In this document: piece after piece, positions 1 through 64,000 of the stretch
Position numbering within the stretch: the stretch's first letter is position 1
Layout: every line of letters begins with the position of its first letter
NCBI GenBank assembly: GCA_039621445.1
Contig: CP154954.1
Coordinates: forward strand, 40,417,572-40,481,571
Source: Euglena gracilis
Taxonomy: Eukaryota
DNA: 64,000 nt
Direction of reading: 5' to 3'
Translations under genes and position numbers: made by a program
The notes under the pieces: model-generated
The model's input: the letters and a program-made list of their open reading frames with translations, nothing else
Databases searched by the model: none
Told to the model about the DNA's origin: nothing

Positions 1-1
1 G

Positions 2-250
2 TTTCTGTGAGCAAACCCACCCTTCAGCAAACTAAGCACAGTGGTGACCAGGTTGTGCGCTGATGAAACAAAAACGGTCTTGGTGCACCCAGACTGGGTG
101 GACCAGTACCGGTCCCCCCTGCTTGAAAGGGTAACGGTGGCCATGGTTAAAATTTCAAGTGGGGTTCCCTTGTTTGTGGTGTGGCAGGTGCAAAAGGTGC
201 CCTCCCCTCTGTGGAACACTCTTGTGACTGTGGTGGACACAGTGCAATTC
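2..250 (+). pseudogene. Dam-like DNA N6-adenine methyltransferase domain (C-terminal half) upstream of RT
   Basis: Frame 2 reads FL*ANPPFSKLSTVVTRLCADETKTVLVHPDW. This is the NPPF catalytic motif followed by the helix and hhhPxW strand seen in DIRS/phage Dam-like MTases. Confidence 0.75.
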
Positions 251-3200
251 AAAGTGGATTTTGAGCTTTTGGACCACAAAATTGTCAGTTGGCTCAGAAA
301 AGTTTCAAGAAATTGGAATTTGGATGAATTGAGACGTGAGACCAGGAAGTACCCCACAGTGGATGATGAAATGCAAGTGGATTTCCCAGATGTTCCTGAT
401 GTCCACCCAGCAGCAGGCACCCAAGCATGCCAATCCACCTGCAGACCAGCAAGTTTTTGAAACTCCAAGGTTTCCTTTGTGGACTGTTCCCCCCAAAGAA
501 TCAGAGGAATAGGTGAAAGAATGGTTGGACAATGTTCGGGTGTGTGAACCAATAAGTGAGCATGAAAACAGCAGTTTTTTGGGTGAATTGACAAAGGACG
601 TTGAAAGTGAGCTGAGCCTTTTTAAGGAATGAGAAAAGATGTGGATGTGAAGTTTTTCCAGCTGTCCAGGCCTGTGGAAGAGGTTCAGTTTGCAAAACCT
701 GTGAAGACTCCCAAGGCAACAATCAAGATGGATAAACTAAAGAGCATTTCCCAGGATTACATGAAAAGATTTTGACTTTGTGGGCCCAAACAAATGCTCA
801 GTGAAAAAGCAGCAAATTGTTTACTGAGAACCTGATTGGAGAATTTGATAAAGAATTTGAGAAATTCAGAGACCACCCCAGGTGGTATGAGCTTTTGGTG
901 AAATTTTCGGATGTTTTTGGACCATTGGCCACAATTTCTGAGTCTTCCCCCCTGCCTGTTTTGATGGACATAGCTGAAGCCTGAATGGGAAGGCAAACCG
1001 CTAAGGCAAAGGTGTTGGCCCATGCCCCAGGAGGATGAAAAAGTAATTGATCTTCAGTGTGAAGAATTGCTAAAGTCAGGGTTGATTGAGCAGTTCCCAG
1101 TTGGTGAAATCCCCCAGGTGTGCAGCCCCACATTTTTGGTGGACAAAAAAATGGTCAAGTACCAGAAGGACGGTCATTCATTACAGAAAATTGAATTCCA
1201 GAATCAAGGCACTTGCAGCGTTTTTGCCAAACATGGAAATTCGGACTGAAAGTTTGGTCAAGTGTCGGTTCAAAAGTGCCCTGGACATGAGGAGTGGGTA
1301 TTGGCAAATCGCAATCACAAAAAGCGCACCAGGTTTGTCTGAATTTTGCATTCCTTCAGGGAGGTGTTTTCGTCCGAAAAGGATAATATTTCGGTTGATG
1401 AATGCCCCAGGGATTTTTCAGGAGTTGATGTAAATCCGAACCTCCCAATGCCAAACGGTTTTGAGGGTGAAAAAGACTTTGAAGGATGGACACCTGGCTT
1501 CTTTTCCCGATGACACAGGGGTTAGTGCAAACTCTGAGGAGGACCATTCGTATCTTTTGGAAAAGTGGTTTGAAGTTCCAGAAAGAACCAAGTGAGAGTC
1601 AAATCGAGCAAATGTTCTTTTCTGAATAAGACTACTGACTACTTGGGCTTCTCGTTGGGATAGGGAATGTGGCGGCAAACAAGAGGAACATTGAACCAAT
1701 TTTGAGTTTTCGAGTTCAGAATCAAAGGTATTTGAGGCGAATGTTGGGAGCCATTAATTTTTACCGCAGACACATGGAAGGGTTTACATTTGACTCAGCC
1801 CCACTGACAGGTCTTCTGAAAAAGAATGTGAAATGGAAGTGGACTGAAAAGAAGGAGAGTTGTTATGCTTTGAAAAGGAAATTATCTTCCCTTGATGTTT
1901 TGGGTACCACAAGAAGTTCGGGAGAGATTGTTTTGGTGACTGACAGTTCGCATTTAGGAGGTGGTTCTGCATTGTTTCAGTTGCAAACCCTCCAACAAAT
2001 ACAAATTCCTGAGAATTTTCGAACAAGTGGTGTGAAGGTGGATGGGACCCAAGCAAATACCCCAGTGAAATGAGGTTGGTGCCCTTGGGCCACTACAACT
2101 GGAAATGGAGTGAAGCAAGAAAAAAATACACCACGTGGGAAAAGGAAATTTTGAGAAGTGTGTTGGCCATTGCTTCACAAACAAGGAATTTTCAAAATCT
2201 GCCAATTGTGCGGATGACAGACAATGTGGCAGCCATCTCTTTTCAGAAGGGTGAACCCCCTCTCAACAAACGACTGAGAAGGATGTATGTTTTTTTTACA
2301 CCAGTTCAAACTGAATATTTGTTCACGTGGCAGGTTGCAAAAATGAATTCTGTGATTTTTTTGTCTCGTGCTGATTTTGAGAACAAATTTGAAATTCATT
2401 TTGAGTAAGTAGCAAGGAACGCTTTTCAGAAAGTGGATGTTCAGCTTGACCTGTTTTCACAAAATGTTTTCAGCTTGTCCCACAGAGTGCAAGCGTCTGA
2501 AAAGGATTATTTGAGTTCAGAACTGAAAGAATTTTGGCAGAAACTGGAGGTTTCAAAACCCTGTTTCATTGACAATAACTTCTGGTTCTGATCTTCCAAG
2601 GCCATGTACTGTGAAGGAAAATTGGTTGTTCCGTCTCATTTGTTCAAGGTTTGTTTGGATGAATGTCACAAGGCAAGCAACCATGTTGGTGCTGAAAGGA
2701 CACTGATTTTTTATGAGCCATTTTCAGTCCAAGGTTTCCAAGAAAGACATGTTGGAAATTTGCAAGGCCATTGTGATGACATATGAAATTTGCACCCTTT
2801 CAAAACAAAACCGCCCCAGCGACCGTGGAAAGGTCTGTTCTTAACCCGTTCCAACAGTGAGCAATGAAGTTTTGTGTTTCGTTTTTGTGCAAATGGACCC
2901 CTACAATGGTTTTGACTATGTGCTGACTTTGGTCGACAATTTGTCCCATTTTTTTCCAATTCATTCCCACACAGAAAACGGTACCCGGAGAAGGTGTTTT
3001 GAGACTCATTTTGGACCGGTGGATTTCAGTTTTTTGGAAAATCGTCCGTTGTGAGGTATGACAACTACGTCGGATTCAGACAACCCAGTTGTTTTTATCA
3101 GACAGCTTTTAAAGGTCTAGATGTGAAATTATCGTTTTCGGTACCCCGGAACCCCAGATCAAACGATTTGGTTGAAAATGACAACAAAATGTTTTTGAAG

Positions 3201-3828
3201 CATATGCGAGCTTTGAACATATCTTCCAAGGACAAAAGTTGGGTTCAATTTATTCCTTATTGTACGTTTTTGATGAGTGTGCAGATTTCCCCGACAACAA
3301 TGTTGCCACGCCATGACATTTTTTTGGGAACAGCTTGGAGGTTTGTATTACCCCCAGAACCGGTGACAAACCCAGACACCCATTCCCGGCTTTTGGCCCA
3401 AATTCAGATTCAAGAAAGAGCTTCCCAGAGATTGAAAGAATTGAGAAAAAAAGATTTTGAGAGTGCCAACAAAGGGAGGGAACCAGCAAAAAATAAAGAT
3501 GACTATGATTTGGTGCACAACAAAGGATGGCCAAACACATGATGGCCCAAGCTTTCCCCGCCCTGGCAAGGACCTTTTCGGGTTCTCAAACCGAGGTTCA
3601 AATCAGTGCAAATTGCTAGCAGTCCATCTTTGGGAGGGGCCATTGATGTCTCTTCGGGTTTCTGCAAAAAAGTGGGAGGTTGCTTCACATGAAGAAAGTC
3701 TTTTGGAAGAAGACCCAGACCTTTTGACCAGTGATGTGGTTGTGGGAGCCCCAATGGAGGGTGACACCCCCATTTCAGACCAGGTAGGGGACCCCCTCTT
3801 CAGATGTCAGAAGAAGAACAAGCACAAC

Positions 3829-3990
3829 TGGGTTTTTACGATGTTTAGAAGAGTTGGAAGCACAAGTACCAAGGGGGATGGAAATTGGTTTGGTGGGAGA
3901 ATTTTCCGGCAAGCAGCAGTACATGAGAGCCTGTGGCTTCTTTTGTGCAACCAGGTGGCAGAATGAATAAGATTTTCAAGAATTATTGTG
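3829..3990 (+). pseudogene. Chromodomain at integrase C-terminus
   Basis: Reads GFYDV*KSWKHKYQGGWKLVWWENFPASSST*EPVASF, matching the chromodomain pattern Y-x-V...LVxW...S-T-W-EP. Confidence 0.7.
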
Positions 3991-4699
3991 TGGATCACAA
4001 TTTACAACCGATCCTACGCCAGGGGCTCAGAATGTTTTGTGACGTGTCAGAATGTGAATGGCGGTTGGCAGCACAAGAGACAGCCTGAGCTCCCCCCAAA
4101 TGTTTTGATCGTGCTTTCAGTCACGCGGGAGGAAAGTCATGCCACCCCAGAGGACCTTTTGGATTGTTTTTCGGTTCAGGAGACACCAACCCGCCTCGCC
4201 ATGGGTGGATTGTTGTCTAACCTTTGAAGGCTTTCAGACACAAACCTGCCATTGATGCAAGGAGTTTCGCCCAGGTTTGTGTTACCTTTGAATGAAAAGC
4301 CAACCAAGAAGCGAAGGGACCAAGTTGAACGTCGGAAGGAACGTCTTTTACCTTACTTTGCGTTGACACCTGTCGTTCTGAACCTTTTTGTGGACAATTC
4401 ATGTTGAACACCATTCATCAGTGCTTGAAAAACAGTAAAGCCATTTTTTTCTGTGGTGTGATGCCGTTTCGTCATGTGCCTGTGGTGCCGCGTCCTCTGG
4501 CATGGGGGGCGTATGCGAACTATTTGCTGACCGCTTACCTTACTGCCGGACTGGTTTTTGTATTCCTAATTCGAACTTTCCCCCCGCAGACTGCTCGCTC
4601 TGGTTCAATGTCTTCACATTGATTTGTGTTTACGTCTTTGGGACAATTGAAATATGAAGAAAATTGGGAATCCGAGGATTTCAAGAAAAAGAAAAGAAT

Positions 4700-5115
4700 T
4701 TTCTGAGACGTCCAGAATACAGCTTGGCGAAAACGTTTGGAATCAGAAAATTGGAGGGGGCACATCGGCTGGTCAAAAAAACTTTGGAAACTGTCGAATA
4801 CTTCAAACAAAAGTTGTGGTGGATTGAAAGTCCCCGTCATGGGCTTTTGCGTAAAAGACCCTGTGTTAAAAATTTGACTTTTTTCAATGTTGACTGTTGT
4901 CAGTTTTCAGACTGGGGATATCAAAAACCACCCATATCTGGGGGAGTGGGGGAGAGAAAATTTGAGCACGCTACAAAACAAACTTTGTGAGGGCCAGACC
5001 TGCCCGAATTTGATTCCTAGGGGGAGGATTCACCGTGAAAAGCTGGGATATGGAATGACAGTTGGAACTCAAAAAAATTGGAGGATGCCCAAACAACTGG
5101 TGGAGTGTTTGCTAA
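4700..5115 (+). pseudogene. DNA cytosine-C5 methyltransferase-like domain
   Basis: PEYSLAKT (after the eroded PC motif IV), LVKKTLETVEYF, WWIESPRHGLL (ENP motif VI), VDCCQFSDWGYQKP (motif VIII-like) and WRMPKQLVECLL (motif X-like). Confidence 0.7.
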
Positions 5116-5196
5116 CCGTGTTGGGAAAAAAAGCGGATATCGTAGGGAGGATTATGCAATTAGAAAAAGTTTCTATTGAGGAGTTCTGGTTAAGGC

Positions 5197-5446
5197 GAAC
5201 GGGATTGTTTAGCAACCAGCCAAAATGCCAGGTGTGAAAAGTTTTATGGGGAGAATGACGATGCCATGAAAAAGGATTGGGGGGAGGAGGAAACTTTGTG
5301 GATGAGCCCAGCCTGTACTTTGTGGCCTGAGGTGGATGATAAATTTGCAAAATTCCAATTGTCGGGTAATTTCTATTCACCCAGACTGGAGTAGGAGGTT
5401 GGTGAAAAAACTTGTGGCCATTGCTGTCAAAAAGATTTATTTTCCC
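5197..5446 (+). pseudogene. Dam-like N6-adenine methyltransferase domain (degenerate)
   Basis: Manual translation gives ERDCLATSQNARCEKFYGENDDAMKKDWGEEETLWMSPACTLWPEV, then a frameshift to RVISIHPDW. The D-x-F-A...NA, DA...W, W-x-(N)PP and hhhPDW spacing matches the DIRS MTase in this window. Confidence 0.65.
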
Positions 5447-6633
5447 TAGAGGACAAAGTTGTTTGGGGCTGATGGGAGGATTTTGAGGGATACCCTTTTT
5501 GGTGATGTGGGCCTAGTTGATTGGTATTGATAGAAGGCAACCCTCCCAGGGGGGGGCAGCCCCAGGGAAGAAAAAATTGGTGCGGCTGAAGAAAAAAAAA
5601 TGCCGAGGGGGACGAAAACCCGGGGAGGTGCGAAGAAAATTGGAGAGGACAGACAACTGCTGTTAAAAACACAGATACGGTTGGCAAATGGGGAGGAAAA
5701 ATGTCCAAGTTTTGATTGACACGGGGGCTTAGGCAAACCTCATTCAACAAGGGTTGATACGGGACCACCTAATGTATCTTACTAAGGACCTGTTAAGGTT
5801 TGAGACGGCCAATGGGCAAACTTTGGCGGGGGGAGCATATGCGCAAAGGTAAAAGGGATCGTTCAACAAAAATGGAATGCAGAAAGGGGTCCTGGGTGTG
5901 TGGAATATGAGGATAAATTTTATGAGGCAAACATCAAAGTTGACGAAATTCTTTCTTATTCTTTTATTAGCGGGGGCAAAAATGGGAAGTTTTACACTCC
6001 ACAAGGCGTTTGTGAAAGACAGCCGCGACCTTTTTTTTGCGGGGTGTTGAAAGACGGAGGGGCCGCAAAAATTGGGGGATGACACAAACTTTTCAGAAGA
6101 CAATGTGACTGTGGCGTACGGGGCTTCGTTTAATTTGCAGAAACTTGGTATTTGTTTGCTTTTGGAAGTGGTGGACCAGGAATTGCAATTTTGGAGTGAC
6201 GAGGACCTGGGGGATATTGCCACAAATTTGGAGGGAATTGACCCCCCAGTGCAAGTTGTCAACCAAATGAGAATTGCAAGAAATGGGAGGACGAAAAAGT
6301 GGATGAACGGGTGGCTAAATTATGTGAACAAGTATTGCAGGGTTACAGGGGGACGGTATTTCGGTCATCGCCATTTCCGGACCCCCCGGAAAGAGGGCAA
6401 TATGGATATGCACACGTACCGTTGAAGGAGGGGGCAAAGCCAACAAGACAGAATCCTTTTTTCATGCACGGTGAGAGGAAAGAGGTACTTGAAAAAACCA
6501 CACAAGGATTGCTTGACAAAGAATACACTGAGCCGTACACAGCCAAATATTCTGAATGTGTCCCAGACTTTTCCAGTACCAAAAAAAAACCACAATTTTA
6601 ATTGGAGGTGGTGGTGGCTGCTAAGGCGCGCTT

Positions 6634-6798
6634 GCAGCCATTTGCTTGCTTCGACCGCACTACCAGCCATTTGCTTGCTTCAGCCGCACTAGCAGCCATT
6701 TGTTTGCTTTGGCCACGCACGCCATTTGCTTGCCCGTTCCAGCGTCCATTTACTTGCTTCGGACCGGCCATTTGCTTGCTTCGGACCGGCCAATTGCT
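6634..6798. repeat. Degenerate tandem repeat, about 7 units of 22-28 bp (GCCATTTGCTTGCTTCGGACCG-like)
   Basis: Directly visible at the junction of two convergent truncated Gypsy elements. Confidence 0.85.
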
Positions 6799-8199
6799 TA
6801 GACCTCAGTGTCCCAAACAGCCAAACAAGGCGTCTCCCTGCTAATTTCTGCTGAAGAAAGCCACAGGTCGGAGTTCATTCGACGCGTATTGCTGGCTAAG
6901 ATCTCCGCCAACAGCGTAATCTCTGCTGTTGGCTTCCAGCACATAACGTTCGTACGGGTCCGAAACTTCGAGTACAACATTCTCCAAAAGCAAAACTCTG
7001 ATTTCCTCAAGGGCCTCGCGCATTTGGTCATCCCAAATGACATGGTGTTGTCAACCGCCTGCGTTTTGAGCTGTTTGGTGAGGGGCACCGTGATTTACGC
7101 GAATTCCCTCCTGTATATTGCATAGTATTGGGATAGTCCCAAACATCCTTTGAGGTGGGTAATCGTCTTGATTACTGCAGGGGTCCATTTCTTAACGTCC
7201 TCAAGTTTGCTTGGAGCGGCGTTCTGAAATCCATTGCTGAGGATGTTTCTGCAAAATTTTATAAGCTCGCAAAACAAATGCATTTTCGCGCCCTTCGTGA
7301 AAAGCGCAGGTTTTTGGAAGGCGGTTTATACCGCGCAAACACGGTGAAAGTGTGTGTCGAGGATATCCCCGCTCGATTTTGCGGACGCTGGTGGTATTCC
7401 CACCAGCACATCATCAATATACACAATGGCAAACGGTAAGTCGCGGTAAACCCATTGGATCATGCGGTGAAACATGGCTGGGCCACTCCTAACACCCGTG
7501 GGGAGTACCGTCCATTGGTACGAAAGTCGTGTATGGTTGTGATTCGGGGTGTAAGTGCATTTTGTGAAAAGCATTCTTCAGATCGAAAAAAAAATTGACC
7601 ACAACCGGTTTTCCAGTCGCTTAGTGATCGAAACCTCCGTCAGGGGGAGCGGGATGAGACCATCCCTTGTCCGGGAGTTCAGGTACCGGTAATCCAGCAC
7701 CAGTCTCCATTTCTTCTGACCTGAGGGGTCTGGGGGTTTAGGAACTAAAATTGCCTGGTATGTGCACTCACTTTTCGAGGATACAGTCCAGTTGCGTTGA
7801 ATAAACTTCTCAATCATTTCATTGAGAGCCTTTCAACGTTCTCTCGAACAACAAAATAATTTTCTGTGCACCGGCTAGCTCCTTCCTTAAGCTCAGACTT
7901 GCAAACGCCGAACAGACCGCGTATTGCGGGGTCGATTTCGCACTGGTATACTGCTTTTTCCAGCACATCATGAAATTCGCGGTGATCCGTGAACAGAATT
8001 CGCTGACTTAAGATGCTGACCTGCACTCTCGATGACCGCGGAAACTGCCAGGGTTCCATCCCTGTGGCTACTGAGCTTCCTCGGCACCGCGATTTCGGAA
8101 ATTCCCATTGCATCGAAGAACCATACACGCAAAATGTGTTCTTTGTAAGGGTGGTATTTTTTTACCACATTTTACCACAAAAGTCGTCGAAAATCAGTA

Positions 8200-8458
8200 C
8201 ACTAGTGGGTAAATAACACCAATGAAAACGGATGTACGATAGTTAGGTGAACCTTTCCGCACCCGGAATGATGGGTATGAGAATAACTCCACCGGCTTCA
8301 TCCCGCAGAATTTTATCAACCGCACATTCAAGAACCTTTGGTTTTGTGTGCATCCAAAAAACCGTATCACCCCAAAATTTATCAAATGCGTTGGAGTGTT
8401 GTGACTAATGACGTGGCAAACGGGCATGCGCTTTGGATGAGAAGGCATCAATATCCAA
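8200..8458 (-). pseudogene. Dam-like N6-adenine methyltransferase domain between protease and RT
   Basis: A minus frame absent from the ORF track reads LDIDAFSSKAHARLPRH*SQHSNAFDKFWGDTVFWMHTKPKVLECAVDKILRDEAGGVILIP. The NPPY-type motif is eroded. Confidence 0.65.
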
Positions 8459-11400
8459 TCAAAGGAATCAGCCAATGTCGTGATTTTGGAAAACCGCCTT
8501 TCCAAAATGCGATATTGACCAAAATCGAAAGCATTCAATACACGTCTCGCGTATTCATGCACCCGCTTTCCGTGTTGGAGTGAAGGAACACAATGAATGG
8601 ATCCACAAACATGCGGGCTGTCTTCTACCACCTCAAGGGTTAATCCCAAGGGAGTTTGGACAGGCTGGGGTTTTCCCCATTCGGCATCAAATACACACCA
8701 AGTGTGATCGAGATTCTGATTAGGAAGGACGCATTTCGCGTTTCCAAACAACGAGGCTAATCCGCGTTGTTGGAGTACTTGGTGTATCTCCACGCATTGC
8801 GGGCTACAACCAACTGTATCCTGGGGTGTGGACTTCGTTTTTGAAATTGCCTTTTGAACTAAACATCCACAATCGAAATCCGATTGGGTGGAATTTCTCC
8901 TGCAGTGCACGCATTGGAGGAAGTGAGGTGATGTAACGGGTACTTTTTTAAGTGGATGTCGACGGCATTAGCCGGTGAGTCTTGTACAGGTGTGCCTGGA
9001 TTCGGCAAAACTGGTGTAAAACGGAGTGGTGCTTTAGCAGGGCGAGTACTCGTTACCATACGTACTGCAGGCCTTTGGGCTTTCGTCTTGGAACCCAGTG
9101 AAACGGCTGGTGTACCGCTACTCGCTTGCCCTACCTCATGTGTAACGCACGTAGATGCGTCATTGAGTAGGGGGGAGGCTTTCTCCGTAACCCGGGTGTG
9201 GAAAACGGTGGTTGGTATGGTGGACACCAAGCGTTGCCAAAGGGTTGGTCGTCATGGTGGACGCCAACGGTGATGGTGGTTTGGGTGGCAATGCGGAGGT
9301 GGGTGCTGTGCGCAAACCGTGTGAGTGGCAATCCACAACAAATCCATATCGGCGTAAATGTGGGTATCCCAACATTACCCGTCAGACCCATGAATTCCGG
9401 ACTCGTAACCCCAAATATTGGTGAAATGTTGCAAATTTGTTGGGGGTGCGAATTATGCTGGGAATTATGGGCAAGAGTACCTCGAGCATACATCCCAAAG
9501 CACCAGCGCACATGGGGGTGTATTCCGCGGTTGTAATTTTGATCGGTTCCTTGGCGTTTACCAAGAGACGGGTCGGAATGAACCCCAACCGAAAAAGCAG
9601 TGCAATGCGACAACCAGTGTCAATTAGAATTTTTACTTCGGTGGAAAATTTTTGAATGCGTATTTTTTTGCTTGGGCGATTAACTACATTGGTGGAACGC
9701 AGAGTGAAGGGCCAGGCGGAAGTGCTTTTGCATGCCAACTTTTCCCATGAACCCTTTCCTACTTTTCTCAGCATTCCTAGCGGAAATGTGGAGTGGAGGG
9801 AAGGGGACCCGAAATAATTCTGTGTACCGACCGGAAGGCGGATGGGCAGGTGGGGCAAGGTTGATCACGTCTTACCTCCATCTGTTCATCAGCCCAGAGG
9901 TCCGTGCCCTCCGACCTCGGGCACCCCTACTCCAAGTCCGAACCGGCCGCATAGCCGGCAACGGACTTTTTGGCGGAATTGGTGGAATTCAATGAGCGCA
10001 CCGCCATTCGGGCCTCATTAAATACCCGTCCGAGGTCTCATCCCCCTCCCTGCCCGTGGCCGGAGTGTCCTCTTCCAAACAAGGTACCTGGAAACCAACT
10101 GTTTGCCGGTTGGAGGAGGTACCACGGTCCTCGCGGCGCTTACCGCAATTTCCGTAGCCAGGACGTGGGGAACGACATCTGGGACATTTGGATGAGTGGT
10201 GTTCCTTGGAACCGCAAAGTGGATAACGGGATTTGTGACAAGATTCCGCATAACGGGGAGAACGGTACTCCGTTCTACCGTCAAACCGTCGTGGTGAACG
10301 GTTTTCCTGTGGACCATGAGCGGTGTTCCGGGGTTGACCCCGTGACTCACACGAAAAGGATGATCCAATTCGCGATCGGGATCGTGAAGAATAGCAATTG
10401 AAATCCTGTTTTCTGGCAGGAGGACCAGGTGACCGATCTTGAGAAGGACGGGTTTCCCGACCATCACGTGAAAGTGACTTGGGCCTACTGCCGCCAAAGT
10501 AGTTGTCCGAGGACCGTCAAGCGCCCGATTGGCGTGAAAACGCCGAGGAATCTGATCTCCGTGAGGTGGTCGAGCCCCTTGGACTTCCAATACGCTTTCA
10601 GGCATCGGGGTTCCGGCATTCCCGAGACATGTGACTAGCTCTGCACAAAAAGCACAGCTTATCCGTGCATTGGTGTGAAGAACGCTGAGTTCGCTTTTTT
10701 GCACCCATGGTGGGTTGTCGTGGTGACGTGGGTGATTTTTGTAACGCATTACCCGCGCCCGCAGGGATTCCCGTGTTCAGATGCGTTCGGAAAGCGGACT
10801 GTGTCTGTCCCAAAACTTGTGTGAGCTTGAGTTGCTTTGACACATAATTCTAACGTTGTGAAAGAGTCATTACGTGCCACGCCAACTCCTTGCGATGGAT
10901 ATCCTTCACGAGGGATGGTGTGAAATGCAACAAAACCGCATCGAATTGTTCGCGCATTTGCTTCTCGCTAAGGTGCTAACCATTTGGCATACCAAAGGTC
11001 AAAGGATTTCCATTTACAATCCGGTGGCGCACTTTGTCGTCATTTGTTTTCCGGGGTAATCCTGGTGACCAAGCTTGAGTTTATTGAAGCGTATTGCTCA
11101 ACCAGTTCATCAAAGGGTACGCCATTACGTATCACCAACTTACGTGCGCGTTCTCGCTCCTTCCCTGGTAGGCAATCAATTAATTTCATCTTGGCTACCT
11201 CGGGATTCTGAACTTGGGTGTGTCCCTTTAGTGCCCAGTAGTACTCCAAGTCCCGAAGAAATTGTCTCCGTGTGGTTGGATCACCGTCCCACTGAGGTTT
11301 CACCTTGTTCGCGTTTGCGTCGGTGCCCTTGAAGTTTCTCTGGTAACCCGCTGACCCTCTGTTGTATACTAGCGGTTTGGGTCCGGGTAATTCTTAACAC

Positions 11401-13239
11401 CAAACACATTTGGCGTATTTTCCGTTTCCAATGTGATCTGTGCAGTATTTGCCGCACCAAGTGTAAGGCTGGCAGGATTTACCTGCGGTAAACGCGAGAA
11501 ACGTGGTGAACTTCTCCCGGTGTGGCAGTTTCCCGCGGAAAACCCGAAGGATGATCTGTTATTCCAATTGCGAATGCGACACATAACCAATACCAGGTGT
11601 GGGGTGTTGGCACATTCCTTGCACAAGGGTGGAATGATGAATTTCTTGGTGGAGACTCGAATTTTCGAGCAGTGAATCAATTTCCTCATCGGAAACATCA
11701 TCTGAAAAGTGGTTTTGAGGTGTGGGCAAAGGCAAAGGTGGTACATTACGCGTTTTCGCGGATGGTTGTACCGTGTTCGCGGTAGAAGTAGGGACTCCCA
11801 TTCCAGAAACGGAATTCTGAGAACGCAATTCCGGGACATTTGGAATAACAAACGCAGCGCTTACCGCGGTAGGTGGTGGCACAACCGGTAACACAGTGGA
11901 CACTTTATCCAAACTCGCGGACAAGTCATGTACGGTTTCTTCCAAATGTTCCACCAACTGGAGTTGGCCGCAAATACGGTCAACCTCAGTGTCCAAATGC
12001 CTAATGCGTTTGTGGTAATGGGAAAAACCTTCCAGGTCAGGCAGCTTTTCAAAAACCGCGTGTAGGTTTTGGACAAGATTTCTTTGGCACTCCTGCACAT
12101 TCCGGAGTTGTCCCGAAAGCACTCTTATGGCATTTGAAAAACTTTGCAGTTGGCGGGGTGTCTTGGTGTGGGTTTCTGCGGTGGTTCGCGAATTTTCCGC
12201 GGTTGACATTTCCAACGAAGCACAAATTAGGCCATCCAACCGTGAAACCTCATCTTGCATGGATCTGGCATTCCGATTCACAGATTCCTCAAGTTGAACC
12301 AAACTCGGGCAAAATGTTTGCAAGGTTTCCTTGTTGTCAACAACCATTTTGCTGTAAAAAGTGCGAATTTCTGGTGACTCGGATATCCGAACGCGCGAAA
12401 TATTGGGTAGTGAGCACATTTCCGCTAATGTGCAGGACGACAAGGTACAATGGGTTTCATTAATACCGCCAATGTCCGTTTGCAATTTTCGTTGCGTGAA
12501 ATCCAACCATTATGCGCAAGCCGCGTTTTTCGCGTCCAAGAAGGTTTATCCATCCTGATTGGCGGAACAATGGCAGGATTTTTGCTCCATTTGTATGATT
12601 CATCCCTCCAAAATCTGACTTTGCATACAGGGAACAAAATTATCTTGCACTTTCGCCTGAAATTGCTCCAAATGCTCGATTTGCGAGCACAGAGCAAAAT
12701 CCTTTGTTGGCCGTCTTCCAAATAAGCTGAGAGTGTGGCAAAATGCTCAACCGCGACAAAGTTACCGATTGCGGCATTTTTGGGGTGGCATTTTGCGCGT
12801 GTAACTGTTGCTGCCATTGCAGTAGCATTGTTGAAAATGGTTCAACGTCGGTAAAAAGATGGTGCATACCATCTTGCACGTGCAGAAACTTAGAATCATT
12901 CCGCGTTCCCGCTTCATGCAGTGTTTCACTGATTTGTTGGAATTTTTGTGGGAGTTGGATGCGCAAAGTACTGTCAACAATTTCTCTAAAATGCTGAAGG
13001 TCTTTCCCCGCGCTTTCAAAATTAGGTTGGCAATAATTGCTGATTTCCTGCAAATATTTCCAGAAATATTCCAGTTTCGTGTTGGAAACCCTTTGATTGT
13101 CCTCATCGATCTGAAAAACCTTGTTGAGAATGGTTGTCCGTTCCGCAACGCAGTGGTGGACATGCAAAATTTGCTTGCTCAGCGGATGATCCGCTGGAAG
13201 TTGCCGAAAATTCGGTAAACATCACCGGCGGTGACGTTG

Positions 13240-14529
13240 CAAGGTTGGGTTTTGGGTTTTGGGTCCCCCCCCCAAAAATTTTGTTTTTTTGTGTACCCCC
13301 CCAAAAAAACACCAAAAATTTGTATTTTTGTGACCACCTCTTTGAAAAAATTCACCCTTAACCCCTAACTACCTAAAAAAGGCTGATTTTGGCCAAGAAA
13401 AGCCATTTTTTTCAAAATTTTCTGCGCCTGCGGAGCCAAAAAGCATATCCCACCCCTCTCTGGGCCCTCCGGGGGAGTCCGGCTGGACCCACCCTGGGTA
13501 ATCCCTGGGGCTGCAGCCGGGATCGAACTACGGACCTCGCGTGCAAAGCAGGATTCCTGTCCAACACGTCAAAAAGGATGGAAGTGCACCGGGGGGGCAG
13601 TGCTTATACAAGGCAAGTGTTTATACACCGGGGGGGGGAGTGCTTATACAAGGCAAGTGTTTATTTACCGGGGGCGGGAATGGTACAACAAAATTGTGGA
13701 TTCTGATAAGGGGTGACCGTTGGAATCCAGATTGTTATTTTCGGAGGGAAAATCATGCCCTCCAGAATTGTGGCCTTTGATTGGGGGGGGTGGCAGGGGT
13801 GTGATCATAGTAAACCCTCCCCCGAAATAATCCCCCCCAAATAATACCCCCCCCCCCCTCGGGGTACGACTTCGGCCACCAAAATATTACCCCCCTCCCC
13901 CAGTTTCAGGCCGACAGCCCGGATTTTTGACCTGAAAATGTAGGTAAAAAACACAATCTCTGACAATAAATTACTAAAAAAATCTATTTTTCTGGATTAT
14001 CTGGCCTCCAAGAAATGCTAAATTTCATGAGAACGTACAAAAAATTATCCCAAAGGTGGTTTTGGCACTATTTTTGCTCCTATGGAACTTCGAAAAATTT
14101 TGGGAATTAACACCCCCCCTTGGGCCGGGACTTCGGGCGAAAAAAATATTACCGCGGGGGGTATTATTTGGGGGGTTTTACATGTCTCGAACAGAAAATT
14201 GCATTTTGGGGCATTTTGAAAAGGCCTTGTGGCCCCAAAAAATTTCAGGATCCAAAATTGTGCTAACTAAACTAACTGGACTAACTGGGTGGGGGATGGT
14301 CTGACTACTGAAAAGTACACCGCCAGAAAGTGTTTCAAGCAGGCGGGGAGTGTTCAGGACAACTATGAGCGACAGCCCCTTCGTGACTTTGCGGATGTCG
14401 ACCATTGTTTCCCATGGTTTGCTCTCATCGTCAATGGAGACCCAAAAAGTTGATTTTTGGGTACCCCCCAAAAGTTGTTGGGCTGGTTTTAGGACCCCCC
14501 CAAAAATACAAAAACAAAACCCAACCTTG
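13240..14529. mobile_element. Non-autonomous TIR element inserted in the Gypsy gag region
   Basis: TIR CAAGGTTGGGTTTTG at 13240, reverse complement ending at 14529, and 7-bp TSD GACGTTG (13233-13239 and 14530-14536). It contains a nested IR element at about 13810-14182. Confidence 0.85.
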
Positions 14530-15712
14530 GACGTTGTCCCTCAAATAATCATCATATTAATCCACAACGGAAAAGGAACCAGAGATTTCCGGAACCACCA
14601 GACGCATATCTCGTTTCCATGGCAATGAAGGGAAAAAAATTGTTTCCGCGGGTAATCGCCGCAATGCGCGATAGGCTGTGTGGGGGGATGGTAATTGAGG
14701 GGGGGTTTGAAAAATCACGGCGTTTCCACCGAGGTATACTCCAAAAGGCCCACGGGTGCTTCCACCAGGTATCGTTTTGGTGTGAACAGAGCAAAGGGCA
14801 CATACCCCTCACTTTGTTCATGGGTAACACCGGTGACCAAGTGTACTTGGGCAACGGGCTCATCCCCTCGCTGCATCAAAGATGGTTGAACCGGGATGGA
14901 GGAAGGCCATTTGCCACCTACATCCTACACAATCAATGACAATGATGACGAAGAAGGCTCGTCGCCCCCTTGCAACAAAGGCGTTTGCCCTGTGATAATG
15001 ACAAATGGATCAATATGTCTTGGTGTGGTTGTTGTTTGGCGGGTCGGGAGGTGGAATTTGTTTCCATCGAACCATTCCAATCTCCGTCATCTTCTTCAAG
15101 GCGGGCCTATGAACTCATCAACAAGTCATAATCAAATTGATGGTTGGAGATTGAGCCCCGCACCTTTTGAGATGGCTATAAAGGCAAAAATCCAAAAGCT
15201 CACAATAGTAAGCAGTGAAACACGTACCAGGAAGGTTTTATCGGCGTTTACCGACGGAGCCCCCAGAGACCTGTATCACCCTTTCGGTCACTCAGAGTAA
15301 GGTCCATTTTGGACAATATTTTACATAGTAACCTGGGCGGACCAGGCTAATTTCCACCGAAATGGTCGAATGCACCCGTCTGGATGTGCTCATTTCTTGC
15401 AACCAACAATCCCGCTGAATGTTTTTCTTACCATTACACCACGATCATCATGAAACCCACGGGTGCCCTGGCTTTGGAGGCCTCCTGGAACACCCATTCG
15501 GTTACTCGGAGTCAGTGCTTGAAGGTTGTAAAGAGGCCAGGAACTGTACTTTCACCGTTTTTCACGGCCCAGTACGATCCTCACCACCAGTCAACCTCAG
15601 AGAATTTCTGTGTGGTACGGCTGTGTGGGATCGTTGTCGAAATGTGCTACCAAGTGTAATACTTGGTAGTCTTTAATTCTGTTTGTGATATGTGAGTAGG
15701 CTCGTAACCTAA

Positions 15713-15723
15713 CTCTGCTACCA
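15713..15723 (-). promoter_or_regulatory. Primer-binding site complementary to initiator tRNA-Met 3' end
   Basis: Minus strand reads ...CGTACA-CT-TGGTAGCAGAG: an LTR-like CA end, a 2-nt spacer and a tRNAi-Met-type PBS upstream of the minus-strand gag. Confidence 0.65.
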
Positions 15724-17580
15724 AGTGTACGTCCAAAGCTTTTCCTTTTCCTCTTTTTTGGAGCCTTTCGAAAAGGCCTTTTGCTTTCTCCTTGGTGCGC
15801 AACCTACTTATGAATGGGAAAAGTCTTTGGAGTAAAAAAGTGGATTTTCCCTTTCTGTTCCTAATTCCCCAAGAGGCAAAGCACAATTCAAAGGCTTTAG
15901 ATGTTTCCTCCGAAACTAAGTTCGACTGTTCTGAATTTTTTCCTTCCGGCGAATCAAACCACGAAATTTATAGACAGTGAAACAAAGGAATACCACTGAG
16001 GGGGAAGGAGAGAAAAGTGCAGACGTGTCCAGGGGCAGATCCCGGTAGGGTCTGTCACGATCGTGCCAGCTCTGGTTTCCACAGTGGTGCAATCGTCACT
16101 GAACCTACTCTGCAGGTATCCTACAGAGCTGGCACGTGCATGGTACACGTCCCAGGTTCTCTTTTCCTGGTGGTTCCTTCAGAGGATTGTGCCTGTTGAA
16201 GGAAGGAATGCTAAATTTCAATCTGAGTTCAAGAGAACAATTGTCCAACAATTCAAAAAGTCAAACTGGAAGGCCAACCAAAAGCAGCAAATCAATTTCG
16301 ACAGAAGAAGAGCAAGCGGCGCTGGGATGCAAGGTGAAGGCGTTCTTCCGCTACCCCCCCCTGCTACACTTTTTTAGCTTTAAACCAGGCTTTTCCTCCC
16401 CCACCCTACTGCTTCAGAGGCACCCTCCAAGGATTTGGACAAAAGCACCTTCACCCCCAACATTTTTTTTAAATATTTCTCTGCCGGAACCAAGGCTCTG
16501 GCTGAAATCAGGGACCAAAGGCCGCAAAAAAAAGGAGTTTTTTGGGCACGTTTTCCTATATTTACTGGAGCGGCGGGTGATCGGCCGGCCGAAGAGCCCC
16601 TTCCGCGCAAGGTCACTGAACCGGCGAGAGGAGAAAACCATGTAGCACAGGCTTCTTCTTTCTACGTTTTCCATTGAAGGGCATTTTCTTCAGTGTCCTC
16701 TTTCTGAAAGGCAAAACGTGAACACCTCCCCAGAATTTTCTACACACGAAGAGGCTACAGCCCACCGGCACACAGACAAGATGCCAACCCTTCCGGCGGA
16801 CTCTGAAGTGGCAGCCCCCACTGCAAGCCTTCCCGATAGCCCTCGCGGAGCGCAAGCAAACGCCCCGAATAGGGACCCCCGATCCCTTGCCCCATCCCCC
16901 CTCCCATCCCCACAATCCTCTTTTCCCACCTTCCCAGCCCTTCCCCAACTCCCACTCATCCCCCTCCAATCCGAGTCCCTAGTCGATATCCCTCGAAACT
17001 CGTCCCAAGTCTCCCTCCTGTAACCGAAATCAGTCCAGCCCCAGAGCTGATACCCGACCCCCTGGAATCCACCTGGGGCCCCACCACTCAGCTTTTCCCC
17101 GTGACCCCACCCTTCCCCCAGATGATCCCTTCCCTGCCTTTCCCAGGCCTATTCCTGTCCGAGGTGCCCCACCTGTGGGGCGTCCCGGAGCTACAGAGTG
17201 AGCGGGCCTTCGCGGTCCTACCGGTGCCTGTGCAAAGCCCTGGGCCACCGAGGAGCCCAGATTAGGGAATGCGGGCCATTACTTATCATCCCACCGACGA
17301 GCAGAGTGCGAGGGCCGAGACAGGATCCCCGACCCCGTTGCTGACCTGATCCCATCCGTGCATCTGTCTAAGCAGTCTGCCCTGCCGCCAGTGCCAGTGT
17401 TAGGGCCCTCGCCGTCTCAGACAGCGTCGCCGTCAAGCCAAATCATCGCCGCACCGGATGGAGGTCCGCCTCCCTACCTGTCCCCAAGCGAACACCCGAG
17501 TACCGCCGCCGTGCACGCGCACCTCCGCACCCCACTATCGTCCGTCCGGCCGTACAAGGTGCCGCGGCTAGGACTCTCTG

Positions 17581-19670
17581 ATGACAAAGGAGACAACGAT
17601 GTTGAAGGACAAGGTGAAAATTATCAACAACGCCAGGGAGAAGGTCGTTGATGACGACGAGGTGTGGCTGGCGGTCGGAGACCAGAGCGAGATTTACGAC
17701 GTCAAGGAGATGCCGGACGAGGTCATGCATGGCAACCCCCCCCCCCGAGTGGGAGCCTGCACGGGCTGCATTGCAGACGCGGATGGACCGCCTCCGCAAA
17801 CAGCGTCGACTTCATCGGCTCCAAAGCGAACGAGATGTGGGACAGCTGGGCGGCCGTGCAAATGGCTGCTGCCGAGATGTACAAGGTGGACGAGCAAGGT
17901 GTGGTGGTGCAAGATCTGAAGCAAAGGAAGGCGGCCCAAGAAATGGCCCATGTGGACCTGATGGGGAAGGTGGTGAAGGTGAAGGACGACATCGTCAGAC
18001 TACGTCAAGGAATACCACAACTCTACAACCTCATGCCAACGATGGCCACGGCGGAGGAGTGCATGACAAGAGTGTGAATTTACACCCACGACGTGCTCGG
18101 AGACTTCGGTGAGGACCTCCGGAGGGTCCGACCGAAAGTGAGGGAGGCGGAAGACAACGCCGCCGCCGCGGTGATGGTGGTGAAGAGCGGTGTGCCTGTG
18201 AGCGGGCTCACCGAGCTGGTGGAGGTGGCGAACTTCAAGGCCGCGGCACAAGAGCTGCTACAGGTGAAGGACCGGCAGCGTGCCGAAAACGCCCGGCTGA
18301 AGGAGAAAATTAACATCACCGAAGGGCAGATGTCCGCCATCACCGCCAAGGTGGAGGCGCCCCCGGTGGCCCAGTGCAAGGCGGTGGAGGTGACGCCGCA
18401 CCTCGCGGCGCAGCTGCAGCACCAGCACACCGAGAACGTCTGGCTGAAGGAGCAGGTCAAGGTCCTGGTGGCGCAGTTGTGCACCCTCACCAACAAGGTG
18501 GAGGCTGCTGCGGCCAAGGAGACAAAGGTCGCCGAGCTGCCGCCACTGATCATTGGGAGGATCCAGAAGGTTGAGACGGAGAGCCCAAGCCCAAGGAGGA
18601 GCCCAAAGATGAGCCCAAGCCCAGGGACTGACCGTGGCCGTGCAAAGCTCGCCGCTGACAGCCCCGATGACAAGCTTCGGGTTGTGGAAACTGAAGTGCA
18701 GAAGTTGAACTTCCAGACTCAAGCCGCGGTGATGGCCGTGCAGCAGCTGGACAAAATCATCTCGAAGGTGATCGCATCCTCCCGGGCCAAGAGGGTGCCG
18801 GCGATGCCCGCCAAGGCTCCGCCACACCCGGCTGAGCAGCAGCCTGTGCCAGTGGCCCGGCAGCGGCTAGTGCCAGAGGTGAGTACAGTCCAGATGGAAA
18901 AGCCCACTCAGGAGAAGTCTGTGGTGCAGTAGAAGCCGTCATCCACCCGCCGACCAGCTCTCCGCATGGTCCGGAGGCAGGAGGGGACGGGTTGTGGCGG
19001 TGTCCCGTCCCTCTCCATTGCGCGCCTGACCACCCCGTCCGCCGTCCCTGTCGCCAGCGCGTCCGCGGTGGTCCGTATCACCCCGGTGCAGGACCAGCCA
19101 GCGGCCCTGCACTTCCTCCAGGAGCCGCTGTTGGATTGCGTCATCGGCCACCACCCTGGCCGGTTCTCCGGGCATCCGCAGAACTGGCCGCAGTGGCCGA
19201 GGCGGTGGCTCCTGTTCCTTCGGGAACTCGAGCAGGCCTGGCACTCCATCACGCCAGCCCAGCGCCTTGCCATGTTCTGCGCGGCTCTGGACGTAGCCAC
19301 AGTGCTGATGCTGGACGAGGAGATCGAAACCAAGAAGGAGGTGGAGTGTGCCGTGCTGATCGGGGAGGTGGAGCTGGCGAACAGCGGAGAAGACACGGTG
19401 GTCCTGCGGCGGCGAATGAGGAAGCTGAAGCTGGTGACAAGCGGGAAGCCGACCGAGAAGGCCTGGAGAGAGTACTATGCGCAGATGGCAGCCATGGCGA
19501 GGCAGGTGAGGATGGAGGAGGAGGAGTTGGGGAAGCTCCTCGTGGAGGCCATGCCCGTCCACCCGTGGCGCCGAAAGGTGGCGCAGGAGGAGGACAGGCG
19601 GGTGGACCACCGGTCCTTCGTGCTGGAGGTACTGCTGATGCACACGACGGTGGAGAAGGTGAAGACCACT
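17581..19670 (+). pseudogene. GC-rich gag-like retroelement ORF (coiled coil plus capsid-like domain), frameshifted and truncated
   Basis: Overlapping ORFs 17581-17919, 17664-18077, 18093-18932 and 18966-19766 have GC-rich third positions. FSGHPQNWPQWPRRWLLFLRELE resembles retrotransposon gag. Composition changes abruptly at about 19670. Confidence 0.55.
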
Positions 19671-20615
19671 GGCCTGATAAATTCTGGCCTCCATGGCCCT
19701 GTAAAAACTGGCCACCCTGGCCCTGCACTTTTTGGCCTCTATGGCCGTGCAAAGGACATTGAATGAAATTCTGATCCAGACCTTGGTCTCCCCTCCATGG
19801 GGCTGTTCTTGACCTTGGTCTCCAGCTCCATTGGAATTCTGGGGGGGCTGCTGTGCAAGGTGAATTTGCGGGGTTGTACAGACTTTTTATGCCCCTTCCC
19901 GAGGGGATTTGCTTGAAAAAACTGGCCCCCATGGCCCTTTCGGTGTTGGCCTCCTTGGCCTGGATTCCATCTCCCCCTCTTCTTGTTGATTTGTGCCCAG
20001 GCTACTTGGCGCCTTTGAGGGAGATGCCCCTGATGTTTGGGCTTTAATTTTCCAATTTTAAAGCATTTTTGGCCCCCATGGCCCATTCCTTGCCCACCGA
20101 GGGCTGGGGCTGACTTCTGCCTTCCGGGCCTTCTGGTAGTAGTGGTCCAAGGACCGTGGCCGTCACTGTGGGGGTTTTGGGCTGGGAAATTTCTGGGGTG
20201 GAAGTCTGGGGGGGAAGAACGGCCACGGTTTGTCACGTGATGACTGCATCCCCAAAGTCTCCAGCTGTTGCGGCCACCGCTCCAGGACGTCCGTGATGAT
20301 ATGATACCAATTTCTTCTCCACTGCATTGCTCATCGAAGTCGAAATTGAAATTGAGAATTAAATTCTCAATTGATATTCGCCTGGTTCGTGCTCTTCTGG
20401 ATATTGAATTGATATTGACTTCTTGTTTCGGTCGTTCTTCGTTCGTGACCTCTGTCCCTGTCTTCCTGGAGTCGAAGGGCAAGTTTAGAGTCAGCCAACT
20501 CCGGCGAAAAAAGGCAATAAGCGGGACCTCCTAGCCCAGAACAACGAACAATCGCACAGCACCGCCGGCGAGCAAGGCATGGCCTCACAATGGCAAAGTG
20601 CGGAGCCCGCGGTGA
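19670..20615 (-). mobile_element. 5' fragment (left ITR plus gag start) of a DIRS-like element related to the neighbouring copy
   Basis: Shares AGTGCGGAGCCCG (about 20597 vs 25853), TCAGCCAACTCCGGC (20491 vs 25749) and the GHGPWTT peptide with the 5' end of the complete DIRS. Confidence 0.65.
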
Positions 20616-21154
20616 CGCGGGGGCCAGCAGATTGCCTGTGATCCCTTTTTCACACGGTCCTGCTGCCCGGATCAGGAGCCGGAGAGGAAGATAAAAAAGT
20701 TTTCAGTCCCCCCCTCATTTCGCACATGTTTTTTTTAAAAAAATTTCCACGGATGAAGTTTTTGCGCAGTTTTCCCTGCACTTTTAAGAGCATTATTTCT
20801 GCATATTGTTTTTATGTTTTTTTATTCTTCTTTTGTGATAAGCGAATTTTGCCTAATTTTTTTACCGATTTTGCATTTTTTTGCGACGCTTTTCTTTCAA
20901 AGTCAAAAAAACCTTTCGAATTTTCTTTGAAATGGGTTCTCATTCTCCCAAACAATTTGGTGGCAACTTTTTGCATATTTCCCCTTTATTTCTACGTGAA
21001 AAAAAAAGATTCCAAAAAATCATTAACTGAGCATTTTTTGGTTTATTTTCAACGATAAAACAGGGATTTCCCAACAACTTTGGTGTTGGGTTCACCATGC
21101 ATGTGACCCCTCACCGGTCCATGCATTTTCACCCCTCACCAGCCAAATGATCCC

Positions 21155-22670
21155 TCACCGGTCCATCCCCCCCCCATTCTCCCAGGTCGGTCCAAGTGTT
21201 CCCCGGCGGGAGGTGGGTGTTTCTGGACACCCCTGTTCTTTGCCATTCGGACTCCCACGACACAGGAAGGGGGAGGAAGGGACCAAGAGGGCGAAGCACA
21301 AGAAGATGGTGAGGTCCTGCTTTCCTTGCCGGCTGTTCTGTTCTGGTGTGTTTGTGCGTGCGCGGGGGGTGCTTCTTACTGCGCCTTTGTTGCCGGAGTT
21401 GGCGATGAGGTGGCCTCCTCCGACACCTTGGCGAAGCTGAACCGTCGTGGCGCCGCCCCCCCCCCCCCTCTCCCTTGGTCGCTTGGTGCCCCCCCCCCCT
21501 GGTGGGGATGGTTTTCTCTTTCTGGTGTGTTGCTGGGTGGGCGGTTGGGGCTGCTTGGTTGGGGGTCCCTTTTCTGGTTGGGATGGTTTTCTTTTTCTGC
21601 CGATTTTTGGGGTGGGAGGGTTGGGTTCACCATCTTCTTGTGCTTCACCCTCTTGGTCCCTTCCTCCCCCTTCCTGTGTCGTGGGAGTCCGAGACCATTC
21701 GGGCTCCGCACTGCGAGATGGTGAGGTACTGTGCACCCCCCTTTGGGCCATAATATTTTTAATTTTTGAAACGACTCCCAGCCTTAAATAATGAGCTTGG
21801 AAGGCCCCAAAACTTTTCCACTGACCCAATTGCTGGACTTCTTCCACTTGCAAACCAGCATTTTTCCACCATAAAACCCCAGCTCCTCTGGTGCTGTGGG
21901 GTTTCCAGTGGGTGGTGTCCACCCCCCCCTCTTGCAGAATTTCTCTGGTCAGGGAATTCACCCTTTCTGATGTCAACGGTCTTTTACCATCCAAATACCA
22001 TAACAAAATATTTTTGTGTCCAACCATGTGGGCTGTCCTTTCCACATACTTTTGCAATAAATGCCAAGGGCTCAGGAGGGGGGTGTGTGGCAGATTCAAA
22101 ACTTCCTCCAATCTTGGGAATTGCCACCCTTTCCTTTGCAACAAAATGAAAATTTTTTCTCCCACGAAACTGATTTTTCGCTGTGTCCTGGCTAAATCAA
22201 CCCCCCTGTGGAGGGCCAAAAGCCTCCAACAGATGATGAGTCTGTTTCTGAGCTCTTTCACAGATAGGTCTGAGAGGGGTGTGGAATTCCCCACGATGTT
22301 TTCTAGGAAATCAGTGGGGTCCCAAAAGTGGGCATACTTGCAGACATTGGCATTCCACTTCCTTTTAAATGGAGCCAGAAGAGGTGAAAATCTCAAAGAC
22401 CCACCCTGGGAGTAATAAGGCTGCTGCATATGCATTTCGTTCAGTGTTGATGCTATGAACAGCAAGATCAAGGATGGCTTCAGCCATCTTGGGGACTGTG
22501 CACTTCTGCAGAGGCACCCATTTTTGCAATAATTGGCCCATCAATGTCCTGAAGGCTGAGCCATATCTTTTGACATTTCCCAGATTTTTTATGTAAGTGT
22601 CGATACTGGACATCGAAACTTCCTGGGATTGTAATATTTGCCTGACACAATCAAGCAGGCCAAATTCCAC
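21155..22670 (-). CDS. DIRS tyrosine recombinase (split by one frameshift at about 22410)
   Basis: Catalytic motifs LLALHRGVDLAR (R), WKPHSTRGAG (HxxR) and VQQLGQWKS...FQAHY (W, Y). The N-terminal part is in ORF 22365-22670. Confidence 0.9.
21631..21727. repeat. DIRS internal complementary region (ICR)
   Basis: 21631-21692 is the reverse complement of 21247-21308, and 21693-21727 is the reverse complement of 25838-25872. Confidence 0.92.
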
Positions 22671-23679
22671 CTTGGGGGGGGGGGGGCATCTCCTCCCCCC
22701 AGCAGTTGGTGAATAGACCCCATTGGGTGGGGGGGACCAGCAAAACTTTGCTGCCTGGCTGTCTGTTTGACATTAATTGGCGCCACCATGATGTCGAAGC
22801 CCAGTGGGGTACGATCAACAGCCATGTTAGGTCTGGGTTTAACATTAATCTCTGAACCCACTGGGGAATGATGCTCCAGGGAGGGTTGGCATAAACTGGG
22901 GGGAGGCCCCTAAAATCGGCCCTCAAGGCATCCACCAGCAAAACCCCTTGGTGGGGGTATCGACGAACAAACTGGGGAAATTTTTTGTTGCTGGGTGTGC
23001 AAAACATGTCCACCTCTGGGGTAATGTCCTTTCTGAAAAATTTCAGAATTTGGTGAAAGATGTTCAAGTTTAGGGTATAATCCCCTGGGTCCTTTTGCTC
23101 CCTGGTCAGGGAGTCTGCCAATTGCTCTTTTGTGGGAACCCAAACCACCTGCAAATTGATTTTCTTTTCCTGACAATGATACAGCAGGGGTTTTAAGATG
23201 GAATTTAGGTATGGCTTTCTGCCTCCCCATTTTGTTAAATAACTTACAGCCACCTGGCTGTCCACGTGAAGCATTACTGTTTGTTTTGGTTTGGCCGGAC
23301 TTTTTACTGTCTCCACTGCTGACATCAACTCTTTTTGATTGATGTGAAGGATGTGCAGGTCTCTCCAAAAATCCTGCACTTTTTGGCCTGAGTTTTTGTC
23401 CAGCCCCCCCCCCCCCCATTGCCAGGTGCTGCTGTCTGAGAACAGTTCCTGAGAGGCCTGGGATTGAAAATCTCTGCCCACACCTGGCTGCAAAAACGCT
23501 TTTAACTCCACAATTTGATCTTTGACCCCCTGGGGAATGTTTAGGGTGTGGTCCCAACCCCACTTTGTGTGCAAATCCACCATTTTGCAAAGTTGGTCTG
23601 TCAGAATTCTGAGAAATGGCATTGAGACTAGGTAACTTCTGACTTGACCTACAATGGAACTGAGCTTTCTGCAGCTCAT
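22651..23679 (-). CDS. DIRS RNase H plus N6-adenine methyltransferase
   Basis: RNase H motifs LFSDSS, HINQKELM, HVDSQVA and LADSLTR. MTase motifs VDMFCT, VDAL, VYANPPW and LLIVPHW. Confidence 0.92.
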   Translation of the reverse strand: MSCRKLSSIVGQVRSYLVSMPFLRILTDQLCKMVDLHTKWGWDHTLNIPQGVKDQIVELKAFLQPGVGRDFQSQASQELFSDSSTWQWGGGGLDKNSGQKVQDFWRDLHILHINQKELMSAVETVKSPAKPKQTVMLHVDSQVAVSYLTKWGGRKPYLNSILKPLLYHCQEKKINLQVVWVPTKEQLADSLTREQKDPGDYTLNLNIFHQILKFFRKDITPEVDMFCTPSNKKFPQFVRRYPHQGVLLVDALRADFRGLPPVYANPPWSIIPQWVQRLMLNPDLTWLLIVPHWASTSWWRQLMSNRQPGSKVLLVPPTQWGLFTNCWGEEMPPPPQGGIWPA

Positions 23680-24540
23680 TTTTTTGTGCTGTGAGCACTT
23701 TGCCCAGCTCCTTTCTTAAGGATTTTAGTTTTTCCTGAGGAATTTCCAGCTGGCCTTTTTTCAAGTTGACCCACTGGCCCAAATGTTTTATTTCCTGTGT
23801 GGGTTCCAGACAGGACTTGGGGAGGTTTAATCTGAAACCTGCCAGTAAAAGGTCCTGTTTTATTTCTGCCAAATGCTGGGCTGCTGTCTTTTTGCTGGGG
23901 GCTAACAGCAAAATGTCGTCCAGGTAGATGAAAACTACCTTTCCCTCTTTTCTCCATTTCCTCTCCCAGACTCTCATGAGAGTCATAAATTTTTGAGGCA
24001 GGCTGCTGATGCCGAAGCATGCAGCTTGAAACTGCCATGTTTCCCCCCCCCCCACCTGCATGCAAACATGCCTTTCTAGACTGCTGTGCAGTTTTAAGTG
24101 GAAATAAGCATCTTTCAAATCTATTTTTCCACAGAACCAACCTTTCCTTAGATATGGGAAGATATTTCCCATATGCTCCAGTCTGAACTTCTGGGGGGTG
24201 AAGTGGAGATTTAACTGTCGACAGTCTTCAATCAGTCTTTCCTTTGTCTTTTCCCCTTCTTTTTTGGAAATGATGAAGTAAGGGACCAAATGTTTTGCCT
24301 CCTCTGGGGGGATTTGCCTGGTTGCCCCTGCACATTCGTATTCTCTCAGAATTTTCTGGGCAATCATTATTTCTTGGGGAGTTTTGAATGGAACTTTTAA
24401 GGACATTTGAGGGGGGAGGGGAAGATCTGCCATAACTCCCTCCCTTATCAGGTTTAATACCTCTCTGCTGGCTCCTGCCTTGACCCAATGGGGGATGCTG
24501 GCCTGCAGGGCCTTGTAAGGGGGTACCCCTGGGTGTAATG
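23677..24540 (-). CDS. DIRS reverse transcriptase (part of ORF 22910-25324; shifts frame into RNase H at an A-run near 23680)
   Basis: PYFIISKK, RLIEDCRQLN, KIDLKDAYFHL, FGISSLPQKF, FIYLDDILL and LNLPKS. Confidence 0.95.
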
Positions 24541-25750
24541 TGTCTGGGGATTCCACTGGCCCCATCACTGGGGTCCCTCCCCCAGGTTTCCCCATCACTG
24601 GGGTCATCCCTGGCTGCCCCATCACTGGGGCTGAAGCTGGCCCTGCCATAGGGCTTCTCAAAGACAGGCTTTCCCCCTGTTTTGGAATGATGGGGGAAGG
24701 TCTGTGCCTGTTGTGAGTGGGTATATATAATGCTGGGCTGATTATCTTCTGGGGGGGGCCTTCTTGAGCCAATCTTGGGCCTCCCCCCCAAGGGCTGATG
24801 TGGTGTGGCTGGCCTTCCTGGTGTTGGCCACCGTTTGCCTTCAGGGCCCTTTGGCCTCCAGTGGCACACAGGCCTGCTTGGCCTCCATTGGCCCTCTTTC
24901 CAGGACTTTCTCTTCTTTGTCCTTCTGGATTCCCCATATAGGCCACCATGGCCTGTTTTTGGCAGTGGCTTGTTGCTCCTGGGGGGTTTGTTTTTGAAAT
25001 TGCTGGGGGGAAAGTTGGACATACCTTTCCCCAATGAGATCTCTCCAGGCTGGGGTACTGGCTGCCATAGCCTTGCCCCTGGGCCCCCCCCTCTTGAATA
25101 ATGGCTTCCATAGCCTTGAATTTGAACCCCAGGTCCTTTTGAATGATGGCTGCCATAGCCATGATGACTTGAATCCTTTGTATTTCTGATATTTGTTGGA
25201 AGGCTGCCATAGCCTGTGACTTGTCCCCTGGAAGGGGGTGGACATAGAAAAGAGGGGGTAGTTTGTTGGACCTGTGATGGTATTCCCCTTCTGTCTTCTT
25301 GTCTTCCTGACCACAGTTGTCCATGGTCCATGGCCATTCTCATGTTGAGAGGGGGATTTTGAAAACTCTGAAGCGTTGGGGGGTGGGGGGGTTGCTGCCG
25401 CCCCTCCAGCTTCTGCAGCGGCTGCTGTGACTCCACCTTCCTCAGCTTCAGCTGACTTCTTGGAAGTTCTTTGCAGTTCTTCTTGAAATTCATAGTTTCT
25501 TTGAAATCCATTCTTCATGGAAGTCCAGGTTGTTGTGTTTCTTGCTCTTGTTCTTGAATTTCTTGTTCCAGTTGAACTCGAGGAGTTTGAATTCTTCCTT
25601 CAGGAAGTTGAAGTTCCGAAGAAAGTTCGGTCCACCAGTAGGTAAGAGTATTGGTTCTCGGGAAGGTCGTACTCCTCGAAAAACAATTCCACTTGAACTC
25701 GTAGAAGTAAAATCTTTCTCCTTGAGGTCGAAGGGCAGAAATAGGAATCA
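24228..25750 (-). pseudogene. DIRS gag-like ORF1 (low complexity, frameshifted)
   Basis: Overlapping ORFs between the left ITR and RT, rich in Q/E, G/Y and R/P. The call rests mainly on position. Confidence 0.55.
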
Positions 25751-26289
25751 GCCAACTCCGGCAACAAAAAACAGTAAGAAGCACCCCCCGCGCACGCACA
25801 AACACACCAGAACAGAACAGCCGGCAAGGAAAGCAGGACCTCACCATCTCGCAGTGCGGAGCCCGAATGGTCCGCATTGCCTGGCTTGTTTGCTGAGGCC
25901 TGCCCCCCCCACCCAAGGCAGTACGGGAATCGGCGAAACAGCCACGGTCGACCCCCCCTGCATGGTGTGAAAAAGTGGAAAAGTGTGTGAAAAAGTTTTC
26001 GCACTTTTTTTGAAATAAAAACGGAAAAACTTACACCCAAAATTATGCCGGAATTTTTGTTGTTCCCGGACCCCCCCCCTCAGTCTGAAAGGGGGAGGGT
26101 GATGGTCTGGACCCCCTCCCTCCAAAGGGGTCGGACCCCCCCTTCCACAAAAACGACTGCTCACTTGATGCTGGTCACACCCAATCATGCCCAGTCATTT
26201 CATAGGTGCTTGCTTGGCACATCTTGGTGGGACCATGTATTCACTTGGTGACACCCACTTTTTCCAAAAACCCACACAGGCACGACCCC

Positions 26290-26602
26290 CAGGCTTCAAT
26301 ATAAGTGCAGGTGGGGTTGGTCCGGACCCCCCCTCCGGCTTGCAGGGGGGGGGGGACCCTCCCACCTGAACAGTGGCGCAGTCCTGGTGACTAATTTTCA
26401 GGCCGGCACAAAGATCCAGGCCGGAAATTTTTGACCCTCAAAAATGGCCAAAAGTGCCATTTTGGGCACATTTTGGGCAAAAAAATTGCCAAAAATGCAA
26501 AAAAAAATTCGGTGCAAAGCGCCAGAAGGGAAAATTTGACTTAGGCGGGTGTGGAGACACCCCCCACCCACACCCCGTGCGCCCTCTTTACATCGAACCC
26601 TG
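26290..26602. mobile_element. Diverged copy of the CAGGGTTCGATATA MITE family
   Basis: Ends CAGGCTTCAATATA and TACATCGAACCCTG, with a body similar to 27765-28152. No TSD was recovered. Confidence 0.7.
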
Positions 26603-27764
26603 GCACCTCACCCAAAATCGGCTGAAATTCTTCTGGCCCGGACTTCGGCCGGACCGGACACGTGCCCCCCGCCCCCCCAGCGGTCCTAACCCACCCACCC
26701 ACGCACAAAAAAAAAAACCAATCCACCACACAAGTGTTAAATGAACCTGTGGGTGGGACAACCCCAACTCATTTTCAACCGAACAAACAGCAAAAAAGGG
26801 TTGAAACCCGGGGGGGGGGCATTGAAATCAGCAAAGAGCAGGCAGCAACGATGCGCAAAAGGCGTTGAAACGTTGGAGGAAAATATGTTTTCTCGGCAGG
26901 TCCCGGCGCAGAAAAATATTTTGCGCAAATTGAGCTTTGGTGAAGAGGTCGATCCGATCCATATCATTGCAAGTCGACCCCTGGCCTCTTTGGGACCCCC
27001 AAGGCAGAAAATCCTGTCACCACCTAGCCGCCTGCACATTGGAAAAAAAGGCCACTGGCTGGCTGGACCCCCTCCCTCCCCCCAGTTGTGGTGCCTCCGG
27101 CCAAAGCAACGACCTAACGCAGAACCACTGCAAACAGTGCAGTTGGGGGGCAGCGTGGTGGTCCCGAGTCCGGGGCTGGAGGGGGCTGGGGGTCGATGAA
27201 AAACAAAATTTTCTGATTTTTTTTTGCAATTTCTGACATTTTGCCGGATGGAGCTAGATCAAGGCTGCATCGGGACTGGAGGAACAGCCTACTTACTGAA
27301 AAAATGCAGGGATGAGCTGGGCAACCCATTTGGCTGACCAGCCCTGGCCCGGCCTCCGGCTGGACCCAACTTTATTTCACTCGAACCCCCTGGGGGGGGG
27401 GGGCTCCCAGCCCGAATTTGGGCTGCTGGCTGGATTTGAGCTGCTGGCTGGCTGGACCCCCCCCCCCCGAGGATGGGGTCCCCTCCGGCTTAAGAAAACC
27501 CCTGATGGCAAACCCCAATCTGCTTCCCTCCAGGGAATTCCTTCAGCGTCCCCCCCAGGGGTCAGTAAATGCAGGCCAAGCTCCATGTGGCTTTGCAACG
27601 ATGGCTTTGGGACCGATGCCGCTGGAGGAATCTCTCAATGCATTTGATTGGGGGTGATGGCTTTGGGACCAGGGGTTTTTTTTAAGACCAAGGGGAGGGG
27701 GTCCCCCCACCCACCCACCCCTGGGGGGGGCCGGGGCTCCCGGGGGGGTCCCCGGGGGCCCAAC

Positions 27765-28152
27765 CAGGGTTCGATATAGGGGGGGGGGGGGGGGTCGGGC
27801 CCCCCCGGCGGGCGGGGGGGGGGGGGGGTGGGGGGACCCCCCCCACCTAAACAGTGGCGCGGTCAGGGTGACCGATTTTCGGCCCGGCGCAAAGCGCCGG
27901 GCCGAAAATTTTTGACCCCCCAAATCGACCAAAAGTGCCATTTTGGGCACTTTTTGGGCAAAAAAAATGGCCAAAAATGCAAAAAATTTTCGGCGCGAAG
28001 CGCCGGAGGAAAAAATTGACCCTTTTTGGGGGGGGGTCCCCGGGTACCCCCCGAGGGTCGGTCCGGACCCCCCTGCGGGCCAGGAGGGGGGGGGGGGGGG
28101 GGGGGGACACCCCCCACCTAAACCATGTACGCCCTCCTTATATCGAACCCTG
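27765..28152. mobile_element. hAT-like MITE
   Basis: TIR CAGGGTTCGATATA with 8-bp TSD GGCCCAAC (27757-27764 and 28153-28160). Another left end of this family is at 29582. Confidence 0.9.
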
Positions 28153-29709
28153 GGCCCAACCCACTTTTCTCCGAAAGAGCCAAAAATCGCGAAAATGCTG
28201 AAAATAGCACCTTTTCAAAAATTTTTGGTGCCAAAAATATACCACCCCCCTCTGGGGGGATCCCCCCTGGGGGGGGCTTGTCCGGACCCACCCACACCCC
28301 CCTTGGGGTCCAAGACTAAAAAAAACCCCTGTTTGGGACCGATGATGCTGCTGGAGGAATTTCTCATTGATCCCCCCTCCCCTATGTCTGGTCTTGGGAA
28401 ACGATGGCCTCAAAACAATATTCAGATTCAGAGCAATCCTTTTAAACTTTTCAGATCACAAAGTTCATTCCGCATGTCTGCCCGATGTTTCCATTCACAC
28501 CTTTGATGAAAGGTTCGTGACGCCAATCTGTCCTGAAGCCGGCTAGCCTGGCACTGATTCTGCCCGCTTCGGCACCACTGTCGTTAAATTTTCCAGATTC
28601 AGGTGAGAACCAATGTCGTCCCTTTTATGACGAAATGCTTTTGAGACGCATTTTTATGATACTTGGCTTCATGAACATTGCAAAAAAAGAAAACAGATTT
28701 ATTTGGGCATTTTGGCTTGAAGTTTAAAACAGACAACACTCTGAATGAACAGAAGAGCAAAATCAGAAAGGTTCAACCGATTGACTTCCTTCTGCTGTCG
28801 CTCCAGCAGTAACTTGGGGGTGAGAATCTCAAAAGCCTACTCCACCACTTGGGGAAGGGTCTGCGACAGGTGAACAAAACACCACAATCGACAATGAACT
28901 CAGACAGGAGGGAAAGAAAAGACCTACCTCCTAAAAAAACCCACAAACAACAAATACAGGGCAGGAAGCAGTCTGGCTGCCATGCGTTCAGAAATCGAAC
29001 TGTCCAGCAAAACATCAGGCCAAACTCGCACTTCAGTATGGTGACGAAAGAAACTCCTGAAAAACGAGGCGGACGTCATTTCCCATGTTTCCCTGTTTGA
29101 CATCTCAGCAAGGAATGCCGTTTTCAAAACACATTAGATGGTTGTCCGCAGTTGGTGCATGGAGGCCATGGAGGCCCACCCTGCGCTTGAAAAACACCCA
29201 CTGATTTTTCTGATTGCGCGCATCATGGCCGAAAGTGGTGGGAAAGAGCCCAAAAAATGGCAAGGGCACCGATAAACGTGCTGGCTCAAAAAGCCCTTAG
29301 GCTCTCGTGCTGAGGCACAGCATGGCTCAACAATGGCTGCTCCGCCTTGAGCAGCTCAGCAACAATTAGTTGGCATTCCAAGCCAGCTGCAAGCAATCGA
29401 CAATTTTCTTTGAAAAAGGGGGTTGGCAATGGTGGAAAATGCTATCTTTGACTGTTTGAAGAAATATTTTCACCAATTTTTTTTGAATTTTTCTTGGTTG
29501 AATTTAAACTCGCATGGGATTTTGGCTTGTTTTTGTCATTTTCCGACTAGCCGGGTCCAGTCCAGTCGGCGAGACCGGCCCCAGGGTTCGATATAGGTTT
29601 GGGGGCATGTTCAGGTTTGGAAAGAAAAGTTCTTGGTCACTAGATAATAACGTTGCATCTCAAAAAAAAATAATTTCCAGCATCTATGAAAATTTACACT
29701 GAGAACTGT

Positions 29710-31490
29710 GTCCCAAATACTCATTTTTTGCACATGTTTTATATCGAGAACCGGCGTCTGGGACACAGCCTTTGAAACCGTTTCTAGTTTTCTAGTTTTA
29801 GGAAACGTTTCTAGGGGGCTCCGGCCTCACGCCCGAACCGGCGCCTGAGGAATCACGGCCAATGGCCCCAAATGTCCATGTTTGGGACACGTTTGGGCGA
29901 TTTTGGTCCGAATCAGTCACCGATCGAAATTGGTGAATTTCACAAGCAGGATGTCATGTTACCGATCAATCGAAAGCTCTTCTCAAGGGCAGATGGTCAC
30001 AGATTTCAGCCAAAAGCACAGAGCTCTTAGTTTCAGCGATTGCATGTTCCAAAACTTGACATATTTATTTGCCAAATCCCACAGTTTTTTAGGTGCTGTA
30101 TTGGTTCCGGTGCTATATTGCATGTCAATTGAAATCTCTCCACAAGACCTTTCGCTTAATACCAACAGAACTCAGCCACACTTCACAGCGCTCTGAAAAT
30201 GGCAGACCGCATATGTTTCGACCCTGTTCGCAAATTCCAAATTCAACTTTTCACCTGCCAAGTTGCCCCTCGATCGAAAGCACTTCTCAAGGGGTTTCAG
30301 CACATAAGTTCATATTTCAGCCATTTTGCATGGCATTCTTGTTACAGAAATTCCCAAAATTTGCACAAGGGAATTATTGCACAAACAAACCTAATTTCTG
30401 GTCGAAGACCCCAAACACTGCTCAGACATGTTTACTACATGTCTTCAAAGCATTTTGGACACTTTTTGGCACTTTATATTTTGGGTCCTCCACGCACTGG
30501 TTCAGGCGTGAACTAGACACCGTTTCAGTTTATTTTCAGCCCATTTACACTTTTTTTCAATCAAAAAAAGGTTCATGATGCATTTGTCTCCATTTCGAGA
30601 GCAATGGAAAGAAATTTCTTGTGTAATGCTGTTTCTGGCGTGTTCTGCCTGCAAAATTTCAAAAAATGGTATACAAATTGGTAAGAGTTCAGCTTTGGAC
30701 CATTTCATTTGAAACTTGAAAAGTGGATACCGCCTCAGCACCCTTTGGGCGGTGAAATGATTTATCTCTCAACTTTGTCGCTGCATTCCCCAGACCCCCC
30801 CCCCGCCGACCCTTCACCGCTTCAATTTACCCGCGCCATGCAGGATCCCCCTTGCTGCAATAAAAATGTTACACAGTTTCTGCCCAAAAAAAATACCAAA
30901 ATTTCCGAAAATACCTGATGAAATATTGTGCACAGGCGCACCTTGGGACATTGTTGGCCACCGCCAAAAATTGTCTTCAATCAAAGTGCCGCCAAAATTG
31001 CCCAAACAGCCCCACATGATACCGAAGAAAAAAATCTGACAAAATTATGTTATGTCTGCAGATTTTGGTATCAAGTGGAAAACCTTCTGGACAGCTTTCA
31101 ATTGACATGCAATATAGCACCGGAACCAATACAGCACCTAAAAAACTGTGGGATTTGGCAAATAAATATGTCAAGTTTTGGAACATGCAATCGCTGAAAC
31201 TAAGAGCTCTGTGCTTTTGGCTGAAATCTGTGACCATCTGCCCTTGAGAAGAGCTTTCGATTGATCGGTAACATGACATCCTGCTTGTGAAATTCACCAA
31301 TTTCGATCGGTGACTGATTCGGACCAAAATCGCCCAAACGTGTCCCAAACATGGACATTTGGGGCCATTGGCCGTGATTCCTCAGACGCCGGTTCGGGCG
31401 TGAAGCCGGAGCCCCCTGGCAACAGTTTCAAAGACTGTGCCCCAGACGCCGGTTCTCGATGTAAAATATGTGCAAAAAATGGGTATTTGG
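29710..31490. repeat. Long inverted repeat (arms about 29710-30133 and 31096-31490, about 960-bp spacer)
   Basis: The opposite-strand ORFs 29882-30196 and 30977-31348 are identical over about 80 codons. Confidence 0.92.
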
Positions 31491-32639
31491 GGCGAAATTG
31501 GCCGTGATTCCTTGAATGCCAGTTCGGACCGTGAAGCCAGAGCCATAATTGCAGGCCAAAACACCCCCAAAATTGCAAAAGATACGATAACCACATCCTG
31601 TGACCATGCAAAAGATACGATAACCATTCTATGACCATTTTGGTCACTTTTTTTTTACTCTTTTCAGTTGAGACCCTTACATGCTGGTATCACACTCGAC
31701 CTGTTGTTCTGGACACTGGTTTCGATGACAAGCGGCTGTGCTGACATTGGTGGTTTCTGTGAGGAATCCAGCAACACCATCCATTTTTGAACTTTGTATT
31801 CACTTTCTCATGCTTTCTGTGGCATGTTTTTCAATTTAAAAAACAATCCTCTTTACAGAGGCCAAAATCTGCAAGCGACCCAAAAAACCACTGTGTATTC
31901 CCCCCCTCAAATTTCAGGAATTTTGGCTGCCCAACGGGGAATTTCATCGGGGTGACGCTGGGTTGGGGGGGCATCCCCCTAATTGTCCCCCACCCAAATT
32001 GGCCAGAAGGGGGGGCCAAATAGAGGGGGGGGGGGCACGTTACCATCCTCGCCTTTGTGTGGTGGCGGCCGCCGGGTTCACAACAGAGCCGGCGTTCTGT
32101 CATGAACCTGGTGGCACAGACCCTGACTTTAGCGACACCCCTACAGCCTCGCGGGGTTGTCCAATTGCCCCCTAATCGCAATTGGGGGAGAATTAGGGAG
32201 GTCGCTGAGCTCTTATCCCTGGGTTAGAGCTAACCCCCCCCCTTTGACCACACCCTTCGATCGACTTTCTAGTGCCCCACTCCAACGTTTGGGGTCAGCC
32301 ACCCACACCTTCTCAGATGGTGGATCACATTCCCGGTTCTCTGATTAAAATGCATCGTTTCTGTTCTTTTCCTGGAACGCTTGCTTCAATCTCACACTTG
32401 AAAAATGATCCAATATTTTTATCCAGTTCACCGATTGCCGTTTTCCATTTGCATCCCCCAACACAGGGTTGTCCTGTTCCAATTGTCCCCCACCGAGGGC
32501 TACTTCAAAAGCTTTGTGTCACATTTTACAACAGTTTGGTTCCCGTTGGTTGGCAAAAAAATAGGTTCAAAAAAATCGTTTAAAGCAAAATTTACTGTCA
32601 AAGGTGATTTTCAATTTTCGGCAAACCTCATGCTTTCCG

Positions 32640-32931
32640 TCAGGGGATTTCTTAAGGACCCTTGGGGGGGGGGGGGGGGCCAGCCTCCGGCTGGAAAAAA
32701 AGGCTGCTGGCTGGAAACGAGCTGCTGGCTGGACCCCCCAAGGGGATGGAGGGGGGAATCCGGGGCTGGAGGCGGCTGTGCTGGGCTGGGCTGATGAAAA
32801 ACAAAATTTTCTAAACATTTTTGCCTTCTCGACATTTGATGGATGGAGCTAGATGCAGGCTGGATCGGAACTGGAGGAACAGCCCACTTACTGACTCACA
32901 CCTAGTCTATGGATGGGACGAGAGCACCGCA

Positions 32932-32989
<58 letters not shown>

Positions 32990-33250
32990 GTGTATGTGCC
33001 AGAAATTGGGGGCGAGGAAGCTGTGATGAGGGGAAAAAAATGCAGGGATAGGTGAGCCGGGCAGCCCAGTTGGCTGGCCAGCCTGCGGCTGGCTGGCCTG
33101 GCCTCAGGACGGGCTGGACCCAACGTTATTTCACTCGACCCTGGGGGGGGGGACTCCCAGCCCCGATTTGGGCTGCTGGCTGGTTTTGAGTTGCTGGCAG
33201 GCTGGACCCCCCCCCCCTGGAGATGGGGTCATACATCTCTTTAAGGACCC
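32640..33250. mobile_element. Diverged copy of the CAGGGAATTTCTTAAG MITE family, containing a (CA)n microsatellite at 32933-32988
   Basis: Similar to 42122-42612 and 55812-56323. A further partial copy lies at 27165-27503. Confidence 0.75.
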
Positions 33251-33766
33251 CGGGGGGGGGGGGTTGCTGGGCTAGGGCTAGAAATTTGGGCTAGCTAGAA
33301 ATTTGGGCAAGCTACCCCCCCCCCCCCCCCGGGGGGGGGGGGGGCTGGCCCCCGGCTGGACCCGAACCAGGGCGAGCTGGACTGAAATCGGAAAAATGCC
33401 CAAAAATGACCTGCAAAACACAGTTTTGAAAAAATGATGCATCTGAAACCCCCCAAAAATGCCCCAAACGCCCCCCAAACCCCATTTTTGGCCACTTTTG
33501 AACACAATTTTCAAAAAAATTTCGGCGCTTCGCGCCGAAAAATTTTGGGCTGGACCCCCCAAAAAGGGGCTGGCTAGCTGGGCTAGAAGCACCCCCCCCG
33601 GGGGGGGTGCTGCTGCGGCTGGGCTGGGCCCAAATCGGGGCTGGCTGCAGCCGCCCCCCCGGGGGGGGGGGTTCGCAAAACCTTAGGGAGATGTATGGAT
33701 GGGGTCCCCTCTGGCTTGAGAAATCCCCTGCTTTCCCTTGCTGAATCTATATCAGAAAGGGGAGTC

Positions 33767-33938
33767 ATGGCACAAAGTGGGGCCCCCATACCCCCCCCAT
33801 ACCCCCCCATACCCTCCCATCCCCCCCCATGCCCCCCCATACCCCCCCATACCCCCCCATACCCCCCCCCCATACCCCCCCCATACCCCCCCCATACCCC
33901 CCCCATACCCTAGGTATGGGGGCCCCACTTTGTGCCAT
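33767..33938. repeat. Small fold-back element with internal (CCCCCCCATA)n array
   Basis: Arms ATGGCACAAAGTGGGGCCCCCATAC and its reverse complement flank about 12 C-rich decamers. Confidence 0.85.
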
Positions 33939-36900
33939 ATGTGAGAAAGGGGGGGGCCGTTTCTGTTAACCCAGCGTCCCAGACACCGGTTCTGTCCGAA
34001 AGACAGAACCGGCGTCTGGGATGCAAGATTCACTACAAAACCGGCGTCCTCCCCTTTCTTAAGGCGGCGTTTTGGGCCACCAAATTCACGACAGAACCAG
34101 CGTTCCCAACCTTCGGTCAAAAGGCACTCCCAGGACCAAACTCTGACCATTGATCTGCAATGCTGAGCCACTTTGGATTTTTTTTTAAATTTGGCTTTCG
34201 CCAAAATCTGACGATCGCGAGCGCATCTCCGGCTGTGTCAATCGTTCAGGTGCAAATTCACCCTTCAATTACAGCCAGTTGCAAAAATAACGGCTCACTG
34301 TCTCATGTTGAACTGCCGCCTGTCTCATTGTACACTGCGATCGATCGCAAAAGAATGGCCACCCGTCTCAAAATTATTTCCATTGTCTCAAAACCCGGCC
34401 GCAATTTTCTCAAACCTAATAACCATTTTCTCAAACCTAAATGCCACTTGTCCCACAATAAAATGCGAGACCCGAGAAAGAAGCGCACCATCCCGGTTGG
34501 AGGGAACACCTGCTCGCTGCAGAAAAATTCACAATGATACTTGAGGTCCCACCAAAGAAAGATCAGAGGGAATCTATCAAAGTGGAGGGAGTGCAGCAGC
34601 AACACTAGTCGCAGATGCATTGGCAACGTTCACGACCTGGATCGTTTCTGCTGTGCCAGCCATAAATTCAACTTGCTTTTCCAAATTGGAACAGCGCAAT
34701 TCAATTCATTCAATTCATCCGAATTTATGGAAAATTCTTCCAAAATTTTGGGTTTGGTGATTCCTAATTCGGCCGCCGATAGTGTGGTGTTCCCCCATGA
34801 CCCTGTGACCCCTCCCGTGACACCCCCCCATGACCCGCACCACCCCCAGTCAAAGAGAGTCACCTGACAGCCCCGTCACAAGGGTAAGCAAATCCGTGGC
34901 CAACACATTGTACCCATGACGAGCATTACCATGCCCCCCCCCCCCCCCCCCCAGCCATTCTGGTCCCCCGGACCCTTTATGGCCCAATATGGGAACATTG
35001 GGGGGGGGACACCTGGGGACCTGCGCCCCCCAAGGTGTTCCCATTCCCGAACCTTGGACAGTCAAAAAGGATCATTTTGGCAACTTTTTTGGATGTTCAC
35101 AAAAAATGGTCGATTTCCAGCACATTTGCCAAAAGGAATTTGTGAAAACGTCCAAAAACGTCAATTTTTGAACCCTTTTTCGGAAGCTTCTTCATAAAAA
35201 GTGCTATGACATTGAGCTATTCCCGTCCCTGGGAATAGCCCAGGGGGGGTTAGCTCGGGGGGGGGGGGGGCATGGTATTCGACATCTGCGGAGAAAGGAG
35301 ACACTTGTGAAACAGAAACTTGCCTTGCAAACACATGTCATGTGGCATTTTTTATGAGAAAATTAACATTTATTTTCACACAATAGGCAATTGTTTTTGA
35401 GAAAAATGGCAGTTATTTGGAGAAAATTGGCAGTTATTCAGAGAAAATTGACCGGTTAGAGTTGAGAAACGTGGCAATTATTTTGATCTCGGATACACAT
35501 TCATTTCGCAACCGGCTGTAAAAGCTCTTGTCATCAGACGACCAGTAATGACCACTAAATTCGGCCACACTGCACAGTACTCTGATTTCCTGTCCCAGGG
35601 AAATCCGAATTTAATAATTTTTATACTTGCCAGAACCCTCAGGTCATCAACTTAAACAGAAAATTCACTTCTGCAGGGAGGACCAAAAATCACCACAAAT
35701 TTCAACTCTGATTCTGGCCGATACGACGATCGCAAGCGTATCTCTGGATGTGTGCAAAGTTGGGGTACCAATTTACACCTCAATTGAAAGCTCTTTTCAA
35801 TCTTTTCAACAGACGGCCAGCGATGGTTACGGTACTCTAATTGCAAAACAGCACCAATTTTCACCAAAATTGGATACCCACCCCAATGGTCCCCAAATTA
35901 CAATGCAAATTACAATGCAGTAAACCAACCCCCCCCCTATAAACCCCCCCTTGGGCCGGCCAACCAAACTGGGGCCTATAACCCCCCCATGGGGAAGAAA
36001 AATGCAAACCGCCGGAGACGATTTTTTCGGCCACAAACCACCCAAAAACTGATTTTTTGGCAGCTTTTTGAGACCGACCATCACCAAAAATGCCATTTTT
36101 GACCAAATTTGCCAAAAAAATGCCGATTTCGGGCGGTTTCGGAGTCATTTTGGGGGGGGGGTCGGATTTTCACCAACAATTCCGGGACCTATAACCCCCC
36201 CCTTCGGCCGACCAACCAAACCGGATCCTATAAATCCTGGGGGTTTATAAGTAGGGGACATGGCTTCAACAGTCAAATCAGGGCCTCTATGCCCAATTTT
36301 GGCCATTTTGGGGCACTTTTACAGTAGGGAAACTAAATAGTGGGACACCTGAAAATTTTGTGGGTCACACCCAACCCCCAGCACCAAATCCTCTGCCAGC
36401 CCATGGGATGTGGTGATGGTGTGTGCACACTGGCATGGCCCTGCCCCACGCAGCAGTGCCCCAGCCAGCTCTGCTGCACCACACTGCGCCAAATTCAGGC
36501 CAATCCCATGCGAGCAGGTTTTTTTCCATTTCCTGGCCCTTTTTGGGCTGCGAAGATAACCTAGCCTCAGGTAAGGGGACGAGGCGGTTCACACTGCAGT
36601 GAGTGGCATTGGACCCCTACTTAGAACAATACAAGTTAACAACCCCTGTCAACGTGGGCTGGTGGGGCGATGGCCTCGACATGTCGACCAATTTGGGCAA
36701 AAATCACCGTTTTTGGCCATTTTTGGCCAGTGGGGGGGACCCCGGTTCTGTCATGAACCCGGCGGACCAAACGCCGGTTTAAAAGCACTCAACATTGTCA
36801 TTCTTGACCTCGTGAGAGACATCACCTTCATAACAATTGCTGTCCAAATCTTCGTCATCGTCTTCCAAGTATTCAATTGTTTCAAAATCAGGTTCCATCC

Positions 36901-39900
36901 AAAGAATGGTAATTGCTCAATCTCAATACATCATTCCTTGCAATGAATCTGCGGAAGGTGCCGAAGGCGTGTCGCATGCATAGGGGGCTCATGGGGGGGA
37001 ACACAACATTTTCGGTTGCCAAATTCACCGAACCCAAAATATGGAATTTTTTTCCATAAATTAGGAATACCCACACCTGAAATTTGGATTTCAACCGAAA
37101 TTGGGAACCAACTGGGAAAAAGGTCCTACCTGGACCCCCCCCCCCCGTCTTCTTCCAAAAACTCTGTCGGGGGGTACTTCACGTACTGACTGGCCCACGT
37201 CCGCGAGGGTCTGTCACGGAGTTCCAGCCAGACCCCCACACTCAACCCCAGGCTGCACTCCGCACTTTGAAACAGCTGTAAGGCCAGGGACACTGGGTCC
37301 ATGACACGTATGAATCTCTGCCCCAACCCCCCACACCAGCCCAATTTTTGGCTGGCCTAGAGGTTGGTAGATTGATAGCGCCCCCCGCCATGGTTTGCGG
37401 GTGTGTCCTGACTGTAATTGTGGTTGATATGTGCCCTTAATTGCAAAATGGGACCAAAAAATCAGCACAAAAATTTTAAAAAGTGGTCAAAGTCGCTAAA
37501 AATGGCCATTTTGGGCTTTTCTATGTTTGTGCCTCAAAAATTTAGTTGAAAAATGTCCCAGCAGGATTTGGGCTGTTTTCCCGTTTTTGGGTCCTTGCTG
37601 GGTCCAGCCCGGCAGCTGGGTTCAATCCACCTCCCTAGACCCCCATCCCCAAGGTTGTTCAAAGTATAGTTAATCATTTGTGACCCCCATACTAGTCGCT
37701 CCTTTTGCACGGGGGGGGGGTCGATTAATCGCAATTAATCGACGTTTGGTTATTGATTGCCAAGACAGCCAAATTTTGGTGGTGATTCCTGATTTTTCTG
37801 AAATTTGAGGCAGGTGATTCCTTGTTTGGTGTGTGTGTGTGTGTGTGTGTGATTCTGCATTCATGTTGAGCAATTCCTAACTTGTGTGCTTGGATCCTAA
37901 TTTCCCCCCCCACGTCTCAGACACCCCCCTTGGCATTTTGACATTACGACCCAAGGCTTTTCCGATGAGGAAATGCTGTTCATCAATGACGTGGGTTTTC
38001 CTTGAAAAGTTTAGTTCATCAATCCGGGACCCCCAGTTGATCGCGGTTAATTGCTTGGTCCCCGCTTTGGCGGTCAATTGGTCATCCCTGCCACCCCCAA
38101 ACAGTTTCGCAATGAAAATTGCCTGCACCATCAGGCAGGTCGCGGACCTGTGATAAAAACATGAGTTTCTTGGCCGGCATGCATTTTGAGGGTCAAGTAG
38201 TTGAAGACCAACCCGTGTGTTTAAAATGCCAGTTCGGACGTGAATCCGGGGCCTCAACAACTAGGTCTATACCCCGGTTCGGGCGCCCGAACCGGGGTAC
38301 GGGACCCAGTTTTTGATATCGACTTTGCACATTACTTCCGAAATTGAACAAAAATTCTGTGTTTTTGAAGAAATTTGACTCATTTCAGTTCACCCTTGTG
38401 ATCAAACGAAATTTGGAGTGTTGTTTTTTTTCCTTTGTTTTCTTGATGTTTCTTTGGCCGTTTCTTTTCAAAAATAAATAAAAAATGTTTCTTTCAAAAA
38501 AAAACCCTCCAAAAACTGCCTTCACCCCCCCCCAATTTGGCATGTGCCCGGGTTCCTTCAAACCCCCCGTTTGCTAATTAGGGGGGACCAAGGAAACTCT
38601 TAGGTCGACCGCCAGGGGTCAACCAACAACTCCCAACTGGGCTGTGGGCCCCCCGAAGAAATGAAGTTTTTTTTTGTCCGGCAAAGCCAGCCTAATTGCT
38701 ACTAAACGTGCATTTTGGCCAGGTCCGGGACCCCCCCCTCACGCCCCCCCCAACCCCCCCTAACTTGAAAACTCAACCCCCAACTTTGACTTTAACGGGA
38801 AAAAACTCGCGAAAAAAATCGCGACATTTCTGAGGCCCAAAAATGGCCAAGAATGGCTTCGGACATAAAATGGCAAACTTGGGGGCTACACGTTCCGTGC
38901 ACAGCCCAAAAAAGCATTTTTTGATTAAAAATGGCCAAAAATGGCCAAAAAATGACACTTTTTTTGGAACTGAAATCCCCGATTTTAGGCTGCGCACAGC
39001 GCGTGCGTTCGCCCTCGGACTCCTTCCCCCCCCCCCATGTGGCCGCCGCCCCCTTCCACCCCCCCACTGTGCCTAACCCTTGTGTAATCGCCACGGTTGT
39101 GGGACTTCTGCCGGGGCCCCTTCACCCGGTTTCTATGGCGAGAACTGTGTCCCAGGCTCCGGGTTTATGTCGGAACCAGCGTCTGAGGAATCTCTCGGCC
39201 AAATTTCGCCCCAAATACCCATGTTTGGGACAGCTTTGGGCTGGACGAAACTGGTAGATTCCACACTTCTGATGCCATGTTGCTGATGCCATGTCGAAAG
39301 CTCTTCTCAAGGGCTTTTGACAGATGGCCACAGAATTCGGCCATAATGCACGCAGCTCTTGTTTTCAGTGATCGTGTATGACATAGTCATTTGTCAAATC
39401 CCACAGTTCAGGTCACATATTGCATATCAACGGAAAGCTCTCCTCCCCAAGACCAAAACTGGCCAAATGCCAAAAGCAAATTGTTGTTCAAAAAAACCCA
39501 AAAAAACTGCTCAAATATGATGATCACATGTCTACCAACCATTTTGGACACTTTTGGCACTTTTTATTTTGGGTCCCCCAGATGCCGGGTTCACGCATGA
39601 ACCAGCGTCTGGGACACCGGTTCAAGCGCGAACCCGGAGCCCCCAGACACGGTTCCAACGATTTTGGTTGCTCCTCATCAACCTTCTTGTCAAAATTATC
39701 CAAAATTTCGCTTGACACGGTCCAGAAACGGAAAAAAGGCCAAGGTTTGGGTTGAAAAAAATGTAATTGGGCAGGGGGAGGGCCTGGTTCATCCGACCCC
39801 AAAAAACTTCACTCACCCTGACCCTAACCCTAATCCTGAAAATAACCCCGGAATAACTCCGCCGGCGAGGAAAAGTTCCCGGCGGTAGATCGGTGTCCCC

Positions 39901-40304
39901 AGGAAAACAAGGGGGGTCCCAGTAAACCCCCCAAACAACACCCCCCCAAATAACGCACCCCACCCCAAATAACACACCCCCCCTCGGGGGCCGATTTCGA
40001 GCGCCAAAATAACACCCCCCCTGTTTTCCTTTAGTTTTTTCATGTAAAAATAACACCCCCCTGGGGCCCCAATTCGGGTGCCCAAATAACACCCCGGGGG
40101 GGTGTTATTTGGGGGGGGGGGGTTAATTTTACCTGGGCGGCCGAAGCCCCCAGTAGGTTACAACTACTGGGCCCTCCGCCCCCCCCCCCGGGAGGGCAAT
40201 GAGTTAATCTTGCCATATGCATTTATAATATATATGCACACATATTATATATACATATATACATATATATACACATATGCTTTATGTTTTATATATGTAC
40301 ATAT

Positions 40305-41057
40305 ATGGCAGGTGACTATAAGACCCCCAGGGGGTTCACCCCACGATGGCCACCTGGGTACCCTGGGGTTAGTGAAGGACGTAGGGTTAGGCTGAGGACC
40401 AGGGCCTGGGTTCGGTAAGGGATGCGCGTCGCGGCTGCGCATGCAACCGCGACACGCCTCCCCTCAGAACCCATGCCGCGCCATTCCCAAGGGCGGCAGA
40501 CAGGCAGGGGGGAAAAAAGATAAAGGCCGACGAGTGGTCAGCCCCCACAAGGGATTCCTCCGGTGACCCCAAACAGGCCGGTGCTGGGACTTGTTGTGCA
40601 GGGGTAACGTGACCCCCCCCTATTTGTCCCCCCCCCTAATTGGCCAGAGCCCAGTGGCCAATTAGGGGGGGGGTTACTCATTTCAAGGGAAAATGCCTTT
40701 GTTCGGGTGTTTTTCGGGGGTTCGCGACTATGAAGGACGGAGCCCAGGTGGCCAATTAGGGGGGGGGGTTAGGGGTAACCTCCCCTATTTGTCTCCCCCC
40801 CCCCTAAATTGGCCAGAAGGGGGGTCCGGGCCGCCCGGAGGGCGGCCAAATAGGGGGGGGGTCACGTTAGTTGGGGTCAGCAGTGAGTGCCGCCCACGCC
40901 GGCAGGGGATGCGCCCGTCGCAGTGCGCGCAGGCGAAATCCGGCCGGCCGGTCCTCACCCCAATCCTACGCCCTTCACTAACCCCAGGGTACCCAGGTGG
41001 TCATTGTGGGGTGAACTTTAGGGCCCGCCGGGGGGGTTTATAGTTCTCACCTGCCAT
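40305..41057. mobile_element. TIR element (about 95-bp imperfect TIRs) between AT-rich microsatellites, with a nested TA-flanked MITE at 40607-40867
   Basis: Ends ATGGCAGGTGA and TCACCTGCCAT, with internal ACCTGGGTACCCTGGGGTTAGTGAAGG and its reverse complement. The nested TIR ACGTGACCCCCCC is flanked by TA. A relative of the nested element is at 43131-43392. Confidence 0.8.
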
Positions 41058-41075
41058 CTGCATATATTATTTTTA

Positions 41076-41096
41076 CCTATCTATCTACCTACCTAC

Positions 41097-41165
<69 letters not shown>

Positions 41166-41530
41166 CATCCATCCATCCATCCATCCATCCATCCATCCAT
41201 CCATCCATCCATCCATCCATCTGTCTATCTATCCATCCATCCATCTATCTATCTTTCTATCTATATCTATATCCATATCTATATCCATATCTATGCCCAT
41301 ATCTATATCTATGTCCATGTCTATGTCTATATCTATATCTATATCTCTATATCTCTATATCTATGTCTATGTCTATGTCTATATCCATATCCATATCTAT
41401 ATCTATATCTATATCTGTATCTATATATATATATCTATGTCTATATCTATATCTATATCTAAATCTATATCTATATCAATACCTATATCTATATCGAAAT
41501 CTACATCAATATCTATATCTACATCTGTAT
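41076..41530. repeat. Compound microsatellite (CTAT)n/(CCAT)n/(ATATCT)n
   Basis: Directly visible. Confidence 0.95.
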
Positions 41531-42121
41531 TTACACCTATTACCATGCCCCCCCCAGTTAGTCACCCCCCCTCAAGAATTGGGGCAGGGGGCAAAATTTG
41601 GGCATAAATTGACCCCCCCCCCGAGTTAATCACCCCCCCCCTGTTAGTCACCCTTGGCCAAATTCCCCTCCCAAGGGGGTGACTAACTCGGGGGGGGGGG
41701 GCACGGTAGTACAACTATATTCATGTCTATGTCTATGTCTACATCCATATCCATATCTATATCTACATCTACATTTCTATTTACCATGCCCCCCATATTG
41801 TACCCCCCCCATAATGTACCCCCCCCATTGGATTGACTGTGTATGGTTTCGATCGGAGTGACCATGGACCATGACCTTGGCCCCCCCATATTGTACCCCC
41901 CAGAAAATGGCTCCCAGGGGGGGTACAATATGGGGGGCATGGTATATCTATATATCTATACCTATATCGATGCACATATATAATCCCTAGGGCTTTATTT
42001 TTGGGCCACAGGTGATTTCACTATTAAACCGGCGTTTGGGACGCTCGGTTCACGACAGAACCGCCGCCTCCCCCCCCCCCCCACGGACGCCGGTTCTGTC
42101 CCCAAAAAAGGGGCTAGGGAC

Positions 42122-42612
42122 CAGGGAATTTCTTAAGGACCCCCCGGGGGGGGTCCAGCCTCCGGCTGGCAAAAAGGCTGCTGGCTGGATTTGAGCTGCT
42201 GGCTGGTCCCCCCCCGGGGGGGGGGGGAGGGGGGGTCCGGGGCTGGAGCGGGCTGGGCTGGGCTGGGTCGAGGAAAAACAAAATTTTCTAACTCATTTTG
42301 GCCATTTTCGACATTTTGATGGGTGGAGCTAGATCAAGGCTGGGGGGCTGTAATGGAGGGGCTGTGATGAGGGGGAAAAATGCAGGGATAAGTGAGCTGG
42401 ACAGCCCAGTTGGCTGGCCGGCCTGCGGCCGGCCGGGCCGGCCTTCGGCCGGCTGGCCCGGCCTCCGGCCGGGCTGGACCCGACTTTATTTCACTCGACC
42501 CCGGGGGGGGGGGGCTCCCAGCCCGAATTTGGGCTGCTGGCTGGATTTGAGCTGCTGGCTGGCTGGACCCCCCCCGGGGGGTAGGGTACCCTCCAGCTTA
42601 AGAAATTCCCTG
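42122..42612. mobile_element. hAT-like MITE
   Basis: TIR CAGGGAATTTCTTAAG with 8-bp TSD CTAGGGAC (42114-42121 and 42613-42620). Confidence 0.9.
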
Positions 42613-44475
42613 CTAGGGACGCCGGTTCTGTCCAAAACCTGGCGTCTCTAACGACGGCTTGGTCATTCCTAAAAATGTCACCAAAACTGCCCCAAAATGG
42701 CCATGAGGTCCTGATATGACTGTTCTAACCATGTGGCACAATGAAATTTGACATTTGGGGACCACTTGGGTGGATACCCAATTCTGGCAAAAATTGGTGC
42801 TGCTTTGGAAATAGAGCACCATGCAGCGTGGAAAAATCTGATGACCACCACTGATCGTCTGTTGAAAAGAGCTTTCGAACGAGGGGTAACTTGGTATCCT
42901 AACGTTGCATGCAACACGAGATACGCTCGCAATCGTCGGATCGGCCAGAATATGAGGCGAAATTTGTGGTGATTTTTGGTACTGTTTGGTTGATGAACCA
43001 CACAGAAATGAGTTTTTTCTTCGAATCGACGGCCTGAGGGGTTTAGGGGGATAAAAGAATTTGTGAAAGCAGGACTTCCCAATGACATGAAACAAGAGCA
43101 CTGTGCAGCGGGCTGAACTTGGTAGTGATCACTACCAACCCCCCTCTATTTGCCCCCCCGCCTAATTGGCCAGAGCCCAGGTGGCCAATTAGGGGGGGGG
43201 GGTACTCATTTCAAGGGAAAATGCCTTTGTTCGGGTGTTTTTCGGGGGTTCATGACTAAAGGACGGGGTCCAGGTGGGCCAATTAGGGGGGGGTTAGGGG
43301 TAACCCCCCCTAATTGTCCCCCCCCCTAATTGGCCAGAAGGGGGGTCCGGGCCGCCCGGAGGGCGGCCAAATAGAGGGGGGGGGTTGGTAGTTGTCTGAT
43401 GAAATGAGCTTTCAAATGAGGGGTGATTTTGTACCTGGACGCTTGACACAGCCAGAGATACGCTCGCGATCGTCGGAATTGGGCGAAATGCAAAATAGCG
43501 TGACATTTCAGATTAGTGGCCGGTGATTGGTCCTGCGAGTGCCCTTTGACCGAAGGTTGGGGAAGCCGGTTCTGTCGTGAACCCGGCATCCCTAAAGCGC
43601 CGGTTTAAGAAAAGGGGTGGCGAACGCCGGTTCTACCGTGAACCCGGCGTCCCCGGACGCCGGGTTCATGGCAGAACTGGTCTCCGCCACCCCTTTTCTA
43701 ATATATTGGAGGCACCATGCCCCCCCTCCCCCCGATAGTGTCCCATACCCGGCCCAACAGAGACTATCGGGGGGGGGGACACTATCGGGAGGGCATGGTA
43801 TTTGAAACTTTGGATTGGTCTAAAAAGGCCGAAATTTGACCCAGGCCAACAAAACCTCCAAGATTGCCAAAAAAAAAAGCCCAGAAAATGGTTTTTCATG
43901 CCCATGTATTGAAACCGTGTCCAGGGGCTCCGGGTTCACGCCCGAATTGGCATCTGGGACGCCGGTTCAGTTGAGAAATTTCTGCACCGAACCGGCATCC
44001 AAGACGCTGGTTCGGGCGTGAACCTGACGTCTGGGGGACCCAAAATTAAAAAAAAAAATGCCCAAAAGTGTCCAAAATGGTTTGTAGACATGTGGTAAGC
44101 ACATCTGAGCAGTTTTTTTGGGGTCTTTGGTCAGGAATTGAGGTCTTTCTACAACGATTTCCCAACTCTTTAGCCAACTCTGGGGAATTTTTCAAATAGA
44201 GTTCCAAGCAGCACAGCTTAAAGTCATGGCCAAGTTACGGCCTCAAGGGCTGCTGAAAGCCCTTGTGAACAGCTTTCGATCGATGGGCAACATGGCAGGT
44301 GCACAGTGGAATTTTGAATTTTTAAACAGGGTCGGAACATGCGATTGCCGGTTTTCTACCCATAATGGTAGTAGTTTATTAAATTATTAATAGGGTAGCT
44401 TATTAAAACCTATTTCCTGGGCCCGACGCCTGTCTTGAATTTCTACAGACACTAGCGGATTTCAGGCTGAATCCG

Positions 44476-44668
44476 TTAGTGTAAAACGATTTCCAAGACA
44501 GGTGTTCGTTAGTGTAAAACGATTCCCAAGACAGGCGACCGTTAGTGTAAAACGATTTCCAAGACAGGTGACCGTTGGTGTAAAACGATTTCCAAGACAG
44601 GCGACCGTTAGTGTAAAACGATTTCCAAGACAGGCGATCGTTGGTGTAAAACGATTTCCAAGACAGAC
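44476..44668. repeat. 33-bp tandem repeat x6 (GTTAGTGTAAAACGATTTCCAAGACAGGCGACC), preceded by an inverted degenerate unit
   Basis: Directly visible, with no unique spacers. Confidence 0.92.
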
Positions 44669-44737
44669 AAAAAAAGGTCCTAAAAAGGCAAGATGTGAGG
44701 AGTTAACAAAACACAGGTGAGGCGGTGGTGCTGTTGA

Positions 44738-45001
44738 TCACGATGGACGTGGAAACGAAAGGGGGGACCCCGCAACCGGGACACAAGGCGGCCAACAGAT
44801 GCACATAATGTGCGAGCTGCACAGGCAGCTGAAAACGTGGGAACAACGAACCTTGCATTGCAAACATTTGGAGACCCAGTCGGCCACTCCCCGAAAAATC
44901 CCGTTGCCAATTGGCCCGCTGCCAAGCGCCTTTGAAAACAGAGTCACAGTGCGAAACAAAAAATCATTCTCGCCTGAGGCGGAACTGGTGGTTCCACGCA
45001 A
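44738..45001 (-). pseudogene. Possible tyrosine-recombinase (Crypton-like) catalytic-domain fragment
   Basis: DFLFRTVTLFSKALGSGPIGNGIFRGVADWVSK resembles the hFh...P-h-G-x-x-x-h segment before box II. It sits next to the GGCCCGACGCCTG end motif shared with 50546. Confidence 0.35.
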
Positions 45002-46875
45002 AAGCTCGCACTGCCTTTCAAACGCCGCAATGGCGCAAACGGAAGGGTCTGGGGTGTGCGACCCCCACCCCTGAAATCGGCCCGATTTTGGCGGTTCTAT
45101 ACCTTATGCTTCCAAGTGTCCGAAAATCCCCCCCTAAAAAAGCCTGTCCCCTCCCACAAAAAAAAGTCAACAAAGGTGTGAGGCAAGGGCTTTACGGAAG
45201 GGATTATTTTTTTCATACATGCAATTTTGTCCTTGTGAACCATCATGAAACAAATGTTAAAAAAACATTCCCACAGAAATGGAAAAAAATCATAAATTAC
45301 ATTTTTGTTCTTGATGTTTTTGACCATTTTTTTTGGCAGTTTTTGAACTTAGGGGTTAGGGGGGAAGCGGGGTCGTCCAACTCGAGTTGCGGCCATTTTT
45401 CGGCCAATTTTGAGCACATTTCTGGGGCCATTTTGGGCTGTTTTCGGGGTCAAAGAATCGATGTCTCCAAAATATCTCGAAAACGAAGCAAAAAAAATCA
45501 AAGGAAATGTCCAGAGACCTAAATTGAAGCCCTTAAAATGCCCTATCTAGCGATATTTTGAGTTCCCCGAAACTCCCTGCCAAGCACGAATTATCCCGGC
45601 CATGTTCCAAAATTTGATACATTACACCTAACACCTGAATATTTTGCACTCCACACCGTATATTTTTGCATTTCCGGTCAACCTTTTGCACTTTATCTCA
45701 AAAATGTTTGCATTTTATCTCAAAAATGTGTTTTGCACAGTCGCCCTTAAGTCCGCGTCTAAGGCGCAGGGACTCGGAACGGAGTCTGCGCCTAAAACGA
45801 CTTCGGGCATGAGGTCTATGTTTTAAGACGCAAACTCCGTCCAAAATACTGCGCCTTGAATGATGATTTTGTTGGAGCCCCCCAGAACCAGGGTTGACGT
45901 TTTTTTTGTTTCTTTTTTTAAAAAAAACAAAAAAACATGTTTTTATTAAAAAAAATGCAAAAAAGAATGTTTTTTTGAAAAAGCAAAAATTGACCTTTTT
46001 CCTTGCGAACTTGCCATTTTTTTTGCGGAAAAATTTTTGGGTGTGGTTCGGGTCACGGGGGGGGGGGGTCACGGGGGGTCACGGGGGAACATCAGGGCTG
46101 CATAGAGGTAGAGGTGGAGGTCAAGGCCTCTACCTCTATGTCAACCACCTCTACCTCTACCTCTACCTCTACCTCTATGTCACCTCTATGTCTGTAAAAT
46201 GTACCAAAATGACCTCAAAAAGGGTCATAAAACACCCCACCTGCTCGGAAAATGGCAATTTCGCATGAAAACACATGAAAAATGGCGAGGGGATGAGAAA
46301 CAATATGTGGGTTGGTGATTTTGAAAGTTGTTGGCGCAGTTATGTGACCACATTGAGCAATTCTGAAAACCTTTCATGCATTTCTCCTTTGCTTGCACAA
46401 AAATTCCTTTATCGAGTCATTTTCCTTTGGTTTTTGACACAGAGGTGACATAGAGGGATAGAGGAGGTTGGAAAACCTCTACCTCTACCTCTACCTCTAC
46501 CTCTATCCCTCTACCTCCATGCAGCCTTGACCACATTTTTGATGGCCAAATTAGGAATCACCGAAAACAAATTTTGTGTCAAGAACTGTGTTTGGGCCAA
46601 GAGTTAGGGGGAGCCCAGGGGCAGGGACCGCGGCGCCTTCGGCGCCGCGGTCCCCGCCTCTGGGCCCCCCTAAAACCTTGGCCCAAAACACTGTTCTTGT
46701 TTGAAATTGTGTTTTGGGCGAAGATTTAAGACTTTTAAAGTCTCGAAATCGGCCCAAACACGGTTTCTTGGGGGAAAATCCTTTTTGGCTCCAAATTAGG
46801 AATCCCCCAACCTAAAATTAGTAGTATTTGACACCAAATTAGGCATCACCAAAATTTATGTCTCAAAATGAGGAA

Positions 46876-49800
46876 GGCGGCCGAATTCGCACTTAAGATT
46901 TTTCCTTTTGATGCGCGCAATTGCGCAAATTTACAATTTTTTTGTAACCCCTGGGACCCTGTACCCTGACAGCCAGAACACGATTTAAGAACTGTTACAC
47001 CCATCTATTGGAGGGGATTAACTCCCAGTGGTCTGGTGTGCATGCTGCTTACCAGGTGACGTTAATAGGACGGAGGGTGAGACTGGTGCTGTTGTACATC
47101 AAACCGGAGAGAGGCACACACCCCTTGTGACGACACTTGGAAACGGTGCTGACGTGCTGCCTGAACTGGCTTGGATACTGCCGCCACCGGTGAGAACACA
47201 CTGAGTCTCACTAGATAACAACACCACAGGCACACGGACTACGTGAGCCAGTCATCACGCAATTGATGTGTGTTTATGGGCGCAATTGCGCAAATAAAAC
47301 AATTGTGTTTGATGCGCGCATTTGCGCAAATAAAACGTCCACCGATGATGATAAAATGACGTGTTTATGGGCGCCAGTGCGCGCACCAACAAATTTGTTT
47401 ATGTGTGCATTTGCGCAAAAGCGCACACCACCAAATGCGTTTGATGTGCGCATTTCCGCCCACCAAACATGTACGTTTTCCTTCCATGCAGGGGGGGGAA
47501 ATGCGCTCGCCCGGCCTCGGAAAAAATGCGCAAAAATGCGCAAAAATGCGCAAAAATGCGCGAAAAAATGCGCAAAAAATGCGCATTTTTGGAAAAAATG
47601 CGCAAAAATGTGCAAAATCCGAGAAAAAATGCACAAAAATCACGAAAATGCAAAAATTACCCAAACACATGCAAAAATGGCACCAAATTTGAAGAAATTA
47701 TGTAGAATAATGAGGAAAATGAAAGTTTCAAAAAAAAAGTCGAAAATTTCAAATTTTTGCAAAAAAAAATGCAAAAATGGTCAAAAAATGCAAAAATTTT
47801 GGAAAAGCACGAAAAAATGTGCCAAAAAGCAAAAAAATGCGCTGAAAAAAAACGAAAAAATGCGCAAAAAATGCGAAAAAATGCGCAAAAATGCGCATTT
47901 TTGGAAAATTTGAAAAAATGCACAAAAAATGCGCAAAAATGCGAAAAAATGTGAAACGCATTTCCCCCCCTGCTTCCATGTTAAAAGACACCAATAAGGA
48001 CCATGAACTAGAAGGTTTAAAAACGTGATGGACGTGTTGGTGCGCGCAATTGCGCAAATAAAGACACTTTTGTTGATGCGCGCATTTGCGCAAATGCGCG
48101 CATCAACACGTTAATAAACCGCTTCAAAATGATGTGTTTGTAGGGCCCTTAGAGCACATAAACAAAGTTTGTTTATTTGCGCAAATGCGCCCATCAAAAC
48201 ACATCAGTTGTGGGATACCATCTCCTGCTCCGTGACGGCTGGCGAACACAATTCCTCACGCCAACCATTGATTTGCACCAAGATTACATGGTGATGAAAT
48301 TGGTGGTGAGAGGCAGTGTGGAGTGTTCACTGGAACACGGCATCTGACTGGCCAAGATTTGCCTGCCTTACGTGTGTACATGTGCACTGCTGTTCCCCGG
48401 CCCGAACGGCCTGTTGCTTTGGCGTCATGCGTTTGGCAATTAAATGTAATGAAATGATGACGTGCAAACGACCTGTGACTGTTGAACACCTTTTGTGCAA
48501 CAAGACTGCGTTGCAAGAAGTCAAAATTTGGCACCTGAAACACCCGGGACGTGTCGGGCCGTAGTCCGTTTTATGGTTTTCTTTGCCATTTTTCCCTTGA
48601 AAAATGGAAAAAACACCGGTTTTTGTGCATATTTTGGGGGGAAGTGGGTCCCACCGCTTTGATACGACCAATCCAGTGGTGGTGGTTCACCACTTCCTTG
48701 TACCCAAAGTAACGGGTGTTTGAGGGCCACCTCTCTCCAGCTGTTGGTTGCCATGCACTGGCACCACGTCGTCCCCCCAGTCTTACACCCCGGTGGCGGG
48801 GTATAACGTGGCCGCTGTGGTGGGTGCCGTTGCACCGGGGAGGTCGATGCCGGCCTGCTGGGTGCTGAAGCATCAGCAGCTGATGGGGCTGCAGCGGCGG
48901 AGCCGAAGCCGCAGGCCAGCCGCAGGGCCCTTGGGAACCAAAAAATTGGTGCCGGTGGACGTGCACCGTTACTGGGTGGCTGTGCACCCACCATCAAAAG
49001 ATGCCATGTCTCCATCTTTTGCCGGGCCTGTCGATGGTCCAAAAACGGCACCGTAACACCATATCCTGGAGGGGACGGTGTAGTCATTTGGGTTGAACCC
49101 ACTCAGAAGCCACTAAGGGTGGCTGTAGGAGCACCAAAGGAATTCACTTATTACTCCTCCATTGGTGGTTTATTTGCGCATTTGCGCGCATCACGTTGTT
49201 TTATGGACGCAAGTGCGCAAATAAAACAGATGTAAACTGAACAATTTACATCTGTTTTATTTGCGCATTTGCGCCCACAAACAACGTGATGCGCGCAAGT
49301 GCGCAAGTAAACCACTTCCGCTGTCGGCGTTTGACAGCTGTGTTTTTGTCACACCGTTCTTCTTTGCGTTCATTTGCGCAAATGCGCGCATCAAACACAA
49401 AACATGTTTGTGCGCGCATTTGCGCAAATGCGCGCATAAAAATGTTTTGTGTTTGATGCGCGCATTTGCGCCCATAAGCTTGCGCGTTGACAGACAGTGT
49501 GGCAAACCCACCAACTGGATGGCCCGTCAGTCCGTGCCGTCACGGCCTCTTTGTCACACCTTTTATCAGCAGCGTCAGTTCGTGGGTACCAAAGCCCAAT
49601 CCTTGAAGGATATGTTTATGTTGATGCGCGCAATTGCGCGCATCAACATTAACATGTTGATGCGCGCAATTGCGCGCATCAACATAAACATGTTGATGCG
49701 CGCAATTGCGCGCATCAAACGTAATTTTGTCCTTCCAGTGTTGGGCTTCTTCTGCAGGGTTCTTTGCCACACCACTGGTTGTGTGGGTCCTGGGTTTAAG

Positions 49801-50397
49801 TCGCGTGGGAGACACCCGTCCCCTTTATTCCCTTCATTCCCTGCGGACCCCGCTCCTTCCCCCTCTGCGCATCCCTTCCCAAACACCCCACACTCATCTT
49901 TCTTCCCCAGCGTCCTTCCCGCCGGCTCGGTCACACCACACCCACACCCCCCGGACCTTCCTCCCTGCACTTTAACAAACAGCTCAAAAACACCACACCC
50001 AGGCGCCGCAAGCAACGCAGTCCGGCAAACACCCAGGACGCACACCGCCGGCAGCTCGGGCACACCCGGGGACACAGCCGAAAGAAGCAAAAAGGGCCAG
50101 TAAAGGTCCCGTTCCTATGGTGCTTTTTTGCGTTTTTTTCAGGGTGGGCCGGCAGGGTCCCGTAGGTTTGGGCCCACAAAGTCCTTCCCGACACCCCCAA
50201 AAATCACTGTTTTTCGCCAAAGTCCCGGGGGTCTCACAACCAAAATCAGAATTTCGATCATTTTTTGCACTCTCTTGTTGCCGTGTTTTCAAACCCCCCT
50301 GACCTTCACAGCCGAAACAGGACACAATCAAAAAAATTGTAAATTTGCGCAAATGCGCGCATCAAATGAAAAAAGCTTAAGTGCGAATTAGGCCGCC
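46876..50397. mobile_element. 3.5-kb TIR element (possibly PIF/Harbinger-like) rich in TGCGCGCA/TTGCGCAA palindromes
   Basis: About 65-bp TIR GGCGGCC(G/T)AATTCGCACTTAAG...TTGCGCAAATTTACAATTTTTT with flanks GAA and TAA. No transposase was recognised. Confidence 0.75.
47489..47972. mobile_element. hAT-like MITE with internal AAAAATGCGC repeats
   Basis: TIR CAGGGGGGG(G)AAATGCG with 8-bp TSD CTTCCATG (47481-47488 and 47973-47980). Confidence 0.9.
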
Positions 50398-50776
50398 TAA
50401 GTACCTGAATATTTTGTCAAATTAGGCATCACCGGCAAATTTTTTTCAGAAAAAATTGGCCGAAATGGGTCTTAAGTCGGGTTGGGGGGGGTCACGGGGG
50501 GAATACCCCCTCTAAAGTTTTTTTGTGTTATAATCGTGGACTGAGGCCCGACGCCTGCCCTGTATATCGTGGATTGGAACACGAAATACAGTGCAGGCGT
50601 TGACCCCCCTGGCGCCTGCCCTATATTTCGTGGACTCAGTCCACGAAATACAGGGCAGGTGCCGGGGGGGGGGGGGTCAACGCCTGCACTGTATTTCGTG
50701 GACTGAGTCCACGAACATCAGTGCATGGTTTTTGCGGACTGGATTTTTTGACATATTACTACTGTCAAAGAGATAC

Positions 50777-51583
50777 TCAATGCAAATCCTTGCCTTTGTA
50801 CTTCACAATGAGCAGAACACAAAAAGAATGCTTTAGCCACTGAAAAGGGGACCCAACGAAGTGGCTAGTGAAACCGCTAGTGCTGTTTCCAGATTCCACA
50901 AAAGAATCAACCTCCAGTCTCCGCAGAACCTCTGGGCGGTAGCCTGTGCAGAAACCCAGAATAAAAATGGGCCTCAAAGGGCTTTGTCCAATCCACTTCT
51001 CACAACACCCGTGGCAACTCGTCGTCCTGTAAAATTTCATGGGGGGGTGCACAGCCTGGTTTGCCGCTTTTTTGGTGAGTTCACGGGTGTGGGCAGACGG
51101 AAAGAACCGCGGGAACTTTGAAAACTGGGAGTTGGAGGAAGGCACCGCTTGGGTTTCTGGCTTGATTGAGGAGTATGCTCGTCCCACGGCAGTCAGGTAG
51201 CCGCGGAAGGAGGATGCTTTCACTGTGATGGCGCTGCATCTTTGACCGGCCTGTGCACACCGTTGATCCCACAGTTGCCTGATTTGGGCTGTGCCGTCAA
51301 CCAACAAACTGGGATCAATCATCCAGCCAGCACTGGCAACAAAAAAGTCATCCAGATCATCATACACTGCCTATAGGTCCTGACACAGTTGATGGAAATC
51401 CATCAGATGTGCCAAGGCACAAATCCAGCTGGCTTATTTGCTGTTGCTTGTTGGAGCAAAGTCCCGTGAACTGGATCGACGACTGGTGTTTTTTTTGTCG
51501 TCGATGATTTTCTCCAACACGGCCAAAAATTCAGATGTTTTCGGGGGACGAGGGAGTATGATGATAGCCGCGCGTTTCGCCAT
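50777..51583 (-). pseudogene. Tyrosine-recombinase-like protein, N-terminal part to box I, with two in-frame stops and 3' truncation
   Basis: The ATG at 51583 is in frame with ORF 50777-51367: MAKRAAIIILPRPPKTSEFLAVL...SSFRGYLTAVGRAY...FILGFCTGYRPEVLRRL (GxRxxxLxxL, box I-like). It is homologous to ORF 59048-59755. Confidence 0.6.
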
Positions 51584-51822
51584 TGGTGCAGAAAAGCAAC
51601 TGGAAAAAGAACATTGTTTCAGTCCACGAAATACAGGGCAGGCATTGCCCCCCCCCCCCCCCGGCGCCTGCCCTGTATTTCGTGGACTGAGTCCACGAAA
51701 TACAGGGAGGCGCCTCGTGGACTGAAAACTTTGATTTTTTTTGTTAAAAAAATGCTGCTAATTTGATGCGTGAAGCCAATCAACGATATACAGGGCAGGC
51801 GTCGGGCCTCTTAGTCCACGAT

Positions 51823-51939
51823 TATAGAAAAAATCGTGGGTGTAACCCGTATACGGGCCGTATAACGGGTCATGGGCGCCTGCGGCGCCCATGACCCGTT
51901 ATACGGCCCGTATATGGGTTACACCACGATTTTTCTATA
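51823..51939. repeat. 117-bp near-perfect hairpin, apex GGCGCC-TGC-GGCGCC
   Basis: The arms differ by about one substitution and two single-base indels. The loop is 51881-51883. Confidence 0.95.
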
Positions 51940-53074
51940 GAAATATTTCCAACTCTGTGTTTTCTGGTGCAAAAAAATCATGCTTCAACCCCCCCAAAAA
52001 AAAAACAAAAAATGAATGCTGCAGAAATAAAAAATGAACTTGTCCTAAAAAAACATTCCAAAAATTTTCTCCCAAACCCTCAATGACGTTTTTTGTTTTT
52101 TTTAAAAAAAACATATTTTTTTTAAAAAAACACATTTTTTCTGTTTCAAAAAAAACCCCGTCAACCTTGCCCAGAACCGACCGAAATGGTTCAGAATGCA
52201 GAAATGAATGGTTTGAAGCGGAAATGTCATTGCTGCAAAAGCCGATTGACCTCAGAATTTGGCCCACTTCATTCCAACCGTTGACAAATGAGTTCCATTG
52301 GTTTGTTTTGAGCCGTTTTGAGCTTTTTTTTCCAAATACAATTCGGTGTTGATTGACAATAAAACTCCAATGCCAACATGTGGTATTGAGAAATATCAAA
52401 GACAGGAGTTCTTGGACATTTTCCGCATACCAATTTCTGGCTTTGGAGTTTGAGCATTCATTCATGGTTGTGGAAAACCTTGACCATCACAAATGCGCCT
52501 GAAATGGCAGAAAACCAGGGCAGCAGACTGGGGGGGGTGCGGGTAGTTGGCCGATTAGTCGGCCGACTACCCACTCTGATGTACTAACGCGTCCAAACAG
52601 CCAACTTTTGAGCCCCCTCCCCCCATGAAGGAAAACCTATGCAAACCAGTCGGTGGTTAATCGGTGGTCATAAAAATGGTCTGTGGCGGGCCCAAATCAC
52701 CCGGAAAAATGGTCCGGATGGGTCCAAATAAGTGTCTTACGCCCAAATGAACACCCCCGGATGGAAATCTTTGGTCGGTGAGGGGTCGGTGGGCCCTTGA
52801 TGGGGGTCTGGAGGGGTAAAAAACCACTCATGAAACAACGACTACCACCTCCCCCCCCCTAATTGACCTAAAAGACGACCTAATGGGACCTCTCCACGGG
52901 ACCCCCCTTTTGGTCAATTAGGGGAGGGGGGTTCAATTGGGGGAGGGGGCGTCAATTAGGGGGGGGGGGACCGTCAAGTAGGGGGTGCTTCAGCACAGAA
53001 TCCCCCGGGCAGTCAATTAGGGGGGGTCGAAAAAATTTTCCCCGGGACGTTTGGTCAATTAGGGGGGGGGAGTC

Positions 53075-53135
53075 GCTGAGCTCTTATCTCTTTAGAGTAA
53101 GAGCGAAGCTTACCACCCCGGCGACGGGGGGTCCG

Positions 53136-53190
<55 letters not shown>

Positions 53191-54997
53191 CCCCCCCCCC
53201 CTGGGTAGGTCCGGACACCCGAGGATTATCGATGTGATTGAATTTCCGGACCTGAAAAGTTAATAGCCTATAGGTTAGGAGAGGATTCCCTAGTTTCTAA
53301 CGAGCCCTCATTTCGCCCCTAACTCTCCGCCAGTCCGGAGATATAGCCCGAGCAAAAAAAGTTGTCTACCGTTTTTTTCCAAAGAAATTTTGTTGGACCG
53401 GCAACAGGGGTCATTTTTGGGGTCAAAAAATCGAAAAATTCGAAATATCTCGAAAACGCTGGAGAGTTGAGAAAAAGTGAAAGAGTGAAAAAGTGAAGAG
53501 TACCTCATTCCACAACTTTGGGACGCCCTATCCACCGGTATTCGCAGTTTGGGCCAACTCCCCGCCTGGCCCGAGATATGGCCGTTTTTCGGTAATGCCG
53601 TTTTCGGTCCCAAATGGCCGTTTTGTACACTTTTCCCACTGTCCGACTTAGCCGTTTTCGCGGCCAAAAAGTCGAAAAAAATCGAAAATTTTTTTTTCCG
53701 CCCCCAAAACCATGTTTTTTTGGCCTCCTGGACCCGGAAAAAGTGTTTTTGAGCCGAAAACGAGCGTTTTTCGACCCGCCAGGGCCCCGTTTTGGTTGGC
53801 CAACCCATTGACTTTGGGTCAAAACCGGGTCAAAAAAGTCGAAAAAAATCGAAAATATTTTTTTGGCCCAAAACGATGTTTTATCGCTGAGCTCTTATCT
53901 CTTTAGAGTAAGAGCGAAGCTTACCACCCCACCGAGGTTATCGCGGGAGCTCTTATCTCTTAGAGTAAAAGAGCGAAGCTACCACCCCACGCCGGGGAAA
54001 CCCTTATCTTCTTTAGCGTAGAGCACCCACCCCCCCCCACCCCCCCCCCCCGCCCCCCCCCCCCCCCCGCCCCCCCCCCCCCCCCCCCCGCCCCCCCCCC
54101 ATGGGTAGGCCCGGGCACCCGCGGATAATCGATGTGATTGAATTTCCGGACCCGAAAGGTTAATAGCCTATAGGTTAGGAGAGGGTCCCTAGTTTGTCCA
54201 GAGCCCTTAGGTTGCCCCCAACTCCCCGCCAGGCCGGAGATCTAGCCCGAGCAAAAAAGTTGTGTACCGTTTTTTTTCCAAAGAAAGTTTGTTGGACTGG
54301 CAACAGGGGGTCATTTTTGGGGTCAAAAAATCGAAAAATTCAAAATATCTCGAAAACGCCGGGGAGTTGAGAAAAACTAAAGAGTACCTCATTCCACAAC
54401 TTTGGGACGCCCTATCCACCGGTTTTCGCAGTTTGGGCCAACTCCCCGCCTGGGCCGAGATACGGCCGTTTTTCGGTCCAAATGGCCGTTTTGCGCACTT
54501 TTCCCACTGTCCGACTTAGCCGTTTTCGGGCCAAAAAGTCGAAAAAAATCGAAAAAAATTTTTTCGCCCAAAACCATGTTTTTTGGCCTCCTGGACCCGG
54601 AAAAAGCGTTTTTGAGCTGAAAATGAGCGTTTTTCGACCCGCCAGCGCCCCGTTTTGGTTCGCCAACCCATTGACTTTGGGTCAAAACTGGGTCAAAAAA
54701 GTCGAAAAAAATCGAAAAAAAATTTTCGCCCAAAACCATGTTTTTTGGCCTCCCGGACCCGGAAAAAGCGTTTTTGAGCTGAAAATGAGCGTTTTTCGAC
54801 CCGCCAGTGCCCCGTTTTGGTTCGCCAACCCATTGACTTTGGGTCAAAACCGGGTCAAAAAAGTCGAAAAATATCGAAAAAATTTTTTCGCCCAAAACCA
54901 TGTTTTTGGGCCTCCTGGACCCCGGAAAACATGTTTTTGAGCTGAAAATGAGCGTTTTTCGCCGGCCGGGCCGGAATGGTCCCCCAAAGAGCTCAGC
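53075..54997. repeat. Tandemly duplicated unit of about 810 bp with GCTGAGCTCT ends, poly-C tracts and about 162-bp internal tandem repeats
   Basis: GCTGAGCTCTTATCTCTTTAGAGTAAGAGCGAAGCTTACCACCCC at 53075 and 53886, inverted AGAGCTCAGC at 54988-54997, and AAACCATG recurring at 54571, 54733 and 54895. Confidence 0.85.
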
Positions 54998-55811
54998 TCT
55001 ACGTCACACCCTGGTCAATTAGGGGGGGGGAGGTGGTACATGAAAATCCATTAGAAATGCAAGCATTCTGCATCACGAGGCAGAAAACTCCCCCCCTCCA
55101 CCCCCACCCGAGCCTCAAATAACAAAATCCCTTTTGCGTTGGCAACATACTCGGGGGCAAAGTCGTTTTTGTGGCTCACTTTGGCGTAGGCGGGGGGGGG
55201 GGCTCCGCCCCCTCCCCCCCCCCCCCCCGCACCCCCCCTCAAATAACAAAATCCCTTCTATGTTGGCAACATGCTCGGGGGCAAAGTCGATTTTGTGGCT
55301 CACTTTGGCATAGGCGGGGGGGGCCTCCGCCGCACCCTCCCCTCAAATAACAAAATCCCTTCTATGTTAGCAATATACTTGGAGGGATACCACAAAACAC
55401 TCCCCCCCATATTGTCCCCCCCCCATATTGTCCCTCGGCCCTGGCCGACGGGAGGTTTTTTTGGCTCGGCCAATGAAATTCCTTTGGTGCCCCCATATTG
55501 TCCCCCCCATATTGTCCGATCAGGCCTCCCAGGGGGAGGTCGGTGGGGCAACAGGGGGGGGGGGTAAATCCTTTTTGTGCAAACTTTGATTTACATTGAA
55601 AATCCAATGGGGAGAGGTGTTCTTTTGCCAAAAGTGCCCCAAAATGGATGTTTTCCCCCAATTTTTTTTTTGGATATTCACCCCCGATTGGGGGGGTTCT
55701 GGAGCCATTTGGCTTAGTTTTGGCTGGCGTTGATATGATTTGGACAAAAAAATTTTCCCAAGGGGGGCTTAAAAGTCGGCGGTTTTTGACCCGTTAGTAC
55801 CCTCACCCCCC

Positions 55812-56323
55812 CAGGGAATTTCTTAAGGCCCCCCGGGGGGGGGGGGGTCCAGCCTCCGGTTGGCAAAAAGGCTGCTGGCTGGATTTGAGCTGCTGGCTGG
55901 ACCCCCCCCCGGGGGGGGGTGGGGGGGGGAGGGGGGGGGTCCCGGGCTGGAGGGGGCTGGGCTGGGCTGGGTCGGTGAAAAACAAAATTTTCTAACACAT
56001 TTTTGCCATTTTCGGCATTTTGGTGGATGGAGCTAGGTCAAGGCTGGGGGGCTGTGATGGAGGAAACTGTGGTGAGGGGAAAAAATGCAGGGATAGGTGA
56101 GCTGGGCAGCCCAGTTGGCTGGCCAGCCTGCGGCCGGCTGGCCCGGCCTTCGGCCGGCTGGCCCGGCCTCCGGCCGGGCTGGACCCGACTTTATTTCAGT
56201 CGACCCCCGGGGGGGGGGGGGGCCCCCAGCCCGAATTTGGGCTGCTGGCTGGATTTGAGCTGCTGGCTGGCTGGACCCCCCCCCCCGGGGGGTAGGGTAC
56301 CCTCCGGCTTAAGAAATTCCCTG
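55812..56323. mobile_element. hAT-like MITE, same family as 42122-42612
   Basis: TIR CAGGGAATTTCTTAAG with flanks ACCCCCC(C) on both sides. Confidence 0.85.
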
Positions 56324-59047
56324 ACCCCCCCCCCTATTTGGCTAATGGTCGGGCTCCTTCGGACCCCCAATTAGCCAATTAGGGGGGGGGGGACAATTAG
56401 GGGGGGTTACCCCGGCCAATGGCCAATAAGCCTGACCCCCCCCTAAGTGGCTAATGGACCGTCCAACGGGACCCCCAATTGGCCAATTGGGGGGGGGGGG
56501 CAAATAGGGGGGGTGAGGGTACATTAGAGTGGATAGTCAGCCGACTAGTCGGCCGACTACCCACTACCCCCCCCCCCCTTCTCGCCGACTAGCTACCGAC
56601 CAATGGGTCGGCCGATTTGTCGGCCGACCAATTGGGTAGTCGGCCGACTAGTCGGCCAACTACCCACTACCCCCCCCCCCCAGTCCACCGTCTGGCACTG
56701 AAAGCCAGCCAAAAATGGCTCAAATGGCAGAATTTTGCAAATTATTTTCAATTTTTTGGGTTTTTGATGGAAGCTGCCCACATAACAGTGGGTTTCTTTG
56801 CCAAAAAATCATCACACTACATCACGTCGCTGTGTCTCTCCCTTCTAACATTGAGCATACCACCCCCCTTATTTGACCCCCCCTTAATTGAGCATTTGGG
56901 TCTGGGGAATTTTTTTCTAGGCACTGAATTTTTTTTGTCTTTTCTTAAAGCCAAATTTTCAACCCCCCCTTTTGACCCCCCCTTTATTTGAGCATTTGGG
57001 GGGTCCTTAAGCCCGTGGGTGTGCTCAAATAAGGGGGGGGGGGTAACAAACACCCAATGCGCTTCTTTGAGCAATAGTTTTTTTGCAATAATTTTGGGCA
57101 TTTTTGGAATTTTTAGGGCAAATTCATGGTCATAATGGCTTTTTTGATGTCATGTTCAATCCAAAAATCTTTTCATTCAAATATGAAGGAAAATGACTCG
57201 AAACCCACCCAAATGCCTTCACAAACCCCCATTCGCCCACACCCCGATACGCAAACCCCAATGAACCCCGATATGCGAACTTATCGGCCTACGGCCTCCT
57301 CCGGGGGGGGGGGGCTTCTGCCCCCCCCGGATCCCTCCATTCAAATATGAAGGAAAATGACCCAAAAGCCACCCGAATGCCTTCAGAAAACCCCCATTCG
57401 GGGGTCCATTTGCAATTTTTTTTCGGCAATATCTTCTTTTTGTGCCAGATTTGCGAAACTTGGGGGGGTGTCTGGGACGCGGGGCAGGGGGGGATAATTC
57501 ATATCGGAGGCCTTCGGAAAAATTGCGAAAAATTGCGGAAAAATTGCGGAAAAATTGATATCGGGAATATACACATTTCTGCTTGAGGGGACTTAGAAAA
57601 TTTTCAATTGTGAGGTTCAGAACACCGCAACACCCACGTCGATGCAGGCGAGCACAAATCAACACGCTTGAAGTTCTATGCACAGGTAGGAATCACCCAA
57701 TCACAACCTTGTGATAACCCTAACCCTGTGGGGGGTAGATCTCCTGGGGGGGGGTTGTGGGCCGACCCTAGGGTCGGCCCACGGTCGCCAAAGGTTGCCA
57801 AAGGTCGCCCAAGGAGCCGTCCGGGAGACCCCCCCTAGTGGGCCGACCCTAGTCGCCGGCTTAGGGTCGACTTAGGGTCGTGGGCGGCTCATTGCGGAAA
57901 ATTGGCCGTGGAACTTTTGTTGGTCGCTAGCGACCGGTCGCTAGCGACCGCGACCGTTGGTCACGGTCGACCGACCATTGGTGGTCGGAGCGACCGGTCG
58001 CTAGCGACCGGTTGCTACCACCAAAATTTCGACCCCCCCCCCCTTCATAAAATTTTTAAGCCCCCCCCCCCCCAATAGGATTTTATTACTGCAAAACGAT
58101 GCTACCAGGGCCAGGCGCGCATGTAATGCCACGCGCAGTGAACAAACAGTCCTAAGGCGCCTTTGGTCGTCTAGCGGGGGGGGGGGCTGCCGCCCCCCCA
58201 GCACCCCCCGCACCCCCCCCTCCACCCTCCAACAACAAAATCCCCTCTGGGGGGTAACCGACCCAGGGCCATGCGCGCATGTAATGCCACGCGCACCGTA
58301 AACAAAACAGTCCTAAGGCGCCTTCGGCCCCCTTGGTCGTCTAGGGGGGGGGGGGGGGCTGCCGCCCCCCCGCACCCCCCCGCCCTCCAATAACAATTTT
58401 TTTTGGGCTTTGGCACCAAACGAAAGTGGCCACTTTGAGGGGGGGGTAAAGCAAATTTGACAAAAAATTTTGGCCACTCTGAGGGGGGGGTGAGGGTAAT
58501 GCCACCCCCCCCCCCCCCGGCTGCCGCCCCCCCCCCCCCCGTACCCCCGTACCGCCCTCTTGACAAAGTAACGTAAACATTGTCTGATATCGTGCAAGAT
58601 CCAGGGGGGGGGATAATTGATATCGGAGGCCTTCGGAAAAATTGCGGAAAAATTGCGGAAAAATTGCGGAAATTGCGGAAAAATTGCGGAAAAATTAAAA
58701 CCGTTAACCGTTCACGGGCTTCCCCACGTGAGGAAACGGGGTGCGTTCACGGGTGCGCACTACGGCACCCGTGAACGGACCCCGTTTTCACATATGCGCA
58801 CCCGTGGTCGGTTCACGGGTGCACAGACGGCAGCCGTGGACGGAATTTTGCCTTTAAAAAAAGGGAAAAGATTTATGCAGTAGGGAAGAGGATTTGAAAC
58901 AAATGGCGAACCTGGTGAACTTGAGGGGTGGGGGCAGGAATGCAAGAGGTGGCATAGGGAACTGACACGCGGCAAACTAAATTTCGGTGCGAGGCACATG
59001 CTCGCGATGCCTTTCGGCATGGTCAGAGGAACAACAGGACGGATAAC

Positions 59048-59755
59048 TCAACGACAACCCTGACAAATCCACGCTTTTTTCGGCGCGCGACGCAGCTCAG
59101 CACACACAAAATGATACGTCTCGCCACAAACGGAACAACGAACACTTTTGGCTGCACCCACATCCGTGTCACTAAAAGCCTCCATTGCTTTTTTGGCCCT
59201 TTCGTGCGTGACGAGTGGCTTCATTAACGCATTGAACTGCGGGAACTGGGACACAGACGATGGTACAATGATGGCATAAACGGGAGCCAATGCCTTGTAA
59301 ATGTTGCTTACAGCATTTACATAGGTCCGAAAACTGGACACTGGCATGGAGCGAAGGCGCCCATCTTTTCCTACCTTCTCCTGCCTTGTCTGGACCCAGG
59401 CATCGGCTTCCTGCTGCGTCTTGAAAACTTCACGAGCATCAACGCACCATCTGGCCCATCCCACCAAAACTTCGTCCAAAGAGCTAAAAACAACGCCATG
59501 CCGGTTGCAAACATCCATATACCCCAAAAAACACTTTACTGCGGCATGGTTCTTGGGGCCCAAGTCACAATTTTGACCACCGGTGGGGAGACTGCCAAAA
59601 AGGGCATCCACTGCAGCAGCTCCTAGGGAGCCGGCACCACGTAAAACAGCCAGAAATTCATCTACGTTGGGGGGGCGGGGCATCTGTGCTTCCATCATGT
59701 TGGTAAAACGCTTCATCGGACTGTGGGGAAAAGCAGCAGAGAGACAGAAACACAA
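59048..59755 (-). CDS. Probably internally deleted YR-like N-terminal domain fused to a partial PHD finger
   Basis: MPRPPNVDEFLAVL, SSFRTYVNAVSNIY and VPSSVSQFPQF match element A. The C-terminus CSVCGETYHFVC...WICQGC supplies the last six ligands of a C4HC3 PHD. The real start is probably one of the Met codons near 59698. Confidence 0.65.
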   Translation of the reverse strand: MCFCLSAAFPHSPMKRFTNMMEAQMPRPPNVDEFLAVLRGAGSLGAAAVDALFGSLPTGGQNCDLGPKNHAAVKCFLGYMDVCNRHGVVFSSLDEVLVGWARWCVDAREVFKTQQEADAWVQTRQEKVGKDGRLRSMPVSSFRTYVNAVSNIYKALAPVYAIIVPSSVSQFPQFNALMKPLVTHERAKKAMEAFSDTDVGAAKSVRCSVCGETYHFVCAELRRAPKKAWICQGCR

Positions 59756-60000
59756 ATGTAAAAAAAACCCAAAAAATTCAAATTCCGATCACGGGTAACA
59801 CCTTGCGCAACCGTGGTCGGTTCACGCGTGCACGCACGGCAGCCGTGGACGGAAATTCCGTTCACGGGTGCGCACTACGGCACCCGTGAACGGCCAAAGT
59901 TCACCCGTGAACGCCAAAAACGAGATTTTTGACCCCCTAGGCATCTCGTTAGGAAGCGCTTGCCTACTGCGAGGAAGCCCGTGAACTTGGTTAACGGTTT

Positions 60001-60108
60001 TAAGACAAAAGCGGGGTCCGATCACGATTCCCGGTGGAGAAACGGGGGGCGCCTACGGCGCCCCCCGTTTCTCCACCGGGAATCGTGATCGGACCCCGCT
60101 TTTTCTTA
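60001..60108. repeat. 108-bp near-perfect hairpin, apex GGCGCC-TAC-GGCGCC
   Basis: The arm AAAAGCGGGGTCCGATCACGATTCCCGGTGGAGAAACGGGGGGCGCC is followed by its exact reverse complement. The loop is 60054-60056. Confidence 0.97.
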
Positions 60109-60984
60109 TAGATATCGGGTATACACATTTCTGTCTGAGGGGACTTAGAAATTTTTCAATTGTGAGGTTCAGAACACCGCAACACCCACGTCGATGCAGG
60201 CGAGCACAAATCAACACGCTTAATGTTTTTTGCACAGGTGGGACGCACTCAATCCTGTGACCAGTGGTGCACCTGTGAGAAAAATTGGTAAACTGGGGGG
60301 AAAAAACAACAAAACACAATAGCACACCTGTTGATCCATTTGAAGAATGGCTTGAACTCATTGCATCTTCCATCTTCGGTGGTGGGAAAAAATTTCTGCG
60401 GAAAAAAAATGGGGAAAAAATTGCGGAAAAATTGCGGAAATTGCGGAAAAATTGTGGAAAATTGCGGAAAATTGCGGAAATTGCGGAAAATTGCGGAAAT
60501 TGCGGAAAAATTGCGGATATCAATTTCCCCCCCCCCTGAAGATCCTAAAAGCAGAAAAAGAAATTTTTGATATAAAATTTCATGGCTTTCTCTGGGGGAA
60601 TTTTTTTTTTCACAGGGGGGGGCTTAAAAATCTTCTGAGAGGGGGGAGTGGTCGAATTATTGGTGGTCGCTAGCGACCGGTCGCTCCGACCACCAACGGT
60701 CGCTAGCGACTGGTCACCAGAATTCGGTCGCTAGCGACCACCAAAAGTTCCATGGCCAATTTTCCGCTCGGAGCCGTCGTGGGCCGACCCTAGGGTCGAC
60801 TTAGGGTCAGCCCACCCCACAACCTCCCTACCCCCCGTTCCAGGATCTGGCCTGGGGGCGAGCGGGCCGACCTCAGGGTTGGCCCACGGTCGCCAAAGGT
60901 CGCCAAAGTGAACCACAAAAACAACTTAGCCCCCAAGTATGTTGCCAACATGGAAGGGAATTTGTTCTTTCCCTGGGTGCCCTG

Positions 60985-63900
60985 GGTGGGTAACACAAGG
61001 GATTTTGTGATTTTGGGGCCCTCGAACAGTTGGGCAACAAAAGGGATTTGCAGCCGAAAACGGGTGGGTAACACAAGGGATTTGCCCCCCAAAACGGGTG
61101 GGTAACACAAGGGATTTTGTTATTTTGGGGCCTTCGAACAGTTGGGCAACAAAAGGGATTTGCCCCCCAAAACGGGTGGGTAACACAAGGGATTTGCCCC
61201 CCAAAACGGGTGGGTAACGCAAGGGATTTTGTTATGTAGGGGCCCTCGAACAGTTGGGCAACAAAAGGGATTTGCACCCCAAAACGGGTGGGTAACACAA
61301 GGTATATGCCCCCCAAAACGGGTGGGTAACGCAAGGGATTTTGTTATTTAGGGGCCCTCGAACAGTTGGGCAACAAAAGGGATTTGCCCCCCAAAACGGG
61401 TGGGTAACACAAGGGATTTGCCCCCCAAAACGGGTGGGTAACACAAGGGATTTTGTTATTTAGGGGCCCTCGAACAGTTGGGCAACAAAAGGGATTTGCC
61501 CCCGAAATTAGTTGGGTTACACAAGGGATTTGCCCCCCAAAACGCGTGGGTAACACAAGGGATTTTGTAATTTCGGGCCCCTCGAACAGTTGGGCAACAA
61601 AAGGGATTTGCCCCCGAAATTAGTTGGGTTACACAAGGGATTTTGTAATTTTGGGGCCTTCGAACAGTTGGGCAACAAAAGGGATTTGCCCCCCAAAACG
61701 GGTGGGTAACACAAGGGATTTACCCCCCAAAACGGGTGGGTAACACAAGGGATTTTGTAATTTTGGGGCCCTCGAACAGTTGGGCAACAAAAGGGATTTG
61801 CCCCCGAAATTAGTTGGGTTACACAAGGGATTTGCCCCCCAAAACGGGTGGGTAACACAAGGGATTTTGTAATTTTGGGGCCTTCGAACAGTTGGGCAAC
61901 ACAAGGGATTTGCCCCCCAAAACGGGTGGGTAACACAAGGGATTTGCCCCCCAAAACGGGTGGGTAACACAAGGGATTTTGTTATTTCGGGGCCCTCGAA
62001 CAGTTGGGAAACAAAAGGGATTTGCCTCCGAAAACGGGTGGGTACCACAAGGGATTTGCCTCCGAAAAGGGGTGGGAAACACAAGGGATTTGCCCCCCAA
62101 AACGGGTGGGTAACACAAGGGATTTTGTAATTTTGGGGCCCTCGAACAGTTGGGCAACAAAAGGGATTTGCCCCCGAAATTAGTGTGTTACCCACCTTGT
62201 GTTACCCACCCGTTTTGGGGGGCAAATCCCTTGTGTTACCCACCCGTTTTGGGGGGCAAATCCCTTTTGTTGCCCAACTGTTCGAGGGCCCCTAAATAAC
62301 AAAATCCCTTGCGTTACCCACCCGTTTTGGGGGGCAAATACCTTGTGTTACCCACCCGTTTTGGGGTGCAAATCCCTTTTGTTGCCCAACTGTTCGAGGG
62401 CCCCTACATAACAAAATCCCTTGCGTTACCCACCCGTTTTGGGGGGCAAATCCCTTGTGTTACCCACCCGTTTTGGGGGGCAAATCCCTTTTGTTGCCCA
62501 ACTGTTCGAGGGCCCCAAAATAACAAAATCCTTTGTGTTACCCACCCGGTTTGGGGGGCAAATCCCTTGTGTTACCCACCCACTTTCGGGGGCAAATCCC
62601 TTTTGTTGCCCAACTGTTCGAGGGCCCCTAAATAGTGTTACCCACCCGTTTTGGGGTCAAATCCCTTTTGTTGCCCAACTGTTCGAGGGCCCCAAAATAA
62701 CAAAATCCCTTGAGTTACCCACCCGTTTTGGGGGGCAAATCCCTTTTGTTGCCCACCCGTTTTGGGGGGCAAATCCCTTTTGTTGCCCAACTGTTCGAGG
62801 GCCCCAAAATAACAAAATCCTTTGTGTTACCCACCCGGTTTGGGGGGCAAATCCCTTGTGTTACCAACCCATTTTCGGGGGCAAATCCCTTTTGTTGCCC
62901 AACTGTTCGAGGGCCCCTAAATAGTGTTACCCACCCGTTTTGGGGTCAAATCCCTTTTGTTGCCCAACTGTTCGAGGGCCCCGAAATAACAAAATCCCTT
63001 GTGTTACCCACCCGTTTTGGGGGGGAAATCCCTTGTGTTACCCACCCGTTTTGGGGGGCAAATCCCTTGTGTTGCCCAACTGTTCGAAGGCCCCAAAATT
63101 ACAAAATCCCTTGTGTTACCCACCCGTTTTGGGGGGCAAATCCCTTGTGTAACCCAACTAATTTCGGGGGCAAATCCCTTTTGTTGCCCAACTGTTCGAG
63201 GGCCCCAAAATTACAAAATCCCTTGTGTTACCCACCCGTTTTGGGGGGCAAATCCCTTGTGTTACCCAACCGTTTTCGGGGGCAAATCCCTTTTGTTGCC
63301 CAACCGTTCGAAGGCCCCAGAATTACAAAATCCCTTGTGTAACCCAACTGGGATTTTGTTATTTTGGGGCCCTCGAACAGTTGGGCAACAAAAGGGATTT
63401 GCCCCCCAAAACGGGTGGGTAACACAAGGGATTTGCCCCCCAAAACGGGTGGGTAACACAAGGGATTTTGTTATTTTGGGGCCCTCGAACAGTTGGGCAA
63501 CAAAAGGGATTTGCCCCCCAAAACGGGTGGGTAACACAAGGGATTTTGTTATTTAGGGGCCCTCGCACAGTTGGGCAACAAAAGGGATATGCCCCCGAAA
63601 TTAGTTGGGTTACACAAGGGATTTGCCCCCCAAAACGGGTGGGTAACACAAGGGATATTGTTATTTCGGGCCCCTCGAACAGTTGGGCAACAAAAGGGAT
63701 TTGCCCCCGAAATTAGTTGGGTTACACAAGGGATTTTGTAATTTTGGGGCCTTCGAACAGTTGGGCAACAAAAGGGATTTGCCCCCCAAAACGGGTGGGT
63801 AACACAAGGGATTTACCCCCCAAAACGGGTGGGTAACACAAGGGATTTTGTAATTTTGGGGCCCTCGAACAGTTGGGCAACAAAAGGGATTTGCCCCCGA

Positions 63901-64000
63901 AATTAGTTGGGTTACACAAGGGATTTGCCCCCCAAAACGGGTGGGTAACACAAGGGATTTTGTAATTTTGGGGCCTTCGAACAGTTGGGCAACACAAGGG
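60985..64000. repeat. Satellite array of mixed 33-bp and about 46-bp subunits with an inverted central block (about 62184-63348)
   Basis: Units GGGTGGGTAACACAAGGGATTTGCCCCCCAAAAC and TTTTGTTATTTTGGGGCCCTCGAACAGTTGGGCAACAAAAGGGAT. The array runs off the window end. Confidence 0.97.

Follow-up and report, generated by a model that had tools for sequence, protein, structure and literature searches.

A dead fragment, very probably of an EpiLTR-type Ty3/Gypsy retrotransposon, with remnants of two methyltransferase modules ahead of its protease

The window, the whole stretch of 64,000 nucleotides analyzed here, is a mosaic of decayed retroelements in which no tRNA genes and no Rfam families were found. 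Among its contents are a DIRS-like element with RT, Dam, and tyrosine recombinase (Table 1) and a second Dam-bearing Gypsy remnant.

The region of interest lies on the plus strand. Positions 4715-6608 are collinear with residues 76-708 of P0001, an intact polyprotein of 1763 amino acids, both by tblastn (E 2.9e-56) and in a frameshift-aware alignment, where 304 of 608 aligned columns (50%) are identical. The order within the region is DNMT-like, Dam-like, protease, and start of RT. An earlier note on this DNA had named nine peptide strings in that order, and three-frame translations place all nine on the plus strand between 4700 and 5730; the order is confirmed as real and far exceeds chance. 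In a search of 5.8 billion proteins, the fragment 4658-4987 reaches P0001 at E 1.4e-22. The DNMT piece of the window is 65% identical to its closest intact relative and 60-65% identical to retrotransposon-borne members of the family. A second copy of the element was not found in the window (blastn and tblastx, E 1e-3), nor were other plus-strand matches to 47 family proteins at E 1e-5 or better. Contig pieces from one DNA run map to 3000-9000 at 90-100% identity in large number (6695 pieces), and the window copy is genomic debris of a high-copy family.

Table 1. Parts of the retrotransposon fragment, reading frames holding the named peptide strings, and flanking or neighboring features, in window positions
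Feature	Position	Strand	Details
Left flank, outside the element	4587..4714	+	AG acceptor at 4588-4589
Frame with PEYSLAKT, WWIESP, and DCCQFSDWGYQKP	4658-4987	+	Open over this range; three-frame translation
C5-cytosine methyltransferase (DNMT) remnant	4715..5133	+	P0001 residues 76 to ~213
Frame with RMPKQLV	4878-5234	+	Three-frame translation
DIRS-type Dam (N6-adenine methyltransferase-like) remnant	5134..5504	+	P0001 residues ~214-345
Frame with RDCLATSQNARCEKFY, DAMKKDW, and LWMSP	5194-5391	+	Three-frame translation
Frame with IHPDW	5306-5446	+	Three-frame translation
Dam-protease linker, poorly conserved	5505..5698	+	Frameshifts near 5593 and 5699; stop at 5514
Aspartic protease remnant	5699..6050	+	Collinear with P0001 residues ~404-500
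LIDTGA	5712-5729	+	Stop at 5730 directly after
Protease-RT spacer and first RT residues	6051..6628	+	Reaches P0001 residue 708-715
Short tandem repeats (periods of 29 and 22) where the fragment breaks off on its 3' side	6635..6799	+	Tandem Repeats Finder
DIRS-like element with RT, Dam, and tyrosine recombinase	21158..25600	-	Phage_integrase E 3.3e-4

The window copy is not an open polyprotein, the named strings being spread over three frames, and over 4715-6608 the frameshift-aware alignment with P0001 has to bridge 11 frameshifts and read through 5 in-frame stops. Homology starts at 4715, immediately past the catalytic PC motif, and DNMT motifs I and IV are thus missing from this copy. The DNMT remnant retains the motif VIII block DCCQFSDWGYQKP, carries ESP at motif VI in place of ENP, and has a single frameshift near 4931. 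In the Dam remnant, the frame shifts near 5134, 5166, and 5344 and is stopped at 5191 and 5447. At the other end, homology stops at 6608-6628, at the very beginning of RT, and therefore nothing is left of RNase H, integrase, chromodomain, or the rest of RT. With the PC cysteine lost, ENP changed to ESP, and the NPPW of Dam changed to MSPA, the window copy cannot methylate anything; it is a dead pseudogene fragment truncated at both ends. The single open reading frame with intact motifs that the earlier note had proposed to confirm exists in the relatives described below and not in the window copy. In positions 1-16000 of the window, no direct repeat reaching 60 bp was found, and no LTRs are seen for this copy. 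Since it has no LTRs, gag, RT core, integrase, or chromodomain, its assignment to an LTR element depends on its relatives.

The 5' breakpoint of the retrotransposon fragment is at 4714/4715. RNA reads match a 55-base stretch, 4660-4714, and leave the window sequence exactly at this point. Beyond this stretch, on either side, the same reads differ from the window sequence and therefore originate from diverged paralogs and not from the window copy. A 23-base piece of what follows 4714 in these reads is found nowhere in the window, even with three mismatches allowed, which indicates that the sequence broken by the fragment is not resumed within the window. The 55-base hot spot is the sole exception to low RNA depth: over 4809-6617 the depth is at most 1.0 in every bin, with ~5-56% of each run covered. 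Upstream, in an RNA run that bears the same species label, reads have TATTTTTTTTC attached at the AG at 4589, and according to the available text of PMC4778363 the spliced leader of E. gracilis has TATTTTTTTTCG as its conserved 3' end. On this spliced-leader evidence, which consists of 6 reads and a 12-base motif, E. gracilis or a near euglenid relative is the most likely host.

Intact relatives supply the architecture. P0001 is a single open frame encoding a C5-DNMT, Dam, protease, RT, RNase H, integrase, and chromodomain, with Pfam matches to RVT_1 (E 3.7e-18), RT_RNaseH (E 2.3e-22), rve (E 1.4e-10, with Integrase_H2C2 also present), and Chromo (E 2.2e-9). A module search finds the chromodomain in P0005 and P0008 as well. 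The Gypsy-like label of the earlier note agrees with these proteins, which combine rve with a chromodomain and have no tyrosine recombinase. Two other placements were considered and rejected: membership in DIRS, because the relatives carry a DDE integrase, and a host DNMT gene, which the decay of the copy and its protease-RT surroundings speak against. The window copy itself contains no recombinase.

The N-terminal module is common to 45 polyproteins from several sources at 41-77% identity. With two short proteins without a Dam match these make up the 47 proteins examined, all machine-predicted from contigs, and the family is known here from protein sequence alone. Both methyltransferases occur in at least 21 of the 45 polyproteins, and seven have the order DNMT-Dam-protease-RT in single open frames of 1020-1911 amino acids on different contigs. 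Between P0001 and four of its six same-order relatives, identity is 57-77% for the DNMT, 64-78% for Dam, 52-75% for the protease, and 69-81% for the integrase; in these four comparisons, the two methyltransferase modules are about as conserved as the protease and integrase. Dam identity falls to 26-28% against the other two, P0015 and P0017. The linker is 34-50% identical among the six, below its flanking modules in five of them, with one of the six comparisons aligning 9 residues only.

These relatives bear on whether the tandem arrangement could be an artifact, with the DNMT and Dam stretches coming from different elements juxtaposed by nesting or assembly. The window is indeed a mosaic of decayed retroelements, the preprint discussed below cautions in its available text that insertions in E. 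gracilis can be nested and assemblies chimeric, and several relatives have odd domain orders, some of which may stem from nesting or from gene calls that were merged. Against this, the DNMT-Dam-protease-RT order runs uninterrupted in seven diverged relatives on different contigs, and the window copy is collinear with P0001 across all four modules. The DNMT/'FNFKREDYAVRN'/Dam junction is conserved between P0001 and the window, and the DNMT/Dam junction is also conserved in the short proteins P0084 and P0134. Separate nested insertions, the objection the earlier note had raised to its own proposal, are therefore not supported by this collinearity with single frames in seven relatives, and juxtaposition of unrelated pieces is very improbable.

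Recognition of the cytosine methyltransferase takes an indirect route. When eight window fragments were scanned against Pfam at E up to 10, the DNMT-like pieces had no match, and the only relevant family match was the Dam piece. Two DNMT-like window fragments and the family member P0002 likewise found nothing relevant among PDB chains with phmmer. Since the window piece alone matches neither Pfam nor PDB, its DNMT identity comes from its intact relatives. By that route the earlier note's DNMT-like segment holds: the piece is homologous to a module that passes DNA_methylase (PF00145) in P0001 (E 4.8e-6, residues 15-116, 26.7 bits against a cut-off of 22) and whose modeled fold matches DNMT3A, M.HhaI, and DNMT1. 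NCBIfam adds one weak dcm match among eight module proteins. The PC motif is present in 47 of 47 DNMT modules, and ENP in 42 of them, with ETP in the other five. Motif I of the family reads LDLFSGtGS and motif VIII is of the QKPTR type, and C103, E142, and N143 are invariant in 57 DNMT-module sequences. A profile of these 57 sequences matches DNMT1 chains at E 7e-5 over motifs IV-VI, while DNMT2, which is a tRNA enzyme, scores only E 0.4-0.5 in the same search.

Structure prediction gives a similar picture. An AlphaFold model of the relatives' DNMT module has a mean pLDDT of 79.6 and reaches 90 or more over approximately residues 40-250. With this model, the top Foldseek matches are DNMT3A (2.6e-8), M.HhaI (4.8e-8), and DNMT1 (E ~1e-8); of 189 PDB chains with an E-value no worse than 1e-3, every one listed at the top is a C5 DNA methyltransferase. 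In a two-domain model, residues 1-168 match DNMT3A and M.HhaI at Z ~8. Motifs and modeled fold together support the family module as a compact predicted C5-cytosine DNA methyltransferase of ~210 amino acids, with motifs I, IV (PC), VI (ENP), and VIII (QKPTR) and a very short Cys/His-containing target-recognition insert.

The adenine module is recognizable in the window itself, where the Dam-like segment of the earlier note passes the Pfam cut-off: 5194-5391 matches Dam (PF05869) at E 1.2e-7, with 32.0 bits against 28.1. The Dam of P0001 matches at E 9.6e-12 over residues 227-289, and NPP[W/F/Y] is kept in 21 of 21 detectable Dam modules of the relatives. In the two-domain model, the best structural neighbor of the Dam module (residues 178-311) is PCIF1, with Z 10.9 and an rmsd of 2.4-2.6 Å over 120-130 residues; T4 Dam follows at 8.1, KsgA/Dim1 at ~8, and E. 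coli Dam at 7.7. PCIF1 is the mRNA cap m6Am methyltransferase, and KsgA/Dim1 are rRNA adenine methyltransferases. The evidence supports a DIRS-type family module of ~130 amino acids with NPP[W/F/Y], predicted to be an N6-adenine methyltransferase.

LTR elements that combine DAM, DNMT, and a chromodomain have been named EpiLTRs in a May 2026 bioRxiv preprint (10.64898/2026.05.21.726589), whose available text describes them in Euglena gracilis and names one other host, Cymbomonas tetramitiformis. On homology to the relatives, the plus-strand stretch 4715-6628 is very probably a dead fragment of a chromovirus-like Ty3/Gypsy LTR retrotransposon of this kind. The DNMT-Dam architecture is confirmed in the relatives, yet it is already known; the earlier note's suggestion that the dual combination was undescribed is overtaken by what can be seen of the preprint. 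Among the entries listed by literature searches, none showed another description of the dual element.

A new member of the same kind of element, from a host or lineage outside the preprint or from a Euglena family with another domain order, is an unlikely alternative that some observations would fit. The 12-mer of the spliced leader is a short motif, the available preprint text does not give the domain order of the Euglena elements, and the family is diverse, its 45 polyproteins coming from several sources at 41-77% identity. On the other hand, E. gracilis is one of only two hosts of DAM+DNMT+chromodomain elements named in that text, and the DIRS-like Dam element and the other Gypsy remnant with a Dam in the window are of the kinds described there for Euglena. 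The sparse RNA reads (~5-56% of runs) agree with its report of low or undetectable LTR expression in E. gracilis.

For intact elements of the EpiLTR kind, a mode of action can be proposed. The DNMT and Dam would be released from the Pol polyprotein or work inside it, and both enzymes would mark the element's own new DNA, whether cDNA or a fresh insertion, with 5mC and/or 6mA. The available preprint text describes an E. gracilis epigenome with CG methylation nearly as the default and 6mA on active promoters (10.64898/2026.05.21.726589), and a copy marked in this way might thereby match the host epigenome. Integration could be steered by the chromodomain.

The modules may, however, be real without forming a pair that marks DNA with 5mC and 6mA. 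The substrate of Dam may be RNA or an RNA:DNA hybrid, Dam may be a noncatalytic nucleic-acid binder, or the DNMT module may have another substrate. PCIF1 (Z 10.9) does rank above T4 Dam (8.1) and KsgA/Dim1 (~8) as a structural neighbor. According to the available text of the preprint, expression of eukaryotic DAMs in E. coli deficient in dam brought no increase in 6mA, a DNA-RNA hybrid substrate is suggested, and eukaryotic DAMs are without the first catalytic subdomain of bacterial Dam (10.64898/2026.05.21.726589). The same text nonetheless reports that DAM-LTR insertions carry more 6mA than other LTRs do, and 21 of 21 Dam modules keep an unchanged NPP[W/F/Y]. The DNMT keeps PC and EN(P), the top of its fold search contains only DNA C5-methyltransferases, and DNMT2 reaches only E 0.4-0.5 in the profile search. 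Modules that do not form such a DNA-marking pair carry a small probability.

The nearest relatives of the DNMT cassette are stand-alone C5-methyltransferase genes of ~210 amino acids on small virus-like contigs. These genes are 32-51% identical to P0002 over its residues ~42-238, end to end; unlike the family cassette, which is part of a polyprotein, they are separate genes. Matches to phrog_757 have E-values of 1e-11 to 1e-20, and the phage families phrog_757 and phrog_363 are related. Among five long loci examined, three have a double jelly-roll capsid N terminus, an A32-type ATPase, or a D5-type primase near the stand-alone gene, and no RT or integrase was found in the context of any. The cassette itself varies in its placement. 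It is found at six or more Ty3/Gypsy Pol positions, including before Dam, after Dam, after the protease, between RNase H and integrase, at the C terminus, and in proteins without Dam. A Copia-type protein carries it as well, and 2883 clusters at 50% identity match it.

A quick IQ-TREE analysis was run on 47 retrotransposon-borne and 55 stand-alone rows, leaving out P0002, P0004, and loci with a stop or a match shorter than ~170 query residues. One branch (SH-aLRT 96) separates the retrotransposon-borne from the stand-alone modules; the tree is unrooted, and thus no donor can be named. The available preprint text reports EpiLTR DNMTs as sister to DNMT4 (10.64898/2026.05.21.726589). A tentative alternative, which we put at somewhat below an even chance, is that the EpiLTR DNMT is a whole small viral-type gene, sister of a stand-alone ~210-amino-acid family carried by small DNA viruses of aquatic protists, of the polinton-like or virophage type, and behaving as a free cassette, and not a captured host DNMT. 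As part of the same proposal, the cassette would be present in far more lineages than the two reported species. As far as we have seen in the literature, the virus-like nearest relatives of the cassette are new, and among the entries listed by our search none showed a description of a polinton-like or virophage link for a retrotransposon cytosine methyltransferase. A widespread cassette that shuffles through Pol and has virus-like relatives bears on the origin of retrotransposon DNMTs; if the proposal is true, gene flow between small DNA viruses and retrotransposons would be the source of the 5mC half of EpiLTRs.

The existence of stand-alone relatives on virus-like contigs could also be taken to mean that the DNMT-like stretch is itself a piece of an integrated polinton-like virus or virophage and not of a retrotransposon. 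This is extremely unlikely at the present locus, where Dam, protease, and RT of the same polyprotein follow collinearly. The window piece shares 60-65% identity with retrotransposon-borne members, whereas the stand-alone genes are 32-51% identical to P0002 (P0002, not the window piece, being the query), and the single branch with SH-aLRT 96 in the unrooted tree splits the two groups. The window piece is best read as retrotransposon-borne, whatever the source of the cassette.

Several known systems share parts of this architecture. DIRS elements have the same PF05869 type of Dam with NPP[F/W/Y], but they use a tyrosine recombinase where the relatives here have a DDE integrase, an aspartic protease, and a chromodomain. 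To our knowledge, DIRS elements carry no DNMT. KnitGypsy-Dnmt3, SymbioDIRS-Dnmt3, and SymbioLINE-Dnmt are alike in joining a C5-DNMT to Pol or ORF1 (PMC5890265). In the available text of that study, their DNMTs are Dnmt3-type or of a separate type and occur with no Dam, in contrast to the compact ~210-amino-acid module found here. Some retrotransposon Dnmt3-type enzymes are reported there to methylate CG de novo in yeast, and the proposed role of the KnitGypsy and Symbio enzymes is self-methylation of retrotranscribed DNA (PMC5890265). The ~210-amino-acid module goes undetected by single-sequence search against any solved DNMT.

The closest likeness is to the EpiLTRs. Those of Cymbomonas are chromovirus-like with Dam, DNMT, and chromodomain, and the available preprint text groups their DNMT with that of Euglena in one clade. 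They differ in having the DNMT at the 3' end of pol, whereas here it is the first module, before Dam and protease; relatives with a C-terminal DNMT were also found (P0044-P0046). The Euglena EpiLTRs can be compared by description only, as the available text has neither their domain order nor their sequences. On that footing they are alike in combining a Dam-type methyltransferase and a C5-DNMT in a Ty3/Gypsy-like element, very probably of the LTR kind, whose chromodomain is seen here in the relatives, in a euglenid host with a spliced leader whose genome also holds DIRS and other Dam-bearing LTR elements; no difference can be demonstrated from that text beyond the decay and missing parts of the window copy. 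With 5mC and 6mA writers plus a chromatin reader in one element, mobile elements may write their own epigenetic state and not just undergo that of the host, an idea already in print in the preprint. To this the window adds a dead copy and independent confirmation of the single-frame DNMT-Dam-protease order in many diverged relatives.

Three-frame translation of 4500-6700 (+), within a eukaryotic mosaic of decayed retroelements, recovers all the peptide strings quoted in the earlier note in the order that it gave (DNMT-like, Dam-like, LIDTGA). The strings are spread over three frames with stops between them, a wrecked coding region with no open polyprotein. In a tblastn search of the window, residues 76-715 of the closest intact relative (P0001, a 1763-aa polyprotein) are collinear with 4715-6628 (E 2.9e-56), and a custom frameshift-aware dynamic programming alignment of residues 76-708 with 4715-6608 is 50% identical (304 of 608 aligned columns) and is broken by 11 frameshifts and 5 in-frame stops. 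The alignment starts right after the catalytic Pro-Cys of the C5-cytosine methyltransferase (DNMT) module, and so motifs I and IV are absent. Motif VI reads ESP, not ENP, and the catalytic NPPW of the N6-adenine methyltransferase-like (Dam) module reads MSPA. The single open frame that the earlier note wished to see exists in P0001 and the relatives of the same domain order and is lost here. Only ~36% of the polyprotein length survives; blastn/tblastx and tblastn with family proteins found no further pieces of this element elsewhere in the window, and no LTR-like direct repeats of at least 60 bp occur in 1-16000. This copy is a pseudogene fragment.

Positions of coding remnants in the window and of Pfam domains in P0001
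Feature	Position	Strand	Support
PEYSLAKT, WWIESP, DCCQFSDWGYQKP	4658-4987 (open frame)	+	three-frame translation
RMPKQLV	4878-5234 (frame)	+	three-frame translation
RDCLATSQNARCEKFY, DAMKKDW, LWMSP	5194-5391 (frame)	+	three-frame translation
IHPDW	5306-5446 (frame)	+	three-frame translation
LIDTGA	5712-5729	+	three-frame translation
Second Gypsy-like element, Dam tail (ANPPF...HPDW)	11-460	+	tblastn
Second Gypsy-like element, RT	1125-1430	+	tblastn
Second Gypsy-like element, RNase H	1729-1974	+	tblastn
Second Gypsy-like element, integrase to chromodomain	3033-4034	+	tblastn
P0001 DNA_methylase	residues 15-116		Pfam, E 4.8e-6, 26.7 bits (cut-off 22)
P0001 Dam	residues 227-289		Pfam, E 9.6e-12
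P0001 RVT_1			Pfam, E 3.7e-18
P0001 RT_RNaseH			Pfam, E 2.3e-22
P0001 Integrase_H2C2			Pfam, present
P0001 rve			Pfam, E 1.4e-10
P0001 Chromo			Pfam, E 2.2e-9

The region 3000-9000 matches 6695 contig pieces from one DNA run (1045 at 99% or above, 2042 at 95-99% and 3608 at 90-95%) and is therefore part of high-copy repeat families. Few reads from RNA runs that bear the same species label fall on the fragment. A 55-base hot spot at 4660-4714 (+), covered 13-16-fold, stems from diverged paralogs whose reads part from the window at either end; the departure falls exactly at 4714/4715, which is therefore the fragment's 5' breakpoint. In six reads of one RNA run, a loose end, TATTTTTTTTC, is attached to the AG at 4588-4589, and according to PMC4778363 the spliced leader of Euglena gracilis has TATTTTTTTTCG as its conserved 3' terminus. 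This short motif in a handful of reads points to E. gracilis or a near relative as the most likely host. The flank 4587-4714 (+) is common to some trans-spliced transcript family.

Other elements lie nearby. A second decayed Gypsy/chromovirus-like element of a different, Dam-bearing family occupies 2-4034 (+), its 5' part beyond the window edge (CpG observed/expected 0.37). On the opposite strand, at 7005-8077 (-), directly after the tandem repeats that terminate the dual-methyltransferase fragment, is an RT fragment of a further LTR element (RVT_1, E 1.6e-8; best relative P0043). At 21158-25600 (-), a DIRS-like element that is still mostly open has three frames of 809, 354 and 461 aa that match RVT_1 (E 4.2e-13) and, weakly, Dam (E 0.0018) and the tyrosine recombinase family Phage_integrase (E 3.3e-4), with a faint PCIF1_WW match (E 0.18). 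Its CpG observed/expected ratio is 0.19, compared with 0.65 for the whole window.

The Dam-like assignment holds in the window itself, where 5194-5391 matches Pfam Dam (PF05869) at E 1.2e-7, its 32.0 bits exceeding the curated threshold of 28.1. The DNMT-like pieces alone match nothing in Pfam or among PDB sequences, and their assignment is borne out through relatives. When the 110-aa frame 4658-4987 was searched by word index against the longer of 5.8 billion proteins, 54 candidates yielded 4 hits (60-65% identity, E 1e-20 to 1e-22). The best was P0001, which has all modules in a single frame, a DNA_methylase match above the Pfam cut-off and a LIDTGA-type protease between Dam and RT. Alignments of 47 modules and of 57 short proteins (set A1) define motif I as LDLFSGtGS, motif IV as PC-x-YS (Cys kept in 47/47), motif VI as W-x-ENP (ENP in 42 and ETP in 5 of the 47), a motif VIII-like block DYCQFSDWGYQKPTR, a short insert in which two Cys and one His are nearly invariant, and a C-terminal helix, iP..lv.yl. 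The A1 profile matches DNMT1 chains over motifs IV-VI (E 7e-5). An AlphaFold2 model of A1 (mean pLDDT 79.6; at least 90 across residues ~40-250) matches 189 PDB chains in Foldseek at E 1e-3 or better, and the top matches listed are C5 DNA methyltransferases only (DNMT3A 2.6e-8, M.HhaI 4.8e-8, DNMT1, MET1 and DIM2).

Separate nested insertions could in principle produce the same succession of domains. Residues 1-360 of P0001 retrieved 45 polyproteins of 1003-2513 aa, on which, together with two short proteins, seven P0001 modules were mapped by phmmer. This scenario, which the earlier note had named as a refutation, is not supported, because the order DNMT-Dam-protease-RT(-RNase H-integrase-Chromo) recurs in uninterrupted frames of seven relatives (P0001, P0005-P0008, P0015 and P0017) and the DNMT-to-Dam junction is kept between P0001 and the window copy and is also present in P0084 and P0134, both short. 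The rarer orders among these machine-called relatives, known from protein sequence alone, may in part be nested insertions. Dam is detectable in 21 of the 47 proteins, all of which retain Asn-Pro-Pro. Among the six other proteins that share the order, four show DNMT (57-77%) and Dam (64-78%) identities similar to those of protease (52-75%) and integrase (69-81%), with the linker lower at 40-50%. In P0015 and P0017, Dam is only 26-28% identical while DNMT is less diverged (52-55%), so that DNMT and Dam may have been brought together on separate occasions.

By sequence similarity, the DNMT cassette (~210 aa) is widespread. Searched against 1.84 billion representatives of clusters at 50% identity, the related protein P0002 has 2883 matching clusters with E no higher than 1e-3, of which 1439 reach at least 1e-10 and 215 at least 1e-30. 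In polyproteins, it is found before Dam, after Dam, after the protease, between RNase H and integrase, at the C terminus or without Dam. The cassette appears to move among retrotransposon lineages, since it separates RNase H from integrase in some polyproteins (locus L005, P0016 and P0033) and mid-protein in the Copia-type (RVT_2) protein P0047.

A metagenome contig scan confirmed 585 loci; of 80 kept, 77 have no retroelement module nearby and 58 have closed frames of 200-250 codons that run end-to-end with P0002 residues ~42-238. These stand-alone relatives, ~210 aa, are on low-GC contigs. A Pfam scan of 44 ORFs from five long loci (L035, L071, L077, L049 and L057) found a Capsid_N major capsid N terminus in one (E 2.2e-9), a Pox_A32 ATPase in another (E 7e-7), a D5_N primase domain in a third (E 7.7e-10) and methyltransferases only in the remaining two. 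Relatives are also encoded on 169 IMG/VR contigs; most of the 80 listed (L081-L160) measure 5-29 kb, and two carry the label GVMAG. The cassette also matches phage families phrog_757 (E 1e-11 to 1e-20) and phrog_363. In a quick unrooted IQ-TREE analysis, one branch (SH-aLRT 96) parts 47 retrotransposon-borne from 55 stand-alone modules. The surroundings of the stand-alone relatives resemble those in a polinton-like virus or virophage, both small DNA viruses. Given the closed frames, virus-like contigs and phrog matches, the cassette resembles an entire small gene of viral type; transfer may have gone in either direction. A May 2026 preprint (bioRxiv 10.64898/2026.05.21.726589) on EpiLTR elements, which combine DAM, DNMT and a chromodomain, places their DNMT as sister to DNMT4.

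A model of P0134 from 15 aligned sequences (m8f04c7fc751a; mean pLDDT 80.6, pTM 0.52) divides cleanly into two halves. Residues 1-168 align with DNMT3A/M.HhaI (Z ~8). The best neighbour of residues 178-311 is PCIF1, the mRNA cap adenosine-N6 (m6Am) methyltransferase (Z 10.5-10.9, rmsd 2.4-2.8 A over 119-130 residues), ahead of KsgA/Dim1 (Z ~8) and the DNA enzymes T4 Dam (8.1) and E. coli Dam (7.7). This predicted PCIF1-like fold, along with the preprint's report that DAM expressed in E. coli yields no 6mA, leaves room for RNA or an RNA:DNA hybrid as the substrate.

Marking of the element's own newly made DNA is the most economical reading and follows both this preprint and earlier work on retrotransposon DNMTs (De Mendoza et al. 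2018, PMC5890265). Both methyltransferases of an intact member would be the first Pol products, upstream of the protease, which may release them, or they may act as a di-domain. The 5mC would make element DNA resemble a genome with CG methylation as default, 6mA would add a mark that the preprint links to permissive chromatin, and the chromodomain would steer integration. We infer this whole scheme as most likely for the window's family. The preprint reports 6mA enrichment on DAM-LTR insertions and low or undetectable LTR expression in E. gracilis.

The earlier note read the architecture correctly but knew of no LTR element with both methyltransferase types; the combination is already in print, called previously undescribed by the EpiLTR authors, and this kind of element is not new. 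They report that DIRS-derived DAM domains moved into Ty3/Gypsy LTR elements several times and that EpiLTRs occur among Cymbomonas tetramitiformis elements, with DNMT at the 3' end of pol, and E. gracilis elements, in a 'structurally distinct configuration'. The window copy most likely belongs to this Euglena family, matched by description to a preprint text that carries no Euglena domain order. A literature search found no other relevant paper using the term EpiLTR. Of value beyond this are the cassette's mobility within Pol and its apparent small-DNA-virus link. Symbiodinium and Klebsormidium retrotransposons also bear DNMTs, of types different from that of the window's family, and SymbioDIRS-Dnmt3 domains methylate CG de novo in yeast (PMC5890265).

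What the first reader, a model, noticed from the sequence alone, without database searches (positions are those of the whole stretch)
51811..51940. The internal IR/hairpin junction looks like a YR core site and mirrors the predicted circle junction
In element A the a'-B junction is CCACGATT-ATAGAAAA-AATCGTGG (51816-51839): inverted 8-bp arms around an asymmetric 8-bp spacer, the geometry of loxP/FRT/dif-type sites. Joining the element ends at the shared TATA gives CCACGATT-TTTCTAT-AATCGTGG, essentially its reverse complement. Element B behaves the same way (CGGTTT-TAAGACA-AAAGCG near 59995-60012). An excised circle would therefore carry one long palindrome a'-B-b'-A. Inference: a single-stranded circle could fold into a stem that creates a double-stranded att site, as in CTXphi attP or integron attC, and one strand exchange in that stem would give the integrated layout seen here.
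Basis: partly seen in the sequence, partly recalled or inferred. Interest (0 to 1): 0.85.

Follow-up and report, generated by a model that had tools for sequence, protein, structure and literature searches.

The report
Internal circle junction of recombinase transposons
The site is the point where an inverted repeat meets a terminal hairpin inside a small, high-copy mobile element that carries the remains of a tyrosine recombinase gene, an end layout known from DIRS retrotransposons but not described for recombinase-only transposons.

Summary
The motif is at the stated coordinates. It lies in element A (50529-51939), built as left arm, remnant tyrosine recombinase (YR) gene on the minus strand, inverted copy of the arm, then a 117-nt terminal hairpin.

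Elements B (58697-60110) and D (42026-43703) have the same layout with different sequences. In 3 of 3 elements the joined ends equal the reverse complement of the internal arm/hairpin junction, apart from 3-4 nt (ATA/TATA) at the joint.

B's ends are fixed by an empty-site copy in the window and by contigs from four public runs that skip exactly 1414 bp. B has no target duplication.

The ORFs are N-terminal parts of a protein family. A full-length member of that family, modelled at pLDDT 89.7, matches Cre recombinase over both domains.

The loxP-like 8-8-8 geometry is not conserved: A 8/8, B 6/8, D 5/8, and 29% of random window positions reach 6/8. What is conserved is the junction sequence: internally TAAG or ATAG followed by A4-6, and T4-5-CT(N)ATA at the right end.

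My reading is a Crypton-like, YR-only transposon family with a DIRS-style internal circle junction. Neither a single-stranded folded intermediate nor a circle junction was shown.

The parts
50529..50532 (+). Element A: left terminal TATA, a direct repeat of 51936-51939 and the candidate crossover repeat
50533..50706 (+). Element A: left arm 'A', with the terminal inverted repeat and six copies of a ~22-bp iteron (TTTCGTGGAC type) in alternating orientation
   Evidence: 50529-50706 pairs with 51826-51619
50849..51583 (-). Element A: decayed tyrosine recombinase gene. It holds the N-terminal domain and the first conserved Arg box, has an internal stop, and lacks the C-terminal catalytic part
   Evidence: tblastn with P0011 residues 1-255 and P0018 residues 87-280
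51619..51822 (+). Element A: internal arm a', the inverted copy of the left arm
51816..51839 (+). Element A: the reported junction, 8-nt inverted arms around ATAGAAAA. This is the a'/hairpin junction and the internal complement of the joined ends
51823..51939 (+). Element A: terminal hairpin (B arm, loop TGC at 51881-83, b' arm). Apex GGCGCC-TGC-GGCGCC; base TATAG-A6 paired with T5-CTATA
58697..58850 (+). Element B: left arm. The terminal inverted repeat is 58697-58723; GTTCACGGG-type iterons follow
59048..59755 (-). Element B: 235-aa ORF made of the recombinase N-terminal domain (residues 1-192) fused in frame to a C-terminal PHD-like finger. The catalytic domain is deleted, with the breakpoint at 59178/59179
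   Evidence: loose ends at 59178/59179 in all 4 runs; P0144 carries the C-terminal PHD
59776..60001 (+). Element B: internal arm a'. Its last ~30 nt (59973-60001) are the inverted copy of the left end
60002..60107 (+). Element B: terminal hairpin. The stem is perfect over 47 bp (60007-60053 / 60057-60103), the loop is TAC and the apex GGCGCC-TAC-GGCGCC
60108..60110 (+). Element B: terminal ATA beyond the hairpin. It is absent from the empty site and from the internal junction, and is the candidate crossover trinucleotide (the left flank has ATT at 58694-96)
57497..57702 (+). Empty-site paralogue of B's insertion site (...AAATT|GATATCGGG...)
   Evidence: (D20: 57568-57702 matches 60120-60254 at 92%), (joints 58693-58696 to 60111; loose end at 58696)
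42026..42073 (+). Element D: left terminal inverted repeat (ATT|AAACCGGCG...)
43555..43606 (+). Element D: internal arm a' ending ...CGCCGGTTT
43607..43703 (+). Element D: terminal hairpin (arms 43608-43652 / 43655-43699) followed by AATA; the right end reads TTTTCTAATA
44405..45049 (.). Element C, truncated. It has the left end ATT|AAAACC, a 33-bp iteron array (44470-44670), and a recombinase C-terminal remnant on the minus strand (45049-44795) that abuts the arm

Best explanation
Identity. The site is the internal circle junction of a family of small transposons whose only gene is a tyrosine recombinase, i.e. Crypton-like elements. Each element is laid out as left arm A, recombinase gene on the opposite strand, inverted arm a', then a terminal hairpin B-loop-b'. 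Because a' abuts B, the a'|B junction is the complement of the two element ends laid side by side.

State of the copies. The window copies are non-autonomous or decayed. A lacks the catalytic C-terminus, B has an in-frame internal deletion, and D has no recombinase.

Inferred mechanism. The element passes through a circle whose b'|A joint carries a short AT-rich crossover sequence (ATA or TATA). The recombinase exchanges this with an AT(T/A) target. That leaves the short repeat at both ends and no target duplication.

Role of the internal complement. It most likely acts on a single-stranded or fold-back intermediate. It would either hold the two ends together, as the DIRS internal complementary region is thought to do, or supply the second strand of the recombination site. 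High copy number argues for a replicative route.

The 8-8-8 motif. The loxP-like repeat in A arises because A's terminal iteron (ATCGTGG) also sits at the hairpin base. It is specific to family A. The part shared by all families is the junction sequence itself.
For: Shown:
- Three elements share the architecture with unrelated arm and stem sequences.
- Nine stem pairs keep pairing through changes on both sides in the three-way alignment.
- The right end T4-5-CT(N)ATA is identical in 3 of 3 elements.
- Joined ends versus the reverse complement of the internal junction: 35/42, 30/34 and 30/35 identical.
- B's borders: an empty-site paralogue, contigs in X1-X3 that skip 58693-58696 to 60111, and 48-52 loose ends at 58696 that continue as the empty site.
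- The same comparison fits a 3-nt crossover. ATT occurs once in the empty site, and ATT...ATA flank the insert.
- The hairpin has about the same depth as the element interior, and the flanks are about 10 times deeper.
- One contig (X1 record 6, 59976-60085) spans the junction and the apex.
- Folded as single-stranded DNA, B pairs nt 1-34 with the end of a', directly next to the hairpin.
- Recombinase identity: 216 homologues; the AF2 model has pLDDT 89.7; Foldseek's top hits are Cre (E 2e-7, TM 0.65-0.69 on target length), then Xer, Tn1549 Int and IntI.
- Conserved residues in the 55-sequence alignment: R234 48/52, K267 33/39, R362 21/21, Y392 17/20.
- Single-gene content: the ATG lies 36-60 bp from a' in A and B, and in C the end of the ORF abuts the left arm.
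- Contigs carrying full-length homologues are 1.6-3.2 kb long.
- High copy number: about 12,000 contigs per run were laid on 1.66 kb.
- A canonical DIRS-like element in the same window (21247-25872) shows the same internal-junction logic.
Against: - No circle junction, single-stranded form or excision product was seen. Only 15 of 50 joints were displayed, and contigs drop rare forms.
- No intact autonomous copy is in the window, so the full-length layout is inferred from three broken copies and from protein contig lengths.
- In B and D the internal junction lacks the ATA that sits at the joined ends, so the mirror is not exact.
- Pfam Phage_integrase hits stay below the curated cutoff (best E 0.012, 3 of 10 proteins).
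- A PDB sequence-profile search found no recombinase.
- The recombinase call therefore rests on a predicted fold and on conserved residues whose catalytic roles I assign from memory.
- The crossover model rests on one empty site (B) plus the flanks of A, C and D.
- A purely double-stranded route would need no internal complement and cannot be excluded.
Confidence: 0.6

Rival explanations
1. A single-stranded circle folds so that b'A pairs with a'B. The recombinase recognises a loxP-like arm-spacer-arm site in that stem. One strand exchange with the target, resolved by replication, gives the integrated layout, as with CTXphi attP or integron attC.
For: - The topology works. Cutting the folded rod at the b'|A joint yields exactly A-gene-a'-B-loop-b' (geometry; fold).
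- A one-base bulge (A6 against T5) sits next to the junction in A. It is also present in the majority form of B, because 60006 C>A is the commoner letter in X1-X3 (table 3).
- In B and D the terminal ATA would be looped out opposite the internal junction.
- High copy number fits a replicative mode.
Against: - The arm-spacer-arm geometry is present only in A (8/8). B scores 6/8 and D 5/8, which is no better than random positions.
- D has no A/T-run bulge (A4 against T4).
- There is no evidence of any single-stranded or circular form.
- No eukaryotic precedent was found in the papers I searched.
Confidence: 0.2
2. The element follows an ordinary double-stranded circle pathway, as proposed for Cryptons and known for integrative elements. 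The recombinase acts on the duplex b'|A joint. The A/a' repeats and the hairpin serve other ends, such as arm-type binding sites, a promoter upstream of the gene, or a cruciform. On this view the mirror junction is a by-product with no role of its own.
For: - The short direct repeats at the ends and the lack of target duplication fit the Crypton description (PMC3212892 and PMC8969392, passages).
- The iterons in both arms look like protein-binding sites.
- The hairpin and a' lie just upstream of the recombinase ATG.
Against: - It does not explain why both ends are duplicated in complement and lie contiguously in three unrelated sequence families.
- It does not explain why a 47-bp perfect palindrome is kept.
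- It does not explain the very high copy number, whereas Cryptons are described as generally low copy (PMC8969392, passage).
Confidence: 0.25
3. These are non-autonomous riders on the DIRS-type retrotransposons of the same genome. A transcript is copied by a DIRS reverse transcriptase supplied in trans. The internal junction works exactly as a DIRS ICR to rebuild the ends and circularise the cDNA. The element's own or a DIRS recombinase then integrates it.
For: - A canonical DIRS-like element with RT, a Dam-like methyltransferase, a recombinase and an ICR lies in the same window.
- DIRS-1 RT acts in trans and the ICR is essential for its retrotransposition (PMC7192593, passages).
- Members of this family are transcribed: one cluster member is named as a transcript.
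- Every terminal base is present twice, the redundancy typical of retroelements.
- Copy number is high.
Against: - No sequence similarity was found between the arms of A, B or D and the DIRS-like element.
- The recombinases are not detectably related (hhalign probability 1.3%).
- The ends of A, B and D are not inverted repeats of each other, unlike DIRS ITRs.
- No poly(A) tail, intron loss or other RNA signature was examined.
Confidence: 0.15
4. The hairpin is a separate palindromic miniature element that landed next to a transposon with terminal inverted repeats, or the arrangement is an assembly artefact.
For: - A/a' alone look like terminal inverted repeats with TATA at both sides.
- The genome is full of palindromic repeats.
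Against: - The same abutment occurs in three families with different sequences.
- The empty site shows that arm and hairpin entered as one 1414-bp unit.
- Hairpin depth equals interior depth rather than that of an independent repeat.
- Independent assemblies of four runs cover the junction.
Confidence: 0.03

Closest known systems
DIRS-1-type retrotransposons: inverted terminal repeats plus an internal complementary region, the 'internal circle junction' (Cappello 1985 recalled by title from a reference list; model read as passages of PMC7192593)
   Same: - A contiguous internal segment is complementary to both extremities laid side by side.
- There is no target duplication.
- A short AT-type tri- or tetranucleotide sits at the ends.
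- A tyrosine recombinase is encoded.
- Copy number is high.
- A textbook example lies in this same window (21247-25872, ICR 21627-21731).
   Different: - There is no reverse transcriptase, RNase H or methyltransferase, and no room for them.
- The two ends are not inverted repeats of each other.
- The 'ICR' is the whole of a' plus one hairpin arm, and it directly adjoins the right end, so the right end is a hairpin.
Cryptons: tyrosine-recombinase-only DNA transposons (PMC3212892 and PMC8969392, passages)
   Same: - The recombinase is the single gene.
- Short direct repeats at the termini look like crossover substrates.
- There is no target duplication.
- A circular intermediate is presumed.
   Different: - Cryptons are described as having neither terminal inverted repeats nor long repeats, and as being low copy.
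- These elements have 30-200-bp inverted arms with iterons, a 100-117-nt terminal hairpin, an internal circle junction and thousands of copies.
loxP / FRT / dif core sites
   Same: In element A only: perfect inverted arms around an asymmetric 8-bp spacer.
   Different: - The arms are 8 bp, against the 11-13 bp quoted for recombinase sites (PMC3212892, passage).
- The geometry is absent from B and D.
- Binding and cleavage are untested.
CTXphi attP(+) and integron attC folded single-strand sites (recalled, not read here)
   Same: A recombination site could be formed by intramolecular pairing. The predicted stem carries small bulges next to the joint. The integrated copy would hold one arm at an end and its partner internally.
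   Different: No single-stranded form has been shown. The host is a eukaryote. The stems are far longer, and the crossover point lies in the middle of a long rod rather than at a short forked stem.
Helitron2 / Helentron ends: asymmetric terminal inverted repeats plus hairpins (PMC8969392, passage)
   Same: The 5' end pairs with a subterminal 3' segment that is followed by a terminal hairpin. There is no target duplication.
   Different: The encoded protein is a tyrosine recombinase, not Rep/helicase. B inserted between T and G, not upstream of a T with a 5' T terminus.

Membership tests
Tyrosine recombinase superfamily | Two-domain Cre/Xer/Int fold (core-binding plus catalytic domain) | tested here: met
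   The AF2 model of homologue P0011 has pLDDT 89.7 and pTM 0.82. Foldseek against the PDB returns 53 hits at E<=0.001. The top hits are Cre (E 2e-7, ~400 columns), followed by XerA/XerH, Tn1549 Int and IntI. The window ORFs align only to the N-terminal half.
Tyrosine recombinase superfamily | Catalytic R-K-H-R-(H/W)-Y set | tested here: inconclusive
   Conserved in alignment A3: R234 48/52, K267 33/39, K357 17/19, R361 18/21, R362 21/21, H385 8/17, Y392 17/20. I assign these to the catalytic roles by recalled motif pattern, not by superposition. Pfam Phage_integrase stays below its cutoff, and the PDB sequence-profile search found nothing.
Tyrosine recombinase superfamily | An intact enzyme is encoded by the copies in this window | tested here: not met
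   A has a stop and lacks everything after about residue 280. B lacks the catalytic domain, with the breakpoint at 59178. D has no homologous ORF. C keeps only about residues 280-372.
Crypton | The recombinase is the only gene; there is no reverse transcriptase | tested here: met
   No RT was found in A, B or D. The gene fills the space between the arms: the ATG is next to a' in A and B, and the ORF end is next to the left arm in C. Contigs carrying homologues are 1.6-3.2 kb long. The full-length layout is inferred, because no intact copy was seen.
Crypton | Short direct repeats at the termini, no target duplication | tested here: met
   A has TATA...TATA; B and D have ATT...ATA. B's empty site holds ATT once.
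Crypton | No terminal inverted or long repeats; low copy number | tested here: not met
   The elements have long inverted arms and a terminal hairpin. About 12,000 contigs per run were laid on B.
DIRS-like retrotransposon | RT/RNase H (with or without methyltransferase) together with the recombinase | tested here: not met
   Pfam and tblastn find none in A, B or D. The DIRS-like element at 21247-25872 has them.
DIRS-like retrotransposon | An internal complementary region matching both extremities contiguously | tested here: met
   Met in 3 of 3 elements; the fold of B agrees.
DIRS-like retrotransposon | Left and right terminal repeats inverted with respect to each other | tested here: not met
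   Only 7-8 nt are shared between the two ends in A, and nothing convincing in B or D.
loxP/FRT/dif-type core site | Inverted recombinase-binding arms around a 6-8 bp spacer, conserved in related elements | tested here: not met
   A 8/8, B 6/8, D 5/8. Of 3000 random positions, 1.6%, 29% and more than 70% respectively reach these scores.
Folded single-strand recombination site (CTXphi attP, integron attC) | A single-stranded substrate exists and is the recombining form | not testable with these tools
   Only contigs were available. No back-joint across the ends was among the 15 joints displayed, and 35 more were hidden.
Helitron2/Helentron | Rep/helicase protein and insertion next to T | tested here: not met
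   The protein is a recombinase. The insertion lies between ...ATT and GAT....

The most novel reading that the evidence does not exclude
A eukaryotic, recombinase-only transposon family multiplies through a single-stranded DNA intermediate, circular or fold-back. Its two ends are brought together on, or recombine within, a stem formed with the internal complementary junction. That would be a eukaryotic counterpart of CTXphi/integron-type single-strand recombination. It would also show that the DIRS 'internal circle junction' logic belongs to the recombinase module and predates, or is independent of, reverse transcription.
Probability: 0.2. Interest if true: 0.88.

Novelty: new variant of a known kind. 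Interest (0 to 1): 0.6.

Why it matters
Two groups of eukaryotic tyrosine-recombinase elements are told apart partly by their ends. Cryptons have almost no terminal structure. DIRS-type retroelements have an internal circle junction, which is usually explained as a device for rebuilding ends lost in transcription.

Here a recombinase-only element family carries that junction together with a terminal hairpin, at very high copy number. One of two things follows:
- the junction serves the recombinase or a DNA intermediate rather than reverse transcription, or
- recombinase-only elements can ride on retroelement machinery.

Both ideas can be tested in a culturable protist. A cluster member at 90% identity or more carries a Euglena gracilis transcript name. 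The result bears on the proposed origin of DIRS elements from a Crypton plus an RT (PMC6681497, passages). It also gives practical rules for annotating this abundant repeat family: the end motifs, the lack of target duplication, and the hairpin.

Tried and rejected
- No whole genome is held for the window, and the scan holds no earlier notes on it. A word search of earlier findings returned only two unrelated IS91 cases.
- Searches for related loci found none. These were metagenome contigs twice, viral contigs and prokaryote genome contigs. Arm covariation could therefore be tested only on the three in-window families.
- The circle junction was not seen among the 15 joints read laying displayed; 35 more were hidden, and all four runs are contigs, which drop rare forms. 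This is not evidence of absence.
- The window contains no ungapped copy of the predicted joined ends: 36 nt, up to 9 mismatches, 0 hits for A, B and D.
- Pfam on ORF A gave nothing, and on ORF B only a sub-threshold PHD hit. Pfam on P0001 and P0002 gave nothing useful. The PDB sequence-profile search gave no recombinase.
- hhalign of the family against the DIRS-like recombinase of the window was not significant.
- Element C could not be used for the junction test, because no right-hand partner of its left arm exists in the window.
- The palindrome at 46571-46702 (apex GGCGCC-TTC-GGCGCC) shares the apex but not the base motif, and I could not tie it to an element.
- Papers: no paper joining Euglena with Crypton elements (3 listed, none relevant by title and abstract), and none joining Euglena gracilis with tyrosine recombinase elements of this kind (6 listed). 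No paper describes Cryptons with an internal complementary or circle junction (12 listed).
The Crypton terminal-sequence tables of PMC3212892 (its Additional file 1) could bear on novelty and were not seen.
- Cappello 1985 and Poulter & Goodwin 2005 were not read. I know them only through citing passages.
Full report
OBSERVATION

With up to two mismatches it is unique in the window, and shuffles expect 0.02 matches. It lies at the left base of a long hairpin with arms 51822-51880 and 51884-51942, a 3-nt loop and the apex GGCGCC-TGC-GGCGCC. The window looks eukaryotic. It has few long ORFs, poly-C/G runs and many satellites, and no whole genome is held for it.

ANATOMY OF ELEMENT A

The sequence to the left of the motif (51619-51826) is the inverted copy of 50529-50706. 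Both arms are built from a ~22-bp iteron that occurs in both orientations. Between the arms a decayed ORF lies on the minus strand. TATA stands at 50529-32, 51823-26 and 51936-39.

The layout is therefore TATA, A, gene, a', (TATA) B-loop-b' (TATA).

ELEMENT B AND ITS BORDERS

B has the same plan: a left arm from 58697, an ORF at 59048-59755 on the minus strand, an a' arm up to 60001, and a hairpin at 60002-60107 with a perfect 47-bp stem and apex GGCGCC-TAC-GGCGCC.

A paralogous copy of the flanking repeat without the insert lies at 57497-57702 (family D20). It fixes the insert as 58697-60110, which is 1414 bp. The left flank ends in ...AAATT and the right flank starts GATATC..., with no target duplication.

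I laid contigs of four public runs on B. X1-X3 are labelled organism A and X16 organism B. The results were:
- Joints skip from 58693-58696 to 60111.
- At 58696, 48-52 loose ends continue as the empty site.
- Flank depth is about ten times the interior depth.
- Hairpin depth is like the interior depth.
- One contig spans the junction and the apex.
- About 12,000 contigs per run were laid at 90% identity or more.

B is therefore a high-copy insert that includes the hairpin, sitting in an even more abundant repeat. Loose ends at 59178/59179 in all four runs show that other copies continue differently there.

MORE FAMILY MEMBERS IN THE WINDOW

A tblastn search with full-length homologues found a third recombinase remnant at 45049-44795. 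This is element C. Its left end reads ATT|AAAACC at 44405, followed by a 33-bp iteron array. Its right half is missing.

Just upstream lies element D:
- left end ATT|AAACCGGCG at 42026;
- inverted partner ending ...CGCCGGTTT at 43606;
- hairpin at 43608-43699;
- right end TTTTCTAATA at 43694-43703.

D has no recombinase ORF.

THE MIRROR AND WHAT IS CONSERVED

For A, B and D, the joined ends aligned to the reverse complement of the internal junction give 35/42, 30/34 and 30/35 identical columns. Each has a 3-4-nt surplus (ATA/TATA) at the joint. The mirror follows from two inverted-repeat pairs lying side by side. The non-trivial fact is that this abutment recurs in three families whose arms and stems differ.

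The three-way alignment shows nine stem pairs that are kept through changes on both sides, and an identical right end T4-5-CT(N)ATA.

The loxP-like geometry does not recur. Scanning 8-nt arms with 5-10-nt spacers around each junction gives A 8/8, B 6/8 and D 5/8. Of 3000 random window positions, 1.6% reach 8/8 and 29% reach 6/8.

In B the commoner letter at 60006 is A (table 3), so most B copies have A6 against T5, the same one-base bulge as in A. D has A4 against T4.

THE PROTEIN

ORF A and ORF B are homologous (30% identity, E 6e-11), and Pfam does not place them. Word-index search found two relatives. One of them runs on past B's breakpoint into a conserved ...TG.R.E.LRRL box that ORF A also carries.

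A profile search of 1.84 billion representatives found 216 relatives, the longest 400-507 aa. Pfam on the ten longest gives only sub-threshold Phage_integrase hits (3 of 10, best E 0.012). It also finds a C-terminal PHD finger in P0144. That explains ORF B as the N-terminal domain fused in frame to the native C-terminal finger, with the catalytic domain deleted.

A PDB sequence-profile search found no recombinase. An AlphaFold2 model of P0011, built on 55 sequences, has pLDDT 89.7 and pTM 0.82. Foldseek ranks Cre recombinase first (E 2e-7, about 400 aligned columns, TM 0.65-0.69 on target length), followed by Xer, Tn1549 Int and IntI.

Conserved residues fit the recombinase pattern: R234 48/52, K267 33/39, R362 21/21 and Y392 17/20. 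I assign these to catalytic roles from memory. The protein atlas places the family next to ALOG/Phage_integrase clusters of eukaryotes, which I treat as a lead only.

ONE GENE ONLY

In A and B the start codon lies 36-60 bp from a'. In C the end of the ORF abuts the left arm. Contigs that carry full-length homologues are 1.6-3.2 kb long. There is no room for a reverse transcriptase, and none is detected. By content these are Crypton-like elements.

HOW IT PROBABLY WORKS

B's empty and filled sites fit a 3-nt crossover: the target is ...AAA-ATT-GAT..., the joined ends read ...CTT-ATA-AAAACC..., and the product carries ATT on the left and ATA on the right. A has TATA at both sides. D has ATT and ATA. 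C has ATT on the left. This matches the short terminal repeats of Cryptons (PMC3212892 and PMC8969392, passages). It also matches the junction trinucleotide discussed for DIRS elements (PMC7192593, passage).

Folded as single-stranded DNA, B pairs its first 34 nt with the end of a', directly beside the terminal hairpin. The terminal ATA stays unpaired. The two ends therefore sit side by side on a continuous complementary strand. This is the geometry of the DIRS-1 internal complementary region. That region was shown to be essential for retrotransposition, and the DIRS-1 intermediates are mostly linear single-stranded cDNA (PMC7192593, abstract and passages).

A canonical DIRS-like element in this same window illustrates the precedent. 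It spans 21247-25872, carries RT, a Dam-like methyltransferase and a recombinase, and has an ICR at 21627-21731 whose halves pair with 21247-21312 and 25834-25872.

I infer that the internal junction works on a single-stranded or fold-back intermediate and that amplification is replicative. Nothing here shows such an intermediate.

COMPARISON WITH KNOWN SYSTEMS AND NOVELTY

Cryptons are described as lacking terminal inverted or long repeats and as low copy. DIRS elements carry an RT and have mutually inverted terminal repeats. This family has Crypton gene content together with DIRS-style end redundancy and a terminal hairpin.

Three searches of the paper library found no description of such elements or of Euglena recombinase transposons. 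Supplementary tables and two older key papers were not seen. A Helitron2-type reading fails on the protein and on the insertion site.

VERDICT

The recombinase link is supported. The loxP-like geometry is specific to A. The single-strand model remains open. I rate the finding a new variant of a known kind, with interest 0.6.

Noticed in passing
window 21247-25872 (minus strand): A complete-looking DIRS-like retrotransposon. It has RT (22910-25324), a Dam-like methyltransferase (22651-23679), a tyrosine recombinase (about 21780-22471) and inverted terminal repeats (21280-21381 / 25772-25873). Its 105-nt internal complementary region (21627-21731) has two halves that pair with the two extremities. 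A diverged direct copy of the right-hand repeat lies at 20488-20609.
   Followed up: partly
window 58600-58696 and 60111-60260; also 57497-57702: The repeat that hosts element B consists of a (TTGCGGAAAAA)n microsatellite followed by GATATCGGG.... In four public runs it is about ten times deeper than B itself, so it is one of the most abundant repeats of the organism.
   Followed up: partly
window 46571-46702: A 130-nt palindrome whose apex, GGCGCC-TTC-GGCGCC, matches the apex type of the A and B hairpins (loop TNC). It lacks their base motif and has no recognisable arms or recombinase beside it. It may be a solo hairpin or belong to another family.
   Followed up: partly
window 46875-50398: A 3.5-kb block bounded by 70-nt inverted repeats (46875-46944 / 50329-50398, 93%). 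It is filled with palindromic ATGCGCGCAATTGCGC-type units in many orientations, and it ends about 130 bp before element A.
   Followed up: no
window 60900-64000: Arrays of a 112-bp unit (sub-periods 34 and 78) arranged as large inverted blocks, with arms up to 440 nt at 98% complementarity.
   Followed up: no
window 53108-53203 and 54005-54103: Very long poly-C tracts of 60-90 nt interrupted by single G, within a 900-bp direct repeat (53137-53289 matches 54037-54189 at 92%).
   Followed up: no
window 46092-46530: A ~440-bp segment bounded by inverted (CCTCTA)n-type ends (46092-46126 / 46482-46530). It looks like a miniature inverted-repeat element.
   Followed up: no
proteins P0151 and P0152; P0018: Several differently deleted versions of the B-type recombinase occur as predicted proteins or transcripts. 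One is named as a Euglena gracilis transcript. A full-length relative is filed under a carnivorous plant genome (Genlisea aurea), possibly from a protist in the sample.
   Followed up: no
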